NCBI GenBank assembly: GCA_964467335.1
Contig: CAYXPX010000004.1
Location: 1 to 33,300 of the forward strand
Direction: 5' to 3'
Length of the DNA stretch: 33,300 bases
Source of the DNA: Candidatus Woesearchaeota archaeon
Lineage (GTDB): Archaea; Nanobdellota; Nanobdellia; SCGC-AAA011-G17; GW2011-AR18
The notes beneath the pieces were generated by a model. It worked only from the letters and a program-made list of their open reading frames with translations. It did no database searches and was not told the DNA's origin. Within the stretch, counting starts at the first letter, position 1. Each line of letters begins with the position of its first letter. Made by a program: the position numbers and the translations under genes. This document shows, in pieces, positions 1 to 33,300 of the stretch.

Positions 1-30
1 GATGTCAGCAAACAATTTCGTAATAAATAT

Positions 31-216
31 ATGAAAAAATGGAATTGGGACATGTTTGACCAGAGGGAAGCAATAAAAAAGGCATATAAGGTTGATAAAG
101 TTGGAAAGAAAAAATATGAAGCCTATACAAAACAAAAAGAACAAAAAAAGATAATTTTTGTTTGTTATAAAGAGTATGATTCAATATTTATAATATCCGG
201 AGCTGAAGTAAAATGA
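31..216 (+). CDS. small hypothetical protein (61 aa from the first ATG); the frame stays open back to nt 1, so it may be 5'-truncated by the window edge
   Basis: ORF track. No stop in frame between nt 1 and 30. Its stop overlaps the next start (ATGA at 213-216). The C-terminal 'KIIFVCYKEYDSIFIISGAE' looks like the strand-rich tail of small type II toxins, but I recognise no family. Confidence 0.4.
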   Translation: MKKWNWDMFDQREAIKKAYKVDKVGKKKYEAYTKQKEQKKIIFVCYKEYDSIFIISGAEVK

Positions 217-554
217 AGAAATGTCCAGTATGTGAAAAAGGAAATTTGATAGATGCAGATGATATAGCCTCTGAAATTGAAGGTCATTTTTTTATAGAAA
301 GAGGAACAAGATGCAATAAGTGCGGTGAGGAATTCCTATCTGAAAAAAATTCACAAAAGACAATTGAAATTGCTAAAAACCTTGGCATATGGGGCGAACC
401 GCTTAAATTACATAGAAAATTAAGCAAGAGTGCAAGAGGCACAGTATTAAGAATACCTGTGGATATAGAAAAAAGCATGAATATTAGGGGAGAGGAAGAT
501 ATTTTGATATCAAGGATAGGGAAAAATAAATTATTAATAGAGATAAATACATAA
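213..554 (+). CDS. YgiT/MqsA-type zinc-ribbon protein fused to a SpoVT/AbrB-like domain (putative antitoxin or DNA-binding regulator)
   Basis: CxxC...CxxC (C4/C7 and C34/C37) at the N-terminus. The C-terminal 'GTVLRIPVDIEKSMNIRGEEDILISRIGKNKLLIE' fits the AbrB/MazE swapped-hairpin pattern. 4-nt overlap with the upstream ORF. Confidence 0.6.
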   Translation: MKKCPVCEKGNLIDADDIASEIEGHFFIERGTRCNKCGEEFLSEKNSQKTIEIAKNLGIWGEPLKLHRKLSKSARGTVLRIPVDIEKSMNIRGEEDILISRIGKNKLLIEINT

Positions 555-664
555 TTTGTCAATTAGGACATTCTAAATTTTTCAGTTTCTATTTTTTAGC
601 CAGAATTCTGAATTAGACATAATCAGTTGTTAGTTTCAATTTTTCCCATGCATTAGAATAAAAA

Positions 665-1459
665 TTATCTTCCTTTCCATGCATTTTCAAACATGACAGC
701 CAAAGAACTTGCAAAAAACGGGGTATTTACCCAGACACCTACATCTGCACTTTCATGAGTATCCTTATCATTTGCCACCATAAACACAAGATCCCTGCTG
801 TCTGCAATAATAAACCTTGATTTCATATCCAGATCTTTTACCTCTGCAAACTCGCTCAGCTCTTTTGCAGCGCTTTTTGCCTTTTCGCTTTTTAGAGGAG
901 CTGCAATTCTTATCTTTACCTTGTTCTGCTTTAATTTTCTTAGCGTTGATTTCATATACTCAATCTTTCTAACAAGGCCGTCTGAAGTTGTTGAAATTAT
1001 AACTTCCTTTTCTGCATTTCCAAGAACATTTAAAATATGATCATAAATATTTGTTCTTCCCCTGAAACTTCCTGCTATTGTAGATGGATCAATATGCTCT
1101 ATTCCATGCTTGTAAAGAAGGCTAAGCTCATCAAAAACATCTGTCTTCTGCACATTATCTATGCTCTTTACGTGATTTTCAGCTCTTTCCAATATTGTTT
1201 TCTTAACTCTCTTTACAATTTCCTGCGGGCTTACAGCAAGGTACTTAATAGGCCTGCCAAGCTTCATTATAATAAAACCTTTCTTTTCAAGACTCTCAAG
1301 AATGTCATAGCTTCTGCTTCTTGGCACATTGCTCATATCGCTTAATTCGCCTGCTGTTGCAGTGCCCTTGCTAAGCAAAGCTACCCATACCTTTACCTCA
1401 TAAATGTTAAGGTTAAATGCGCTTCTTAATTTCTTTAGTGTTTCTTCACTTACTACCAT
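665..1459 (-). CDS. trmB: TrmB-family transcriptional regulator
   Basis: N-terminal winged helix 'LNIYEVKVWVALLSKGTATAGELSDMSNVPRSRSYDILESLEKKGFI' is the typical TrmB signature. At 264 aa it has the C-terminal effector-type domain. Confidence 0.8.
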   Translation of the reverse strand: MVVSEETLKKLRSAFNLNIYEVKVWVALLSKGTATAGELSDMSNVPRSRSYDILESLEKKGFIIMKLGRPIKYLAVSPQEIVKRVKKTILERAENHVKSIDNVQKTDVFDELSLLYKHGIEHIDPSTIAGSFRGRTNIYDHILNVLGNAEKEVIISTTSDGLVRKIEYMKSTLRKLKQNKVKIRIAAPLKSEKAKSAAKELSEFAEVKDLDMKSRFIIADSRDLVFMVANDKDTHESADVGVWVNTPFFASSLAVMFENAWKGR

Positions 1460-1584
1460 TTTATCTCCAATTAGGAGTAATGCCGAATATATATAAAGTT
1501 TACTATTTTCGTAACTTTCAGGTAAATAATAATAGTAGTAATAATAAGAACAATTTTTATATAGTTATAGGGACCAAAAACCGC

Positions 1585-2025
1585 ATGGGAATGCTATCCA
1601 GTCTTTTTGGGAACAGCGATTCATTCAAAGTAAAAAAATTAAAAGAGATATCTGATGCTATCGAACTTATGAATCCTTTGCAGTCTTATGATCCAAAAAG
1701 AAATATAAAATTAGAAGATCTGATAAGATATCCCACATTGGCCATAGGTGCTGGAAAAATTCTTAATATTTTAAGGCAGGTCAATAACAAAAAGGAGCTT
1801 AAGAGAGCAATAGAAGATGGGGACATAAGCAAAAAAGATCATGAAGATATAAAAAGAATGTGCGAAAGCTTCACAAGAAAAATCGAAAGAATAGAGGGAG
1901 AAATAAGAACTATGAGCGAAAGCAGGATAAGTGGGATAAAAGAGGAGGCTCGCCAAGTAAATGCTGGATTTATAAGATTAAAAGAACTTATTCCAAGGCT
2001 TGCAAAAATAGTATCTGAATGCTAA
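1585..2025 (+). CDS. hypothetical protein (146 aa)
   Basis: ORF 1417..2025 trimmed to the ATG at 1585 ('MGMLSSLFG...'). The upstream part overlaps the trmB start and is low-complexity. Helical, charged sequence with no recognised motif. Confidence 0.5.
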   Translation: MGMLSSLFGNSDSFKVKKLKEISDAIELMNPLQSYDPKRNIKLEDLIRYPTLAIGAGKILNILRQVNNKKELKRAIEDGDISKKDHEDIKRMCESFTRKIERIEGEIRTMSESRISGIKEEARQVNAGFIRLKELIPRLAKIVSEC

Positions 2026-2630
2026 ACTTCTTCAGCCACCTTATTTTTTATAAGCACTTCTGAAACCTTTACAGGAAGAACAGCCTTGTCGTTTGTATCA
2101 TACGGGCCGTAGGTCTTCATATCTTCACCTGAAAATTCAGGCACTGATGTTAAAAATTTTACATATTTCTCATTTATATTCTGATTTACTGCCGAACCAG
2201 GCCTTTCAAAATGCGAAATGGATCCCATTATAAGTTTGTGAAGCGTATTCTCCCTGTAAATATTAAACAATGTAACAAGTTCTATATATAATTTATATTC
2301 CTCCTCTACCAGATTTTCTGCTTCCTGAAGCTTCTGGCCTGTCCTTGAATTGAACAATGCCAGCTGAACAATCTTTGCCTCTCTTCTTTCATGCAGCTCT
2401 TTTAATATTCCTTTTGCATTGTCAAGCTGCCGTCTTGTCTTTGTTATGCTCTGCTCTGCAAATATGCTGTCCTTGCTTTTTTGATTTTCGAGTATTGCCT
2501 CTTTCTCATTTATGTATGAGGCAACTTTTTGGTTAAAATCCCGGTCAAGCTTCTGTATTTCTTTTTTATACTTTTCAAGCCTTAAGATATCATATATCCT
2601 ATCATAAGTTATTATACTGCTTTCTTCCAT
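2022..2630 (-). CDS. gins51: DNA replication complex GINS subunit (Gins51/Gins15-type)
   Basis: Helical A-domain with 'LHERREAKIVQLAL'. C-terminal B-domain 'VKFLTSVPEFSGEDMKTYGPYDTNDKAVLPVKVSEVLIKNKVAEEV' closely matches the archaeal Gins51 pattern (V.vl.diPeF.G.DgrtYGPf..gDvv.LP...a..Li..g.A). Confidence 0.7.
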   Translation of the reverse strand: MEESSIITYDRIYDILRLEKYKKEIQKLDRDFNQKVASYINEKEAILENQKSKDSIFAEQSITKTRRQLDNAKGILKELHERREAKIVQLALFNSRTGQKLQEAENLVEEEYKLYIELVTLFNIYRENTLHKLIMGSISHFERPGSAVNQNINEKYVKFLTSVPEFSGEDMKTYGPYDTNDKAVLPVKVSEVLIKNKVAEEV

Positions 2631-2696
2631 GCAAAAACAAAAAATAAACTTAAATTTAAAACTTTATATTCTTCAGAATATCATTAATAAACGCAC

Positions 2697-3968
2697 CTAA
2701 ACAACATTTACCTGCATTTTATCTGCTGTAAAACCAACAACATTAAGCAAATCCTTCCCAATTATTTTTCCGTAGCATCCGTTTATGCACTCTTTTTCAG
2801 TAAACCTTACAACTTCATCGCTCTTCCCCTTTCCATAATGAACAACCGGGACAGGATTAGATGTGCGCGCCTTCATTTCGCATGGCGTGCTGTGATCGCC
2901 TGCAACAACAATTTCAACACCGCCAATATCAATAAGAAAATTAACAAATTTTTTATCAATAATCTCAATCACCTTTTTCTTTTCCTTTGGCCTGTTTTCC
3001 ATGCCGCAGATATCAGGCTGATTAAAATATACAAATAAATTTTCAAAAGTTTTGTTTTTTAATGCTGTTTTTGCATCGCTTATCTGCTTATCAAGGGAAT
3101 CATAAACATTTTCAAATATGTCTGTGCTCTCGGCCTTTCTGTAAAAATTGTTCAGCACATTCATCCCTGCCAATTTTGAAATTGCTGCAGAGCCTGCTGT
3201 GGATATTACTGCTGCCCAATTTTGCTTCTTTTCAAGATTCGGCAGTGAATTTCCTGCATCTCTTGGAATTACCACATTTGCAGGCAGGAGATATCTCTTT
3301 TTTCTTTTTTCATTGATTTCATGATTTTTTAGAATTTCGTGGCTCTTTAATGCAAATTCATTTATGAGCCTTGCGGCCAATTTTGTTTTTTTATCAGGAT
3401 CCAATGCCCTGCATTCCTGTACAATATTTACATCATTGGATAATGTCACGCCGAATCTTCCAACTTTCCTGTACGCAGGATCCATGTTTGAGATGTTTGC
3501 TGATAAATTTTCCCTAAATACCAAAAAACCCTCATGTCCTACTATCGGCATAAAGACAAAAGGCACTGCAAGCTTTAATTTTTTATTGATATCTTCAGCG
3601 AGTTCAACGGCTTCTTTTGTTGTGAGGCTTCTCCCTGCCCTTCTTTCAATTATCTTTTTATTTTCTATTGTTGAAAAATTTGTTTTCAATGCAAGCCAGC
3701 CGTCTTTGTAATTAAATCCAGAGCCGTATGCTGCAAGCGGACCCCCGCCAGTATAGTGCTGATACGGATCATAGCCTAGCAGCGCCATCAGTGATTCGTC
3801 GCTTTTTGGAGGCACCTGCGCGTTTAATGCATAAATATATCCGGAATTTCCATTTGATGAAACATAATCAAGATTCTGCGTATCTGCTGCTTCAAGGGGC
3901 GTTTCTCCATCAAGCAGAGCACACGGCTTATCACCAATTCCGCTTAAAATAACAAAAACCTTTACCAT
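2697..3968 (-). CDS. apgM: 2,3-bisphosphoglycerate-independent phosphoglycerate mutase, archaeal type
   Basis: 'ILSGIGDKPCALLDGETPLEAA', 'KSDESLMALLGYDP', 'AGDHSTPC' are characteristic ApgM (alkaline-phosphatase superfamily) blocks. 423 aa. Confidence 0.85.
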   Translation of the reverse strand: MVKVFVILSGIGDKPCALLDGETPLEAADTQNLDYVSSNGNSGYIYALNAQVPPKSDESLMALLGYDPYQHYTGGGPLAAYGSGFNYKDGWLALKTNFSTIENKKIIERRAGRSLTTKEAVELAEDINKKLKLAVPFVFMPIVGHEGFLVFRENLSANISNMDPAYRKVGRFGVTLSNDVNIVQECRALDPDKKTKLAARLINEFALKSHEILKNHEINEKRKKRYLLPANVVIPRDAGNSLPNLEKKQNWAAVISTAGSAAISKLAGMNVLNNFYRKAESTDIFENVYDSLDKQISDAKTALKNKTFENLFVYFNQPDICGMENRPKEKKKVIEIIDKKFVNFLIDIGGVEIVVAGDHSTPCEMKARTSNPVPVVHYGKGKSDEVVRFTEKECINGCYGKIIGKDLLNVVGFTADKMQVNVV

Positions 3969-4007
3969 AAATGTTTTAAACTGGACTTATTTTTAAAGAT
4001 TATTGCA

Positions 4008-5003
4008 ATGAAAATCAAGCAAATTCCAGAGGATTTTATTGTAGATGAGGCACTGGAATTAAAGATTTCTAAAAGCAAAAGAGATTATTCCATAATAAAA
4101 CTCACAAAAAAAGGCATTGAAACTTTCAAACTTATGAAATTACTTTCAAAGATACTTGGGGTAAAACAGAAGTTTATAGGATTTGCAGGTCTTAAAGACA
4201 AGAATGCCGTAACAACACAATTTATTTCTTTATACAAAATTCCAAAGGAAAAAATTGAAAGCTTAAAAATAAAAGATGCTAGAATAAAATTTATAGGCTA
4301 TGCAAAAAACAGGATAAATCTCGGCGATCTTGATGGAAACAATTTTAGAATAACTTTAAGAGATTTAGAAGATAAATTTAAAATACCAAAAAATATACAG
4401 GTAGAAAATTATTTTGACAAGCAAAGATTCGGCGTTGATAAAAATACCCATCTTGTCGGTAGGGCAATTGTTAAAAGGGATTTTAATGGGGCATGCAAAA
4501 TACTCGGCTTAGCTGCTGATAAAAACAGCATTCAGGAGCTTAGAAGACAGCCTAAAAGATTATTGAGATTCTATGTTGCTGCATACCAGTCCTATCTATG
4601 GAACAAAATTCTTGCAGGGATTATGTCCAAAAAAAGAAATGCTGTCAGTTACGAATATTCAATTGGCAAAATATTTTTTTCAAGAAGCAGAATTAAAAAC
4701 TTCAGGATCCCTCTTATCAATTTTGATTTGGAGAAAGACAAATATGTTAAAAATATTATGAATGAAGAAGGAATAAAAAAAGAGGATTTTATATTCAGAG
4801 AACTTCCTGAACTTATATCTGAATCACAGGAGAGAGATGCTTTTATCAACGTAAAAAAAATAAAATCCAGATGGGGCAGAGACGATCTAAATAAAGGGAA
4901 GCTGAAGCTTGAAGTTTCTTTTTTCCTGCCAAAGGGGGCATATGCAACAATGGTTCTGAAAAAGATTGAAGCAATATATTCCAGACAAACAAAAGCCTTT
5001 TAA
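4008..5003 (+). CDS. truD: tRNA pseudouridine(13) synthase TruD
   Basis: 'PEDFIVDE' N-terminus and the catalytic-Asp block 'FAGLKDKNAVTTQ' are typical of TruD/Pus7. 331 aa. Confidence 0.85.
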   Translation: MKIKQIPEDFIVDEALELKISKSKRDYSIIKLTKKGIETFKLMKLLSKILGVKQKFIGFAGLKDKNAVTTQFISLYKIPKEKIESLKIKDARIKFIGYAKNRINLGDLDGNNFRITLRDLEDKFKIPKNIQVENYFDKQRFGVDKNTHLVGRAIVKRDFNGACKILGLAADKNSIQELRRQPKRLLRFYVAAYQSYLWNKILAGIMSKKRNAVSYEYSIGKIFFSRSRIKNFRIPLINFDLEKDKYVKNIMNEEGIKKEDFIFRELPELISESQERDAFINVKKIKSRWGRDDLNKGKLKLEVSFFLPKGAYATMVLKKIEAIYSRQTKAF

Positions 5004-5025
5004 AGATTTGCGGGATAATAACAGA

Positions 5026-6234
5026 ATGTTCAAATTTTTAAAAGATAAACTAAAAAATGCAATTTCCAGCATATCCAAAAAAGTTGAAGAAGAAGCGCCA
5101 GAAGAGAAAATAGAGATAAAAGAAAAACCAGAAAAAAATAAAGAAGAGAAAAAAACAACAGTAAAAAAGAAAACAGGCAAGGCCAAGCAAGAAATTCCTA
5201 AAGAAATAAAAGAGGAGAAAGCTGAAACCGCCAAAGAAATAAAAGATGAAAAAAAAGGATTCTTTTCAAAACTAAAAGACAAGCTTGTAAAAAAAGAGGA
5301 AGTTGAGGAACCAAAACCAATTGAGGAATTAAAGGAAGAAAAAGAAGAGGATAAAAAAACATTTTTTGGGCGAATAAAAGAGAAGGTAACAACAACAAAA
5401 ATATCTGAAGAAAAATTTGAAGATTTGTTTTCGGACCTTGAGATTGCGCTTCTTGAGAACAATGTTGCATTTGAGGTTGTTGAAAAAATAAAAGATGACC
5501 TAAAAAAAGACATTGTTGAAAAGCCAATAAAGAGAGGAGAGGTTGAAAACAAAATAAAAAGTTCGTTAAAGGAAAGCATAGAAGATTTATTTTTAGTTCC
5601 AAAAATAAACTTAATAGAAAAAATAAAAGAAAAAAAAGAAAAGCCATATATTATCTGTGTAATTGGACAGAATGGTAGTGGGAAAACAACATCTATAGCC
5701 AAACTAACTCATTTATTTAAAAAAAATGGTTTGTCAGTGGTTTTAGCAGCCAGCGATACTTTCAGAAAAGGGTCGATACAACAATTAGAAGAATGGGGCT
5801 CTCTACTTAATACTAAAGTTATTAAACATGATTATGGAAGTGATAGTGCAGCAGTAGCATTTGATTCAATTTCTTACGCAAAAGCACATAACATTGATGT
5901 GGTATTGATTGATACTGCTGGAAGACAACATTCTAACAAAGACTTAATGAATGAACTACATAAGGTTGTTAGGGTTACCAAACCAGATTTAAAAATATTT
6001 GTTGGTGAAGCAATAACTGGTGGTGATTGTGTAAATCAAGCACAAGAATTTAATGAAGCCATAGGAATAGATGCTATAATTTTAGCTAAGGCAGATGTTG
6101 ATGAAAAAGGTGGGGCTATAATCTCAACTTCCTATGTTGTACACAGGCCAATAGTATATTTAGGAGTAGGCCAAAATCCAGAAGACCTTAAAGAGTTTGA
6201 TAAAGAAAAAATAATTAAAAATTTGGGCTTTTGA
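5026..6234 (+). CDS. ftsY: signal recognition particle receptor FtsY with a long Lys/Glu-rich N-terminal (A-type) region
   Basis: ORF 4966..6234 trimmed to the ATG at 5026 ('MFKFLKDKLKNAIS', a typical FtsY start that avoids overlap with truD). SRP-GTPase motifs 'GQNGSGKTTSIAKL', 'DTAGR', 'AKADVDEKGG'. Confidence 0.9.
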   Translation: MFKFLKDKLKNAISSISKKVEEEAPEEKIEIKEKPEKNKEEKKTTVKKKTGKAKQEIPKEIKEEKAETAKEIKDEKKGFFSKLKDKLVKKEEVEEPKPIEELKEEKEEDKKTFFGRIKEKVTTTKISEEKFEDLFSDLEIALLENNVAFEVVEKIKDDLKKDIVEKPIKRGEVENKIKSSLKESIEDLFLVPKINLIEKIKEKKEKPYIICVIGQNGSGKTTSIAKLTHLFKKNGLSVVLAASDTFRKGSIQQLEEWGSLLNTKVIKHDYGSDSAAVAFDSISYAKAHNIDVVLIDTAGRQHSNKDLMNELHKVVRVTKPDLKIFVGEAITGGDCVNQAQEFNEAIGIDAIILAKADVDEKGGAIISTSYVVHRPIVYLGVGQNPEDLKEFDKEKIIKNLGF

Positions 6235-6247
6235 TTTAATTGAAACA

Positions 6248-6778
6248 TTAAATAACAAAACCATATCCCTTCAGCAGCAAACCAACACCATAGCCTACCA
6301 AGGCAGCAATTATACCTATAATCATCATCTCAAAACCGCTTTTCTTCCAGCTACCAATACTTAACTTTGCTTTCAATGCTCCTACAAAAAACAATACAAG
6401 TGCTGAAAATATTAATGAAACAACAATTGCACTTTTAATATTAAGGAAGAAAAATGGAATCAATGGTATTAAGCTTCCAGCAACAGTTGAAATTCCAACA
6501 GTAAAAGCGCTTCTAATAGGTTTTTCAAACTCCACGAGGTGAAGCTTGTGTTTTATGCTTGTGTAATAATCTTTTGCAGCTTTTGAAGAGGTGTAGGCAA
6601 CAGCAGCCATACTTACGCTTTCTGCAACTGTTGCAACTATCCCTGAAATTATAACAATATTTGTGTTTAATGTTGCACCTGCAACTCCGAGAACAAGACC
6701 AAGAACATTTACCAATCCATCCTGGCCTCCAAGAATAAAATCCCTGAAGTTGACTTTATCATTAATCTCTTTTTTCAT
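6248..6778 (-). CDS. VIT1/CCC1-family iron/manganese transporter (membrane domain only)
   Basis: 'ILGGQDGLVNVLGLVLGVAGA' is the VIT-family signature. About 5 predicted hydrophobic helices. Confidence 0.7.
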   Translation of the reverse strand: MKKEINDKVNFRDFILGGQDGLVNVLGLVLGVAGATLNTNIVIISGIVATVAESVSMAAVAYTSSKAAKDYYTSIKHKLHLVEFEKPIRSAFTVGISTVAGSLIPLIPFFFLNIKSAIVVSLIFSALVLFFVGALKAKLSIGSWKKSGFEMMIIGIIAALVGYGVGLLLKGYGFVI

Positions 6779-6853
6779 TAAATTTTTTAGATTACTGCCA
6801 ATATAAACTTTACTATAGAAAAGTTTATAACATATACAATTGAAAAATGCATT

Positions 6854-7897
6854 ATGTCTGAATTATCAAGAAGGGGTTTTCTTGGGGGCATTTTAGCAGG
6901 CATTGGCGCAGCACTTGCTCCGAGATTGGTTCTGGCTTTAGGTTCATTAGACCCAAAAAAAATAAAAGCAGAACAATATAAAAATCAATATTGCCTAAGA
7001 ATTGTTGCACGAAATGGAGAAAGTTACGCCTCTATTTCTAAGTTATATACAGGTTCAGAAAAATATACAGGAACGATAAGAAACTTTAACGATAATAAAC
7101 CCTTTAACTTAAAAGATTATTATTACATTCCTTACAATTATGTAAGAAAGTTAATAACAGATATATTATCAGAAAATAAATTCTCGGTATTTGAAATAGA
7201 TGAACAAGGAGAAGAACAAGGCATTGGAACCTTATTTGATATAGCTACAAATTTTCTAAACGATAAAGTTGGAATAGCTGAAAGAATAGATATTTTATTG
7301 GTTATTAATACAGACGTAAATCCGATAAACAAGATAGTTTATCCAGGACAGCAAATATTAGTTCCAGATTCTTTAGTAAAACAAGAGGCAGTTGAAGGGG
7401 CTTCTAAGCCAGAAACTCAACAGCCAGCAATAAGAGCTACACCCCAAAGAAGTGCAAGGCAAAATCCATTTAGAACAGATGTGAGTTATATTAGAAGAAG
7501 GATAAGACCAAGAGATAGATTTGGAGCGTCAAGAATCCGTGGTGGCAGAGGAAGATATTCTATTACTAAACATACTGGTTTGGATTTAGTTGCGCCAATA
7601 GGAACACCACTTTATCCTATAGAAACAGGTACTATAATTGCAGTGAGTAATGGTGGCGGCAGGTTTTGGAGAAACGGTAAATCTGTGAAATATAAGACAA
7701 ATTCTGGTTTAGAAATAATATATATCCATCTTTCTTCTTATAATGTAAAGGCCGGACAAAAAATAGATCTAAAAACCATGCTTGGAAGAGTTGGCATTAC
7801 AGGCAATGCTTCAGCAGATAATCCTCATGTTCATATACAAGTAAAAACAAGGGGTAAAGCAGTAAACCCAGAACCATATATAGTTGTAGACTCTTAA
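6854..7897 (+). CDS. Tat-signal secreted M23 (LytM-type) peptidoglycan endopeptidase with two degenerate LysM-like segments
   Basis: N-terminal twin-arginine motif 'SRRGFLGGILAGIGAALAP'. M23 zinc motifs 'HTGLDL' (HxxxD) and 'PHVHIQV' (HxH). Two segments read as LysM-like: 'YCLRIVARNGESYASISKLY...IRNFN' and 'LFDIATNF...IVYPGQQILVP'. Confidence 0.8.
   Translation: MSELSRRGFLGGILAGIGAALAPRLVLALGSLDPKKIKAEQYKNQYCLRIVARNGESYASISKLYTGSEKYTGTIRNFNDNKPFNLKDYYYIPYNYVRKLITDILSENKFSVFEIDEQGEEQGIGTLFDIATNFLNDKVGIAERIDILLVINTDVNPINKIVYPGQQILVPDSLVKQEAVEGASKPETQQPAIRATPQRSARQNPFRTDVSYIRRRIRPRDRFGASRIRGGRGRYSITKHTGLDLVAPIGTPLYPIETGTIIAVSNGGGRFWRNGKSVKYKTNSGLEIIYIHLSSYNVKAGQKIDLKTMLGRVGITGNASADNPHVHIQVKTRGKAVNPEPYIVVDS
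7560..7870 (+). other. M23 peptidase catalytic domain within CDS 6854..7897
   Basis: Region from 'KHTGLDLVAPIGTPLYPIETGTI' to 'GNASADNPHVHIQVK'. Confidence 0.75.
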
Positions 7898-7934
7898 AAG
7901 CTAATTTTATAAACCTTTCATAATTTAGAAATCT

Positions 7935-9296
7935 ATGGTATTGGACAAACTCGGAAGTTCATTAAAAAATACCCTCTCCAAGATAGCCAAAGCCATGTTT
8001 GTAGATGAAAAATTAATTGATGAATTAATCAAAGATATTCAAAGAGCACTTTTAAGTTCAGATGTGAACGTAAAATTAGTATTTGACCTTTCCAAATCAA
8101 TTAAAGAGAGGGCACAGAAAGAAAAACCAGCTTCAGGCATAACCCAGAAAGAATTTCTAATAAAAATTGTCTATGAAGAACTGGTAAAATTTATGGGCGG
8201 AGAGGGTGCAAAAATAGAGATTTCCAAAAAGCCGTTTAAAATGATGATGGTTGGTTTATATGGATCTGGAAAGACAACTAGCATAGGAAAACTAGCAAAG
8301 TATTACACAAAAAGAGGATACAAAGTATGCGCTTTGGGCCTAGATGTTTATCGTCCAGCAGCAATGGACCAGCTTGAACAGGTTTCAAAACAGGTTAATA
8401 TAAATTCATTTACAGACAAAAAGGAGAAAGATCCCATAAAAATATACAAAAAACATGAAAAAGAGATAAATCAATTTGATATTGCGCTGATTGACACTTC
8501 TGGCAGGGATGCACTTTCTAAAGACTTGATAAATGAAATAGAAAAATTGAACAAAACAATAAAACCAAATGAAAATATTCTTGTTATTTCTGCTGATATG
8601 GGGCAGGCGGCGCAGAAGCAGGCAAAAGCATTTCATGATGCATGCCATATTACAGGAGTTATTGTAACAAAACTGGACGGAACAGCAAAGGGCGGCGGAG
8701 CGATTTCTGCGTGCGCTGTTTCAGGAGCGCAAATTAAATTCATAGGCACAGGAGAAAAGCCTGATGATCTTGAGACATTTAATCCTACGGGATTTGTTTC
8801 AAGACTGCTCGGAATGGGCGACATTGAAGCATTGCTTGAAAAGACAAAAGGCGCTATTTCAGAAGATGAAGCAAAAGAGATTGGCAAAAAATTAATCAAG
8901 GGCGAATTTAATTTTCTTGATCTATATGACCAGATGGAGAAGATGGGTTCTATGGGATCTCTTTCAAAGATTGCTGAATTAATCCCAGGATTTGGGAAGC
9001 TGAGCATACCAAAGGAAATGTTTGATGTTCAGGAGGACAAGATGAAGAAATGGAAGCAGATACTCCAGTCAATGACCAAAAAAGAGCTTGAGGATCCTGA
9101 GACTTTGAATGCAGGAAGAATTGACAGGATAGCAAGGGGTGCAGGTGTTGATCAAAAAGACGTAAGAGATCTTCTAAAGCAGTACAGACAGACAAAAAAA
9201 GCAATGAAACTTATGAAGGGAATGGAATCTGAGCAGGACATCAACAAGCTGCTTAAAAAATTCAAGGGCAGACTACCCAAAGGATTTGGAATGTGA
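7935..9296 (+). CDS. srp54: signal recognition particle protein SRP54
   Basis: N/G domain 'GLYGSGKTTSIGKLA', 'DTSGR', 'TKLDGTAKGGGA'. Met-rich M domain 'LGMGD...MEKMGSMGS'. 453 aa. Confidence 0.95.
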   Translation: MVLDKLGSSLKNTLSKIAKAMFVDEKLIDELIKDIQRALLSSDVNVKLVFDLSKSIKERAQKEKPASGITQKEFLIKIVYEELVKFMGGEGAKIEISKKPFKMMMVGLYGSGKTTSIGKLAKYYTKRGYKVCALGLDVYRPAAMDQLEQVSKQVNINSFTDKKEKDPIKIYKKHEKEINQFDIALIDTSGRDALSKDLINEIEKLNKTIKPNENILVISADMGQAAQKQAKAFHDACHITGVIVTKLDGTAKGGGAISACAVSGAQIKFIGTGEKPDDLETFNPTGFVSRLLGMGDIEALLEKTKGAISEDEAKEIGKKLIKGEFNFLDLYDQMEKMGSMGSLSKIAELIPGFGKLSIPKEMFDVQEDKMKKWKQILQSMTKKELEDPETLNAGRIDRIARGAGVDQKDVRDLLKQYRQTKKAMKLMKGMESEQDINKLLKKFKGRLPKGFGM

Positions 9297-9366
9297 AGTC
9301 TGCTTGTCTTCTATAATTTTATCTCACCGAAATGTTTTTAAGTAATTTAATTCATATAATAAAGAT

Positions 9367-11151
9367 ATGAAAAAGAGTTTTTTATTTGTTTTCTTGTTTT
9401 TGTTGTTTTTAGCTACGTTTGTTTTTGCGCATAATCATGTTTCTGTCAGAATAACCGGCTTTACTATTGCAATGCCAAACCTGCATTGCCCTGCATATGA
9501 TACAGAAAGCGTGAGAATACAATGCGAGAGCGCAGGCGGCACTTTTTCTGCTACAACAGATGAAGCCGGATGCGAGCAGCCATCATGCACAAATTTCAAC
9601 CAGGAAAATTTTCAAGCCGATTATCAAAATACACAAAATTTGCAGCAGCAAACAATATGCCCCTCAATTAATAAAGCAGAGGTAATGAGAAGCTGCGGAG
9701 CAGAAGGCAAAAAATTTTCTATGGAAATTATAGATGGATGTGAATATCCTAAATGCAGCTCTTCTGAATGTCCTGGGGCAGACGTGCTTGGGGGGGAGAA
9801 AAAAGCATGCGAGAGTGCAGGAATGGGAGCATATTTTATTTACGATGTCAATAACTGCCCGACTGTTGAGTGCAGGTCGCCTGATGATTCAGGAGATATG
9901 CCTGATTTTGCAAAAAAAACCACTGCAAAACAAATGATGGCAGGATTTCCTATGGATTTCTCCCAGATGCAATGCCCTCCTGAAGCAATGTTCAAAGGGA
10001 TGGAATCTGCATGCAAATCAAAGGGAGGAAAATTTTCTGCAAAAGAATTTAATGGCTGCAAACTTCCAAACTGCGAATTCACAGCCGAAGCACATATACA
10101 AACCCCCTTCTTTTCATGCCCTTTAATAAACAAAATGGAATTTGCTGATAAATGCAAGGCAATAGGGCTTCCTGTAAAAATAAAGGTTGAAGGCGGGTGC
10201 GAAATTCCTGTGTGCGGAGAGCCTGAAGAATCACAATGCCCGCAGATTTCAAAAGAAAATATGAAAATGTGCGAAGCAGGAGGCATGAAAATTATTCCTT
10301 TTATCCTTCCAAACGGCTGCAAGGCTTTTAAGTGCACAGCAGAAGATCAATTTCAGCATGAATGCATGAAGGAAATACCAACAGAGTGGGCTGAAAAGTG
10401 CAAGCTTGACGGCGGGGGAATATACTCAAAAACAGACGACAATGGATGCATAATAAATGCACAGTGCACTGCAAAAGAGGCAATAGAATTTGAAGAGATA
10501 ACCCCTGAAGATGTTTCTATATCTGAAGCACTTGAGATTGCACTTAAACTTGAAGATGCTGAAATAAAATTCAGCGAAGCAGCTGAAAAATGCTCTTCAC
10601 TGGAAAAATATTACCTGTCAAAAGGCAATGAGGATAAATCTAGAATATTCAACAAATGTTCTGCCATATTTAATTCTGCAGGCATGCAGATCGAAGGAAT
10701 AAGAGAAATACTCAAGAAGGAACCATTAACTAGGGAATCACTTACAGAAGCAAAAGTAAAAGTCAAGGAATTAAAAAATGTTCTAAAGCAGGTTCTTCAT
10801 CTTCTTCTAAACCAGGACAGGCCTTTTGATGAAGTGAACGTATTTAAAGAAGGCAGCTGCGGATCTGACATGTCATGCTTTGAGAGCTGTCTGAAATCAT
10901 GCAGCGAATGCACATTTACAATACCTGAAGGAGGAGTTGAAATTGATGTATCCGGCCTTGATGACGGGAAATGCCTGATGGATGCAAAAGCGGTAACAGA
11001 AGACGCAAAACAAATGTACGGCGAATTCATGAAATGCAGGATAACAAATTTTGCAGCTGGATTTTCTGATAAGAAATTTGATGAATGCACTGGACCAATG
11101 GCTGAGAAAATGATGGAAATGCAGGAATCTATGGGAGGAATTCCACAATGA
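9367..11151 (+). CDS. secreted cysteine-rich repeat protein (7 x four-Cys modules plus a helical region plus a C-terminal Cys cluster)
   Basis: Sec-type signal 'MKKSFLFVFLFLLFLATFVFA'. Seven modules of the form C-P-x(9-12)-C-x3-G-G-x(10-14)-G-C-x2-P-x-C. No family recognised. Confidence 0.8.
   Translation: MKKSFLFVFLFLLFLATFVFAHNHVSVRITGFTIAMPNLHCPAYDTESVRIQCESAGGTFSATTDEAGCEQPSCTNFNQENFQADYQNTQNLQQQTICPSINKAEVMRSCGAEGKKFSMEIIDGCEYPKCSSSECPGADVLGGEKKACESAGMGAYFIYDVNNCPTVECRSPDDSGDMPDFAKKTTAKQMMAGFPMDFSQMQCPPEAMFKGMESACKSKGGKFSAKEFNGCKLPNCEFTAEAHIQTPFFSCPLINKMEFADKCKAIGLPVKIKVEGGCEIPVCGEPEESQCPQISKENMKMCEAGGMKIIPFILPNGCKAFKCTAEDQFQHECMKEIPTEWAEKCKLDGGGIYSKTDDNGCIINAQCTAKEAIEFEEITPEDVSISEALEIALKLEDAEIKFSEAAEKCSSLEKYYLSKGNEDKSRIFNKCSAIFNSAGMQIEGIREILKKEPLTRESLTEAKVKVKELKNVLKQVLHLLLNQDRPFDEVNVFKEGSCGSDMSCFESCLKSCSECTFTIPEGGVEIDVSGLDDGKCLMDAKAVTEDAKQMYGEFMKCRITNFAAGFSDKKFDECTGPMAEKMMEMQESMGGIPQ
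9487..10466 (+). repeat. seven protein-level repeats (about 33-35 aa each, four conserved Cys) inside CDS 9367..11151
   Basis: CPAYDTESVRIQCESAGGTFSATTDEAGCEQPSC / CPSINKAEVMRSCGAEGKKFSMEIIDGCEYPKC / CPGADVLGGEKKACESAGMGAYFIYDVNNCPTVEC / CPPEAMFKGMESACKSKGGKFSAKEFNGCKLPNC / CPLINKMEFADKCKAIGLPVKIKVEGGCEIPVC / CPQISKENMKMCEAGGMKIIPFILPNGCKAFKC / CMKEIPTEWAEKCKLDGGGIYSKTDDNGCIINAQC. Confidence 0.85.
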
Positions 11152-11330
11152 AAATAGCGGCAGCAATATTGATTGTTCTTGCCTTAACGACTCTTTTGTT
11201 TGGATGCAGCCAGGAGATAGAAAATATTCCAGAAACTGAGGCAGAGGCAACTGAGGCAGCAGAAAATGTCACTGCTGATGTTGGGGAGCTGGCATCCAGT
11301 CTTGATGAAGTAGACAGACTTCTTGGTTAG
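11148..11330 (+). CDS. small acidic lipoprotein-like protein (60 aa)
   Basis: Signal plus lipobox-like 'LALTTLLFGC'. ATGA overlap (11148-11151) with the Cys-rich gene suggests co-expression. Confidence 0.5.
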   Translation: MKIAAAILIVLALTTLLFGCSQEIENIPETEAEATEAAENVTADVGELASSLDEVDRLLG

Positions 11331-11481
11331 TTTTCTATATTCCTGCGTATTATTATTTATATGAAAAAGCAGCCATTGCATCGAAATGATGAATCATATA
11401 CCCAAGAAATTAATACCATCTAATTTTAAATAATAGATTTATATCAACATATAAACCACTAAGGTTTTAAATTAAAAAACT

Positions 11482-12111
11482 ATGAAAACTTTAATTGCCC
11501 AGGGCGCAGAGGCAAAAATATTCAAAGAAAAGAATTTAATATCAAAAGAGAGAATTTCAAAATCTTATAGGATAGAAGAACTCGACAAAAAAATAAGAAA
11601 ATACAGGACAAGAAGAGAGACTTCAATTCTAGAAAAGACTTCAAAATTGATTCCGGTACCTAAAGTTTATAACTCTTCAGAAAAAGAGTTTAAAATTACT
11701 ATGGATTTTATAGATGGCAAAAAACTAGCAGATTGTTTAGACAAATTTGCTGATACAAAAAGAACTGAAATTTGCAAAACAATGGGAAAACAAGTTGCTT
11801 TGCTGCATAACAACAATATAATTCATGGGGACTTAACAACTTCAAACATGATATTAAAGGACAACGAAATTTACTTCATAGATTTTGGATTAAGCTTTAT
11901 AGACCAAAAAGCAGAGCACAAGGCGGTTGATTTGCATTTATTAAAACAAGCACTTGAAAGCAAGCACTACAAGCATTATGAATCAAGCTTTAAGGCACTT
12001 TTAGACGGCTATAAGAATACATCAAAAAACTACGAAGAAATCTTCGATAGATTAGATAAAGTTGAAGGCCGCGGCAGATATAAATCCAAAAATAAAGCCA
12101 AGTTCTTATAG
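11482..12111 (+). CDS. bud32: Kae1-associated kinase Bud32 (KEOPS subunit)
   Basis: Short RIO-like kinase: 'LIAQGAEAKIF', 'IHGDLTTSNMIL', 'IDFGLS', C-terminal 'VEGRGRY'. 209 aa. Confidence 0.85.
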   Translation: MKTLIAQGAEAKIFKEKNLISKERISKSYRIEELDKKIRKYRTRRETSILEKTSKLIPVPKVYNSSEKEFKITMDFIDGKKLADCLDKFADTKRTEICKTMGKQVALLHNNNIIHGDLTTSNMILKDNEIYFIDFGLSFIDQKAEHKAVDLHLLKQALESKHYKHYESSFKALLDGYKNTSKNYEEIFDRLDKVEGRGRYKSKNKAKFL

Positions 12112-12159
12112 TTATAAAACAACAAGCTTTTAAAACATCTTTCTACACCTTTTATTTAC

Positions 12160-12264
12160 AGCCCGTTCGTCTAGCGGCCAAGGATAATATATTAATATCC
12201 TAGGTGGCCTTTGGTATTTCTATGGAGAAAGCCATTGACGGAGGTTCGAATCCTCCACGGGCTA
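12160..12264 (+). tRNA. tRNA-Gln(UUG) with two predicted introns (17 nt near position 26-28; 15 nt at canonical 37/38)
   Basis: Hand-folded. Acceptor AGCCCGT/ACGGGCT (A1-U72, as in archaeal tRNA-Gln), U8. D-arm GTCT-AGCGGCCAA-GGAT. Anticodon stem (A/G)TGGC/GCCAT with loop CTTTGG|intron|A. T-arm GGAGG-TTCGAAT-CCTCC. Discriminator A. The length bookkeeping (105 nt = 73 + 17 + 15) is consistent. Confidence 0.7.
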
Positions 12265-12301
12265 TCAAAATTTTTATTAAATACAAGGACCTTAAAAAAT
12301 A

Positions 12302-13042
12302 ATGCCATATGAGATAGAAAGTATTTATCAGGATATTGTAAAGAACCTGAACGACGGACTGCTTGATCCTGCTGTGCCTCTGACAGTAAATGACAAAAAA
12401 AGAAGAGCAAACCTCAGAATTTTGATCACTACCCTTGAATTTTTAAGAAAGGAAGAATCTGACAATCCATTATTTTCAGATGCAATGCATGTAATCAGCG
12501 ATTTAACAGACGTGCTTAAAAATCTGTTAAAAATTTATGATAATTACAGAAACGCGGGATTAAGACTTAGGGATTTTGACCAAAAAATTCTAAAAGAAAT
12601 CAACAGCAGGATAGTTTCCATCATTCGTTTAATTCTTGCCTGGCTTAAGAATGTAAGACAAAAATCAGAAGAAGTTGCTGCTGGAAACAATCATCTAAAA
12701 GACCTTAAACTGCATCCTAAAAACACAAGGTTTTATGCAAAGGTAAAAGAATTCAATCCAGACTATACAGAAGAAATGGTTCACCCAATAAACGAACACC
12801 AAAAAGCCATTCAGAGAAAAAGAACAACAGAAGAATTACTAAAACTTGATGTAAATGACCCAATAACCGGCGCACGAAACTACAGAAAAGGAGATGATTA
12901 TTTTTATCCTGGCTCAAAATTGATAGTTTCACAAGGACATCACAGGCTGTATGAATTATACATAAGATATCTTCAGGGAAAACTTGAAGGAAATACCTTA
13001 GTTGAATTTATTATAGATGAAAAATACCTAAAGAAAAGGTGA
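12302..13042 (+). CDS. hypothetical protein (246 aa) with a C-terminal 'QGHHRL' motif (weak ParB/Srx-like hint only)
   Basis: ORF track. The only recognisable element is 'KLIVSQGHHRLYEL', which resembles the DGHHR core of ParB-like nuclease domains. The rest is unassigned. Confidence 0.5.
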   Translation: MPYEIESIYQDIVKNLNDGLLDPAVPLTVNDKKRRANLRILITTLEFLRKEESDNPLFSDAMHVISDLTDVLKNLLKIYDNYRNAGLRLRDFDQKILKEINSRIVSIIRLILAWLKNVRQKSEEVAAGNNHLKDLKLHPKNTRFYAKVKEFNPDYTEEMVHPINEHQKAIQRKRTTEELLKLDVNDPITGARNYRKGDDYFYPGSKLIVSQGHHRLYELYIRYLQGKLEGNTLVEFIIDEKYLKKR

Positions 13043-13975
13043 CTATAAATACTCCAGACTTGCCTCTTTGTAAAACCGCTGAAATGTAAGGAAATCATCT
13101 GAACAAAAACCATCTCTTGGGAAGATTTCGCTGAATTCCCTCCGGTCTTCTTTTATTCCAGCATTAGACAATGCCTGCGAGACATGAACAAAAGAATTTT
13201 CAGCAGGATAATAACCATTAGAACGATTGTTTGCATAGCCCACTTTCCAAATATTTCCACTTTTTTTAAATATTATTTCGCCTGCGCTTAAAACTCTCTC
13301 GCCTCTGGCAACATCAACATGCTCATGCAAATTTTCTCCGCCAATCCATAATCTTCCTTGCATATCCACAACGTAAGTCTGCGGTTTGTCGATCCTGCCG
13401 ACAATACCTGAATATCCATCCAAAATATTATCAGTTGACACAAATATTCTTCCTTCTGTCTGTTTTGCATATTCCCACGCCTCATTTCTTCCTGCAAACT
13501 CATAAGAAAAATTTTCATTGTTTGCACATGCAGAATATGCGTCTCTGGCAAGATCTCCTACATCATTCTCTCTTTTAACAAAATCGTCTAAGAAACACAA
13601 TGCCCTTGGATCTCCCAAAACTTTTAATGCAATAAAAACTCTTTTCTGCAGTTCATACTGAACATGCCTGAAAAAGTTAATCATTGCAAATGTCGCCCTG
13701 CTGTCTCCGAGTTCACCTGCTGCCAAGACAGCATCTCCTCTTACATGCATTTCAGGATCGCACATTAACTCTAACAAATGGCCCAGAGTATCCCTTCTTT
13801 TAAAATTAGACAATGCTCTTGCAACAGAACTCCTGACATACGGTTCTTCATCTTTTTTTAATGAGGCAACAAAATCAAAATCAACGGCTTTTCTTTCTGC
13901 TGCTTCCAACAGCCTGTTTCCCCTGCTGTGCGGGCTTTTTTTAGTGTCAATTATATATTCAACATCTTCTGACAT
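13043..13975 (-). CDS. HEAT-repeat (PBS-lyase-like) protein with an uncharacterised C-terminal domain
   Basis: ORF 13043..14065 trimmed to the ATG at 13975 ('MSEDVEY'). HEAT-like units 'EEPYVRSSVARALSNFKRRDTLGHLLELMCDPEMHVRGDAVLAAGELGDSRA'. The roughly 170-aa C-terminal part is unassigned. Confidence 0.6.
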   Translation of the reverse strand: MSEDVEYIIDTKKSPHSRGNRLLEAAERKAVDFDFVASLKKDEEPYVRSSVARALSNFKRRDTLGHLLELMCDPEMHVRGDAVLAAGELGDSRATFAMINFFRHVQYELQKRVFIALKVLGDPRALCFLDDFVKRENDVGDLARDAYSACANNENFSYEFAGRNEAWEYAKQTEGRIFVSTDNILDGYSGIVGRIDKPQTYVVDMQGRLWIGGENLHEHVDVARGERVLSAGEIIFKKSGNIWKVGYANNRSNGYYPAENSFVHVSQALSNAGIKEDRREFSEIFPRDGFCSDDFLTFQRFYKEASLEYL

Positions 13976-14101
13976 AACACCTAAAGAGTGGTATAAATTT
14001 ATAAAGTTTCTGATATGAAAAAAAGACAGAATAAACACAATCTTTATAAAATTTCTATTCATCACATTACTGTGACTTATAAAAATTTAGAGGGAAACTT
14101 A

Positions 14102-14404
14102 ATGGCTGCAGATCCAACAGGAAGGTTATATGACTTACTGTATGATGCAATGATGGGTTATCGTGATGAAATTATAAGGCTGGAGTCTGAAAGACGCAAG
14201 GGGGTTACAGGCGGACCACAAGTAATACAACTTGAGGAAAACGTCAGCGGAAGATTTCAGGATTTGCAGAGTGTTCTTAGAGGGATAAACCATGCTTTTA
14301 GAAACCATCAGCCACCCCTACAGGAAATTCCAACAGATGCGCCTACACTAAATCTCCTTGTTGACTCAGAGACAGACAGATTTTATAGAGATAAATTGAG
14401 ATAA
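14102..14404 (+). CDS. hypothetical protein (100 aa)
   Basis: ORF 14015..14404 trimmed to the ATG at 14102 ('MAADPTGRLYDLL'). Divergent from the HEAT-repeat gene. No motif recognised. Confidence 0.4.
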   Translation: MAADPTGRLYDLLYDAMMGYRDEIIRLESERRKGVTGGPQVIQLEENVSGRFQDLQSVLRGINHAFRNHQPPLQEIPTDAPTLNLLVDSETDRFYRDKLR

Positions 14405-14533
14405 TATTTATGATATACCCTAACAGCAAACATTGCATTTCAAAATCATCATCCTACATTAAAAATATTACTGTCAGATGACACAAGCATTGACAACTTT
14501 GTGCAGAATTTATTATTCCAAAATTCAAGATAA

Positions 14534-14545
14534 ACATTTATAAAC
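14534..14545 (+). promoter_or_regulatory. putative archaeal TATA box for rps15-rps3ae
   Basis: 'acatttataaac' centred about 29 nt upstream of the ATG at 14569, consistent with a leaderless or very short-leader transcript. Confidence 0.4.
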
Positions 14546-14568
14546 TCTGGTCTTTTCCAATAATTAAA

Positions 14569-15021
14569 ATGGCAAAAATGCATTCACGCAAGAAGGGAAG
14601 ATCAGGGAGCAAAAAACCTACTGAGAGCTCTTTGCAGCCATGGGTTTCTTATTCTGCAGAAGAGGTTAAGCAGCTTGTTATAAAATCTTCAAAGAGCGGA
14701 AAAACACCATCACAAATAGGGATAATATTAAGAGACAGCTATGGAATACCAGACACAAGGAAGATTGCAAAAAAATCAATATTACAGATATTAAGGGACA
14801 ACAACATGCAGGGGCAGATTCCTGAGGACCTTGCAGCGCTTATCAAAAAAGAGATCCAGATAACAAAACATCTTGAAAACAACAGACAGGACAGGAATTC
14901 AAAAAGGGGGCTTATTCTTACTGAATCAAAAATCAAAAGGCTTGCAAAATACTACAAGAGGACAGGCGTTCTTCCTGAAAGCTGGAAGTACAGCAGAGAG
15001 CAGGCTAAGATGGTTGTATAA
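14569..15021 (+). CDS. rps15: 30S ribosomal protein uS15 (S15P/S13e)
   Basis: 'MAKMHSRKKGRSGSKKP...' and 'LAALIKKEIQITKHLENNRQDRNSKRGL' are typical of archaeal S15. The stop shares one nt with the next ATG (TAATG). Confidence 0.9.
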   Translation: MAKMHSRKKGRSGSKKPTESSLQPWVSYSAEEVKQLVIKSSKSGKTPSQIGIILRDSYGIPDTRKIAKKSILQILRDNNMQGQIPEDLAALIKKEIQITKHLENNRQDRNSKRGLILTESKIKRLAKYYKRTGVLPESWKYSREQAKMVV

Positions 15022-15596
15022 TGGCAGCTGAAAAATTTACAGACATAAAGAAGAAAAAGAAGAAAAAGTGGCTGCCTATCCTGGCAAGCGTGGAGTTTAA
15101 CAACCAGTACATTACTGAGACATATGTTGATGAGCCTGAGAGCGCTGTAGGCAGAAGACTCAGCATAAATCTTATGACACTTACAAGGGATCCGAAAAAG
15201 CAGCTTTTTAATGCTGAATTCAAGATAAATGAAATAAAAAACAACAATGCAATAACTGAGCTGATAGGATACAGGATGCAGCCAGCGCATCTGAAAAGAA
15301 TTACAAAAAGCGGAAAAAACAAAGTTGATGACTCATTTATTTATACAACAAAGGACAATAAAAAAATTGCAATAAAACCGATTCTGCTTACAAAATCCCT
15401 TGTTTACAAAACAATACTGCAGGAGATCAGGAGAGCGACAAGAAGCTTTATTCTTGAATATGCAGGCAAGAACAGTTTTTCACAGATAATGAAAGACATA
15501 ATCAGCGGAAAGCTCCAGAAAGACCTGAGAGAAAATGCAAAAAAAATTTATCCTGTCACAAACATCATAATCAAAGATGCGCATATTCTTCATTAG
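15021..15596 (+). CDS. rps3ae: 30S ribosomal protein eS1 (S3Ae)
   Basis: 'KKKKKKKWLPILASVEFNNQYITETYVDEPESAVGRRLSINLMTLT' matches the S3Ae N-terminal block. 191 aa. Confidence 0.9.
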   Translation: MAAEKFTDIKKKKKKKWLPILASVEFNNQYITETYVDEPESAVGRRLSINLMTLTRDPKKQLFNAEFKINEIKNNNAITELIGYRMQPAHLKRITKSGKNKVDDSFIYTTKDNKKIAIKPILLTKSLVYKTILQEIRRATRSFILEYAGKNSFSQIMKDIISGKLQKDLRENAKKIYPVTNIIIKDAHILH

Positions 15597-15636
15597 AAAT
15601 GTTTTTAAAGTTCTTTTATAGCCTATTTTTTGCTAA

Positions 15637-15840
15637 GCCACCGTGGCTCAAATTATTTAAAACTTTTTAAATAAGGGCAGCGGTAGAGCAGCTGTTATTT
15701 AATAGCTGAAACTTGTATGCTGATCATCTGATGCTTAAACGCAAATGATCTCAAAGTGATCAGCAGGTTGGGGGTTCAAAGGAATCTTTCTTAGAAAGAA
15801 AGCTTCATCAAAGAAGGTTCTGAAAGTCCCTCCGGTGGCT
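15637..15840 (+). tRNA. tRNA-Thr(UGU)-like gene interrupted at up to four positions (D-loop, 30/31, 37/38, T-loop)
   Basis: Hand-folded. Perfect 7-bp acceptor GCCACCG/CGGTGGC, U8. D-arm GCTC-A[29 nt]GCGGTA-GAGC. Anticodon arm GCTG[16 nt]A-CTTGTA[41 nt]A-TCAGC. Variable loop AGGTT. T-arm GGGGG-TTCAA[46 nt]GT-CCCTC. Discriminator U (typical of archaeal Thr). 204 nt = 72 + 132. The exact splice sites are ambiguous by 1-2 nt. Confidence 0.55.
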
Positions 15841-15910
15841 TTTATTCTTATCTGCGTTAGCAAACCTTAGTTAGTAAACTTTTTATTCTCAATAGAAAAT
15901 CCCATTTTAT

Positions 15911-15997
15911 GGGCCCGTGGTCTAGCGGTTATGACATCACCTTGACGAAAAAATTTCAGAATGGTGAGGGTCGCAAGTTCAAATCTTGCCGGGCCCA
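15911..15997 (+). tRNA. tRNA-Val(GAC) with a 14-nt canonical (37/38) intron
   Basis: Acceptor GGGCCCG/CGGGCCC. D-arm GTCT-AGCGGTTA-TGAC. Anticodon stem TCACC/GGTGA with loop TTGACG|intron. Variable loop GGGTC. T-arm GCAAG-TTCAAAT-CTTGC. Discriminator A. Confidence 0.8.
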
Positions 15998-16002
15998 TTT
16001 AT

Positions 16003-16197
16003 TTATTCTTCCATAATCTTAAACTTTCTGCTTAATCCAAAATTAACCTTTAGAATTTTAAATTTTTTAAGTTTAAGGCCTTCAGCATATTTTTTTGCAG
16101 CCTCTTCAGAAGTGAAAGTTTTCAGCCTCTTCTTCCTGTTTCTTTCATTTCCAACAGGCATGTAGCGTCTTCTCCTGGTATGAACTCTCTTTGCCAT
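16003..16197 (-). CDS. small highly basic hypothetical protein (64 aa)
   Basis: ORF 16003..16212 trimmed to 'MAKRVHTRRRRYMPVGNERNRKKR...'. Arg/Lys-rich, possibly nucleic-acid binding. No family recognised. Confidence 0.4.
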   Translation of the reverse strand: MAKRVHTRRRRYMPVGNERNRKKRLKTFTSEEAAKKYAEGLKLKKFKILKVNFGLSRKFKIMEE

Positions 16198-16248
16198 GAC
16201 AGAATGCAACAAAAAAGTCTATAAAAGCTTTGCTAAGTTTCAGCGCTA

Positions 16249-16260
16249 CTTTTATATACA
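16249..16260 (+). promoter_or_regulatory. putative TATA box for the 16280-27383 operon
   Basis: 'cttttatataca' centred about 26 nt upstream of the ATG at 16280. Confidence 0.4.
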
Positions 16261-16279
16261 TAAAAAATAGCTTTTATTT

Positions 16280-18316
16280 ATGCAAAAAAGGGGTCAAGCA
16301 GCAGCTTTCATAATCCTAGGTGTAATAATCCTAATTGTTGTGATAGGTTTTATGGCTGTGAAAACCGGTTTCTTAAGGGACCTTTTTGAAAAAATATCTG
16401 TGGAGAGAAGGGCTGTGCCACAGCAGATAAAACCACTGCAGGATTTTACAGACAGGTGCGTTGAGCAGACAACAGGAGAGGGCGCTGCCATCATAGGCCA
16501 GCAGGGAGGCTATATTTTTATTCAGGGAGATGAAATTCCAACAACACAATTTTCTCCGCTTGGTAGAAGCCTTGAAATAGTGCCTGCATCAGATTTCAGG
16601 ACAGCTGTGTGGTACAGGGAGAGCGGAAATGGAATACAAGAGTCAAACATGCCGTCAAAGCAAAAGATGGAAGAAGAACTGGCAGATTATATTAACTTAA
16701 ATTTTGCAGAATGCCTAAGCAACCTTACCTCATTTTCAGAGCAGGGATATTTAATAGAAGCTGATGCAGTGCCTAAAACAACAGCAAGAATAAACGAAAG
16801 AAGCATAGAATCAAGCGTTGAATTTCCAATAAATATAAGAATTCTTGATACAGAATTTACGCTTTCAGAACATGGAGGAGAGATTGACTCAAACCTGGGA
16901 CACCTGTATAATATGGCAGGCGAAATAATGAAAAAAGAAAATGATGACAATTTCCTTGAAGAAAAGACCATTGATATGCTTGTAGCATATAATGAAGAGG
17001 TTCCTTTTACAGGAACAGACCTTTCATGCAGCGAGAGAGTGTGGATAAAATCAGATGTTGAATTAAAACTTAAAAATATTTTATTTGAAAACATTGCAGC
17101 CATGAAGATAAAGGGCACGAATTATGAATTAAATGATGAAAGCCTTAAGTATCTGGAATTTGATCCTCTTTCAACAAAAGATGACACTGTTACTGCAAAC
17201 CTGATGTATATTCCTGACTGGCCAACATTTGTAGAAATAAATCCTTCAGAGGGAAATATACTAAGAAGCGATCCAGTATCCAAAAGAACAGGCGGCCTTG
17301 CAGGACTTGTATCATCATTCTTCTGTCTTAACACCTACAGGTTTGTTTATGACCTTAAGTATCCTGTGATGATAACATTAACTGATGACAGCGGCTTTTC
17401 ATTTCAGTTTGCAATGCAGGTAATAATAGACAACAACCAGCCCAAAGAAAACAAGCTTGAATTTCTTGAAGTTCCTGAGGCTGAAAATCCAATATGTGAC
17501 TTTCCACAAAGGGAGGTTACAATATTTACAGCAACACTTGATAAAAACGAAGACATTGCTCCACTTGAGGGAGTAAGCCTGAGCTACAAATGTTTTCCTG
17601 CTTCATGCCCGCTTGGAGAATCAGAGCTTAATCCAAAGGGCGAACCTGAATTAAGAACGCTTGTGCCATTATGCTTCAATGGAGTTATAGAGGGATCAAA
17701 AGAGGGATACAAACAGGTTCAAAAAATATTTTATTCATCAAACGACCCTGATGCTCCTCCATTTATGCTTGTTGTGCTTGAGCCTGTTTACAAAAAAAAT
17801 GTTGCTGTAAAGGTCATAGAGGAAGAAACTGGCGCTGTCAGAGAACCTTATGAAACAGAACAGATAAGCTTCCAGTTTTTGAGCACAGAAACAAATTTTC
17901 AGTCAAGCTATATTTATCCTGATGAAGAAATAAAAACAATTGAATTAATTCCAGGAGATTATACCTTTAATTCATACATAATTAGAGAGGCAAGCACTTA
18001 TAAAATTACATTTCCCAAGCAGACAATAGAAACATGCATTGATACCAGAGACTTTGGACTGTTTGGGTTCTTTAACCAGAAGCAGGTATGCAGTTCAACA
18101 GAGACTGAGCCTGCTGAGTTTGATACTGTACTGACTGGCGGAGCCATAAATGTTGAGCATGAATTCACAAGGGAGGAACTTGCAAGAGATGCGCCGTTAA
18201 CATTATATGTACTTTCGTCTTCAATACCTTCAGGCCAGGAAGATTTTCAGAATATTATGATAAAACTTGAAACAAATGAGGATCATCCATTATTTAGATA
18301 TCCGGAGATAGCATGA
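16280..18316 (+). CDS. extracellular protein with a type IV pilin-like (class III) signal peptide, 678 aa
   Basis: N-terminus 'MQKRGQAAAFIILGVIILIVVIGFMAV' has a short basic leader, Gly, then an uninterrupted hydrophobic helix, as in archaeal prepilin-peptidase substrates. The rest is unassigned. ATGA overlap with the next gene. Confidence 0.8.
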   Translation: MQKRGQAAAFIILGVIILIVVIGFMAVKTGFLRDLFEKISVERRAVPQQIKPLQDFTDRCVEQTTGEGAAIIGQQGGYIFIQGDEIPTTQFSPLGRSLEIVPASDFRTAVWYRESGNGIQESNMPSKQKMEEELADYINLNFAECLSNLTSFSEQGYLIEADAVPKTTARINERSIESSVEFPINIRILDTEFTLSEHGGEIDSNLGHLYNMAGEIMKKENDDNFLEEKTIDMLVAYNEEVPFTGTDLSCSERVWIKSDVELKLKNILFENIAAMKIKGTNYELNDESLKYLEFDPLSTKDDTVTANLMYIPDWPTFVEINPSEGNILRSDPVSKRTGGLAGLVSSFFCLNTYRFVYDLKYPVMITLTDDSGFSFQFAMQVIIDNNQPKENKLEFLEVPEAENPICDFPQREVTIFTATLDKNEDIAPLEGVSLSYKCFPASCPLGESELNPKGEPELRTLVPLCFNGVIEGSKEGYKQVQKIFYSSNDPDAPPFMLVVLEPVYKKNVAVKVIEEETGAVREPYETEQISFQFLSTETNFQSSYIYPDEEIKTIELIPGDYTFNSYIIREASTYKITFPKQTIETCIDTRDFGLFGFFNQKQVCSSTETEPAEFDTVLTGGAINVEHEFTREELARDAPLTLYVLSSSIPSGQEDFQNIMIKLETNEDHPLFRYPEIA

Positions 18317-21300
18317 ATAAGGCAAAAAAATTAGGGGCAATGTTCTGTATATTTCTGCTATTGTCAACTACTTTAATTTATGGCCAGACACTTGTTCCAA
18401 GGCAAGAGACTACAGATTTTACAGGGCCTGCAAGCCAGAGGGCTGATCCTCTGTTCGGAGGAAACCTTGGGGGATTTGCATACAGTGATCCATACCAGCA
18501 GGATGTGAGAAGACTAACCGGAGCTTATTCTTCACCTTTTGATGTTGCATTGGGGGAGGCAATACTTGTGATTCCTTCAAGGCAGGATCCGCCGCAGGTA
18601 AGACAGTCTGCACTTGAACAGCAGGATCTTCCTGTTTATGTTTATCTTAAAGGAATTACTGCAGGTTCATTATTATCCTCGCTGACAGGAGATGTTGAAT
18701 CAAGAGATCCATTATCAGGCATAACAAACATTCCTCCAATTGATTACATTGATATACAGGTTAATGCATCAAGCGAGGACTATGAATTTGTCAGGTTTGC
18801 AAGGCATATCAACCCAAGACCAAACAGACTATCGCTTGACAATCTCGGCATGCTTGCTGTTTATTTAAGAAAGCTCCCAAACGAGGAAGAAACGCCTGCA
18901 GACAATACAATAACACTTGACTTTAATGCAAGAATTTTTCTTAAGCTTGAAGAGAGCAATTTGCTTGGAGTTTCCCAGCAGGACCTTGCGCTAAAACAGT
19001 TTGAAAATGAGGAAGAATTTTTCAGAAACAAGAATGAGCATTCATTTTATTCTGGCAAGGGTTATGCAAGGGCAACAAGGATATCCGGAGATACAACTAC
19101 ATTATTAATTTATAACAGAGACTTAAGGCCTGTATCAGCAGCTTCAGGATTTTTAACAACAGAGGCAACAAGACAGGGATTAAGACAGCCTGTGCCAATT
19201 ACATTAAGAAGAGGAGAGGTTTCACAACCCTTAACATTTGCTTATACAGGAAATCCGCTGACTGACATGTTCAGAGTAAGACTTGATGATGTTTCCACTC
19301 CATCAGACAAGGCTGAGCTTGAATTTTACTTAAACGGAAGGACTGTAAGAAGAAAAGCAGCTGTAGGCAGAGAGATTTTTTCAGGCTCAAACTGGATTTT
19401 AAAATCAATAACAAAAACAGACAGCGGAAGAAAAGCTGACAACACAAACATTGATGCAATAGCGGCTGAGTTTAGTTTAAATGAGCAGGCAAAAAACAGA
19501 TTAATTTCAAGGGTGAATCAGCTTGGGAGTTTATCCATTTACCAGCATACAATAACACTTGAGAATAAAATAACACGTGACAGAAAATCATTGTCTTCAG
19601 AGATAATATCTGACAGCGGGGGAAACCAGCTTAAGGTTGATGTAGTTCCGATAGGCAGGGACTATGCTGAATCTCTTGAGGATGAATACTGCACTGAGGA
19701 AAACCCTGAAATTGCCAATGGAGATTTTGCATGCGATGCAATAAAATCATTCAAACAGATCATAAAATCATTTCCAGCATCTGCTGAAGCAGAAAAAGCA
19801 AAGAGAGATCTGGCTGAAATTTATGACCTGGAACTTATTGACTTCAAGTCATGCAGAAAAAAAGCTGACGGAAGGCCTGTTGATAAGAAAAAATGCGATG
19901 AGTTTAGAATGGACATGACTGACTTAGCACATTATTATTACACGCAAATTGGAGAGAAAGATACATTTGAAGCCAGATTTGGCGGCAAGGTTGGAAAGAT
20001 GCTTCTTGAGGATGAGGGAGCAACATTAAGCCTCTTAAGAACAATTAAACAGGAGGAGGAGCAGTCAACAATAAGCATAAAAATCTACAAGGATCCTTTA
20101 AGGCATGACGAAGTTCATAACATAAAGCAGCTTGATGAAATAATATTTCCTGACACAGAAATAAATTACAAGGGCAGTACAGATTATGTATGGAAAATAT
20201 CCTTAATAACAGGAGACTCAGCAACATTAAGACTTTTCAGGAAGAGCGGAGATTCTTATTCTGCAACACAGGAGGCGCCTGTCACATTAAAACTTGATGA
20301 GATAAAATCTGTCACAACATTATTCCCTGAAAGAGATGCGCTTGGAAATCCTGCAAGGCCGGAGGAAACAAGAAATGTTGTTCTGACAAAGGTGAATACT
20401 GTTGAGGAGGCATACATTACAATACTTCCAGGACCTGGGAGAGCATTTACAACTTCCACATTCAAAGTGCATATTCCTGTTGATCCAAGGCCATTTAAGT
20501 TAACACCACAACAAATGGAGTCACATATAAAAACGACAGAGGAAATAATTGAAAAATTAAATTCTGTAATTGAAAAGCTTGACAGGGTAATATCAACAAT
20601 GAAAAAATTATGCCTTGGCGTGTGGGCATTTTTAACATTAAAGAATTCAGTTTCAGGAACAAGAGCAATTGCAAGGCAGCACGTTTCTGAGAGCTATAAA
20701 TCAAGATGCCAGCAGGAGAGCCTTGAAAATCCTGACAAATTTCCCACAATGACAAGATGCCTTAACTTTTATTCTGATGAGATAACAAAAGACATAGACA
20801 GAACAGAGAAGCATATCAAAGACATTAACCTAAACATAAAGGGAAAGGCTATTGAGGATATAAATATGCTTGAATCTGATGATGAGAAAAAAATATGCGG
20901 AGGATTTACAGAATTTTCAGAGGCAGGCGCAGCGCTTGGAGCAAAAAATCAGGGAATAATAAAAGACTATAGGGACTGCCTGCTTTATGCAAAAATACAA
21001 AACGACAATGCAATAGGCGAGAACTATAAAAATTTCATTGCAGGAAGACTTGATGAATTAAAAACAAAACAGAGAGTTGAACTTTATAACAAGGCTAAGG
21101 CATTTGCTGATGCTGATTCTTCAGATTTATGGGACAGCAATAATGCAACGCATATAAGAAGGATAATTTCGCAGCTTGACAGCCAGAGGGAAACAGGGGA
21201 TGCAAAAATTGTTGATGTGGAATTCAAGAGACAGGAGCCTGGACTTTGGTTTGGAGATGCGCTTGTCCAAGACAGCTCTTCACCACAGGGAATAAAAACC

Positions 21301-24300
21301 ATCACATTAAGAGGACTGAACGAGTATGATGCAATAATACAGGACAATGAATTCAAAGACGATATACAGGCAAAAGAGCATATATGCAATGAAGTTTTGA
21401 GCAATGCAAAATGGGAAAATTCCAGATGTTCAGATGAAAATGTCCAAACAAGAAACAGAGATGACGAATTAGACAGAAAGATTCTGGATCTTAAGAAAAA
21501 GCCTGCAATGAACGGTCCATATCACAGGTTTATTACCAATGATTACTATGAAACTGCACATGGATTTCGTGCAGAATTAACAGAAAATGAATGCAAAAGA
21601 GTTAATGGAAAGTGGAAAGGAATTTTAGGCTCTGGCCTTCTAGCAGAATGTGAACCACAGGAGTATTCAACATCATATATTCTTGATTCAGCTGGAAGGC
21701 AGATAAACCAATTTTACTCAGAAGACCCTCTTCCAGCATATTACAGGGATGACGGCTTAACATATTGCTATCCAACAGGAAACGGGGATTATGCTTTGGT
21801 TGTAGAAAGATTCCAGGGGCAGAATAAACTAATAAACAAAATTACTGTATTTAATGTCGGCCCTAACGGCAGGATTGAGTGCGGCGCAGGAGATGATGAG
21901 ATTGTTCATCTTTCAGACAAACTGGATGTACTCCCTGAACTGAAGAGAAGCTATATTTCAAAAGAGCCGCAGGCAAGATGCACTCCAAAAGAGGATGGAA
22001 AATCTGTTGGCAGAAAAATTAACGGAAAAGATGTTGTATGCAAAACCGGACTTGCAGGCGACAGATATAATGAATTGTTAAAACCACAGTGCATTGATGT
22101 TATGGATCCTGCAGACTGCAAGATAATGTTTAACTTCTGCGATCCTGTGATGTGCCCAAGCTCAAGATGCACGCTTGGCGGCAGAGTGCCTGAGAGAGAT
22201 GTTATACAGTCTGGAATTATCGGATCAACTTTGTTATGCCTTCCAAATGTTAAGGAGGGAATTGCAGTACCTGTTTGTTTAACTGGAATAAGTGCGGGGT
22301 TGAAATCAATAAGAAGCGTTCTTGAGGGTTACAAAAGCTGCCTTGAAATAAAATTAAACAACAATGAAAACGTAGGTTTCTGCGATTACATAAGGTCTGT
22401 CGGAATATGCGAAGTTGTGTGGAAAGAGACTTATAATCTGTTAAATATTGGAGGGAGAGGACTGCTTGACTGGGTTTCAGGAAATGTATTCGGAGAGGCA
22501 AAGGGCGGAGGAGAATATTTAACGTTCCAGAGCAGCCTTGATAATGTAGGGAAAAGCGCCAGAGTATTTACTGAAGAATACAAAACAACTTATACAGCGC
22601 AATTTTTATCGCAGTCGACAGAAGATATAGGAACACAGATATGCAGGCTGAGTGTGAATGGAAAACTTCCAAATGTCGGCAAGATACTTGACCAGCTTAC
22701 AGAACCTGAAAATCCTCCGCAGTTTACAGCATTTTTTGATGAAAGACCCTATGCTGCGCCTGGAGAGGCACTGCCTTCGCCTACTATACCTGCAGGAACA
22801 CAGGAGGTTTCAATGTACAGGGTGCTTTACCACATTTATGCAGGCACTGGATTTTTCCAGGGAGCATACTCCCAGCCTGTAAGCTTATTTAATCCAAACA
22901 CACCATTAGGAGATCCGCAGGCAATTACTTATTCAGTGTTCCTGAGAAATCAGCAGCTAGGACTTCCAATTATGTATGTAACATTTTCAGGAGAATTAAG
23001 CCAGCAGATTGGTAGGATAGATCCTGGAAAGTTCCAGCAGCAGACTGTGCAAAAACCAGGGCCAAAGGGTTACAATGAAATATGTGTCGTGATAAACGGA
23101 GTTGAGCACTGCGGATTTGGGAAGGTTGGCACATCATTTGGATTTGATGAGCTGCAGGATGCATTAACTGCAGGAGAGGCAGCAGAGGAGATTAACTCTG
23201 CTGAGAAATGTGTTCCAAGCTCAAGAACATCAAGAGAATATTCAATTGCAAAGCTAGGAGCTGTTGCAGGTACTGCGCTTACAGTAGGAGGAACTGCAGC
23301 AGGAATTGCAACTTCTGGAATAGAAAAAGATCTCACGAGCACAGGAGTTGTAAGGGTATGCAGTGCAGAGTCTCCTACACCTGAAACAGGAAGATGGAGA
23401 AATGTTGGATCATGCGGAGAGGATGAGAGAGGGAAGAACCTTGGGGCATGCTGGCTTGACATGGAATCTGCAACAATCAAAGACAGAAAAATAAATGAAG
23501 ATTTGTACAGGGAGATATCTGAAAGAGCTGGAGAGAGATTTGAGTCAATAGATAAAAACACAGCAAGCGAGATATTTTTTGCATTGAACAAAAGAAGGGA
23601 TGCAATACTGCAGCAGCTTAGAAGCGAGATAAGAGACGCGCTTAGTGGGAGGGCACCAACATCTGAACCAAAGAAAATTGTCATAAGGCCGCCAGCACCT
23701 GTGACACTAGGCTTAAGAGCAGAGAATGTTTATGATGTATACCTAACAGACAAAGATATTGAGAGAGAGCTAAGCCCTTATATTTACAGAGAAGTGCAGG
23801 AACATGAAGGCATAGACTATTTTTTCATAAAATCAATAATAAAGAAAGAAAGCGACTGGAGAGAGGATCTTGTTGGGGCATGCGGAGAGGCAGGAATTAT
23901 ACAACTGCAACCATCTACTGCAGAAGATGCAATTAAACATGGTGCACCAATAACAAAAATACTCAATCCAATACCAGGAACAAGCATAAGTTTTAGGGGA
24001 GGATGTGACAGAGAATACGGCCAGGCACTTGAAAATTTTATCAGTGGAAAAAGTCATGAAGAGCTTGTTCAGCTTGACGAGAGATTTGATAATGAGAAGG
24101 CAATTAAGACAGCAATGATTTATTTTGAGAAATTTATTGTAAATGCCTACAAAAAAAATGAAATTCCATTAACTGTTGAAAACATTGCAGCAGGATATAA
24201 TGCAGGAGCTGGAGCTGTTATAAGCGGCAATATTCCTGAAAGAACAAAAGATAAATATATGCCGAATGTAAGAAGAGATTACGACAGCTTGTTTAACAAG

Positions 24301-25041
24301 GCGCAGCAGAGAATTGCTTCTGCAGGGGCAGCAGGAACAACCGCAGCAGCAGGAGTCGAAAAGGACGCTGAATGTGCAAGAGCATTTGGAACTGAGGACT
24401 ATGTTGCGATAGTACAGGACAATACAATTGCATGCGATGCAAATGACAGAGATTTGTGCTGCACAAGAAAAGAATTAGTGCCTCATATTGAGAGAATAAG
24501 AGAAACTGCTGCTAATGCAAAAAAAGTCATAGTAATAGTTGATCCTACAAGAACACCTGCTGACCAGAGACTTGCCTTCCTGGATTATCTTGCAGGAGGC
24601 GTACTTGCATGCGGACCAAACAGCATGAGCGGGCCAGAAAAAGAGGGAATTGCACGCAGAATTCCAAATACTGGAAATACAAAAGAGGAAAGAATACAAA
24701 CAACCTTAAGCAATTTAGATTCAGCAACAAAAGCAAAGATTAATGATGGATCAGAATATTTAAGATGTCCTCATGTTATGGGAAGGGCACTTGATATAAA
24801 GTTTGCAGGCATGCCAAGCATATACAAAGAATTAAAGGATATGACAGATTCAGAACTAATGGCTGTAAAACAGTTCCGTGAATTTATGTGCGACATTGGA
24901 TGGGCAAATTTAGGAAAAGAGTGGTGGCATTATGAAATAACATCTAGTTCATACAGAACAGCAAAAAATTCAAACAGCTGCCATTGGGGAACTTTGGTAG
25001 GACCTGAACCAGACGCAACTCCGGATTATAAATATGCATAA
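18313..25041 (+). CDS. giant secreted protein (2,242 aa) with a C-terminal SLT lytic transglycosylase module and an M15/LAS-type peptidoglycan peptidase module
   Basis: Uninterrupted 6.7 kb ORF. Sec signal 'MNKAKKLGAMFCIFLLLSTTLIYGQ'. SLT block 'IIKKESDWREDLVGACGEAGIIQLQPSTAE...AAGYNAGAGAV'. M15 block 'RTPADQRL...CPHVMGRALDIKF...GKEWWHYEI'. About 1,800 N-terminal residues are unassigned, including a Cys-rich segment. Confidence 0.85.
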   Translation: MNKAKKLGAMFCIFLLLSTTLIYGQTLVPRQETTDFTGPASQRADPLFGGNLGGFAYSDPYQQDVRRLTGAYSSPFDVALGEAILVIPSRQDPPQVRQSALEQQDLPVYVYLKGITAGSLLSSLTGDVESRDPLSGITNIPPIDYIDIQVNASSEDYEFVRFARHINPRPNRLSLDNLGMLAVYLRKLPNEEETPADNTITLDFNARIFLKLEESNLLGVSQQDLALKQFENEEEFFRNKNEHSFYSGKGYARATRISGDTTTLLIYNRDLRPVSAASGFLTTEATRQGLRQPVPITLRRGEVSQPLTFAYTGNPLTDMFRVRLDDVSTPSDKAELEFYLNGRTVRRKAAVGREIFSGSNWILKSITKTDSGRKADNTNIDAIAAEFSLNEQAKNRLISRVNQLGSLSIYQHTITLENKITRDRKSLSSEIISDSGGNQLKVDVVPIGRDYAESLEDEYCTEENPEIANGDFACDAIKSFKQIIKSFPASAEAEKAKRDLAEIYDLELIDFKSCRKKADGRPVDKKKCDEFRMDMTDLAHYYYTQIGEKDTFEARFGGKVGKMLLEDEGATLSLLRTIKQEEEQSTISIKIYKDPLRHDEVHNIKQLDEIIFPDTEINYKGSTDYVWKISLITGDSATLRLFRKSGDSYSATQEAPVTLKLDEIKSVTTLFPERDALGNPARPEETRNVVLTKVNTVEEAYITILPGPGRAFTTSTFKVHIPVDPRPFKLTPQQMESHIKTTEEIIEKLNSVIEKLDRVISTMKKLCLGVWAFLTLKNSVSGTRAIARQHVSESYKSRCQQESLENPDKFPTMTRCLNFYSDEITKDIDRTEKHIKDINLNIKGKAIEDINMLESDDEKKICGGFTEFSEAGAALGAKNQGIIKDYRDCLLYAKIQNDNAIGENYKNFIAGRLDELKTKQRVELYNKAKAFADADSSDLWDSNNATHIRRIISQLDSQRETGDAKIVDVEFKRQEPGLWFGDALVQDSSSPQGIKTITLRGLNEYDAIIQDNEFKDDIQAKEHICNEVLSNAKWENSRCSDENVQTRNRDDELDRKILDLKKKPAMNGPYHRFITNDYYETAHGFRAELTENECKRVNGKWKGILGSGLLAECEPQEYSTSYILDSAGRQINQFYSEDPLPAYYRDDGLTYCYPTGNGDYALVVERFQGQNKLINKITVFNVGPNGRIECGAGDDEIVHLSDKLDVLPELKRSYISKEPQARCTPKEDGKSVGRKINGKDVVCKTGLAGDRYNELLKPQCIDVMDPADCKIMFNFCDPVMCPSSRCTLGGRVPERDVIQSGIIGSTLLCLPNVKEGIAVPVCLTGISAGLKSIRSVLEGYKSCLEIKLNNNENVGFCDYIRSVGICEVVWKETYNLLNIGGRGLLDWVSGNVFGEAKGGGEYLTFQSSLDNVGKSARVFTEEYKTTYTAQFLSQSTEDIGTQICRLSVNGKLPNVGKILDQLTEPENPPQFTAFFDERPYAAPGEALPSPTIPAGTQEVSMYRVLYHIYAGTGFFQGAYSQPVSLFNPNTPLGDPQAITYSVFLRNQQLGLPIMYVTFSGELSQQIGRIDPGKFQQQTVQKPGPKGYNEICVVINGVEHCGFGKVGTSFGFDELQDALTAGEAAEEINSAEKCVPSSRTSREYSIAKLGAVAGTALTVGGTAAGIATSGIEKDLTSTGVVRVCSAESPTPETGRWRNVGSCGEDERGKNLGACWLDMESATIKDRKINEDLYREISERAGERFESIDKNTASEIFFALNKRRDAILQQLRSEIRDALSGRAPTSEPKKIVIRPPAPVTLGLRAENVYDVYLTDKDIERELSPYIYREVQEHEGIDYFFIKSIIKKESDWREDLVGACGEAGIIQLQPSTAEDAIKHGAPITKILNPIPGTSISFRGGCDREYGQALENFISGKSHEELVQLDERFDNEKAIKTAMIYFEKFIVNAYKKNEIPLTVENIAAGYNAGAGAVISGNIPERTKDKYMPNVRRDYDSLFNKAQQRIASAGAAGTTAAAGVEKDAECARAFGTEDYVAIVQDNTIACDANDRDLCCTRKELVPHIERIRETAANAKKVIVIVDPTRTPADQRLAFLDYLAGGVLACGPNSMSGPEKEGIARRIPNTGNTKEERIQTTLSNLDSATKAKINDGSEYLRCPHVMGRALDIKFAGMPSIYKELKDMTDSELMAVKQFREFMCDIGWANLGKEWWHYEITSSSYRTAKNSNSCHWGTLVGPEPDATPDYKYA
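23770..24300 (+). other. SLT (lytic transglycosylase, goose-lysozyme-like) domain of the giant protein
   Basis: Catalytic 'ES' in 'KSIIKKESDW', then 'GEAGIIQLQPSTAEDA' and 'IAAGYNAGAGAVISG' in the canonical order and spacing. Confidence 0.75.
24450..24960 (+). other. peptidase M15 / VanY-like (LAS zinc hydrolase) domain of the giant protein
   Basis: 'HVMGRALD' (H-x6-D zinc motif preceded by a small residue) and 'EWWHYE' (third ligand / E-x-W-H motif) about 45 aa apart. Confidence 0.65.
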
Positions 25042-26641
25042 AAAAATATTATTAACAATGTTTGTACTGCTTTCCCTAGCTGCAGCAGTTTATTCTCCTG
25101 AAGATTCATGCGAGGGAAAGGCAGTATGCCTACAAAAAGATTTACCTGAGAGCCAGCAGAAGATTGAAGAGCTTTATAATCTAAACATTGGCGGCACAGG
25201 ATACAGGGACATAGTTGACAGATCTGCAGATATTTCCATAGGCTTGCAGGCATTGTACGAGGCAGGCAGAACTGCAAAGGAGCTCGCACTTTTAAGGGCG
25301 CAGTATGAGGGAATAGGAAAAGCTGAATTAATTATAGAACAAAGAATAACAACGTCTACAACCACAGAAGACGCTCCTGATTTTACAGAGGAGGATATTC
25401 CAGAGATAGATTTTTCTGAGGTGCTGAAAAGAGAAAAGAAAGAATTAGCTGAATCACAGATTGAATCTGCAAACATAAGATTAAATGACGGGAGCCTGTT
25501 TTCAAGAGATTATTTTGTGAGATTTAAAAATGGAAAGTGGGAGTGGTGCAAGAATCCTGTTTTTGGAAGCTGCGATGACAAGAAATTTAATTCTATACAT
25601 TTTCCAAAAAAGGAAGAGGCAGGAGAATTTTATGAAATTTTATACTCATTAGAAACTGCTAACATTGAGGGTGGATCTTTTTCTCGTGAAGGCGTGCCTC
25701 TACCAGAAACAGCAATTTATGAAAGGGGGCTTGTAGATATTTTAAGAAAACTTGTATTTTTAAGGCTAGGAATTTCAGAAATGATTTTTGAAATTGGCAA
25801 CAGCAGAGTCTATGTCGAGGCTGACACAACAAGAGTTGTTGAGAGATTTGATATAATAATCAGCAACAGAAAAGCATTTGTATCAGGGGCAGATGATGTA
25901 AGGAAATTTATAACCACGACAGAGCCTTTCAGGCCGCAGTTTGAAAATATATTTCAGGAATTCAAAAATCTTGTAGATAGGAAATCTGCACAGTCTTCGC
26001 CATTTGAGGCACAGCCTGGAGGAATACCTGAGGAAGAATTGGAGATGGAAGAAAGATTTATAGAGGAAGGGGAGGAAGATAGAAAAAGCAATAATATTCT
26101 TGATGGATTTAATTTAGAAGGAGCACAGGTAATTAAGTATAGATTTAATGAGGGGCCTAATAAAACGAGAAAATTATCAGATGTTGACAGAGTGGTACTC
26201 CACCATACAGAGGGCTCAGCTCCAGGACAGAGGACGGTTGACTATTTAATTGACAGAAGAGGACTTTCTATACATTATGTGGTGGATAAGGATGGAAATA
26301 TAATCTATGCAATGTCAGAAGATATGGTTGCATTTCATGCCGGATGCAAAAGAGATAAGGAAATTTTTTGTGTTGAAGGTATGAATGAAAGGTCAATAGG
26401 AATTGAGATCACAAACAGTGGAAGGTCCGATGATTTGTTTACTGATGCTCAATATAACACTTTACGACAGCTTCTCCCCTATATAACCAACAATTTAGGA
26501 ATACCTTTTGATAATGAGCATATTATAGCACACTATGAGATAACAAGCAATAAGGATGACCCACAATACTTCCTCTGGGATAAAATAGGACTTTCTAGTC
26601 ATATTTCATACAATGAATTCAAAAGAGAGCATTATGCTTAA
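25034..26641 (+). CDS. secreted N-acetylmuramoyl-L-alanine amidase (Amidase_2/PGRP fold) with a novel roughly 380-aa N-terminal region
   Basis: Signal 'MHKKILLTMFVLLSLAAAVYS'. C-terminal 'VVLHHTEGS...LSIHYVVDKDGNIIYAMSEDMVAFHAG...NERSIGIEITNSG...FTDAQYNTLRQLL...IIAHYEITSNKDDP' is the Amidase_2 pattern. 8-nt overlap (ATGCATAA) with the giant gene. Confidence 0.8.
   Translation: MHKKILLTMFVLLSLAAAVYSPEDSCEGKAVCLQKDLPESQQKIEELYNLNIGGTGYRDIVDRSADISIGLQALYEAGRTAKELALLRAQYEGIGKAELIIEQRITTSTTTEDAPDFTEEDIPEIDFSEVLKREKKELAESQIESANIRLNDGSLFSRDYFVRFKNGKWEWCKNPVFGSCDDKKFNSIHFPKKEEAGEFYEILYSLETANIEGGSFSREGVPLPETAIYERGLVDILRKLVFLRLGISEMIFEIGNSRVYVEADTTRVVERFDIIISNRKAFVSGADDVRKFITTTEPFRPQFENIFQEFKNLVDRKSAQSSPFEAQPGGIPEEELEMEERFIEEGEEDRKSNNILDGFNLEGAQVIKYRFNEGPNKTRKLSDVDRVVLHHTEGSAPGQRTVDYLIDRRGLSIHYVVDKDGNIIYAMSEDMVAFHAGCKRDKEIFCVEGMNERSIGIEITNSGRSDDLFTDAQYNTLRQLLPYITNNLGIPFDNEHIIAHYEITSNKDDPQYFLWDKIGLSSHISYNEFKREHYA
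26180..26610 (+). other. Amidase_2 catalytic domain within CDS 25034..26641
   Basis: See the motif string in the parent CDS. Confidence 0.75.
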
Positions 26642-27383
26642 ATCAAAGAAACTGCCGGTAATGATTGTGCTGGAGATAATATTTGCAATACTATTAATTG
26701 CTTTCCTGATTTTGGTAAGGCAGCAGGCTCTTGGCTATGTTTCAGAGATTCAGTCTTATGCCGGGGATATAGATTTGATCTCACAGCAGGCAACGCAGAA
26801 TGATCTCTCGCCTGAACAAAGATACAGCATAGACCAGACCGTAAGCTCTTTTGATAAAATATTAAACAAGTCGCTTATATTACTGCAGCTAATTCTTCCA
26901 TTAACTATTTTTATTATGTCTATTATATTTTTTTATTTTATATGGCATTTTATAAACAAGATTACATTCAAAAGATTTTTAACTTATTCAATAATTCCAA
27001 TCATTTTACTGCTTGCTTCCGTGTTCTTTACAATAAATTATATAGCATATGTTTATTTCTTTGTTGATGAAAACCCAATGCCTTATTTGATAGTTTCTTC
27101 ACTGTTGTTGATAATAACTTATTATATTTCACTATTTGGCCTCTCAAACAAAAATAACTTGAAATCAAATCTCAAAATTTCACTCAAAAAATTTACCAAA
27201 GTTTTTCCTTTTTATATAATTATATTCATCACAAACGCCTTGTATCTAGTTTTTGTTTTTTATGTTTTTTTTCTTACATTTGCAAAAGCTTCAATTTTGA
27301 TACAATCTCTGATACTGCTTGCCGTCATTATAATAATAAATATACAAAGAGTTCATTTAGTAAAAATTATTTCTAGACAATAG
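26634..27383 (+). CDS. polytopic membrane protein (about 6 TM helices), last gene of the muralytic operon
   Basis: ORF 26613..27383 trimmed to the ATG at 26634 ('MLKSKKLPVMIVLEIIFAILLIAF'), giving an ATGCTTAA overlap with the amidase gene. Very hydrophobic and Ile/Phe-rich. No family recognised. Confidence 0.65.
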   Translation: MLKSKKLPVMIVLEIIFAILLIAFLILVRQQALGYVSEIQSYAGDIDLISQQATQNDLSPEQRYSIDQTVSSFDKILNKSLILLQLILPLTIFIMSIIFFYFIWHFINKITFKRFLTYSIIPIILLLASVFFTINYIAYVYFFVDENPMPYLIVSSLLLIITYYISLFGLSNKNNLKSNLKISLKKFTKVFPFYIIIFITNALYLVFVFYVFFLTFAKASILIQSLILLAVIIIINIQRVHLVKIISRQ

Positions 27384-27652
27384 AATGTGGTCATATCTGC
27401 ATTTCTCTTAGCATATATAATCATAGTGCACAAAAGTATATAAAAGTCTGCATTATGATATTTAGCAATTTTTTGTCAACGCAACATCTTTGAGAATAAG
27501 TGCTGGGGACATGCGATGGACCTAGAGTCACATGCACATCCTAGTTGACATAAATTTCAAAATTTTATAATTTGCCTATTGCTTCTAGTATTTTTTCGTG
27601 ACCTTTTATTAATTTTTTAAAGTGCTGTAGCTCTTGTAATACTATTTTGTTC

Positions 27653-28048
27653 TTATCTTTCGAATTTTTTGATTTTGCCATTTTTAATCCATTGCTTGAT
27701 TTCTTCATCGCTATAGTAATTTTCTCTTAGGCCTAATAATGTCTTAGCATAATGTGGATCATCTTCTATTTTAAACTTTTGATTGTTGCTTAATATGAAC
27801 TCTTTTGTTACTATAAATGCTGTTCTTCTATTTCCGCTTGCAAACGGATGTTTCTGAACTAAACCTTTTAGTAAAACAACTGCTTTATCGTAAATGTCCC
27901 CTTCTTTTTCTTCACATTCTTTTATAACTTCTACAATTTTACTTCTGCTCAAAACTTTTGGTGCGTCAGCTTTTTTCACTTTTATTAATTCTAGAGCTAA
28001 TATGTTGTATTCTATAATCTGCTCTGGTGTTGGATAAATTATTTCCAT
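27653..28048 (-). CDS. doc: Fic/Doc-family protein (death-on-curing-type toxin)
   Basis: 'VQKHPFASGNRRTAFIVT' matches the Doc variant of the Fic motif (HxFx[DNS][AG]N[KR]R). 131 aa, typical Doc size. Confidence 0.75.
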   Translation of the reverse strand: MEIIYPTPEQIIEYNILALELIKVKKADAPKVLSRSKIVEVIKECEEKEGDIYDKAVVLLKGLVQKHPFASGNRRTAFIVTKEFILSNNQKFKIEDDPHYAKTLLGLRENYYSDEEIKQWIKNGKIKKFER

Positions 28049-28135
28049 TTAATTATAAGGTTTTTATTATTTATAAGTTCATCCTTGTTGCTAAGAAGTG
28101 GCAGATTAACTATTTAGAAATTTATTTTTGGAATT

Positions 28136-28600
28136 TTAATCTTTAAATTGTATTGGAATACTCTCTCCCTTTCCTTTTCTAACTTTAAAAACATTAAAGT
28201 GTAAGTGGGGTTCTGTAGTAAGCCCAGTCATTCCCACATAACCTATGATTTCTCCAACATTTATTTTTTGTCCTTTCTTTACTGGAACATTTTTATCTAA
28301 ATGTCCATATTCTCCATAACTTCCGTCAGAATGAGCAATATAGACGCGATTTGTATATTTATTTACAAAATTTGTTATTTCTTCTGAACTCATTGAACTA
28401 ATTATTTTTGGATCACTAATAAATTTATTTGAATCTTTCTTTAAAGCAACAACTTTTCCTGATCTTGTAGCCAAAATAGGTGTTCCTAATGGGGCTGGAA
28501 AGTCTACCGCAAATCTGGATTCAATGAATTTTGTATGATGTTCTCCAGTATGTTTTTTAGATTTAATATTGCTTGGAAATGGATAAGCATATTTTACCAT
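28136..28600 (-). CDS. short M23-like peptidase without a signal peptide (first zinc motif non-canonical)
   Basis: 'AVDFPAPLGTPILATRSGKVV' and 'GMTGLTTEPHLHFNVF' (HxH) are M23 blocks. The HxxxD His is replaced ('SRFAVD'). No N-terminal hydrophobic segment. Confidence 0.7.
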   Translation of the reverse strand: MVKYAYPFPSNIKSKKHTGEHHTKFIESRFAVDFPAPLGTPILATRSGKVVALKKDSNKFISDPKIISSMSSEEITNFVNKYTNRVYIAHSDGSYGEYGHLDKNVPVKKGQKINVGEIIGYVGMTGLTTEPHLHFNVFKVRKGKGESIPIQFKD

Positions 28601-29140
28601 AAATTTATAGGTTTTCTTTAGTATAAATTAATTTCTATTAATGGTTACAGTTCTTAACTTAATTAGTTTAAGCAACGCATGTAACTAGAAGTATGGTGCG
28701 GGGTCTTTGTTTGTTTCCGCCCGTTTTGGCTTTTTCTAAAGTGACCATAATGGGTGGTTACTTAGAATGCTTAAAAGTAAGAAAATAACATATAATAAGC
28801 TTATGGTTAATTGAAAACATAGGCTCAATGTTTTTGAAAAAATAGAGGTGATTATAGTATATAACTTAATTTACTACCATTTTTAGTAAAGAATTTTAAA
28901 AACAATTAGGTCTAGATAAAATTAAGGCAAATTGGCATAAATCAGTTATTAAAATCGCTAAGATACCCAGATTTAAGAGGAAAAATTGCTTAGAAATATA
29001 ATTAATTTATGTTTAAAATTAATAGGATTATTAAATAAAAATTTTGAGCGTATTATTATTTTTATTAAATATAACTATTAATTATTTATACTCTATTTTT
29101 GTAAAACAATAATGATTATGTGAATAAATCAAAAATAAAG

Positions 29141-29512
29141 CTATAGAACTAACAAAAATGGCCTCATATGTTCAGCAATTTTTGTTTTTAGATCAAAAGT
29201 AGTTAAGTTAGCTCCTACATTACTTGTACTATTCCTGTCTTCAACAAGATAAATGTTTGTAAGACCCGCTTTTTCACCTTCTCTATCAATAGAAACTAAA
29301 AATTTAACTTTCTTTTTATTTTTATTGAAAGAAATTTCACATCTAACTTCTCCGGGGTAGGATCCATGCCATCTGAATTTATATGAAACGCCAAGTTCCC
29401 TTTCTAGCATTTTACAAGCCTCTTCAGCTCGAACTATTGCTTCTTTTGCTTCCATAGTATAAGTGTTATACTTGTCCTTTTTATATTTTACTAATTTAGT
29501 GGAGTTAGGCAA
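29141..29512 (-). CDS. hypothetical protein (123 aa from a TTG start, or 104 aa from the ATG at 29455)
   Basis: ORF track. The codon at 29512-29510 is TTG, and the first ATG gives 'MEAKEAIVRAEE...'. No motif recognised. Confidence 0.45.
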   Translation of the reverse strand: MPNSTKLVKYKKDKYNTYTMEAKEAIVRAEEACKMLERELGVSYKFRWHGSYPGEVRCEISFNKNKKKVKFLVSIDREGEKAGLTNIYLVEDRNSTSNVGANLTTFDLKTKIAEHMRPFLLVL

Positions 29513-29855
29513 ATTCGAAGAAATACATCAAGCAATAATTTGATAATTGAAATAATAAACAAAAAACAGAAATAGTTCTTCTTACTTTATAGTTAGCAGA
29601 AGAGTTTTAATATTCTAAATAAAATTAATAATGCGGATTCAAGTCCTAAAAATCTGACAAGATTTAAATAACAGGGCGTATTAATAGATTATATTGGGGG
29701 TTCAAAGTCCTAAAAGACTTTTCCGCCAATATGGTGGCTTCGAAGTGAATTCGAGAAAAAATCAACAATCCATTTCAAAAGCCTAAAAGTATGATAAAGT
29801 TGCTTTAGGAAAGGCATAAGCGAGAAACAGACTTCTGCGGAATGGAATCATAAAA

Positions 29856-30012
29856 TGCGGGGGACAGGATTCGAACCTGCGTAGACCTAAGCCACCAGGT
29901 ATCTTAAAATCACAGCATTATTGCTCATAATACCTTTTCCTAAGCTAAACCTTCTAGTTCATTATAAAATGAAACTAGAATCTGGCCCGTTTGGCCTCTC
30001 CGGCACCCCCGC
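29856..30012 (-). tRNA. tRNA-Leu(UAG) (class II, long variable arm) with two predicted introns (36 nt at 30/31; 38 nt at 37/38)
   Basis: Reverse complement reads GCGGGGG-TG-CCG-GAGAGGCCAAA-CGG-G-CCAG[36 nt]G-CTTAGG[38 nt]A-CCTGG-TGGCTTAGGTCTAC-GCAGG-TTCGAAT-CCTGT-CCCCCGC-A. This restores a perfect CCAGG/CCTGG stem and a CUUAGGA loop. 157 nt = 83 + 74. Confidence 0.7.
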
Positions 30013-30045
30013 AATAAAAAACGAAGAAATAGTATAAAAGCCTTG

Positions 30046-30237
30046 TTATCTCCTTCTTATTGTTTTGCCTCTTCTTTTTGTCTGCCAGCTGTATCTTCTT
30101 AGTTTAGAAGTCTGTCCGAAGCCACATGAAGCGCATTTCTTTTTTCTTACCCTATATGCTCTTTTGCCGCATCTTCTGCATCTCTGAACAAGGTTGCTGC
30201 CCCTGCTCTTTCTTCCCATAGAACCTGTTCCGCCCAT
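30046..30237 (-). CDS. rpl37e: 50S ribosomal protein eL37 (L37e)
   Basis: 'RCRRCGKRAYRVRKKKCASCGFG' zinc-ribbon and '...RRYSW'. Conserved archaeal LSm-L37e gene pair. Confidence 0.9.
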   Translation of the reverse strand: MGGTGSMGRKSRGSNLVQRCRRCGKRAYRVRKKKCASCGFGQTSKLRRYSWQTKRRGKTIRRR

Positions 30238-30248
30238 GACAATTCACC

Positions 30249-30470
30249 CTAAGCAATTGATATAAAAACTATTGTGTCTCCCCTCACAAATATTGATCCT
30301 AATTTTCTTGATATTTCCCCGTTCATTCTTTCTTCAGAATTATCCAGAACAATATTTACATGCTGGTCAAATGATTTCAGCGTTCCTGTCAGCTGCTTTC
30401 CGCTTTTCAACTCAAGGATAACTCCCTTGCCTCTTGCAGCATTAAGATCATCAAACGGCCTTGCTTCCAT
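30249..30470 (-). CDS. Sm-like archaeal protein (LSm/SmAP)
   Basis: Sm1 'VILELKSGKQLTGTLKSFDQHVNIVLDN' and Sm2 'LGSIFVRGDTIVFI'. Immediately upstream of rpl37e. Confidence 0.9.
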   Translation of the reverse strand: MEARPFDDLNAARGKGVILELKSGKQLTGTLKSFDQHVNIVLDNSEERMNGEISRKLGSIFVRGDTIVFISIA

Positions 30471-30488
30471 AGGCTGGTGCTAGAACAA

Positions 30489-30500
30489 AACTATATAAAC
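30489..30500 (-). promoter_or_regulatory. putative TATA box for the LSm-rpl37e operon (minus strand)
   Basis: The reverse complement 'gtttatatagtt' is centred about 25 nt upstream of the start at 30470. Confidence 0.35.
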
Positions 30501-30525
30501 TTTCCTATGAAATTTTGAAACAAAA

Positions 30526-30537
30526 GCTATTTAAACA
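30526..30537 (+). promoter_or_regulatory. putative TATA box for rps8e
   Basis: 'gctatttaaaca' centred about 27 nt upstream of the ATG at 30558. Confidence 0.35.
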
Positions 30538-30557
30538 ATTTAATTTTCATAAACTGC

Positions 30558-30938
30558 ATGGTAGTCTATCATGAATATTCAAAGAGAAAGGTTTCAGGAG
30601 GCAGATATATCCCTGCAAGAAAAAAAAGACTCTTTAACACAGGGTCAACTCCTGCATATACAAAGGTTGGCGAGAAAAAAACAAGAGTAAGAAGGCAAAT
30701 TGGCGGTAAATTAAAAATATTTCTTATTTCAGCAGACAGCGTGAATGTTTTTGATCCAAAGACAAAAAAGGGAAAGATTGCAAAAATAACTGCTGTTGTT
30801 GAAAATCCTGCAAACAGGCACTTCATAAGAAGAAACATAATAACAAAAGGCGCAGTTGTTGAAACAAATATTGGCAAAGTAAAGATAACCTCGAGACCAG
30901 GACAGGAAAACACAATCAGCGGTGTTTTGATTTCCTAG
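30558..30938 (+). CDS. rps8e: 30S ribosomal protein eS8 (S8e)
   Basis: 'SKRKVSGGRYIPARKKR', 'ENPANRHFIRRNIITKGAVVET', 'VKITSRPGQENTISGVL' are typical S8e blocks. Confidence 0.9.
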   Translation: MVVYHEYSKRKVSGGRYIPARKKRLFNTGSTPAYTKVGEKKTRVRRQIGGKLKIFLISADSVNVFDPKTKKGKIAKITAVVENPANRHFIRRNIITKGAVVETNIGKVKITSRPGQENTISGVLIS

Positions 30939-31581
30939 AAAGCAGCACTGCTATCAGATAAAGAACAAAAATAACTGCCGCTGTTATCAGAATAAAATTA
31001 AAAATCTTTTCTATCTTTCTTTTTTCAGGGATTTTTTCATCTGCCTTTGGATTATACGGCGTAACTTTATCAAAATCTATAAATGTTGGCTTGACTTCAC
31101 TGAAGTCTGTTACGCCTGTTTTTATGGAATTTACCAGAAAGTATAGCATTACAAACCTCTCTTCAGGACCTCCCTTATTTCTTGCCATCCTTGACGTGAT
31201 TGTTATTTTTGGGTTAAATTCATATGTGTAATTTATTACATAGTCTTTACCAAGATTAAACACAACCTCTTCATATTCAGAACCATCTGCTGATAAAAGA
31301 GCAGTTATTGTGTTATTTTCAATCCTGTTAATAACCATGCTGTTCTGAATCAGGATTCTGAAGCTGTCAGGATCTACAACATTAAAATCAAGCCTGCTTC
31401 CCTCGTGTATTGTAATATATGTTTTTGAGAACATTGGAAGCTGTGCTGTTGCGTTTTTGCCGTATGATACTTCTATTGCCTGCTCATTTAAAGTGTTAAA
31501 CCTTTTTTCTGCTTCCTGAGAAAAGGCTGTATTCATCAATAAAAGCATTAATACTGCCAAGATAAATAATTTAGACTTCAT
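30916..31581 (-). CDS. secreted, C-terminally membrane-anchored hypothetical protein (221 aa)
   Basis: Signal 'MKSKLFILAVLMLLLMNTAFS'. C-terminal TM plus basic tail 'IFNFILITAAVIFVLYLIAVLLSRKSKHR'. 23-nt convergent overlap with rps8e. Confidence 0.6.
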   Translation of the reverse strand: MKSKLFILAVLMLLLMNTAFSQEAEKRFNTLNEQAIEVSYGKNATAQLPMFSKTYITIHEGSRLDFNVVDPDSFRILIQNSMVINRIENNTITALLSADGSEYEEVVFNLGKDYVINYTYEFNPKITITSRMARNKGGPEERFVMLYFLVNSIKTGVTDFSEVKPTFIDFDKVTPYNPKADEKIPEKRKIEKIFNFILITAAVIFVLYLIAVLLSRKSKHR

Positions 31582-31686
31582 GATTTTAAGGCAAATTACT
31601 ATTGTTTTAATAAGCTTTCTTTATTTTAAGATGTCACCACACAAAAGTAATTTCTAAACGAAAGGTTTATAAGTAACCTAGGATAC

Positions 31687-31697
31687 TTATATATAAA
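31687..31697 (+). promoter_or_regulatory. putative TATA box for tfb
   Basis: 'ttatatataaa' about 47 nt upstream of the ATG at 31739. The purine-rich 'gaagagggg...aggggg' between them could be a Shine-Dalgarno-like leader. Confidence 0.35.
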
Positions 31698-31738
31698 GTT
31701 TGTTGTGAAATTGAAGAGGGGTAAATTTAGGGGGCTAA

Positions 31739-32683
31739 ATGGTACAGGCAGAATACATAAAAAAGTGTCCAGAATGCGGAGGTTCTAATTTACTTATTCA
31801 GAAAGACAAGGGAGAGGCTGTATGCAGAGAATGCGGTCTGGTTATTGAGGAGAAGATGATTGACTTCGGCCAGGAATGGAGGGAATTCTCTGATGAACAA
31901 TCTTCAAAAAGAAGAAGAACTGGTTCTCCTACAACATATACAAAACACGACAAGGGACTTGGAACAGATATTGGACAGAAGGGTGATATTTATCAGCTTA
32001 CTGCAAAGGGCAAAAATAAATTTTTAAGACTAAGAAAATGGCAGCACAGGATAAGCACTGCACTTGAGAGAAACCTTAAGCTTGCACTTGCTGAATTAAA
32101 AAGAGTAAGCTCTTATTTAAAACTTCCAAAATCTGTTGAGGAAGAGGCTGCAAGAATTTACACTTTGGCTGTCCAGAGAGGGCTTGTGAGAGGAAGATCT
32201 ATGGAGAGTGTTGTTGCTGGATCTCTTTATGCATCATGCAGGAGACACGAGGTTCCAAGAACACTTGATGAACTCAGCGAGGCTTCTGGAATTGACAAGA
32301 AAGAGGTTGGAAGAACATACAGATTTATAACAAGAGAACTTGGAATACGAATACTGCCAAGCAATCCGGTGGATTACCTTCCAAGATTTGTTTCTGCCCT
32401 GAAATTAACTGCAGAAACGCAGAGCAAGGCTGTTGAAATTTTAAACAAAGCAAAGGAAGCTGAACTTACATCTGGAAGAGGGCCTACAGGAATTGCTGCT
32501 GCATCTTTATATGTTGCTGCACTGATAAACAACGAGAAAAGAACACAGAGAGAGGTTGCTGATGTTGCAGGCGTTACAGAGGTTACAATAAGGAACAGAT
32601 ACAAGGAATTGCTGAAAGAGCTTGACCTCAAGGATAAAATAAAGAAAAAAATACTTAAGGCTATTGGAGATGAAGAGAAGTAA
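31739..32683 (+). CDS. tfb: transcription initiation factor IIB (TFB)
   Basis: N-terminal zinc ribbon 'CPECGGSNLLIQKDKGEAVCRECGLV', B-reader/linker, and two cyclin-fold repeats ('ALAELKRVSSYLKLP...', 'VDYLPRFVSALKL...'). 314 aa. Confidence 0.95.
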   Translation: MVQAEYIKKCPECGGSNLLIQKDKGEAVCRECGLVIEEKMIDFGQEWREFSDEQSSKRRRTGSPTTYTKHDKGLGTDIGQKGDIYQLTAKGKNKFLRLRKWQHRISTALERNLKLALAELKRVSSYLKLPKSVEEEAARIYTLAVQRGLVRGRSMESVVAGSLYASCRRHEVPRTLDELSEASGIDKKEVGRTYRFITRELGIRILPSNPVDYLPRFVSALKLTAETQSKAVEILNKAKEAELTSGRGPTGIAAASLYVAALINNEKRTQREVADVAGVTEVTIRNRYKELLKELDLKDKIKKKILKAIGDEEK

Positions 32684-32847
32684 ATCTTAAGATACAAAGG
32701 ACTTAAATCAACTTTTTATTGTTAAGATACTGGTGTTTTATGTTCTAAAAATTTATCGATAAATTAAGTAACTGCTTGATTATTTTTACCACTAAAAGAT
32801 TACTATTAAAACGATAGTTTTAAAAAAGTTACCTCTCTTTGTTTAAA

Positions 32848-33300
32848 ATGTTATTAGAAGAATTGGTTTCAATTGGATTTGGAATAGAAGAAGCTCAAAA
32901 GTTAGCTGAAAGTAATGACTTTCATCATAAAAAGAGAACTAAACAGGAATTAATAGAATTATTTAATAAAATTTCTATGGTTTATGATTGCACTTTTGAA
33001 GAAGTTAAGAGAGTAATACTAACTCATCCTCCATTTGCAGGATATGACCATAAAAGAGTTGTAAGAGAAGGAGTAGAAGTTTATGGAGCTGATAATGAAG
33101 AGAAAGTTAAGAGAGCAATACTAACTCATCCTCCATTTGCAGGATATGACCATAAAAGAGTTGTAAGGAAAGGAATAGAAGTTTATGGAGCTGATAATGA
33201 AGATAAAGTTAAGAAAGCAATATTAACTCATCCTCAATTTGCAGGATTAGACCATGAAAGAGTTGTAAGAGAGGGAATAGAAGTTTATGGAGCTGATAAT
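32848..33300 (+). CDS. hypothetical tandem-repeat protein, 3'-truncated by the window edge (34-aa repeats)
   Basis: ATG at 32848 with an open frame to the end of the window (not in the ORF track because there is no stop). Translation 'MLLEELVSIGFGIEEAQKLAESNDF...' followed by repeats 'E(E/D)KVK(R/K)AILTHP(P/Q)FAG(Y/L)DH(K/E)RVVR(E/K)G(V/I)EVYGADN'. Confidence 0.6.
   Translation, partial: MLLEELVSIGFGIEEAQKLAESNDFHHKKRTKQELIELFNKISMVYDCTFEEVKRVILTHPPFAGYDHKRVVREGVEVYGADNEEKVKRAILTHPPFAGYDHKRVVRKGIEVYGADNEDKVKKAILTHPQFAGLDHERVVREGIEVYGADN
32995..33300 (+). repeat. three tandem 102-bp coding repeats (at least 3 copies; the array continues past the window end)
   Basis: Units end at 33096, 33198 and 33300 ('...gtttatggagctgataat'). 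Copies 1 and 2 are nearly identical at DNA level, and copy 3 carries a handful of substitutions. Confidence 0.85.

What the first reader, a model, noticed from the sequence alone, without database searches (positions are those of the whole stretch)
15637..15840. tRNA-Thr(UGU)-like gene apparently split by four introns
Seen directly:
- A perfect 7-bp acceptor pairing (GCCACCG ... CGGTGGC) lies 190 nt apart.
- Canonical fragments appear in the right order: U8, GCTC...GCGGTAGAGC, CTTGTA, TCAGC-AGGTT, GGGGGTTCAA...GTCCCTC.

A standard 72-nt cloverleaf with anticodon arm GCTGA-CTTGTAA-TCAGC and discriminator U is recovered only if four segments are removed:
- about 29 nt in the D-loop (15651-15679, itself an AT hairpin TTATTTAAAA/TTTTAAATAA);
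- 16 nt at 30/31 (15695-15710);
- 41 nt at 37/38 (15718-15758, containing an 8-bp GCTGATCA/TGATCAGC helix);
- about 46 nt in the T-loop (about 15780-15825).

Multi-intron archaeal tRNAs are known, and to my knowledge the reported cases have up to three introns. Four introns in one gene, with about 65% of the gene intronic, would be extreme. The splice sites were inferred by hand from cloverleaf restoration, not from scored bulge-helix-bulge (BHB) motifs.
Basis: partly seen in the sequence, partly recalled or inferred. Interest (0 to 1): 0.72.

Follow-up and report, generated by a model that had tools for sequence, protein, structure and literature searches.

The report
Four-intron tRNA-Thr gene in a Woesearchaeote
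This is a real threonine tRNA gene from a tiny DPANN archaeon that is cut into five pieces by four short introns, one more than the published maximum of three, and close relatives carry the same gene with zero to four introns.

Summary
Window 15637-15840 (+) is a tRNA-Thr(UGU) gene with five exons (72 nt) and four introns (132 nt, 65% of the gene).

Corrected introns:
- 15652-15680 (position 15/16)
- 15695-15710 (30/31)
- 15718-15758 (37/38)
- 15781-15826 (59/60)

The spliced product is a canonical cloverleaf. All four junctions fall in the exact bulge-helix-bulge (BHB) register. Introns 2 and 4 fit strictly, intron 1 fits a relaxed HBh' form, and intron 3 has a G·A mismatch in its central helix.

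The decisive evidence is comparative. The gene lies after the S3Ae ribosomal protein gene in related Woesearchaeota contigs (syntenic in all but two). Those copies carry 0, 1, 2, 3 or 4 introns, and for each intron some orthologue is uninterrupted exactly at the predicted junction. Exons are identical or change by compensatory pairs, while introns diverge about 12%.

Intron 4 is homologous to a T-loop intron in neighbouring tRNA-Val genes, which points to intron spread between genes.

All four tRNA genes in the window are interrupted (9 introns in total).

The mechanism is the known one. The intron count exceeds the published maximum, and I found no prior report. Splicing itself is inferred; no RNA data or endonuclease gene was available.

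The parts
15602..15609 (+). TTTTTAAA, a TATA-box-like element 28-35 nt upstream of the mature 5' end (probable archaeal promoter; inferred)
   Evidence: The block AAATGTTTTTAAA directly after the S3Ae stop codon is conserved in L001, L004, L006 and L008, and nearly so in L012, while the rest of the 40-nt spacer diverges (27-35 of 40 positions identical). Promoter function is inferred from position and archaeal TATA consensus only.
15637..15651 (+). Exon 1: tRNA positions 1-15 (acceptor 5' strand GCCACCG, U8, G9, D-stem GCUC, A14, A15)
   Evidence: Identical in all GCCACCG-type orthologues.
15652..15680 (+). Intron 1: 29 nt at position 15/16 in the D loop, 21% GC. Relaxed HBh' motif with H = GCUC/GGGC, a 3-nt bulge AA|A, a 9-bp A/U hairpin as h', and no outer helix
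   Evidence: BHB register. H, bulge and h' all appear in the MFE fold. Three compensatory pairs in h'. Absent in L012 and L050, where the D arm reads GCTCAA[CT]GG uninterrupted.
15681..15694 (+). Exon 2: positions 16-30 (rest of D loop, D-stem 3' strand, A26, anticodon stem G27-G30)
15695..15710 (+). Intron 2: 16 nt at position 30/31 in the anticodon stem, 19% GC. Strict hBHBh' with H = CAGC/GCUG, bulges UG|U and AA|A, h = 3 bp, h' = 3 bp
   Evidence: Absent in L004-L007, L013 and L012, where AGCTGACTTGTA is uninterrupted. A different 30-nt intron sits at the same site in L050.
15711..15717 (+). Exon 3: 7 nt, positions 31-37 (A31, C32, U33, anticodon UGU, A37)
15718..15758 (+). Intron 3: 41 nt at the canonical 37/38 position. 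H = CUUG/AAAG (3 pairs plus G·A), bulges UA|U and UG|A. The outer helix is the anticodon stem, which is contiguous only after intron 2 is removed. The inner helix is GAUCAU/AUGAUC
   Evidence: h rises from 1 to 5 bp once intron 2 is removed. L012 has G·U in place of G·A. The intron is absent in L047-L049, where GCTGACTTGTAATCAGC is uninterrupted. Its 5' segment UGCUGAUCAU is invariant and can form a competing 10-bp helix with 15756-65.
15759..15780 (+). Exon 4: positions 38-59 (A38, anticodon-stem 3' strand, variable loop AGGUU, T-stem GGGGG, UUCAAA)
15781..15826 (+). Intron 4: 46 nt at position 59/60 in the T loop. Strict hBHBh' with H = UUCA/UGAA, bulges AA|G and AG|U, h = the 5-bp T stem, h' = 8 bp
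   Evidence: Absent in L001-2, L015-16, L010, L014, L012 and L050, where TTCAAATCC is uninterrupted. Homologous to the T-loop intron of tRNA-Val in L006 and L008 (alignment A2).
15827..15840 (+). Exon 5: positions 60-73 (U60, T-stem CCCUC, acceptor 3' strand CGGUGGC, discriminator U73). No CCA is encoded
15841..15849 (+). T-rich trailer TTTATTCTT (probable oligo-T termination signal; inferred)
   Evidence: The intron-4-bearing orthologues, L012 and L050 also have T-rich trailers.

Best explanation
Window 15637-15840 (+) is a functional tRNA-Thr(UGU) gene of a Woesearchaeota (DPANN) archaeon. It lies 40 nt downstream of the ribosomal protein S3Ae gene.

It is transcribed as a roughly 204-nt precursor holding five exons (15, 14, 7, 22 and 14 nt) and four introns (29, 16, 41 and 46 nt) at positions 15/16, 30/31, 37/38 and 59/60.

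Each intron is removed by the archaeal splicing endonuclease (EndA). EndA cuts after the second nucleotide of each 3-nt bulge of a bulge-helix-bulge motif, and the exons are then ligated. This step is inferred.

Introns 1 and 4 can be presented independently in the primary transcript. Introns 2 and 3 compete for the same nucleotides: positions 32-34 serve intron 2's outer helix and intron 3's central helix, and positions 27-28 serve intron 2's central helix and intron 3's outer helix. Intron 2 is therefore predicted to leave first. That makes the anticodon stem contiguous and lets intron 3's motif form.

The relaxed motifs of introns 1 and 3 imply a broad-specificity endonuclease.

The introns were gained stepwise in this lineage. 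At least one (intron 4) belongs to an intron family shared with tRNA-Val. Some have since been lost precisely.

Shown here: sequence, geometry, conservation and the presence/absence series. Inferred: transcription, cleavage, ligation and splicing order.
For: 1. Spliced product. The 72-nt product is called tRNA-Thr(tgt) by ARAGORN. It has U8, A14, G18G19, A15-U48, U33, A37, UUCAAAU, G53-C61 and U73, and is 58% GC against 19-39% for the introns.

2. BHB register. H5 = -6..-3 before the 5' splice site pairs with -6..-3 before the 3' splice site. This is 4/4 for introns 1, 2 and 4 and 3/4 for intron 3. Flanking helices are listed. The register is confirmed by PMC4090602: the first two anticodon nucleotides lie in the 4-bp helix. 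The background rate of a strict BHB is about 6e-5 per site.

3. Orthologue series. These are contigs carrying S3Ae proteins 44-92% identical to the window's, plus one contig found by DNA pattern (L014). The gene follows S3Ae directly except in L010/L011.
- L047-49: no introns
- L012: only 37/38
- L050: 30/31 and 37/38
- L001, L010, L014: introns 1, 2, 3
- L004, L006, L007: introns 1, 3, 4
- L008 and the window: all four
Every intron is absent somewhere, exactly at the predicted junction.

4. Selection. Exons are 72/72 identical in L001, L004, L006 and L008, while introns differ at 13-16 of 114-132 sites in L004, L006 and L008 (Fisher p about 0.001). Cloverleaf pairs are 100% kept, with 3 compensatory T-stem pairs in L010/L014. 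BHB helices are 95% paired against 35-50% when slid, with 4 compensatory pairs.

5. Independent detection. The one-intron orthologue in L012 scores 59.7 bits with the Rfam tRNA model.

6. Context.
- The window is archaeal (TFIIB, Gins51, S3Ae, S15, Bud32).
- SRP54 is 80% identical to Woesearchaeota MAGs.
- The other three tRNA genes in the window carry 1, 2 and 2 BHB introns, all with 4/4 H.

7. Intron 4 shares an about 80% identical core with the 59/60 intron of tRNA-Val in L006 and L008.
Against: - There is no RNA evidence. Transcription, cleavage and ligation are all inferred.
- Intron 3's central helix has a G·A mismatch in all orthologues except L012. Its inner helix does not start at the bulge, so the 5' site sits in a larger internal loop.
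- A competing 10-bp helix (15718-27 with 15756-65) makes a non-BHB fold 4.9 kcal/mol more stable than the BHB fold in the intermediate that retains only intron 3.
- Intron 1 has no outer helix.
- Intron 2's 5' bulge can be absorbed into a continuous 8-bp hairpin in the MFE fold. The MFE also leaves intron 4's AU-rich central helix open.
- No endonuclease or ligase gene lies in the window, so enzyme specificity is unknown.
- Only 33 kb of the genome is visible, so a second, uninterrupted tRNA-Thr(UGU) copy cannot be excluded.
- ARAGORN and Rfam do not detect the gene unaided.
Confidence: 0.93

Rival explanations
1. Decaying pseudogene: a former tRNA-Thr gene disrupted by four insertions and no longer functional, with the working copy elsewhere in the genome.
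For: Standard tRNA finders do not call the gene. 65% of the locus is non-tRNA sequence. Only 33 kb of the genome is visible, so another copy cannot be excluded.
Against: Exons are 72/72 identical across lineages whose S3Ae proteins are only 69-92% identical, while introns and flanks diverge. The only exon changes in the more distant L010 and L014 are three compensatory T-stem pairs. The insertions sit precisely in BHB register and their helices are kept by compensatory changes. The upstream TATA-like box and T-rich trailer are conserved.
Confidence: 0.03
2. Fewer than four spliced introns: one insertion (for example the D-loop hairpin or the T-loop insert) is kept in the mature RNA as an expansion, or the anticodon region is a single complex intron processed differently.
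For: Intron 1 lacks an outer helix. Intron 3's BHB is imperfect and is out-competed thermodynamically by another fold.
Against: Orthologues with identical exons lack each insertion individually, and they lack it exactly at the BHB-predicted junction. Each insertion is therefore a separate, dispensable unit. L004 lacks intron 2 but keeps intron 3, and L012 has intron 3 alone, so these are two separate introns. A 29-nt or 46-nt insert in the D or T loop would destroy the D/T loop tertiary interaction (established tRNA structure).
Confidence: 0.03
3. Chance resemblance: an intergenic region with a 7-bp inverted repeat from which a cloverleaf can be carved by free choice of four deletions.
For: A lenient acceptor + T-arm scan gives about 50 false positives in the window. 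Loose BHB criteria give dozens of hits in the region.
Against: The same exons recur in every related contig examined that reaches the locus, and one orthologue (L012) scores 59.7 bits on the Rfam tRNA model. The strict BHB rate is about 6e-5 per site.
Confidence: 0.005

Closest known systems
Multi-intron tRNA genes of Thermoproteales (e.g. Pyrobaculum calidifontis, 71 introns in 46 tRNA genes)
   Same: [quoted passage not shown] Relaxed hBH/HBh' motifs occur. Closely spaced introns need ordered removal (PMC8450103). Similar intron sequences appear in different tRNA genes, interpreted as intron transposition (PMC4033280; PMC4090602).
   Different: The published maximum is three introns per gene (PMC4033280, PMC8450103); this gene has four. 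The host is a low-GC (about 35%) DPANN Woesearchaeote, not a crenarchaeote. The introns are A/U-rich hairpins. The endonuclease type of this lineage is unknown here; PMC5829648 reports α4-type EndAs with an L3 loop in multiple DPANN lineages.
Nuclear tRNA-Ile(UAU) of the red alga Cyanidioschyzon merolae (three introns: D stem, 37/38, T loop)
   Same: Introns sit in the D arm, at 37/38 and in the T loop of one gene, with hBHBh' motifs. Sequential processing was shown experimentally, with the peripheral introns removed before the 37/38 intron (PMC3728597). That parallels the order predicted here.
   Different: It is eukaryotic and has three introns, not four. There is no anticodon-stem intron, and splicing was verified by RT-PCR.
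Disrupted tRNA genes of DPANN archaea (ARMAN-2 / Micrarchaeum with ε2 EndA; N. equitans with (αβ)2 EndA; other DPANN lineages with L3-loop α4 EndA)
   Same: Same superphylum. Non-canonical and multiple introns are linked to broad-specificity endonucleases. Kaneta et al. 2018 predicted that undetected disrupted tRNA genes exist in DPANN genomes (PMC5829648).
   Different: I found no four-intron gene and no orthologous 0-to-4 intron series described. The genes here are colinear, neither split nor permuted.

Membership tests
Archaeal BHB (EndA-spliced) tRNA intron / multi-intron tRNA gene | Removing the introns restores a canonical cloverleaf with the universally conserved nucleotides | tested here: met
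   ARAGORN calls the 72-nt product tRNA-Thr(tgt). The one-intron orthologue scores 59.7 bits on Rfam RF00005.
Archaeal BHB (EndA-spliced) tRNA intron / multi-intron tRNA gene | Each splice-site pair lies in two 3-nt bulges separated by a 4-bp helix (strict hBHBh'), or in the accepted relaxed forms hBH / HBh' / BHL | tested here: met
   Introns 2 and 4 are strict (H 4/4; h 3 and 5; h' 3 and 8). Intron 1 is HBh' (H 4/4, h' 9, h 0). Intron 3 is relaxed (H 3/4 with G·A; h 5 after intron 2 is removed). The register was checked against PMC4090602.
Archaeal BHB (EndA-spliced) tRNA intron / multi-intron tRNA gene | The insertions are dispensable units: orthologues without them are uninterrupted at the same junction | tested here: met
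   Intron 1 is absent in L012 and L050. Intron 2 is absent in L004-7, L013 and L012. Intron 3 is absent in L047-49. Intron 4 is absent in L001, L010, L014, L012 and L050.
Archaeal BHB (EndA-spliced) tRNA intron / multi-intron tRNA gene | The host is an archaeon encoding a splicing endonuclease (broad-specificity type if relaxed motifs are present) and an RNA ligase | not testable with these tools
   The archaeal host is shown.
Archaeal BHB (EndA-spliced) tRNA intron / multi-intron tRNA gene | The introns are excised at the RNA level (mature tRNA and circular or linear introns detectable) | not testable with these tools
   No transcriptome data are available.
tRNA-Thr(UGU) isoacceptor | Anticodon UGU with U33 and A37, plus the acceptor features G1-C72, C2-G71 and U73 (typical of archaeal tRNA-Thr, from my own knowledge) | tested here: met
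   The loop is CUUGUAA, the acceptor is GCC.../...GGC and the discriminator is U. The intron-less syntenic orthologue in L047 has the same anticodon arm. Aminoacylation identity was not tested.
Transposed / shared tRNA intron families (as described for Thermoproteales) | Clearly similar intron sequences at BHB sites of different tRNA genes | tested here: met
   tRNA-Thr intron 4 and the 59/60 intron of tRNA-Val (L006, L008) share the core CCTTTCTTnnAAAGAAAGCTTCnnCAAAGAAGG. Mean column identity is 81%. This was not shown for introns 1-3.
Split or permuted tRNA genes | tRNA halves encoded at separate loci or in 3'-5' permuted order | tested here: not met
   All five exons are colinear within 204 nt.
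Group I / group II introns, or box C/D sRNA-bearing tRNA introns | Ribozyme core, or C/D box guide RNA, within the intron | tested here: not met
   The introns are 16-46 nt. Rfam gives no hit at gathering threshold and only sub-threshold chance hits in 15560-16020.

The most novel reading that the evidence does not exclude
This, together with its orthologue in L008/L009, is the first documented tRNA gene with four introns. The published ceiling for Archaea and for the alga C. merolae is three.

It sits in a Woesearchaeota clade where one mostly syntenic gene shows every state from 0 to 4 introns. That clade also shows recent precise losses (intron 4 in L001, intron 2 in the L004 clade) and an intron family shared between tRNA-Thr and tRNA-Val. 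Together these would make a natural system for dating and dissecting BHB-intron gain, transposition and loss.

In addition, the invariant 5' segment of the 37/38 intron forms a 10-bp helix that masks the 3' splice site and the anticodon-stem 3' strand. This may be a selected device that enforces splicing order or delays maturation, rather than a by-product.
Probability: 0.55. Interest if true: 0.62.

Novelty: new member of a known kind. Interest (0 to 1): 0.55.

Why it matters
**The documented limit rises from three to four.** Two-thirds of a tRNA gene can be intron and the gene can still be under strict purifying selection.

**Standard annotation misses such genes.**
- ARAGORN found none of the four tRNA genes in this window.
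- Rfam found two of the four.
- Apparent gaps in DPANN tRNA sets, as noted in PMC5829648, may therefore be detection failures and not true absences.

**The 0-1-2-3-4 series gives unusually clean material.** It comes from an orthologous gene with identical exons, and each intron also occurs as a presence/absence difference among relatives. It can be used to study:
- how BHB introns are gained (here with evidence that one intron family is shared between two genes);
- how they are lost precisely;
- how closely packed introns are removed in order.

**It constrains the enzyme.** The endonuclease of this lineage must accept HBh' and mismatched motifs.

Tried and rejected
**Direct detection failed**
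- ARAGORN on the window found nothing.
- Rfam at gathering threshold and at E<=10 gave no tRNA hit at 15637-15840.

- They give D loop AGCGGUA and T loop UUCAAGU. These disagree with the BHB register and with the intron-less orthologues.

**Alternative anticodon-arm architectures: rejected**
- I tried using the second or third GCUGA copy (15705-09, 15719-23) as the stem strand.
- These give a 9-nt loop or no plausible anticodon loop, and they have no BHB. L004 and L012 settle the issue.

**Searches with limited return**
- The genome-contig scan with exon1-gap-exon2 gave 0 hits, so this clade is not among the GTDB representatives searched.
- The metagenome scan added only L014-16.
- P0012's contig had no DNA available.

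**Loss of intron 4 in L001 by an integrating element carrying an intron-less tRNA 3' end: not supported**
- No direct repeat of the tRNA-Thr 3' end was found in L001.
- The 3' trailers of the intron-4-less genes L001, L010 and L014 do differ, and L010 has an integrase gene next to the tRNA. The question is left open.

**Box C/D guide RNA in intron 3: rejected**
- UGAUG and CUGA motifs are present, but the order is wrong, the intron is too short and Rfam gives no support.

**Thermodynamics as a test of BHB formation: only partly informative**
- RNAfold leaves the AU-rich 4-bp helices open and prefers other pairings in the anticodon region.

**EndA in the window**
- None found.

**Literature tools**
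- Several paper search and paper-reading runs timed out.
- One guessed PMC id was the wrong paper, and PMC1852824 is not held.
Full report
**1. The observation**

GCCACCG (15637-43) and CGGTGGC (15833-39) form a perfect 7-bp acceptor pairing. The D-arm, anticodon-loop, variable-loop and T-arm fragments lie between them in cloverleaf order.

ARAGORN finds no tRNA anywhere in the window. Rfam finds only two, at 12160-12264 and 15911-15997, and nothing at this locus even at E<=10.

**2. Splice-site geometry**

I used the canonical archaeal bulge-helix-bulge (BHB) register:
- The 4 nt at -6..-3 before the 5' splice site pair with the 4 nt at -6..-3 before the 3' splice site.
- Each site follows the second nucleotide of a 3-nt bulge.

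This register matches PMC4090602, which places the first two anticodon nucleotides inside the 4-bp helix. It also reproduces the neighbouring tRNA-Val 37/38 intron.

Results per intron:

| Intron | Coordinates | Position | Central helix H | Outer h | Inner h' |
|---|---|---|---|---|---|
| 1 | 15652-15680 | 15/16 | GCUC/GGGC, 4/4 | none | 9-bp A/U hairpin |
| 2 | 15695-15710 | 30/31 | CAGC/GCUG, 4/4 | 3 bp | 3 bp |
| 3 | 15718-15758 | 37/38 | CUUG/AAAG, 3 pairs + G·A | anticodon stem | GAUCAU/AUGAUC, set back from the bulge |
| 4 | 15781-15826 | 59/60 | UUCA/UGAA, 4/4 | T stem, 5 bp | 8 bp |

- Introns 2 and 4 are strict hBHBh' motifs. Intron 1 is a relaxed HBh' motif.
- Intron 3's outer helix is 1 bp in the primary transcript and 5 bp once intron 2 is gone.
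- The corrected product has D loop AACGGUA (A15-U48 Levitt pair) and T loop UUCAAAU, and is again tRNA-Thr(tgt).
- Exons are 58% GC. Introns are 19-39% GC.

Strict BHBs occur at 223 of about 3.66 million (start, end) pairs on the + strand. Finding them at junctions already fixed by the cloverleaf is therefore far beyond chance.

**3. Comparative evidence (decisive)**

The S3Ae gene ends 40 nt upstream of the tRNA. Its homologues, 44-92% identical, led to 22 related contigs. A metagenome pattern scan added 3 more loci, one of them a contig already held.

The same tRNA follows S3Ae on nearly all of those contigs that extend far enough. In L010 and L011 another gene abuts S3Ae, and in L010 the tRNA lies about 1.8 kb downstream. 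The gene carries different intron sets:

| Locus | Introns present | Note |
|---|---|---|
| L047-49 | none | GCTGACTTGTAATCAGC uninterrupted |
| L012 | 3 | GCTCAACGGTAGAGC and TTCGATTCC uninterrupted |
| L050 | 2, 3 | a different 30-nt intron 2 at the same site |
| L001/2/15/16, L010, L014 | 1, 2, 3 | TTCAAATCC uninterrupted |
| L004, L006, L007 | 1, 3, 4 | AGCTGACTTGTA uninterrupted; partial L005 and L013 agree as far as they reach |
| L008 and the window | 1, 2, 3, 4 | partial L009 also agrees as far as it reaches |

Each of the four introns is therefore absent in some orthologue, exactly at the junction the BHB register predicts.

- Exons are 72/72 identical in L001, L004, L006 and L008. 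Introns differ at 13-16 of 114-132 aligned sites in L004, L006 and L008 (Fisher p about 0.001).
- The only exon changes in L010 and L014 are three compensatory T-stem pairs (GGGGG/CCCUC to CCCGG/CCGGG).
- On alignment A1, the BHB helices are 95% paired against 35-50% when slid, with four compensatory pairs.
- The single-intron orthologue in L012 scores 59.7 bits on the Rfam tRNA model.

These facts exclude chance and a decaying pseudogene. They also show that the four insertions are separate, individually dispensable units.

**4. Evolutionary pattern**

An S3Ae neighbour-joining tree gives (((window, L001)100, (L004, (L006, L013))100)98, L008)100.
- L008 and the window both have all four introns. 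L001 has therefore lost intron 4, and the L004 clade has lost intron 2, both precisely.
- Deeper nodes are poorly supported. The intron-less outgroup (L047) and the intermediate states are consistent with stepwise accumulation, with the 37/38 intron oldest.

Intron 4 is homologous to the 59/60 intron of tRNA-Val in L006 and L008. The shared core is CCTTTCTTnnAAAGAAAGCTTCnnCAAAGAAGG, with 81% mean column identity. This is the signature interpreted in Thermoproteales as intron transposition (PMC4033280; PMC4090602).

**5. How it most likely works**

Inferred steps: transcription starts from the conserved TTTTTAAA box (15602-09) and terminates in the T-rich trailer. EndA then cleaves at the eight bulge positions, the exons are ligated and CCA is added.

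The MFE fold of the 204-nt transcript (-66.1 kcal/mol, z = -4.5) contains:
- the acceptor stem and T stem;
- the complete intron-1 H + bulge + h';
- intron 4's h'.

It leaves intron 4's AU-rich central helix open, and it folds the anticodon region differently from the BHB model.

Introns 2 and 3 use overlapping nucleotides:
- Positions 32-34 serve intron 2's outer helix and intron 3's central helix.
- Positions 27-28 serve intron 2's central helix and intron 3's outer helix.

Removal of intron 2 before intron 3 is therefore predicted. Such ordered removal is known for closely spaced archaeal introns (PMC8450103) and was shown experimentally in C. merolae (PMC3728597).

The relaxed motifs imply a broad-specificity endonuclease. 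[quoted passage not shown] No EndA gene lies in the window.

**6. An unexplained detail**

Intron 3 is the most conserved intron. Its first 10 nt (UGCUGAUCAU, 15718-27) are invariant in every intron-3-bearing orthologue examined. They can pair perfectly with GUGAUCAGCA (15756-65), a stretch that covers the 3' splice site and the anticodon-stem 3' strand.

In the intermediate that keeps only intron 3, this alternative fold is 4.9 kcal/mol more stable than the BHB fold. In L012 the difference is 3.3 kcal/mol. It may be a by-product of helix design, or a selected timing or ordering device. There is no covariation to decide between these.

**7. Context**

The window is archaeal: TrmB, Gins51, TruD, FtsY, SRP54, Bud32, S15, S3Ae, S8e and TFIIB. 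Its SRP54 is 80% identical to Candidatus Woesearchaeota MAGs (taxonomy).

All four tRNA genes in the window are interrupted, with nine introns in total:

| tRNA | Introns |
|---|---|
| Gln(UUG) | 2 |
| Thr(UGU) | 4 |
| Val(GAC) | 1 |
| Leu(UAG), minus strand, found only by my own scan | 2 |

Orthologues of tRNA-Gln carry 0-3 introns. Those of tRNA-Val carry one intron in the window and L001 and additional D-loop or T-loop introns in L004, L006 and L008.

**8. Comparison with what is known, and novelty**

- Mechanistically this is the known class of archaeal BHB multi-intron tRNA genes.
- The published maximum is three introns per gene: 'a maximum of three introns' (PMC4033280, 2014) and 'can contain up to three' (PMC8450103, 2021).
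- C. merolae also tops out at three (PMC3728597).
- Full-text searches for four-intron tRNAs, or for tRNA introns in Woesearchaeota or DPANN, returned nothing relevant. Subscription literature was not searchable.

I file this as a new, record-setting member of a known kind, in a lineage where such hidden genes were anticipated.

**9. Verdict**

Confidence that this is a functional four-intron tRNA-Thr(UGU) gene is 0.93. Interest is moderate (0.55). The mechanism is ordinary for Archaea, but three things are noteworthy: the intron count, the natural 0-4 series, and the failure of standard tools.

Noticed in passing
window 29856-30012, minus strand (introns 29946-29981 and 29901-29938): A hidden class II tRNA-Leu(UAG) gene that both ARAGORN and Rfam miss. 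It has two BHB introns, at 30/31 (36 nt, long A/U hairpin) and 37/38 (38 nt), both with a 4/4 central helix. The spliced 83-nt product is called tRNA-Leu(tag) by ARAGORN.
   Followed up: yes
window 12160-12264 (+); introns 12187-12203 and 12215-12229. Orthologues: L014 339-411, L006 1194-1279, L004 about 1174-1302: tRNA-Gln(UUG) has two introns here, at 26/27 and 37/38. Its orthologues next to the Bud32 gene carry 0 (L014), 1 (L006) or 3 (L004, with an extra 53/54 intron, H = CGGC/GCCG). The same intron turnover is therefore seen in a second gene.
   Followed up: partly
window 15911-15997 (+), intron 15948-15961. Orthologues: L006 4716-4851, L008 1885-2021, L004 6296-6406: tRNA-Val(GAC) has one 37/38 intron here. 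In L006 and L008 it also has a T-loop 59/60 intron homologous to tRNA-Thr intron 4. In L004 it instead has a D-loop intron.
   Followed up: partly
window 15718-15727 and 15756-15765: The invariant 5' end of the 37/38 intron (UGCUGAUCAU) can form a perfect 10-bp helix across the 3' splice site and the anticodon-stem 3' strand. That fold beats the BHB fold by 3.3-4.9 kcal/mol. Its function is unknown.
   Followed up: partly
L001 5116-5169 and 5788-5825: The 3' part of tRNA-Val, including part of its intron, is repeated about 660 nt downstream. The two copies flank a small islet that contains a PIN-domain gene. This looks like the att duplication of an element integrated into the tRNA gene.
   Followed up: no
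Downstream of tRNA-Thr in L001, L004, L006, L008 and L010, compared with window 15841-16279: The region between tRNA-Thr and the conserved 678-aa protein gene is hypervariable among relatives. It holds different small ORFs, including PIN, MazE and SelR. In L010 a phage-type integrase gene lies next to the tRNA. The genes that lack intron 4 (L001, L010, L014) have non-T-rich 3' trailers.
   Followed up: partly
window 6854-7897, 18313-25041, 25034-26641, 28136-28600: Several murein-hydrolase-type genes occur in an archaeal window: two M23 peptidases, a 2242-aa protein with an SLT lytic transglycosylase domain, and an Amidase_2 protein. This is consistent with a DPANN lifestyle that targets bacterial cell walls.
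   Followed up: no
window 11482-12111 and 4008-5003: Genes for Bud32 (by sequence resemblance; Pfam hits RIO1/Pkinase), which takes part in t6A37 synthesis, and for pseudouridine synthase TruD lie near the tRNA cluster. tRNA-Thr(UGU) has the A37 that would receive t6A.
   Followed up: no

Follow-up and report, generated by a model that had tools for sequence, protein, structure and literature searches.

A four-gene block of a Woesearchaeota-type archaeon encoding a giant secreted protein with a conserved core and a variable tail

Why would an archaeon keep, in one block of adjacent genes, domains that are specific for bacterial murein? The question is raised by four consecutive genes in a 33,300-nucleotide stretch of DNA (the window, i.e. 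the whole stretch that was analysed). A preliminary description of the window had taken them for an archaeal operon built around muralysis, possibly associated with a pilus and without a described precedent. Here, the gene order, the domain assignments and the relatives of the block were examined.

Organisation and chromosomal setting

The block and its features, all on the forward (+) strand, are as follows.

16251-16258, +, TATA box TTTATATA, 22-29 nt upstream of the gene 1 ATG
16280-18316, +, gene 1, 678 aa (ORF calling)
18313-25041, +, gene 2, 2,242 aa (ORF calling)
22063-23541, +, hyperconserved Cys-rich core of gene 2, aa 1251-1743, the family-defining region (alignment)
23791-23973, +, SLT (GH23 lytic transglycosylase) match in the gene 2 tail, PF01464, aa 1827-1887
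24520-24957, +, probable LAS/M15 (VanX/VanY-like) zinc peptidase region in the gene 2 tail, unconfirmed (motifs)
25034-26641, +, gene 3, 535 aa (ORF calling)
25121-25675, +, N-terminal module of gene 3, no assigned function, aa ~30-214
26177-26566, +, C-terminal Amidase_2 domain of gene 3, PF01510, aa 382-511
26613-27383, +, gene 4, 249-256 aa, start at 26613 or 26634 (ORF calling)

The overlapping stop and start codons reported for the four same-strand genes are all present. Direct reading of the sequence gave ATGA (18313-18316) between genes 1 and 2, ATGCATAA (25034-25041) between genes 2 and 3, and ATGCTTAA (26634-26641) between genes 3 and 4. The start of gene 4 is ambiguous, as a further in-frame ATG lies at 26613, 21 nt upstream, so that the last overlap is 29 nt or 8 nt. 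All four products are predicted to be secreted or membrane-bound. The TATA-like box noted before the first ATG was compared among loci, and its position relative to the ATG is invariant in 8 orthologous loci, while the flanks have diverged. Therefore, the box is not a mere AT-rich coincidence, and its spacing implies a leaderless or near-leaderless operon mRNA. Judged from the sequence, the four genes are a genuine operon native to a DPANN (Woesearchaeota-type) archaeon.

The neighbours had been called unambiguously archaeal, and Pfam confirmed TFB, S8e, L37e, LSm, eS1 (S3Ae), uS15, GINS51, SRP54, FtsY and TrmB among them. Intron-containing tRNAs are also found in the window. The neighbourhood running from eS1 to L37e/LSm/S8e/TFB is common to the window and three other loci (L001, L004 and L006). 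The conservation of this chromosomal position rules out a mobile element as well as a chimeric contig, the latter having been named as a possible objection. Relatives of the gene 2 core were found in 521 species-representative genomes, and the best 80 of the 521 genome matches are all Woesearchaeota, Pacearchaeota or Nanoarchaeia MAGs. There is one core locus per genome in the contigs examined, and no relative was found among 2.9 million viral contigs. The block appears to be native and vertically inherited.

Conserved core, partner genes and variable tails

A class III signal has K or R followed by G, A or S, is cleaved before Q or a hydrophobic residue, and continues into a hydrophobic helix (the FlaFind-type rule). 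Residues 1-27 of gene 1 form such a prepilin-like signal or anchor (KRG, then QAAAFIILGVIILIVV after the predicted cleavage point), with Q at +1 as in EppA substrates. The pattern K/R-G/A/S-Q plus a hydrophobic stretch is kept in about 56 orthologues, in agreement with the signal assigned earlier. The remainder of the protein is predicted to be extracellular and has conserved Cys residues. No Pfam family, including Class_IIIsignal and the archaeal pilin families, was matched at E ≤ 0.1, the PDB search gave no relative, and the 62 database relatives are all called hypothetical, none with a precomputed Pfam domain. In 61 of 62 loci, the giant gene is directly preceded by a gene of this type (640-700 aa across loci), and the 4-nt ATGA overlap is found in 37 loci. 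By this co-occurrence, gene 1 is an obligate partner of the giant gene. The suggested pilus association had been drawn only from the resemblance of the signal peptide and was not upheld: prepilin peptidase, pilus ATPase and platform genes were found neither in the 33-kb window nor among the called genes of the related loci L001-L007.

The product of gene 2 has 45 Cys residues and a net charge of –46. Its N-terminal hydrophobic (Sec) signal is present as described and is its sole TM-like segment. Residues ~25-1760 of the protein are conserved as a core, and residues ~1760-2242 form a variable effector tail; among 125 family members, conservation falls from ~0.5 to ~0.1 past aa ~1790. The hyperconserved Cys-rich part of the core was matched by 1,039 representative clusters and holds two short hydrophobic stretches (aa 1297-1311 and aa 1316-1330). 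AlphaFold and Foldseek, which had been recommended for the unassigned residues of gene 2, were applied to this hyperconserved part. Its AF2 model had a pLDDT of 69; the beta domains were predicted with confidence, the helical Cys-rich part only with low confidence, and neither the Foldseek search nor a PDB sequence search gave a match. No recognisable hydrolase, known family or fold was detected in gene 1 or in residues 1-1760 of gene 2. Since neither has a recognisable fold or family, any mechanism for gene 1 or the core is a guess.

The tail of gene 2 had been said to end with SLT and M15 motifs. SLT family 1 is marked by a catalytic Glu in E-S, by GxxGxMQ and by AYNxG. The PF01464 profile scored 35.2 bits on gene 2 (cut-off 21.3) and 41.5 bits with the tail alone, and the catalytic E-S (IIKKESDW), GEAGIIQLQP and a downstream AGYNAG were identified. 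M15 peptidases bind zinc through HxxGxAxD and ExxH, with an Arg motif upstream; RTPADQRLAF (~aa 2080), HVMGRALD (aa 2154) and EWWH (aa 2203) are of this type and are conserved only in one orthologue of 81% identity. The Pfam M15 profiles gave nothing at E ≤ 10 on the native segment. Peptidase_M15 (PF01427) on trimmed constructs (E = 0.1-0.18) and NCBIfam VanX (E = 0.002, 17.9 bits, cut-off 320) gave sub-threshold matches. This region gave no match in PDB phmmer, in a word-based search for homologues or in tblastn against phages, and the AF2 model of aa 1801-2242, built from 3 sequences, was unusable (pLDDT 40.6). The SLT assignment and the M15 motifs thus stand, and the M15/LAS domain itself is unproven, with no significant profile.

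Gene 3 carries a signal peptide, and its Amidase_2 domain was matched by PF01510 with 90.5 bits (cut-off 26; profile positions 3-130 of 131 covered), as well as by 20 PHROG endolysin/amidase families. Both properties are as first described, and Amidase_2, like SLT, scores above its curated cut-off. The Amidase_2 zinc ligands of T7 lysozyme and AmpD are His, His and Cys or Asp, together with a catalytic Lys. VLHHTEG and AHYEITSNKDDP in gene 3 are candidates for these residues, an equivalence judged by eye and not by structural alignment. The N-terminal module of gene 3 is fused to the tail of the giant protein in two other loci (L010 and L036). Six hydrophobic segments were predicted in gene 4 by the Kyte-Doolittle method, in keeping with the roughly 6-TM protein reported before. 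The gene is found downstream in 33 of 58 loci (~57%), where it abuts the giant gene or one gene intervenes; it is missing from the more divergent clade and is poorly conserved (34% mean column identity in the alignment). By its predicted topology and its position, gene 4 is an accessory membrane partner.

Comparison of the loci, which supplied the synteny search that had been proposed, separated a fixed part from a changing part. The universal unit is gene 1 and the first ~1,760 residues of gene 2. The gene 2 tail and the gene 3 slot are swappable and carry SLT, M23, Amidase_2, glucosaminidase, DPBB or nothing recognisable. In 16 loci, the slot held Amidase_2 three times, SLT three times, and M23, Hydrolase_2 and Exo_endo_phos once each. 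The orthologous tails carry 14 different Pfam families, and a Pfam-recognisable murein hydrolase was found in only 14-22 of 64. Therefore, the function of the core needs no murein hydrolase, and the claim that the operon is built around muralysis could not be maintained: the conserved gene 1 and gene 2 core, often with gene 4, have no recognisable hydrolase, and the hydrolases are confined to the variable tail and slot. Tails and slot genes together include six or more murein-specific domain families. The murein-specific repertoire of the related loci also extends to other domains (M23, glucosaminidase, DPBB/RlpA-like, Hydrolase_2 and SH3_3), so that bacterial peptidoglycan is the likeliest target.

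Proposed function and alternatives

The reading to which we lean, with somewhat more confidence than doubt, is a lineage-specific surface apparatus of Woesearchaeota/Pacearchaeota-type DPANN archaea with interchangeable effector tails against bacterial murein. One transcript, probably leaderless, would start from the conserved TATA box. The gene 1 product would be anchored, and possibly processed, through its prepilin-like N-terminus, and Sec would export the gene 2 product. Because their genes are strictly co-inherited and overlap, the two proteins most likely form one extracellular complex, which we infer to be displayed on the cell surface. The 6-TM protein of gene 4 may help to hold or assemble this complex in many lineages. 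The body of ~1,760 residues would serve as a scaffold or delivery device, and the gene 2 tail and the gene 3 protein, separate or sometimes fused, as interchangeable effector modules. If these are active, the SLT lytic transglycosylase would cut the glycan strand, the probable LAS/M15 peptidase the stem peptide or cross-link, and Amidase_2 the MurNAc-L-Ala bond. Together, they could open bacterial murein at the contact site, which would allow the archaeon to attach to bacteria, feed on them or kill them. It speaks against this reading that, to our knowledge, no bacterial host of any Woesearchaeon has been described.

A bolder form of this proposal, which we regard as speculative and rather doubtful, is that genes 1 and 2, with or without gene 4, make a contact-dependent archaeal delivery machine that had so far gone unrecognised. 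In it, a prepilin-processed stalk or filament of gene 1 would present the giant protein, the Cys-rich segment with its hydrophobic hairpin would be a membrane-active penetration device, and the swappable tails and slot genes would supply cargo adapted to the cell-wall chemistry of whichever bacterium is the host. Were this true, the machine would determine the host range in the most widespread DPANN lineages and would be an interdomain counterpart of the CDI, Rhs or T6SS effector systems.

The same domains could instead belong to released, soluble bacteriolysins or scavenging enzymes, which would release sugars and amino acids from free or dead bacterial peptidoglycan, or kill distant competitors, without any contact apparatus. 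Export by Sec or signal peptide and the lack of a membrane anchor in the gene 2 and gene 3 products fit this idea. Haloarchaeal peptidoglycan hydrolases work from the culture supernatant (PMC12352652), dead-cell peptidoglycan has been proposed as an amino-acid source of Pacearchaeota (PMC11537232), and many biosynthetic pathways are missing in DPANN archaea (PMC6349945). However, a hyperconserved body of ~1,760 residues, an obligate anchored partner and a membrane protein are all superfluous for a simple secreted enzyme, and many orthologues have no recognisable hydrolase, which leaves this explanation rather unlikely. A further possibility is that the gene 1-gene 2 core has nothing to do with bacteria, being a major scaffold of the envelope or one of an S-layer-like kind, or else an organ for attachment to archaeal hosts, with the hydrolase tails as minor opportunistic add-ons. 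The core is conserved independently of the tails, is near-universal and lies among housekeeping genes, with one locus per genome across the contigs examined. A hyperconserved Cys-rich segment, however, is atypical of S-layer proteins. The DPANN hosts known so far are archaea (PMC6349945), but murein-specific domains from many families have reached the same two positions in repeated, independent recruitments, which argues for selection on a murein-related role. A core unrelated to bacteria is therefore considered unlikely.

If the archaeon itself made a wall of a murein-like or pseudomurein-like kind, the enzymes could be its own autolysins or serve to remodel that wall; the set of SLT, amidase and endopeptidase is typical of bacterial autolytic sets. 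Neither the 33-kb window nor the flanks for which genes were called contained a murein synthesis gene, however, and the hydrolase content is variable or absent in close relatives, unlike that of housekeeping autolysins. Furthermore, published surveys treat these lineages as murein-free and remark that archaea with pseudomurein seldom carry peptidoglycan hydrolases (PMC12352652, PMC8204110). This origin is very improbable. A foreign block, whether a lysis or tail module of a prophage or conjugative element, a bacterial contaminant or a chimera, might be suspected from a giant protein with C-terminal SLT and peptidase, which resembles phage tape-measure/tail lysins and VirB1-like conjugation hydrolases. 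The GC content of the block (0.37-0.44) is also slightly above that of the AT-rich stretch downstream, and toxin-antitoxin and Fic genes lie nearby. Nevertheless, the same ribosomal-protein neighbourhood recurs in independent assemblies, the best 80 of the 521 genome matches are all DPANN archaea, viral relatives are absent, the PHROG matches are limited to the SLT and amidase domains, and the archaeal TATA box is conserved across loci. A foreign or chimeric origin is thus effectively refuted, as the preliminary description had expected.

Relation to known systems

Large SLT proteins of these archaea were reportedly noted by Rinke in 2013 and Castelle in 2015. Large extracellular SLT-domain proteins of Woesearchaeota/Pacearchaeota, with an inferred attack on or attachment to bacteria, have been published (PMC8204110; Vigneron 2022, PMC9723730; PMC10936187; PMC11537232), among them the family fam00969 (PMC8204110, 2021). 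Gene 2 is very probably a member of fam00969. The published family is confined to Woesearchaeota and Pacearchaeota, with which the lineages of the best 80 of the 521 genome matches agree. It has 2,242 aa, a signal, no other TM segment and a PF01464 match, and the lineages, the extracellular location and the proposed binding or degradation of bacterial walls are the same. The published family reaches ~3,000 aa, and the relatives found here have 1,600-3,800 aa. Therefore, the novelty first claimed was overstated, since both the proteins and the hypothesis of an attack on bacteria were published between 2015 and 2022. No description of the four-gene architecture was found in the literature examined. 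There, the protein is described by SLT only, without the upstream prepilin-signal gene, the 6-TM gene and the second effector slot, whereas here SLT is a swappable tail on an unannotated core of ~1,760 aa. The operon architecture, the pilin-like partner and the polymorphic tails appear to be new. The published picture is also corrected, in that SLT turns out to be accessory rather than family-defining; this accounts for the absence of the transglycosylase from some Pacearchaeota.

The plan of gene 2 is reminiscent of bacterial polymorphic toxins (CdiA, Rhs/YD, MafB and T6SS Tae/Tge), which likewise have a conserved N-terminal delivery body, a variable C-terminal effector, peptidoglycan amidase or glycosidase effectors and modules exchanged between lineages. 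However, there is no sequence or fold similarity, the producer is archaeal, and gene 2 gave no Pfam match to Rhs/YD, haemagglutinin repeats or PT-TG. Export would be by Sec together with a partner instead of TpsB, T6SS or T7SS. No cognate immunity gene was seen downstream, where the gene 3 effector and gene 4 lie; none would be needed, because the producer presumably lacks the substrate. Phage virion hydrolases and tape-measure proteins with C-terminal SLT/M23, as well as VirB1/PrgK/TcpG, share with gene 2 a very long protein ending in a transglycosylase and a peptidase for local murein breach, but the homology is limited to SLT (PHROG E ~ 1e-3), and gene 2 is chromosomal, vertically inherited and absent from viral contigs. 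The SPEARE protein of Candidatus Nanohaloarchaeum antarcticus, reportedly described by Hamm et al. in 2019, is likewise a giant secreted multi-domain protein of a DPANN archaeon, with a proposed role in attaching to the host envelope and penetrating it. Unlike gene 2, it has protease, adhesion and nuclease domains and an archaeal host, and no homology was detected.

Few uncultured archaea are as widespread as Woesearchaeota and Pacearchaeota. A conserved surface apparatus with exchangeable tips that hydrolyse bacterial walls would, among genomic clues, point most strongly to a life on bacteria rather than archaea for at least some of them. The operon offers handles for tests, such as expressible catalytic modules, the obligate partner gene 1, a hyperconserved epitope for localisation, and tail repertoires to be compared with co-occurring bacteria. 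That secreted peptidoglycan hydrolases of an archaeon can kill bacteria was demonstrated by experiment for Woldo/Danwoldo of Halogranum salarium (PMC12352652). These also carry bacterial-type muralytic domains (M23 and glucosaminidase), but they are small modular proteins (catalytic plus PG_binding_1) with Tat signals and a patchy distribution, without a scaffold, a pilin-like partner or an operon. Also in favour of the proposed surface apparatus, the window contains two further M23 peptidase genes, one of them with a Tat signal.

Organisation and genomic setting of the operon

The operon is composed of four open reading frames located on the same strand.

16280-18316, + strand, gene 1, 678 aa
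18313-25041, + strand, gene 2, 2,242 aa
25034-26641, + strand, gene 3, 535 aa
26613-27383, + strand, gene 4, 256 aa

The sequence was read at each junction, and the stop and start codons overlap exactly at the positions of the preliminary description: ATGA at 18313-18316 (genes 1 and 2), ATGCATAA at 25034-25041 (genes 2 and 3), and ATGCTTAA at 26634-26641 (genes 3 and 4). The start of gene 4 is ambiguous because of a further in-frame ATG at 26613. A TATA octamer, TTTATATA, is located at 16251-16258, 22-29 nt 5' of the ATG of gene 1. When the 86 nt upstream of gene 1 were aligned for eight orthologous loci, this octamer was the only invariant block and its distance to the ATG was constant. Therefore, the TATA-like box noticed earlier is a genuine archaeal TATA box. 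Its spacing would imply a leaderless or nearly leaderless transcript. Kyte-Doolittle analysis gave a single strong hydrophobic segment at the N-terminus of gene 1, a signal-like segment at the N-terminus only of genes 2 and 3, and six hydrophobic segments in gene 4, in agreement with its description as a membrane protein of about six transmembrane segments. The operon as observed is genuine and clearly exceeds what chance would give.

The archaeal surroundings that had been claimed were borne out. The neighbours found by Pfam are unmistakably archaeal and include TrmB, GINS51, an archaeal-type phosphoglycerate mutase, TruD, FtsY, SRP54, a RIO-type kinase, uS15 with an S13/S15 N-domain, eS1 (S3Ae), L37e, LSm, S8e, and TFB. 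Intron-containing tRNA genes occur there as well; default ARAGORN detected no tRNA in the window, Rfam two, and ARAGORN with introns allowed the following three.

12160-12264, + strand, tRNA-Ile, intron-containing
15910-15998, + strand, tRNA-Val, intron-containing
29855-30013, - strand, tRNA-Ser with a 60-nt intron

The GC content of genes 1-3 is 0.37-0.44, and values in this range recur in other parts of the window, such as 9-11 kb. After 26.5 kb the GC content falls to about 0.29, a drop that coincides with AT-rich spacers and the membrane gene, which is rich in Ile, Phe, and Lys. The placement of the operon between eS1 and L37e/LSm/S8e/TFB is kept in independent assemblies (orthologous loci L001-L003, L004, and L006). 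Therefore, a chimeric contig or a recent insertion was ruled out, and the operon is a native block, as had been proposed, and not a contaminant. A viral or mobile origin was ruled out by the same synteny together with the finding of no gene 2-core relative in 2.9 million viral contigs.

Hydrolase domains of genes 2 and 3 and their variation

The SLT domain (GH23 lytic transglycosylase) claimed for gene 2 was recovered by Pfam at aa 1827-1887 with 35.2 bits against a cut-off of 21.3, and the region retains the E-S catalytic motif (KKESDW), GEAGIIQLQP, and AGYNAG. The Amidase_2 domain of gene 3 was likewise found at aa 382-511 (90.5 bits, cut-off 26). Candidate His/His/Asp-type zinc-ligand motifs are seen in gene 3, as judged by eye, and 20 PHROG endolysin or amidase families matched it. 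For the M15/LAS peptidase (VanX/VanY-like zinc peptidase class) proposed in gene 2, the motifs RTPADQRLAF, HVMGRALD (aa 2154), and EWWH (aa 2203) are present, also in P0002, the 81% identical orthologue, but the domain assignment was not obtained with profiles. Pfam gave nothing for M15 on the isolated segment, even at E<=10, and E=0.1-0.18 for Peptidase_M15 on constructs trimmed of an insert of about 70 aa. The best NCBIfam signal was VanX (E=0.002, 17.9 bits against a cut-off of 320). This region also gave no match in the PDB with phmmer, in a word-indexed search for homologues, or in 50,697 phage genomes with tblastn, and PHROG matches were confined to the SLT and amidase domains. The AF2 model, built on a three-sequence alignment, was unusable (pLDDT 40.6). 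A VanX/VanY-like LAS peptidase in the gene 2 tail is probable but unproven.

Pfam was run on 64 tails, that is, on the sequence beyond the conserved gene 2 core. Most of them contain no recognisable Pfam domain, and the others carry diverse families.

Pfam families in the 64 tails (number of tails)
SLT: 14
M23: 3
SH3_3: 2
Transglutaminase-like: 2
Amidase_2: 1
DPBB_1: 1
Glucosaminidase: 1
Trypsin_2 and Trypsin (trypsin-type protease): 1 each
GDSL lipase: 1
DUF1615, TIG, Big_7, and Ank_2: 1 each

The position of gene 3 is a similarly variable effector slot. The 16 slot proteins contain Amidase_2 (three), SLT (three), M23 (one), Hydrolase_2 (one), or Exo_endo_phos (one), and nothing recognisable was found in the rest. 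Slot proteins have in common a module near the N-terminus, corresponding to aa ~30-214 of gene 3, which is repeated 2-4 times in some of them (loci L001 and L018). It is an unannotated repeatable domain with a possible role in wall binding or docking. In two loci (L010, aa 1906-2222; L036, aa 1775-1930), the tail of the giant protein includes the same module as a fusion, which indicates a functional link between genes 2 and 3.

The conserved unit of gene 1 and the gene 2 body

Full-length relatives of gene 2 were found in Woesearchaeota/Nanoarchaeia MAGs, one being 81% identical and the others 37-45%. A profile of the best-conserved part of gene 2, aa 1251-1743 (A2), matched 1,039 clusters among 1.84 billion representative proteins, 907 of them at E<=1e-30 and most with a length of 1,600-3,800 aa. 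When one genome per prokaryotic species was scanned, 521 genomes carried a relative of the gene 2 core; each of the best 80 is a MAG with the label Woesearchaeota, Pacearchaeota, Nanoarchaeia/Nanoarchaeota, or unclassified 'archaeon'. Across 125 aligned family members, the highly conserved stretches of gene 2 are aa ~100-350, ~700-850, and ~1150-1750; conservation has its peak at aa 1250-1450 and collapses past aa ~1790.

The gene neighbourhood was surveyed by calling ORFs in 82 non-redundant loci and searching them with HMMs from the genes of the window. A gene 1 homologue lies directly 5' of the giant gene in 61 of the 62 loci with enough upstream sequence, and 37 of these 61 keep the same 4-nt ATGA overlap. 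Gene 4 homologues are found downstream in 33 of 58 loci: in 14 they abut the giant gene, and in 19 a single gene lies in between. The more divergent (Pacearchaeota-like) loci lack gene 4. Gene 1 and the gene 2 body are kept while the tails and the slot vary. Therefore, the conserved unit is gene 1 with the gene 2 body, often accompanied by gene 4. The muralytic domains are cargo that can be exchanged, and the operon is not muralytic at its core, contrary to the preliminary description.

The N-terminus of gene 1, MQKRG|QAAAFIILGVIILIVV, has the form of an archaeal class III (prepilin) signal. About 56 orthologues, elsewhere 26-60% identical, keep the pattern [KR]-[GAS]-Q-[VA]-[TA]-x-F-[IV]-I. 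This conservation upholds the class III signal noted earlier and supports a prepilin-like signal or anchor in gene 1. Genes 1 and 4 have no match in Pfam, NCBIfam, or PHROG families; the sub-threshold matches of gene 4 to DUF6768 and MSC_0882 were judged to be chance. Because gene 1 belongs to no pilin Pfam family, all 62 of its database relatives are 'hypothetical' proteins free of Pfam domains, and neither a prepilin peptidase nor a pilus ATPase is found near the operon in the window or in the called genes of related loci, the term 'pilus-associated' is still a hypothesis.

The AF2 model of gene 2 aa 1130-1765, based on a 47-sequence alignment, has a mean pLDDT of 69. Confident beta-rich domains are seen at aa ~1130-1250 and ~1470-1630/1680-1765. 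The hyperconserved Cys-rich segment (aa ~1258-1465) is modelled as long helices with low confidence and contains two short hydrophobic stretches, aa 1297-1311 and 1316-1330. Foldseek against PDB and BFVD returned nothing at E<=0.001, only generic beta-sandwiches, and PDB profile searches with the alignments of gene 1 (A6), the core (A2), and full-length gene 2 (A1) gave nothing significant. We infer that the core may serve as a scaffold or penetration device.

Proposed function and neighbouring features

A single leaderless operon would give four products. The gene 1 product would be anchored or processed, the giant protein exported via Sec, gene 3 would supply a second secreted effector, and gene 4 a membrane protein. 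That genes 1 and 2 are strictly inherited together and overlap in their reading frames suggests assembly of their products into one surface structure. Here its tips would be SLT acting on the glycan strand, the probable LAS peptidase acting on the stem peptide or cross-link, and Amidase_2 acting on MurNAc-L-Ala. To our knowledge, murein synthesis is not known in archaea of this group. Together with the repeated recruitment of diverse murein-specific domains to two positions, this points to bacterial peptidoglycan as the most likely target, either at cell-cell contact (attachment, feeding, killing) or in the environment (scavenging, competition). Two extra M23 genes in the window fit a genome invested in wall hydrolysis.

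6854-7897, + strand, Tat-signal (SRRGFLGG) M23 peptidase, 347 aa, C-terminal Peptidase_M23 (68 bits)
28136-28600, - strand, M23 peptidase of 154 aa without signal peptide, just downstream of the operon (76.9 bits)

The central idea of bacterial-wall attack by this family is already published as a proposal. Castelle et al. (PMC8204110) described a large SLT protein family specific to Pacearchaeota and Woesearchaeota, with reference to previous observations (Rinke 2013, Castelle 2015), and proposed that it serves to attach to bacterial walls and that the hosts are bacteria. Vigneron et al. 2022 (PMC9723730) reported a 'large lytic murein transglycosylase' and proposed a 'vampiristic' lifestyle, and later surveys (PMC10936187, PMC11537232) repeat the same proposal. 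Secreted haloarchaeal peptidoglycan hydrolases were experimentally shown to kill bacteria in a 2025 PLoS Biology study, which also points out that Nanoarchaeota are prominent carriers of such hydrolases (PMC12352652). The earlier interpretation as a wall-breaching operon is thus right in part, but its main claim had been published and the core is not muralytic. In our limited literature check, the cited papers contained neither the obligate prepilin-signal partner, the conserved promoter and operon, and the 6-TM partner, nor the second effector slot with its giant-protein fusion, nor the place of SLT as an accessory tail domain rather than the family core. This accessory place accounts for those Pacearchaeota genomes that 'lack the transglycosylase' (PMC11537232). 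Should the core of genes 1 and 2 turn out to be a new kind of delivery machine acting between domains of life, the significance of the operon would be much greater.

Further features lie around the operon.

9367-11151, + strand, ORF of 594 aa with no Pfam match, in a GC-rich part of the window (~0.40-0.42)
12302-13042, + strand, ORF of 246 aa with no Pfam match
16003-16197, - strand, very basic ORF of 64 aa with no Pfam match, divergent from gene 1
27653-28048, - strand, Fic/DOC-family gene, just downstream of the operon

Counterparts of the 64-aa ORF, equal in size and position, are found beside gene 1 in L001 (7181-7375) and L005 (5003-5197). A small ORF (27565-27708) precedes the Fic/DOC gene and the pair resembles a toxin-antitoxin system; in L001, L004, and L005 the operon block is likewise flanked by Fic, HicAB, and PIN/MazE pairs. 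A few kb downstream of the block, L005 (17841-19972) and L007 (17357-20033) carry DsbD-type, thioredoxin/glutaredoxin, and multicopper oxidase genes, none of which occurs within the window. They are suggestive of extracytoplasmic disulfide chemistry, which a Cys-rich giant protein would need.

An intergenic stretch of about 210 nt (15635-15843, + strand), located between eS1 and tRNA-Val, is self-closing (GCCACCG...CGGUGGC) and folds better than its shuffles (z=-3.4). In L001 (2230-2372, where it again directly follows eS1) and L012, its core of 76-87 nt is 86-89% identical and is better conserved than the neighbouring proteins. The copy in the window has two extra inserts. T-arm-like and C/D-box-like elements are seen in the stretch, which is possibly a tRNA with several introns or a different small RNA, not called by Rfam or ARAGORN.

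Follow-up and report, generated by a model that had tools for sequence, protein, structure and literature searches.

A giant secreted protein of Woesearchaeota with a conserved scaffold and exchangeable wall-hydrolase tails

The window, which is the whole stretch of 33,300 nucleotides analysed here, comes from a Candidatus Woesearchaeota archaeon, and the promoter-like element, the four genes of the operon and the protein segments given below with coordinates lie on its forward strand. At the centre of the locus is a single ATG-started open reading frame of 2,242 amino acids (nt 18313–25041), here denoted the giant gene. By hydropathy, its first 24 residues (nt 18313–18384) form a Sec-type signal peptide, similar to the N-termini of 40+ relatives. 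A hydropathy scan detected transmembrane-level values at this N-terminus (MNKAKKLGAMFCIFLLLSTTLIYG, followed by QT), and elsewhere only marginally, in a Gly/Ala run; neither the sequence nor its hydropathy revealed a C-terminal anchor in the protein itself. The intact giant frame and Sec signal of the original prediction were thus borne out.

Upstream of the giant gene is a gene of 678 amino acids (nt 16280–18316), here denoted the partner, whose stop overlaps the giant gene start by 4 nt. A putative operon promoter, the archaeal TATA-box-like element TTTATATA (nt 16251–16258), was noticed 22–29 nt upstream of the partner ATG by direct reading of the sequence. The partner N-terminus, MQKRGQAAAFIILGVIILIVVIGFMAV, resembles a class III (prepilin-like) signal or a signal anchor, and the remainder of the protein is Cys-rich and predicted to be extracellular; it has no match in Pfam or PDB. 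Across the family the partner measures ~650 aa, shares the consensus M.KRGQVT.FIIIGI with 12 invariant Cys (alignments A5 and A9), and lies directly upstream of the giant gene at 61 of the 69 loci where this could be assessed, the two frames in most cases overlapping at an ATGA. As far as the literature was searched, we found no earlier description of the operon partners.

Downstream, overlapping the giant gene by 8 nt, is a third gene of 535 aa with a signal peptide (nt 25034–26641), in which a conserved N-terminal part of ~320 aa precedes an Amidase_2 domain at aa 382–511 (Pfam E 1.4e-25, with PHROG endolysin/amidase matches). A relative of the giant protein with 81% identity has the N-terminal part of this gene and lacks the amidase. 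The fourth gene (nt 26613–27383; 256 aa) overlaps the third by 29 nt, and its product is a polytopic membrane protein for which about six transmembrane segments are predicted; with an iterated HMM, homologues (~255 aa) were found at 44 of 87 loci, downstream of the giant gene and on its strand. We conclude that the giant gene and its partner, third and fourth genes are co-transcribed and translationally coupled.

The genes for ribosomal proteins S15/S13_N, S3Ae, L37e and S8e and for LSM, TFIIB, TrmB and Gins51 confirm the archaeal cellular context that had been predicted. In the window, as at the related loci L001, L005, L006, L007 and L088, the locus occupies a syntenic site with S3Ae on one side and L37e/LSM/S8e/TFIIB on the other. 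That an assembly error or frameshift artificially joined several genes into the giant frame has virtually no chance of being true: the 81%-identical relative is itself full-length (2,251 aa), and uninterrupted giant frames of 1,600–3,740 aa with identical block order were present at all 87 related loci, from many separate assemblies. Because the full-length frame is conserved, this explanation appears refuted, and the giant protein is a real secreted protein of a DPANN archaeon (Woesearchaeota group), encoded by one intact gene.

The ~1,750 residues that follow the signal peptide form a conserved multi-domain scaffold, whose blocks N, M and C0–C3 keep a constant order over 158 representatives and the 87 genomic loci. 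From the N-terminus, a beta-rich domain leads into a helical region that is TPR-like; another beta-rich domain, a long helical bundle and an alpha/beta domain come next, and a beta-sandwich then precedes a core with 16 invariant cysteines, after which a Pro-rich linker leads to an exchangeable C-terminal tail. Block N (aa 60–360, nt 18490–19392), detected by a local HMM in 133 of 158 family members and common to relatives P0010 and P0011, is beta-rich and was modelled by AlphaFold2 mostly as strands (pLDDT about 75–88). The N-terminal part had been described as Ser/Thr/Asp-rich and beta-looking, and indeed S+T+D account for 20–25% of the first 700 aa and the AlphaFold2 model is mostly beta. 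Block M (aa 691–900, nt 20383–21012; HMM in 141/158) carries the motif PVDPRPFK at aa 722–729, after which a ~49-residue helix, including KKLCLGVWAFLTL, runs inside a helical bundle; AlphaFold2 places the helices of this region at model residues 708–932, equivalent to aa 732–956 of the protein. Block C0 (aa 1131–1257, nt 21703–22083; HMM in 104/158) is a beta-sandwich with weak ApaG/Ig-like Foldseek matches (E 1.5e-3), and is the sole confidently modelled part (pLDDT 74–83) of a C-terminal half whose AlphaFold2 model is poor (pLDDT 43.9).

The family-defining part is the novel disulfide-rich core C1–C3 (aa 1258–1775, nt 22084–23637), whose HMMs matched 158 (C1), 157 (C2) and 155 (C3) of the 158 members. 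Alignment of 65 species (A6) showed the 16 invariant Cys, and the core carries the motifs CDPVxCPSSRC, GGGEYL, FFDExPY, YHIYAG and CWLD. Neither PDB nor Pfam gave a match to it. For aa 1–1775 as a whole, searches of Pfam, NCBIfam, PHROGs and PDB sequences and with Foldseek found no family, in line with the prediction that a long N-terminal region without a recognisable family precedes the stacked wall hydrolases; neither a known adhesin family nor a tape-measure family was matched. The Cys-dense block of the core lies where it had been placed, spanning QCIDVMDP (nt 22087) to ICEVVW (nt 22422), and 10 of its Cys fall within aa 1260–1366. Direct reading, alignments and hydropathy likewise located the Gly/Ala-rich stretch at its predicted position inside the core (aa 1645–1670, nt 23245–23322). 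Its proposed role as a membrane-inserting or fusion-like segment was rejected, since its hydropathy (1.43) is marginal, its length and sequence differ among close relatives, and P0010 has a gap in its place; the stretch behaves as a flexible linker of variable length and not as a conserved hydrophobic element.

The tail of the giant protein carries two wall-hydrolase modules, in agreement with the stacked SLT and M15 modules first proposed. An SLT (GH23-type) lytic transglycosylase module at about aa 1815–1990 (nt 23755–24282) was detected by Pfam PF01464 at aa 1827–1887 with E 1e-8 and 35.2 bits, above the cut-off of 21.3 bits (E 7.3e-11 on a fragment), and contains the motifs KKES (aa 1844–1847), GIIQLQ (1861–1866) and AGYNAG (1960–1965). 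The last module, at about aa 2040–2215 (nt 24430–24957), is below the Pfam threshold in the giant protein and shows a weak NCBIfam VanX match (E 2.5e-3). A profile built from six sequences of the module matched VanX 1r44 (E 2.4e-4), and four of the six homologues matched Pfam Peptidase_M15 (best E 6.1e-5). Alignment A7 of the six homologues showed invariant R, Q, H-x6-D and E-x-x-H, which after conversion of the alignment columns to full-protein numbering are R2080, Q2085, H2154, D2161, E2203 and H2206, in agreement with the motifs TRTPADQ (aa 2079–2085), CPHVMGRALD (2152–2161) and EWWHYE (2203–2208). Judging from the profile match and the conserved catalytic residues only, this module is probably a remote M15/VanX-like (LAS) zinc peptidase. 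Two further M23 peptidases are encoded in the window, one with a Tat-type signal.

A long region that ends in wall hydrolases is also the layout of phage tape-measure proteins, virion-associated hydrolases and conjugative VirB1/TraG-type lysins, which end in SLT, M23 or amidase domains and breach murein locally, and the original prediction had drawn this analogy. The SLT region gave a weak PHROG "lytic tail fiber" match (E 2.4e-4). However, PHROG matches were confined to the SLT domain with none on the scaffold, Foldseek against BFVD returned nothing at E <= 1e-3, and 2.9 million IMG/VR contigs contained zero relatives; the analogy therefore finds no homology behind it. The giant protein, moreover, has a Sec signal, and its gene is inherited vertically at a chromosomal site among ribosomal and transcription genes that is syntenic even in distant relatives; no phage, structural or conjugation genes were found near it in the window or at the listed loci. 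A phage or mobile-element origin appears already refuted, and we regard it as extremely improbable.

A search with the core alone recovered 963 representative clusters, defined at 50% identity. The family was also found in 548 species genomes of GTDB, and the best 80 of these genome matches were all Woesearchaeota, Pacearchaeota or Nanoarchaeia. The giant family characterises the Woesearchaeota and Pacearchaeota (DPANN archaea). It seems to correspond to "fam00969", described by Castelle et al. 2021 (PMC8204110, citing the earlier Rinke 2013 and Castelle 2015) as a family of proteins of up to 3,000 aa with a murein transglycosylase domain and for which binding and degradation of bacterial walls were already proposed; a "large lytic murein transglycosylase" is also mentioned by Vigneron et al. 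2022 (PMC9723730). The architecture had been put forward as a candidate new one, and this earlier report of the family overturns that claim. Common to fam00969 and the present family are giant size (up to ~3,000 aa or more), an extracellular location, the SLT domain, restriction to the same DPANN lineages and the same proposed wall role. Whereas fam00969 was defined through its SLT domain with the remainder undescribed, the family is defined by the scaffold and not by that domain. To the earlier description we add the scaffold as the defining part, the swapped tails with their fused or separately encoded hydrolases, the operon partners with the syntenic site and, in the giant protein, the M15-like peptidase.

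Tails among relatives comprise SLT, M23, amidase, M15-like, unknown or no domains, and even close relatives with scaffolds 38–45% identical end in SLT plus M15-like, SLT plus M23, M23, SLT only, or nothing. The majority of 68 species tails have no Pfam domain; the others carry SLT (15), M23 (3), SH3_3 (3), and Amidase_2, DPBB_1 and Glucosaminidase (1 each), and SLT occurs in only some 20–40% of tails. In 7 of 74 relatives (~10%) the tail is shorter than 30 aa. Giants with tails of <=20 aa are followed by frames of 386–1,269 aa, usually with an overlap of 1–14 nt. Domains carried by downstream genes are Amidase_2 (4), SLT (3), M23 (1) and Hydrolase_2 (1); at locus L010, the amidase is within the giant tail. 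The hydrolase is hence either fused to the giant protein or encoded by a separate downstream gene. Some operons, including that of locus L003, have no recognisable hydrolase, and, together with the ~10% of short tails, this suggests that the scaffold may mainly serve another purpose.

One such role would be that the giant protein and its membrane-anchored partner are the principal envelope or S-layer-like structure, with hydrolase tails as optional decorations. The family is very widespread, with one giant gene per fetched locus at a syntenic housekeeping site, a strictly syntenic core-genome location that would also suit a structural envelope protein; members without hydrolase tails exist, the pairing of a large Sec-exported protein with a smaller anchored one is strictly kept, and a TATA-like element precedes the operon. 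SlaA and SlaB of Sulfolobales, whose genes likewise lie side by side, offer a parallel. However, Foldseek and PDB sequences gave no similarity to solved S-layer proteins, the rapid swapping of tails and the fused-or-split enzyme cassettes resemble conflict or host-interaction genes more than a lattice, and, to our knowledge, a cysteine-rich, multi-domain, helical-bundle make-up is atypical of S-layer proteins. We consider this structural role possible, though unlikely.

The most likely function, which we hold to be probable, is that of a scaffold held at the cell surface, which presents wall hydrolases to bacteria that serve as hosts or prey. The giant protein would be tethered to the archaeal surface or to a pilus-like fibre by the partner, perhaps aided by the polytopic membrane protein, and the scaffold would extend its enzymatic tail towards a nearby bacterium. 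On that cell, glycan strands would be cut by the SLT module, and the LAS peptidase and amidase are predicted, from their family assignment, to cleave peptide stems and cross-links, so that the enzymes together may breach the sacculus locally and thereby allow attachment, feeding or killing. As archaea make no murein, the producer needs no immunity protein.

A pure analogy is offered by PilY1 or PilC, tip adhesins of bacterial type IV pili, and the accompanying minor pilins. Like these adhesins, the giant protein is a large Sec-exported non-pilin encoded beside a protein with a prepilin-type N-terminus, a likeness that suggests possible display on a pilus or membrane stalk. In contrast to them, the window has no pilus assembly genes, and the ~650-aa partner is far larger than a pilin, its cleavage by prepilin peptidase being putative. 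The giant protein might instead be released as a diffusible bacteriolysin or wall-scavenging enzyme, its unanchored N-terminal part serving only substrate binding or stability. The Sec signal, the lack of a C-terminal anchor, several further exported wall hydrolases in the genome and the known secreted archaeal wall hydrolases (PMC12352652) are consistent with release; yet a diffusible enzyme would hardly call for a scaffold of 1,750 aa that hundreds of species conserve, tail-less members exist, and translational coupling with an anchored partner and a polytopic protein points to an assembled surface complex, making release decidedly unlikely.

In bacteria, enzymes of the SLT, M23, amidase and LAS peptidase types are known as classical autolysins, which speaks for hydrolases that remodel a murein-like wall of the archaeon itself. 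We judge this very improbable: the window and the loci with listed genes contain no mur-type wall synthesis genes, and (pseudo)murein is not known in archaea outside Methanobacteria and Methanopyri (PMC12352652).

The giant family resembles the bacterial polymorphic toxins CdiA, Rhs/YD and MafB, which, reportedly described by Zhang, Aravind and colleagues in 2012, have a conserved N-terminal delivery region and an exchanged C-terminal effector. Both have a long N-terminal presentation region with a rapidly swapped C-terminal effector, and both also have effector modules encoded further downstream as cassettes of their own. The giant protein, however, is without sequence or fold similarity to these toxins and has no TPS, FHA, RHS, PAAR or LXG trafficking domains; its host is archaeal, its export is by Sec, an immunity gene is neither evident nor needed, and the family's recognisable effectors are wall hydrolases whereas those of the toxins are nucleases or deaminases. 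Killing of bacteria by secreted archaeal peptidoglycan hydrolases was demonstrated experimentally in other archaea, with Woldo and Danwoldo of Halogranum and a GH25 enzyme of Aciduliprofundum (PMC12352652). Like the giant protein, these are exported by archaea and carry wall hydrolases of bacterial type that act, or in the case of the giant protein would act, on bacteria; in contrast to their small modular form (catalytic and PG-binding domains), patchy distribution and often plasmid-borne genes, the giant protein is a lineage-wide scaffold protein of giant size, encoded at a syntenic chromosomal site.

The giant gene is a single reading frame with an ATG start (18313..25041, forward strand), and its 2,242-residue product is a Sec-exported protein in which a conserved scaffold is followed by an exchangeable tail of bacterial-wall hydrolases. 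The original prediction of a long unassigned N-terminal region ahead of stacked SLT and M15 modules was confirmed, with the peptidase being a remote M15-like one, and motif positions read back from the window sequence showed that all of its coordinates were correct. Pfam recognised SLT alone in the whole protein, overlapping fragments searched at E <= 10 added nothing credible, and residues 1-1775 had no match in PDB sequences, PHROGs or NCBIfam. On the same strand, the Cys-dense block runs from nt 22087 (QCIDVMDP) to 22422 (ICEVVW) and a Gly/Ala stretch occupies nt 23245-23322. We rejected the proposal that this stretch is a transmembrane or fusion peptide: its hydropathy is marginal (1.43), its length and sequence differ between close relatives, and it is absent from the distant relative P0010. 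Since it is variable and can be missing, we read it as a linker. The N-terminal signal peptide is the sole segment of the giant protein with transmembrane-level hydropathy.

Each of the 87 genomic loci of relatives that we fetched carries one uninterrupted giant ORF, which excludes an assembly fusion and leaves the artefact of several joined genes, considered in the original prediction, with practically no probability; the nearest relative detected by word-index search, a protein of 2,251 amino acids, is 81% identical. The gene lies in an archaeal, cellular neighbourhood (ribosomal S15/S13_N, S3Ae, L37e and S8e; LSM, TFIIB, TrmB, Gins51 and SRP54). Neighbours of giant genes are ribosomal proteins, LSM, TFIIB, RIO kinase and Fic or toxin-antitoxin genes, and no phage structural genes were found near the giant gene in the window or the fetched loci listed. 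The analogy drawn at first with phage tape-measure proteins and virion lysins was not borne out by database searches either: PHROGs matched nothing outside the SLT domain, BFVD returned nothing at E <= 1e-3, and IMG/VR contained no relatives. A phage origin is thus extremely improbable.

The tail, C-terminal of about residue 1775, contains two enzyme modules. The first exceeds the Pfam gathering score for SLT (PF01464; 35.2 bits against a cut-off of 21.3, E 1e-8, and 42.1 bits on a fragment). Read by eye, it carries KKES (residues 1844-1847), GIIQLQ (1861-1866) and AGYNAG (1960-1965), in agreement with the SLT/GH23 signature: a catalytic Glu in an E-S motif, G-[LIV]-[MI]-Q and A-Y-N-x-G. By family criteria the module is an SLT/GH23 lytic transglycosylase, for which murein cleavage is predicted. 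For the second module, Pfam gave no Peptidase M15 hit in the window sequence, at full length or in fragments, and NCBIfam VanX scored 17.7 bits, missing its curated cut-off of 320. Homologous M15-like tails are present in the relatives P0002 and P0012 and in the giant gene of locus L036, and as separate downstream genes in loci L022 and L030. A six-sequence profile of these tails matched VanX (1r44) in the E-x-x-H region with E 2.4e-4, and four of six M15-like homologues matched Pfam Peptidase_M15 (PF01427; best E 6.1e-5). The six-sequence alignment shows invariant R70, Q75, H144, D151, E193 and H196 (tail numbering), that is R, Q, H-x6-D and E-x-x-H. VanX-type LAS peptidases use this set of residues: H-x6-D and a second His as zinc ligands, the Glu of E-x-x-H for catalysis and the Arg for substrate binding. 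In the giant protein the peptidase motifs are CPHVMGRALD (residues 2152-2161) and EWWHYE (2203-2208). From its sequence, we class this module as a remote LAS/M15-like peptidase, below the PF01427 membership threshold.

Seven further relatives, which their sources label Woesearchaeota or Nanoarchaeia, are 37-45% identical across 76-90% of the length. Their alignment is conserved from about residue 60 to about 1775 and then diverges completely, and the distant giants P0010 and P0011 share with the window protein residues 86-350, 684-843 and 1259-1736. An exhaustive HMMER search with residues 1130-1780 recovered 963 representative clusters at 50% identity, of which 832 reached E <= 1e-30; their lengths are nearly always 1,600-3,700 amino acids, and the core falls at about residues 1,000-1,800. 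Local HMMs for eight scaffold blocks detected C1 in 158 of 158 sequences, C2 in 157, C3 in 155, M in 141, N in 133, C0 in 104, N2 in 32 and H in 16, and the order of the blocks is constant wherever they are present. With one genome per GTDB species, relatives occur in 548 genomes, the best 80 of which are all Woesearchaeota, Pacearchaeota, Nanoarchaeia or Nanoarchaeota MAGs; the names carried by relatives of the giant protein are Woesearchaeota, Pacearchaeota or Nanoarchaeia. Such a family has been reported as fam00969, giant extracellular SLT proteins of Woese- and Pacearchaeota (Castelle et al. 2021, PMC8204110), and our protein fits the published description (2,242 aa, Sec signal, SLT). A "large lytic murein transglycosylase" has also been described in Woesearchaeota MAGs (Vigneron et al. 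2022, PMC9723730). Because the family is already in the literature, the architecture is not new at the level first proposed, and the giant gene adds one member to a family that is known but whose function had not been dissected. New are a scaffold-based definition of the family, effector cassettes that are polymorphic and either fused or split, the M15-like module, and a partner and a membrane protein that are both conserved.

AlphaFold2 produced a usable model of residues 25-1135 (mean pLDDT 72.9, pTM 0.40; model residue + 24 gives the protein numbering). It comprises a beta-rich part (~77-375), a helical, TPR-like part (~449-555), a second beta-rich part (~560-725), a long helical bundle (~732-956) including a ~49-residue helix that bears the conserved KKLCLGVWAFLTL, and an alpha/beta part (~969-1125). 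Foldseek searches of the PDB and BFVD with this model gave nothing at E <= 1e-3. The best matches were generic Ig-like domain chains, e.g. ice-binding adhesin 5irb and complement C3. The model of residues 1130-2242, built from an 11-sequence alignment, is poor (mean pLDDT 43.9) save for residues ~1140-1250; the C0 beta-sandwich is its sole confident part and has weak, generic ApaG/Ig-like Foldseek matches. The core (residues 1258-1775) contains 16 invariant Cys together with invariant D, R, E, Y and Q residues across 65 species. Even a profile of 65 sequences turned up no relative of the core in the PDB or Pfam, and Pfam searches of every family member revealed no recurrent family. Within the core lies a pair of adjacent, conserved, moderately hydrophobic and Gly/Ser-rich segments, VIQSGIIGSTLLCLPNV and IAVPVCLTGISAGLKSI (window 22201-22311, residues 1297-1333), whose mean Kyte-Doolittle hydropathy over 65 sequences (1.41 and 1.28) is below the transmembrane range. 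The segments could form a buried helical hairpin or a membrane-active element, and because of this conserved helix pair the 16-Cys core itself might be membrane-active.

The tails differ even between close relatives: SLT with an M15-like module in the window protein and P0002, SLT with M23 in P0003, M23 in P0004, SLT in P0006, and other sequence or nothing in P0005 and P0007-P0009. Pfam searches of the tails of 68 species detected SLT in 15, M23 in 3, SH3_3 in 3 and transglutaminase-like domains in 2, and Amidase_2, DPBB_1, Glucosaminidase, DUF1615, GDSL lipase, TIG, Big_7 and Ank once each; the majority had no Pfam domain. Seven of 74 tails are shorter than 30 residues. Where the tail is at most 20 residues long, the next ORF encodes 386-1,269 amino acids and usually overlaps by 1-14 nt; giants with long tails mostly have a gene of ~255 codons directly next. 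Among 22 downstream ORFs, Pfam identified Amidase_2 in four, SLT in three, Peptidase_M64 in two, and M23, Hydrolase_2 and Exo_endo_phos in one each; two others carry RsmB and PfkB, unrelated housekeeping domains, and probably lie outside the operon. In locus L010 the amidase is inside the giant tail. Separate genes downstream of the giant gene in L018 (6024-9833), L022 (5603-8932) and L030 (10009-14838) encode 1,109-1,609 amino acids and carry tail modules, SLT plus amidase in L018 and the M15-like domain in L022 and L030, behind long N-terminal parts of their own with no assigned family. Like polymorphic toxin systems, close relatives of the giant protein combine a conserved N-terminal region with variable C-terminal effectors. 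Unlike those systems, the giant protein has no trafficking or pre-toxin Pfam domain, and its downstream genes encode hydrolases and a polytopic membrane protein, with no cognate immunity gene found.

Upstream, the partner gene (678 aa, 16280-18316, forward strand) overlaps the giant gene start by 4 nt; on the same strand, a TTTATATA element was read from the sequence 22-29 nt upstream of its ATG. Of the 69 loci that could be tested, 61 have a partner homologue directly adjoining the giant gene. In the others with an upstream partner homologue the adjacency rule failed, at least in some because the giant start was called too early. Archaeal class III signals consist of a short basic N-terminus, [KR]-G, Q or A at +1 and a hydrophobic helix of ~20 residues. 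The partner N-terminal consensus over 62 sequences is M.KRGQVT.FIIIGI, with Q6 at least 90% conserved; by motif it is a form of class III, prepilin-like signal, with cleavage and fibre assembly putative. Neither a prepilin peptidase nor an assembly ATPase is encoded in the window. Beyond its N-terminus the partner is Cys-rich; it has no family in Pfam, and a 62-species profile gave nothing credible against PDB sequences. Both the disulfide-rich core (~520 residues) and the partner (~650 aa) are large, widespread domains for which there is no family model or known fold.

Downstream, a secreted protein with a Pfam Amidase_2 domain (535 aa, 25034-26641, forward strand) is followed by a polytopic membrane protein (256 aa, 26613-27383, forward strand). 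The N-terminal ~320 residues of the former are 62% identical to the counterpart gene of the 81%-identical relative, which lacks the amidase. Iterated HMM searches located a homologue of the membrane protein downstream of the giant gene on the same strand in 44 of 87 loci, either abutting it or 1-6 kb further, behind an inserted gene. In the window, as in L001, L005, L006, L007 and L088, the locus is flanked by S3Ae on one side and L37e/LSM/S8e/TFIIB on the other. Partner, giant and membrane protein form a fixed, translationally coupled operon whose partner is anchorable in a membrane or pilus, and the giant family is inherited vertically within one DPANN clade. Immediately upstream of the operon, a divergent gene (16003-16212, reverse strand) encodes a very basic protein of 69 aa that belongs to no known family and recurs at the same position in 13 related loci with 50-69% identity (tblastn). 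In locus L003, 4-6 kb downstream of the giant gene, AhpC/Redoxin, DsbD_TM and glutaredoxin/thioredoxin-like genes are clustered (19841-21972) and might serve disulfide formation in Cys-rich exported proteins.

Ubiquity, synteny and the existence of tail-less members would also suit an S-layer-like structural role of the giant protein, which we consider unlikely. We favour as probable a surface-held scaffold that presents wall hydrolases to a bacterial neighbour. The partner, and possibly the membrane protein too, would hold the scaffold at the cell surface, and the scaffold would present its tail to the neighbour, where SLT would cut the glycan strands of the wall; the peptide stems are the predicted targets of the LAS peptidase and the amidase. 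Secretion of bacteria-killing wall hydrolases has been shown experimentally for other archaea, and wall-hydrolase genes are prominent in Nanoarchaeota (PMC12352652). That the giant protein acts as a diffusible bacteriolysin appears improbable, and that it is an autolysin very improbable. Of the original interpretation, an unassigned scaffold with wall hydrolases in a cellular archaeon stands; the new architecture, the phage analogy and the fusion segment fall away.

Few uncultured archaea are as abundant as Woesearchaeota and Pacearchaeota. A universal, probably surface-exposed giant with an exchangeable, murein-specialised tail is, among genomic hints, the most direct one that many of these archaea depend on bacteria and not on other archaea. 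More tentatively, the three conserved proteins (the partner, the giant scaffold with its 16-Cys core and the membrane protein) may constitute an archaeal apparatus, so far unrecognised and lineage-defining, through which contact-dependent interaction with bacteria takes place. It would be a counterpart to CdiA/Rhs-type polymorphic effector systems, in which a surface- or pilus-anchored stalk would present or deliver exchangeable C-terminal effectors; if so, the tails would reflect which bacteria serve each lineage as host or prey. It is the scaffold that defines the family, rather than the SLT domain. With this, the loose annotation "large SLT protein" becomes a testable system: a fixed operon that also encodes a partner with a prepilin signal and a membrane protein, and swappable hydrolase cassettes. 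Its defined parts lend themselves to structure prediction, to localisation and interaction tests, and to predicting the host from the type of tail.

The window's 33 kb also encode a further exported wall hydrolase, a 347-aa Peptidase_M23 protein (6854-7897, forward strand; Pfam E 7.7e-19) with the twin-arginine-type N-terminus MSELSRRGFLGG. Between the S8e and TFIIB genes lies a 221-aa protein (30916-31581, reverse strand) with an N-terminal signal, a C-terminal hydrophobic anchor and no Pfam family. Two ORFs of 594 aa (9367-11151) and 246 aa (12302-13042), both on the forward strand, have no Pfam family; a gene of 586 aa occupies the corresponding position in locus L088. Close behind the operon, a second Peptidase_M23 gene (154 aa, 28136-28600, reverse strand; Pfam E 1.5e-21), with no evident signal peptide, stands beside a 131-aa Fic/DOC protein (27653-28048, E 1.4e-7).
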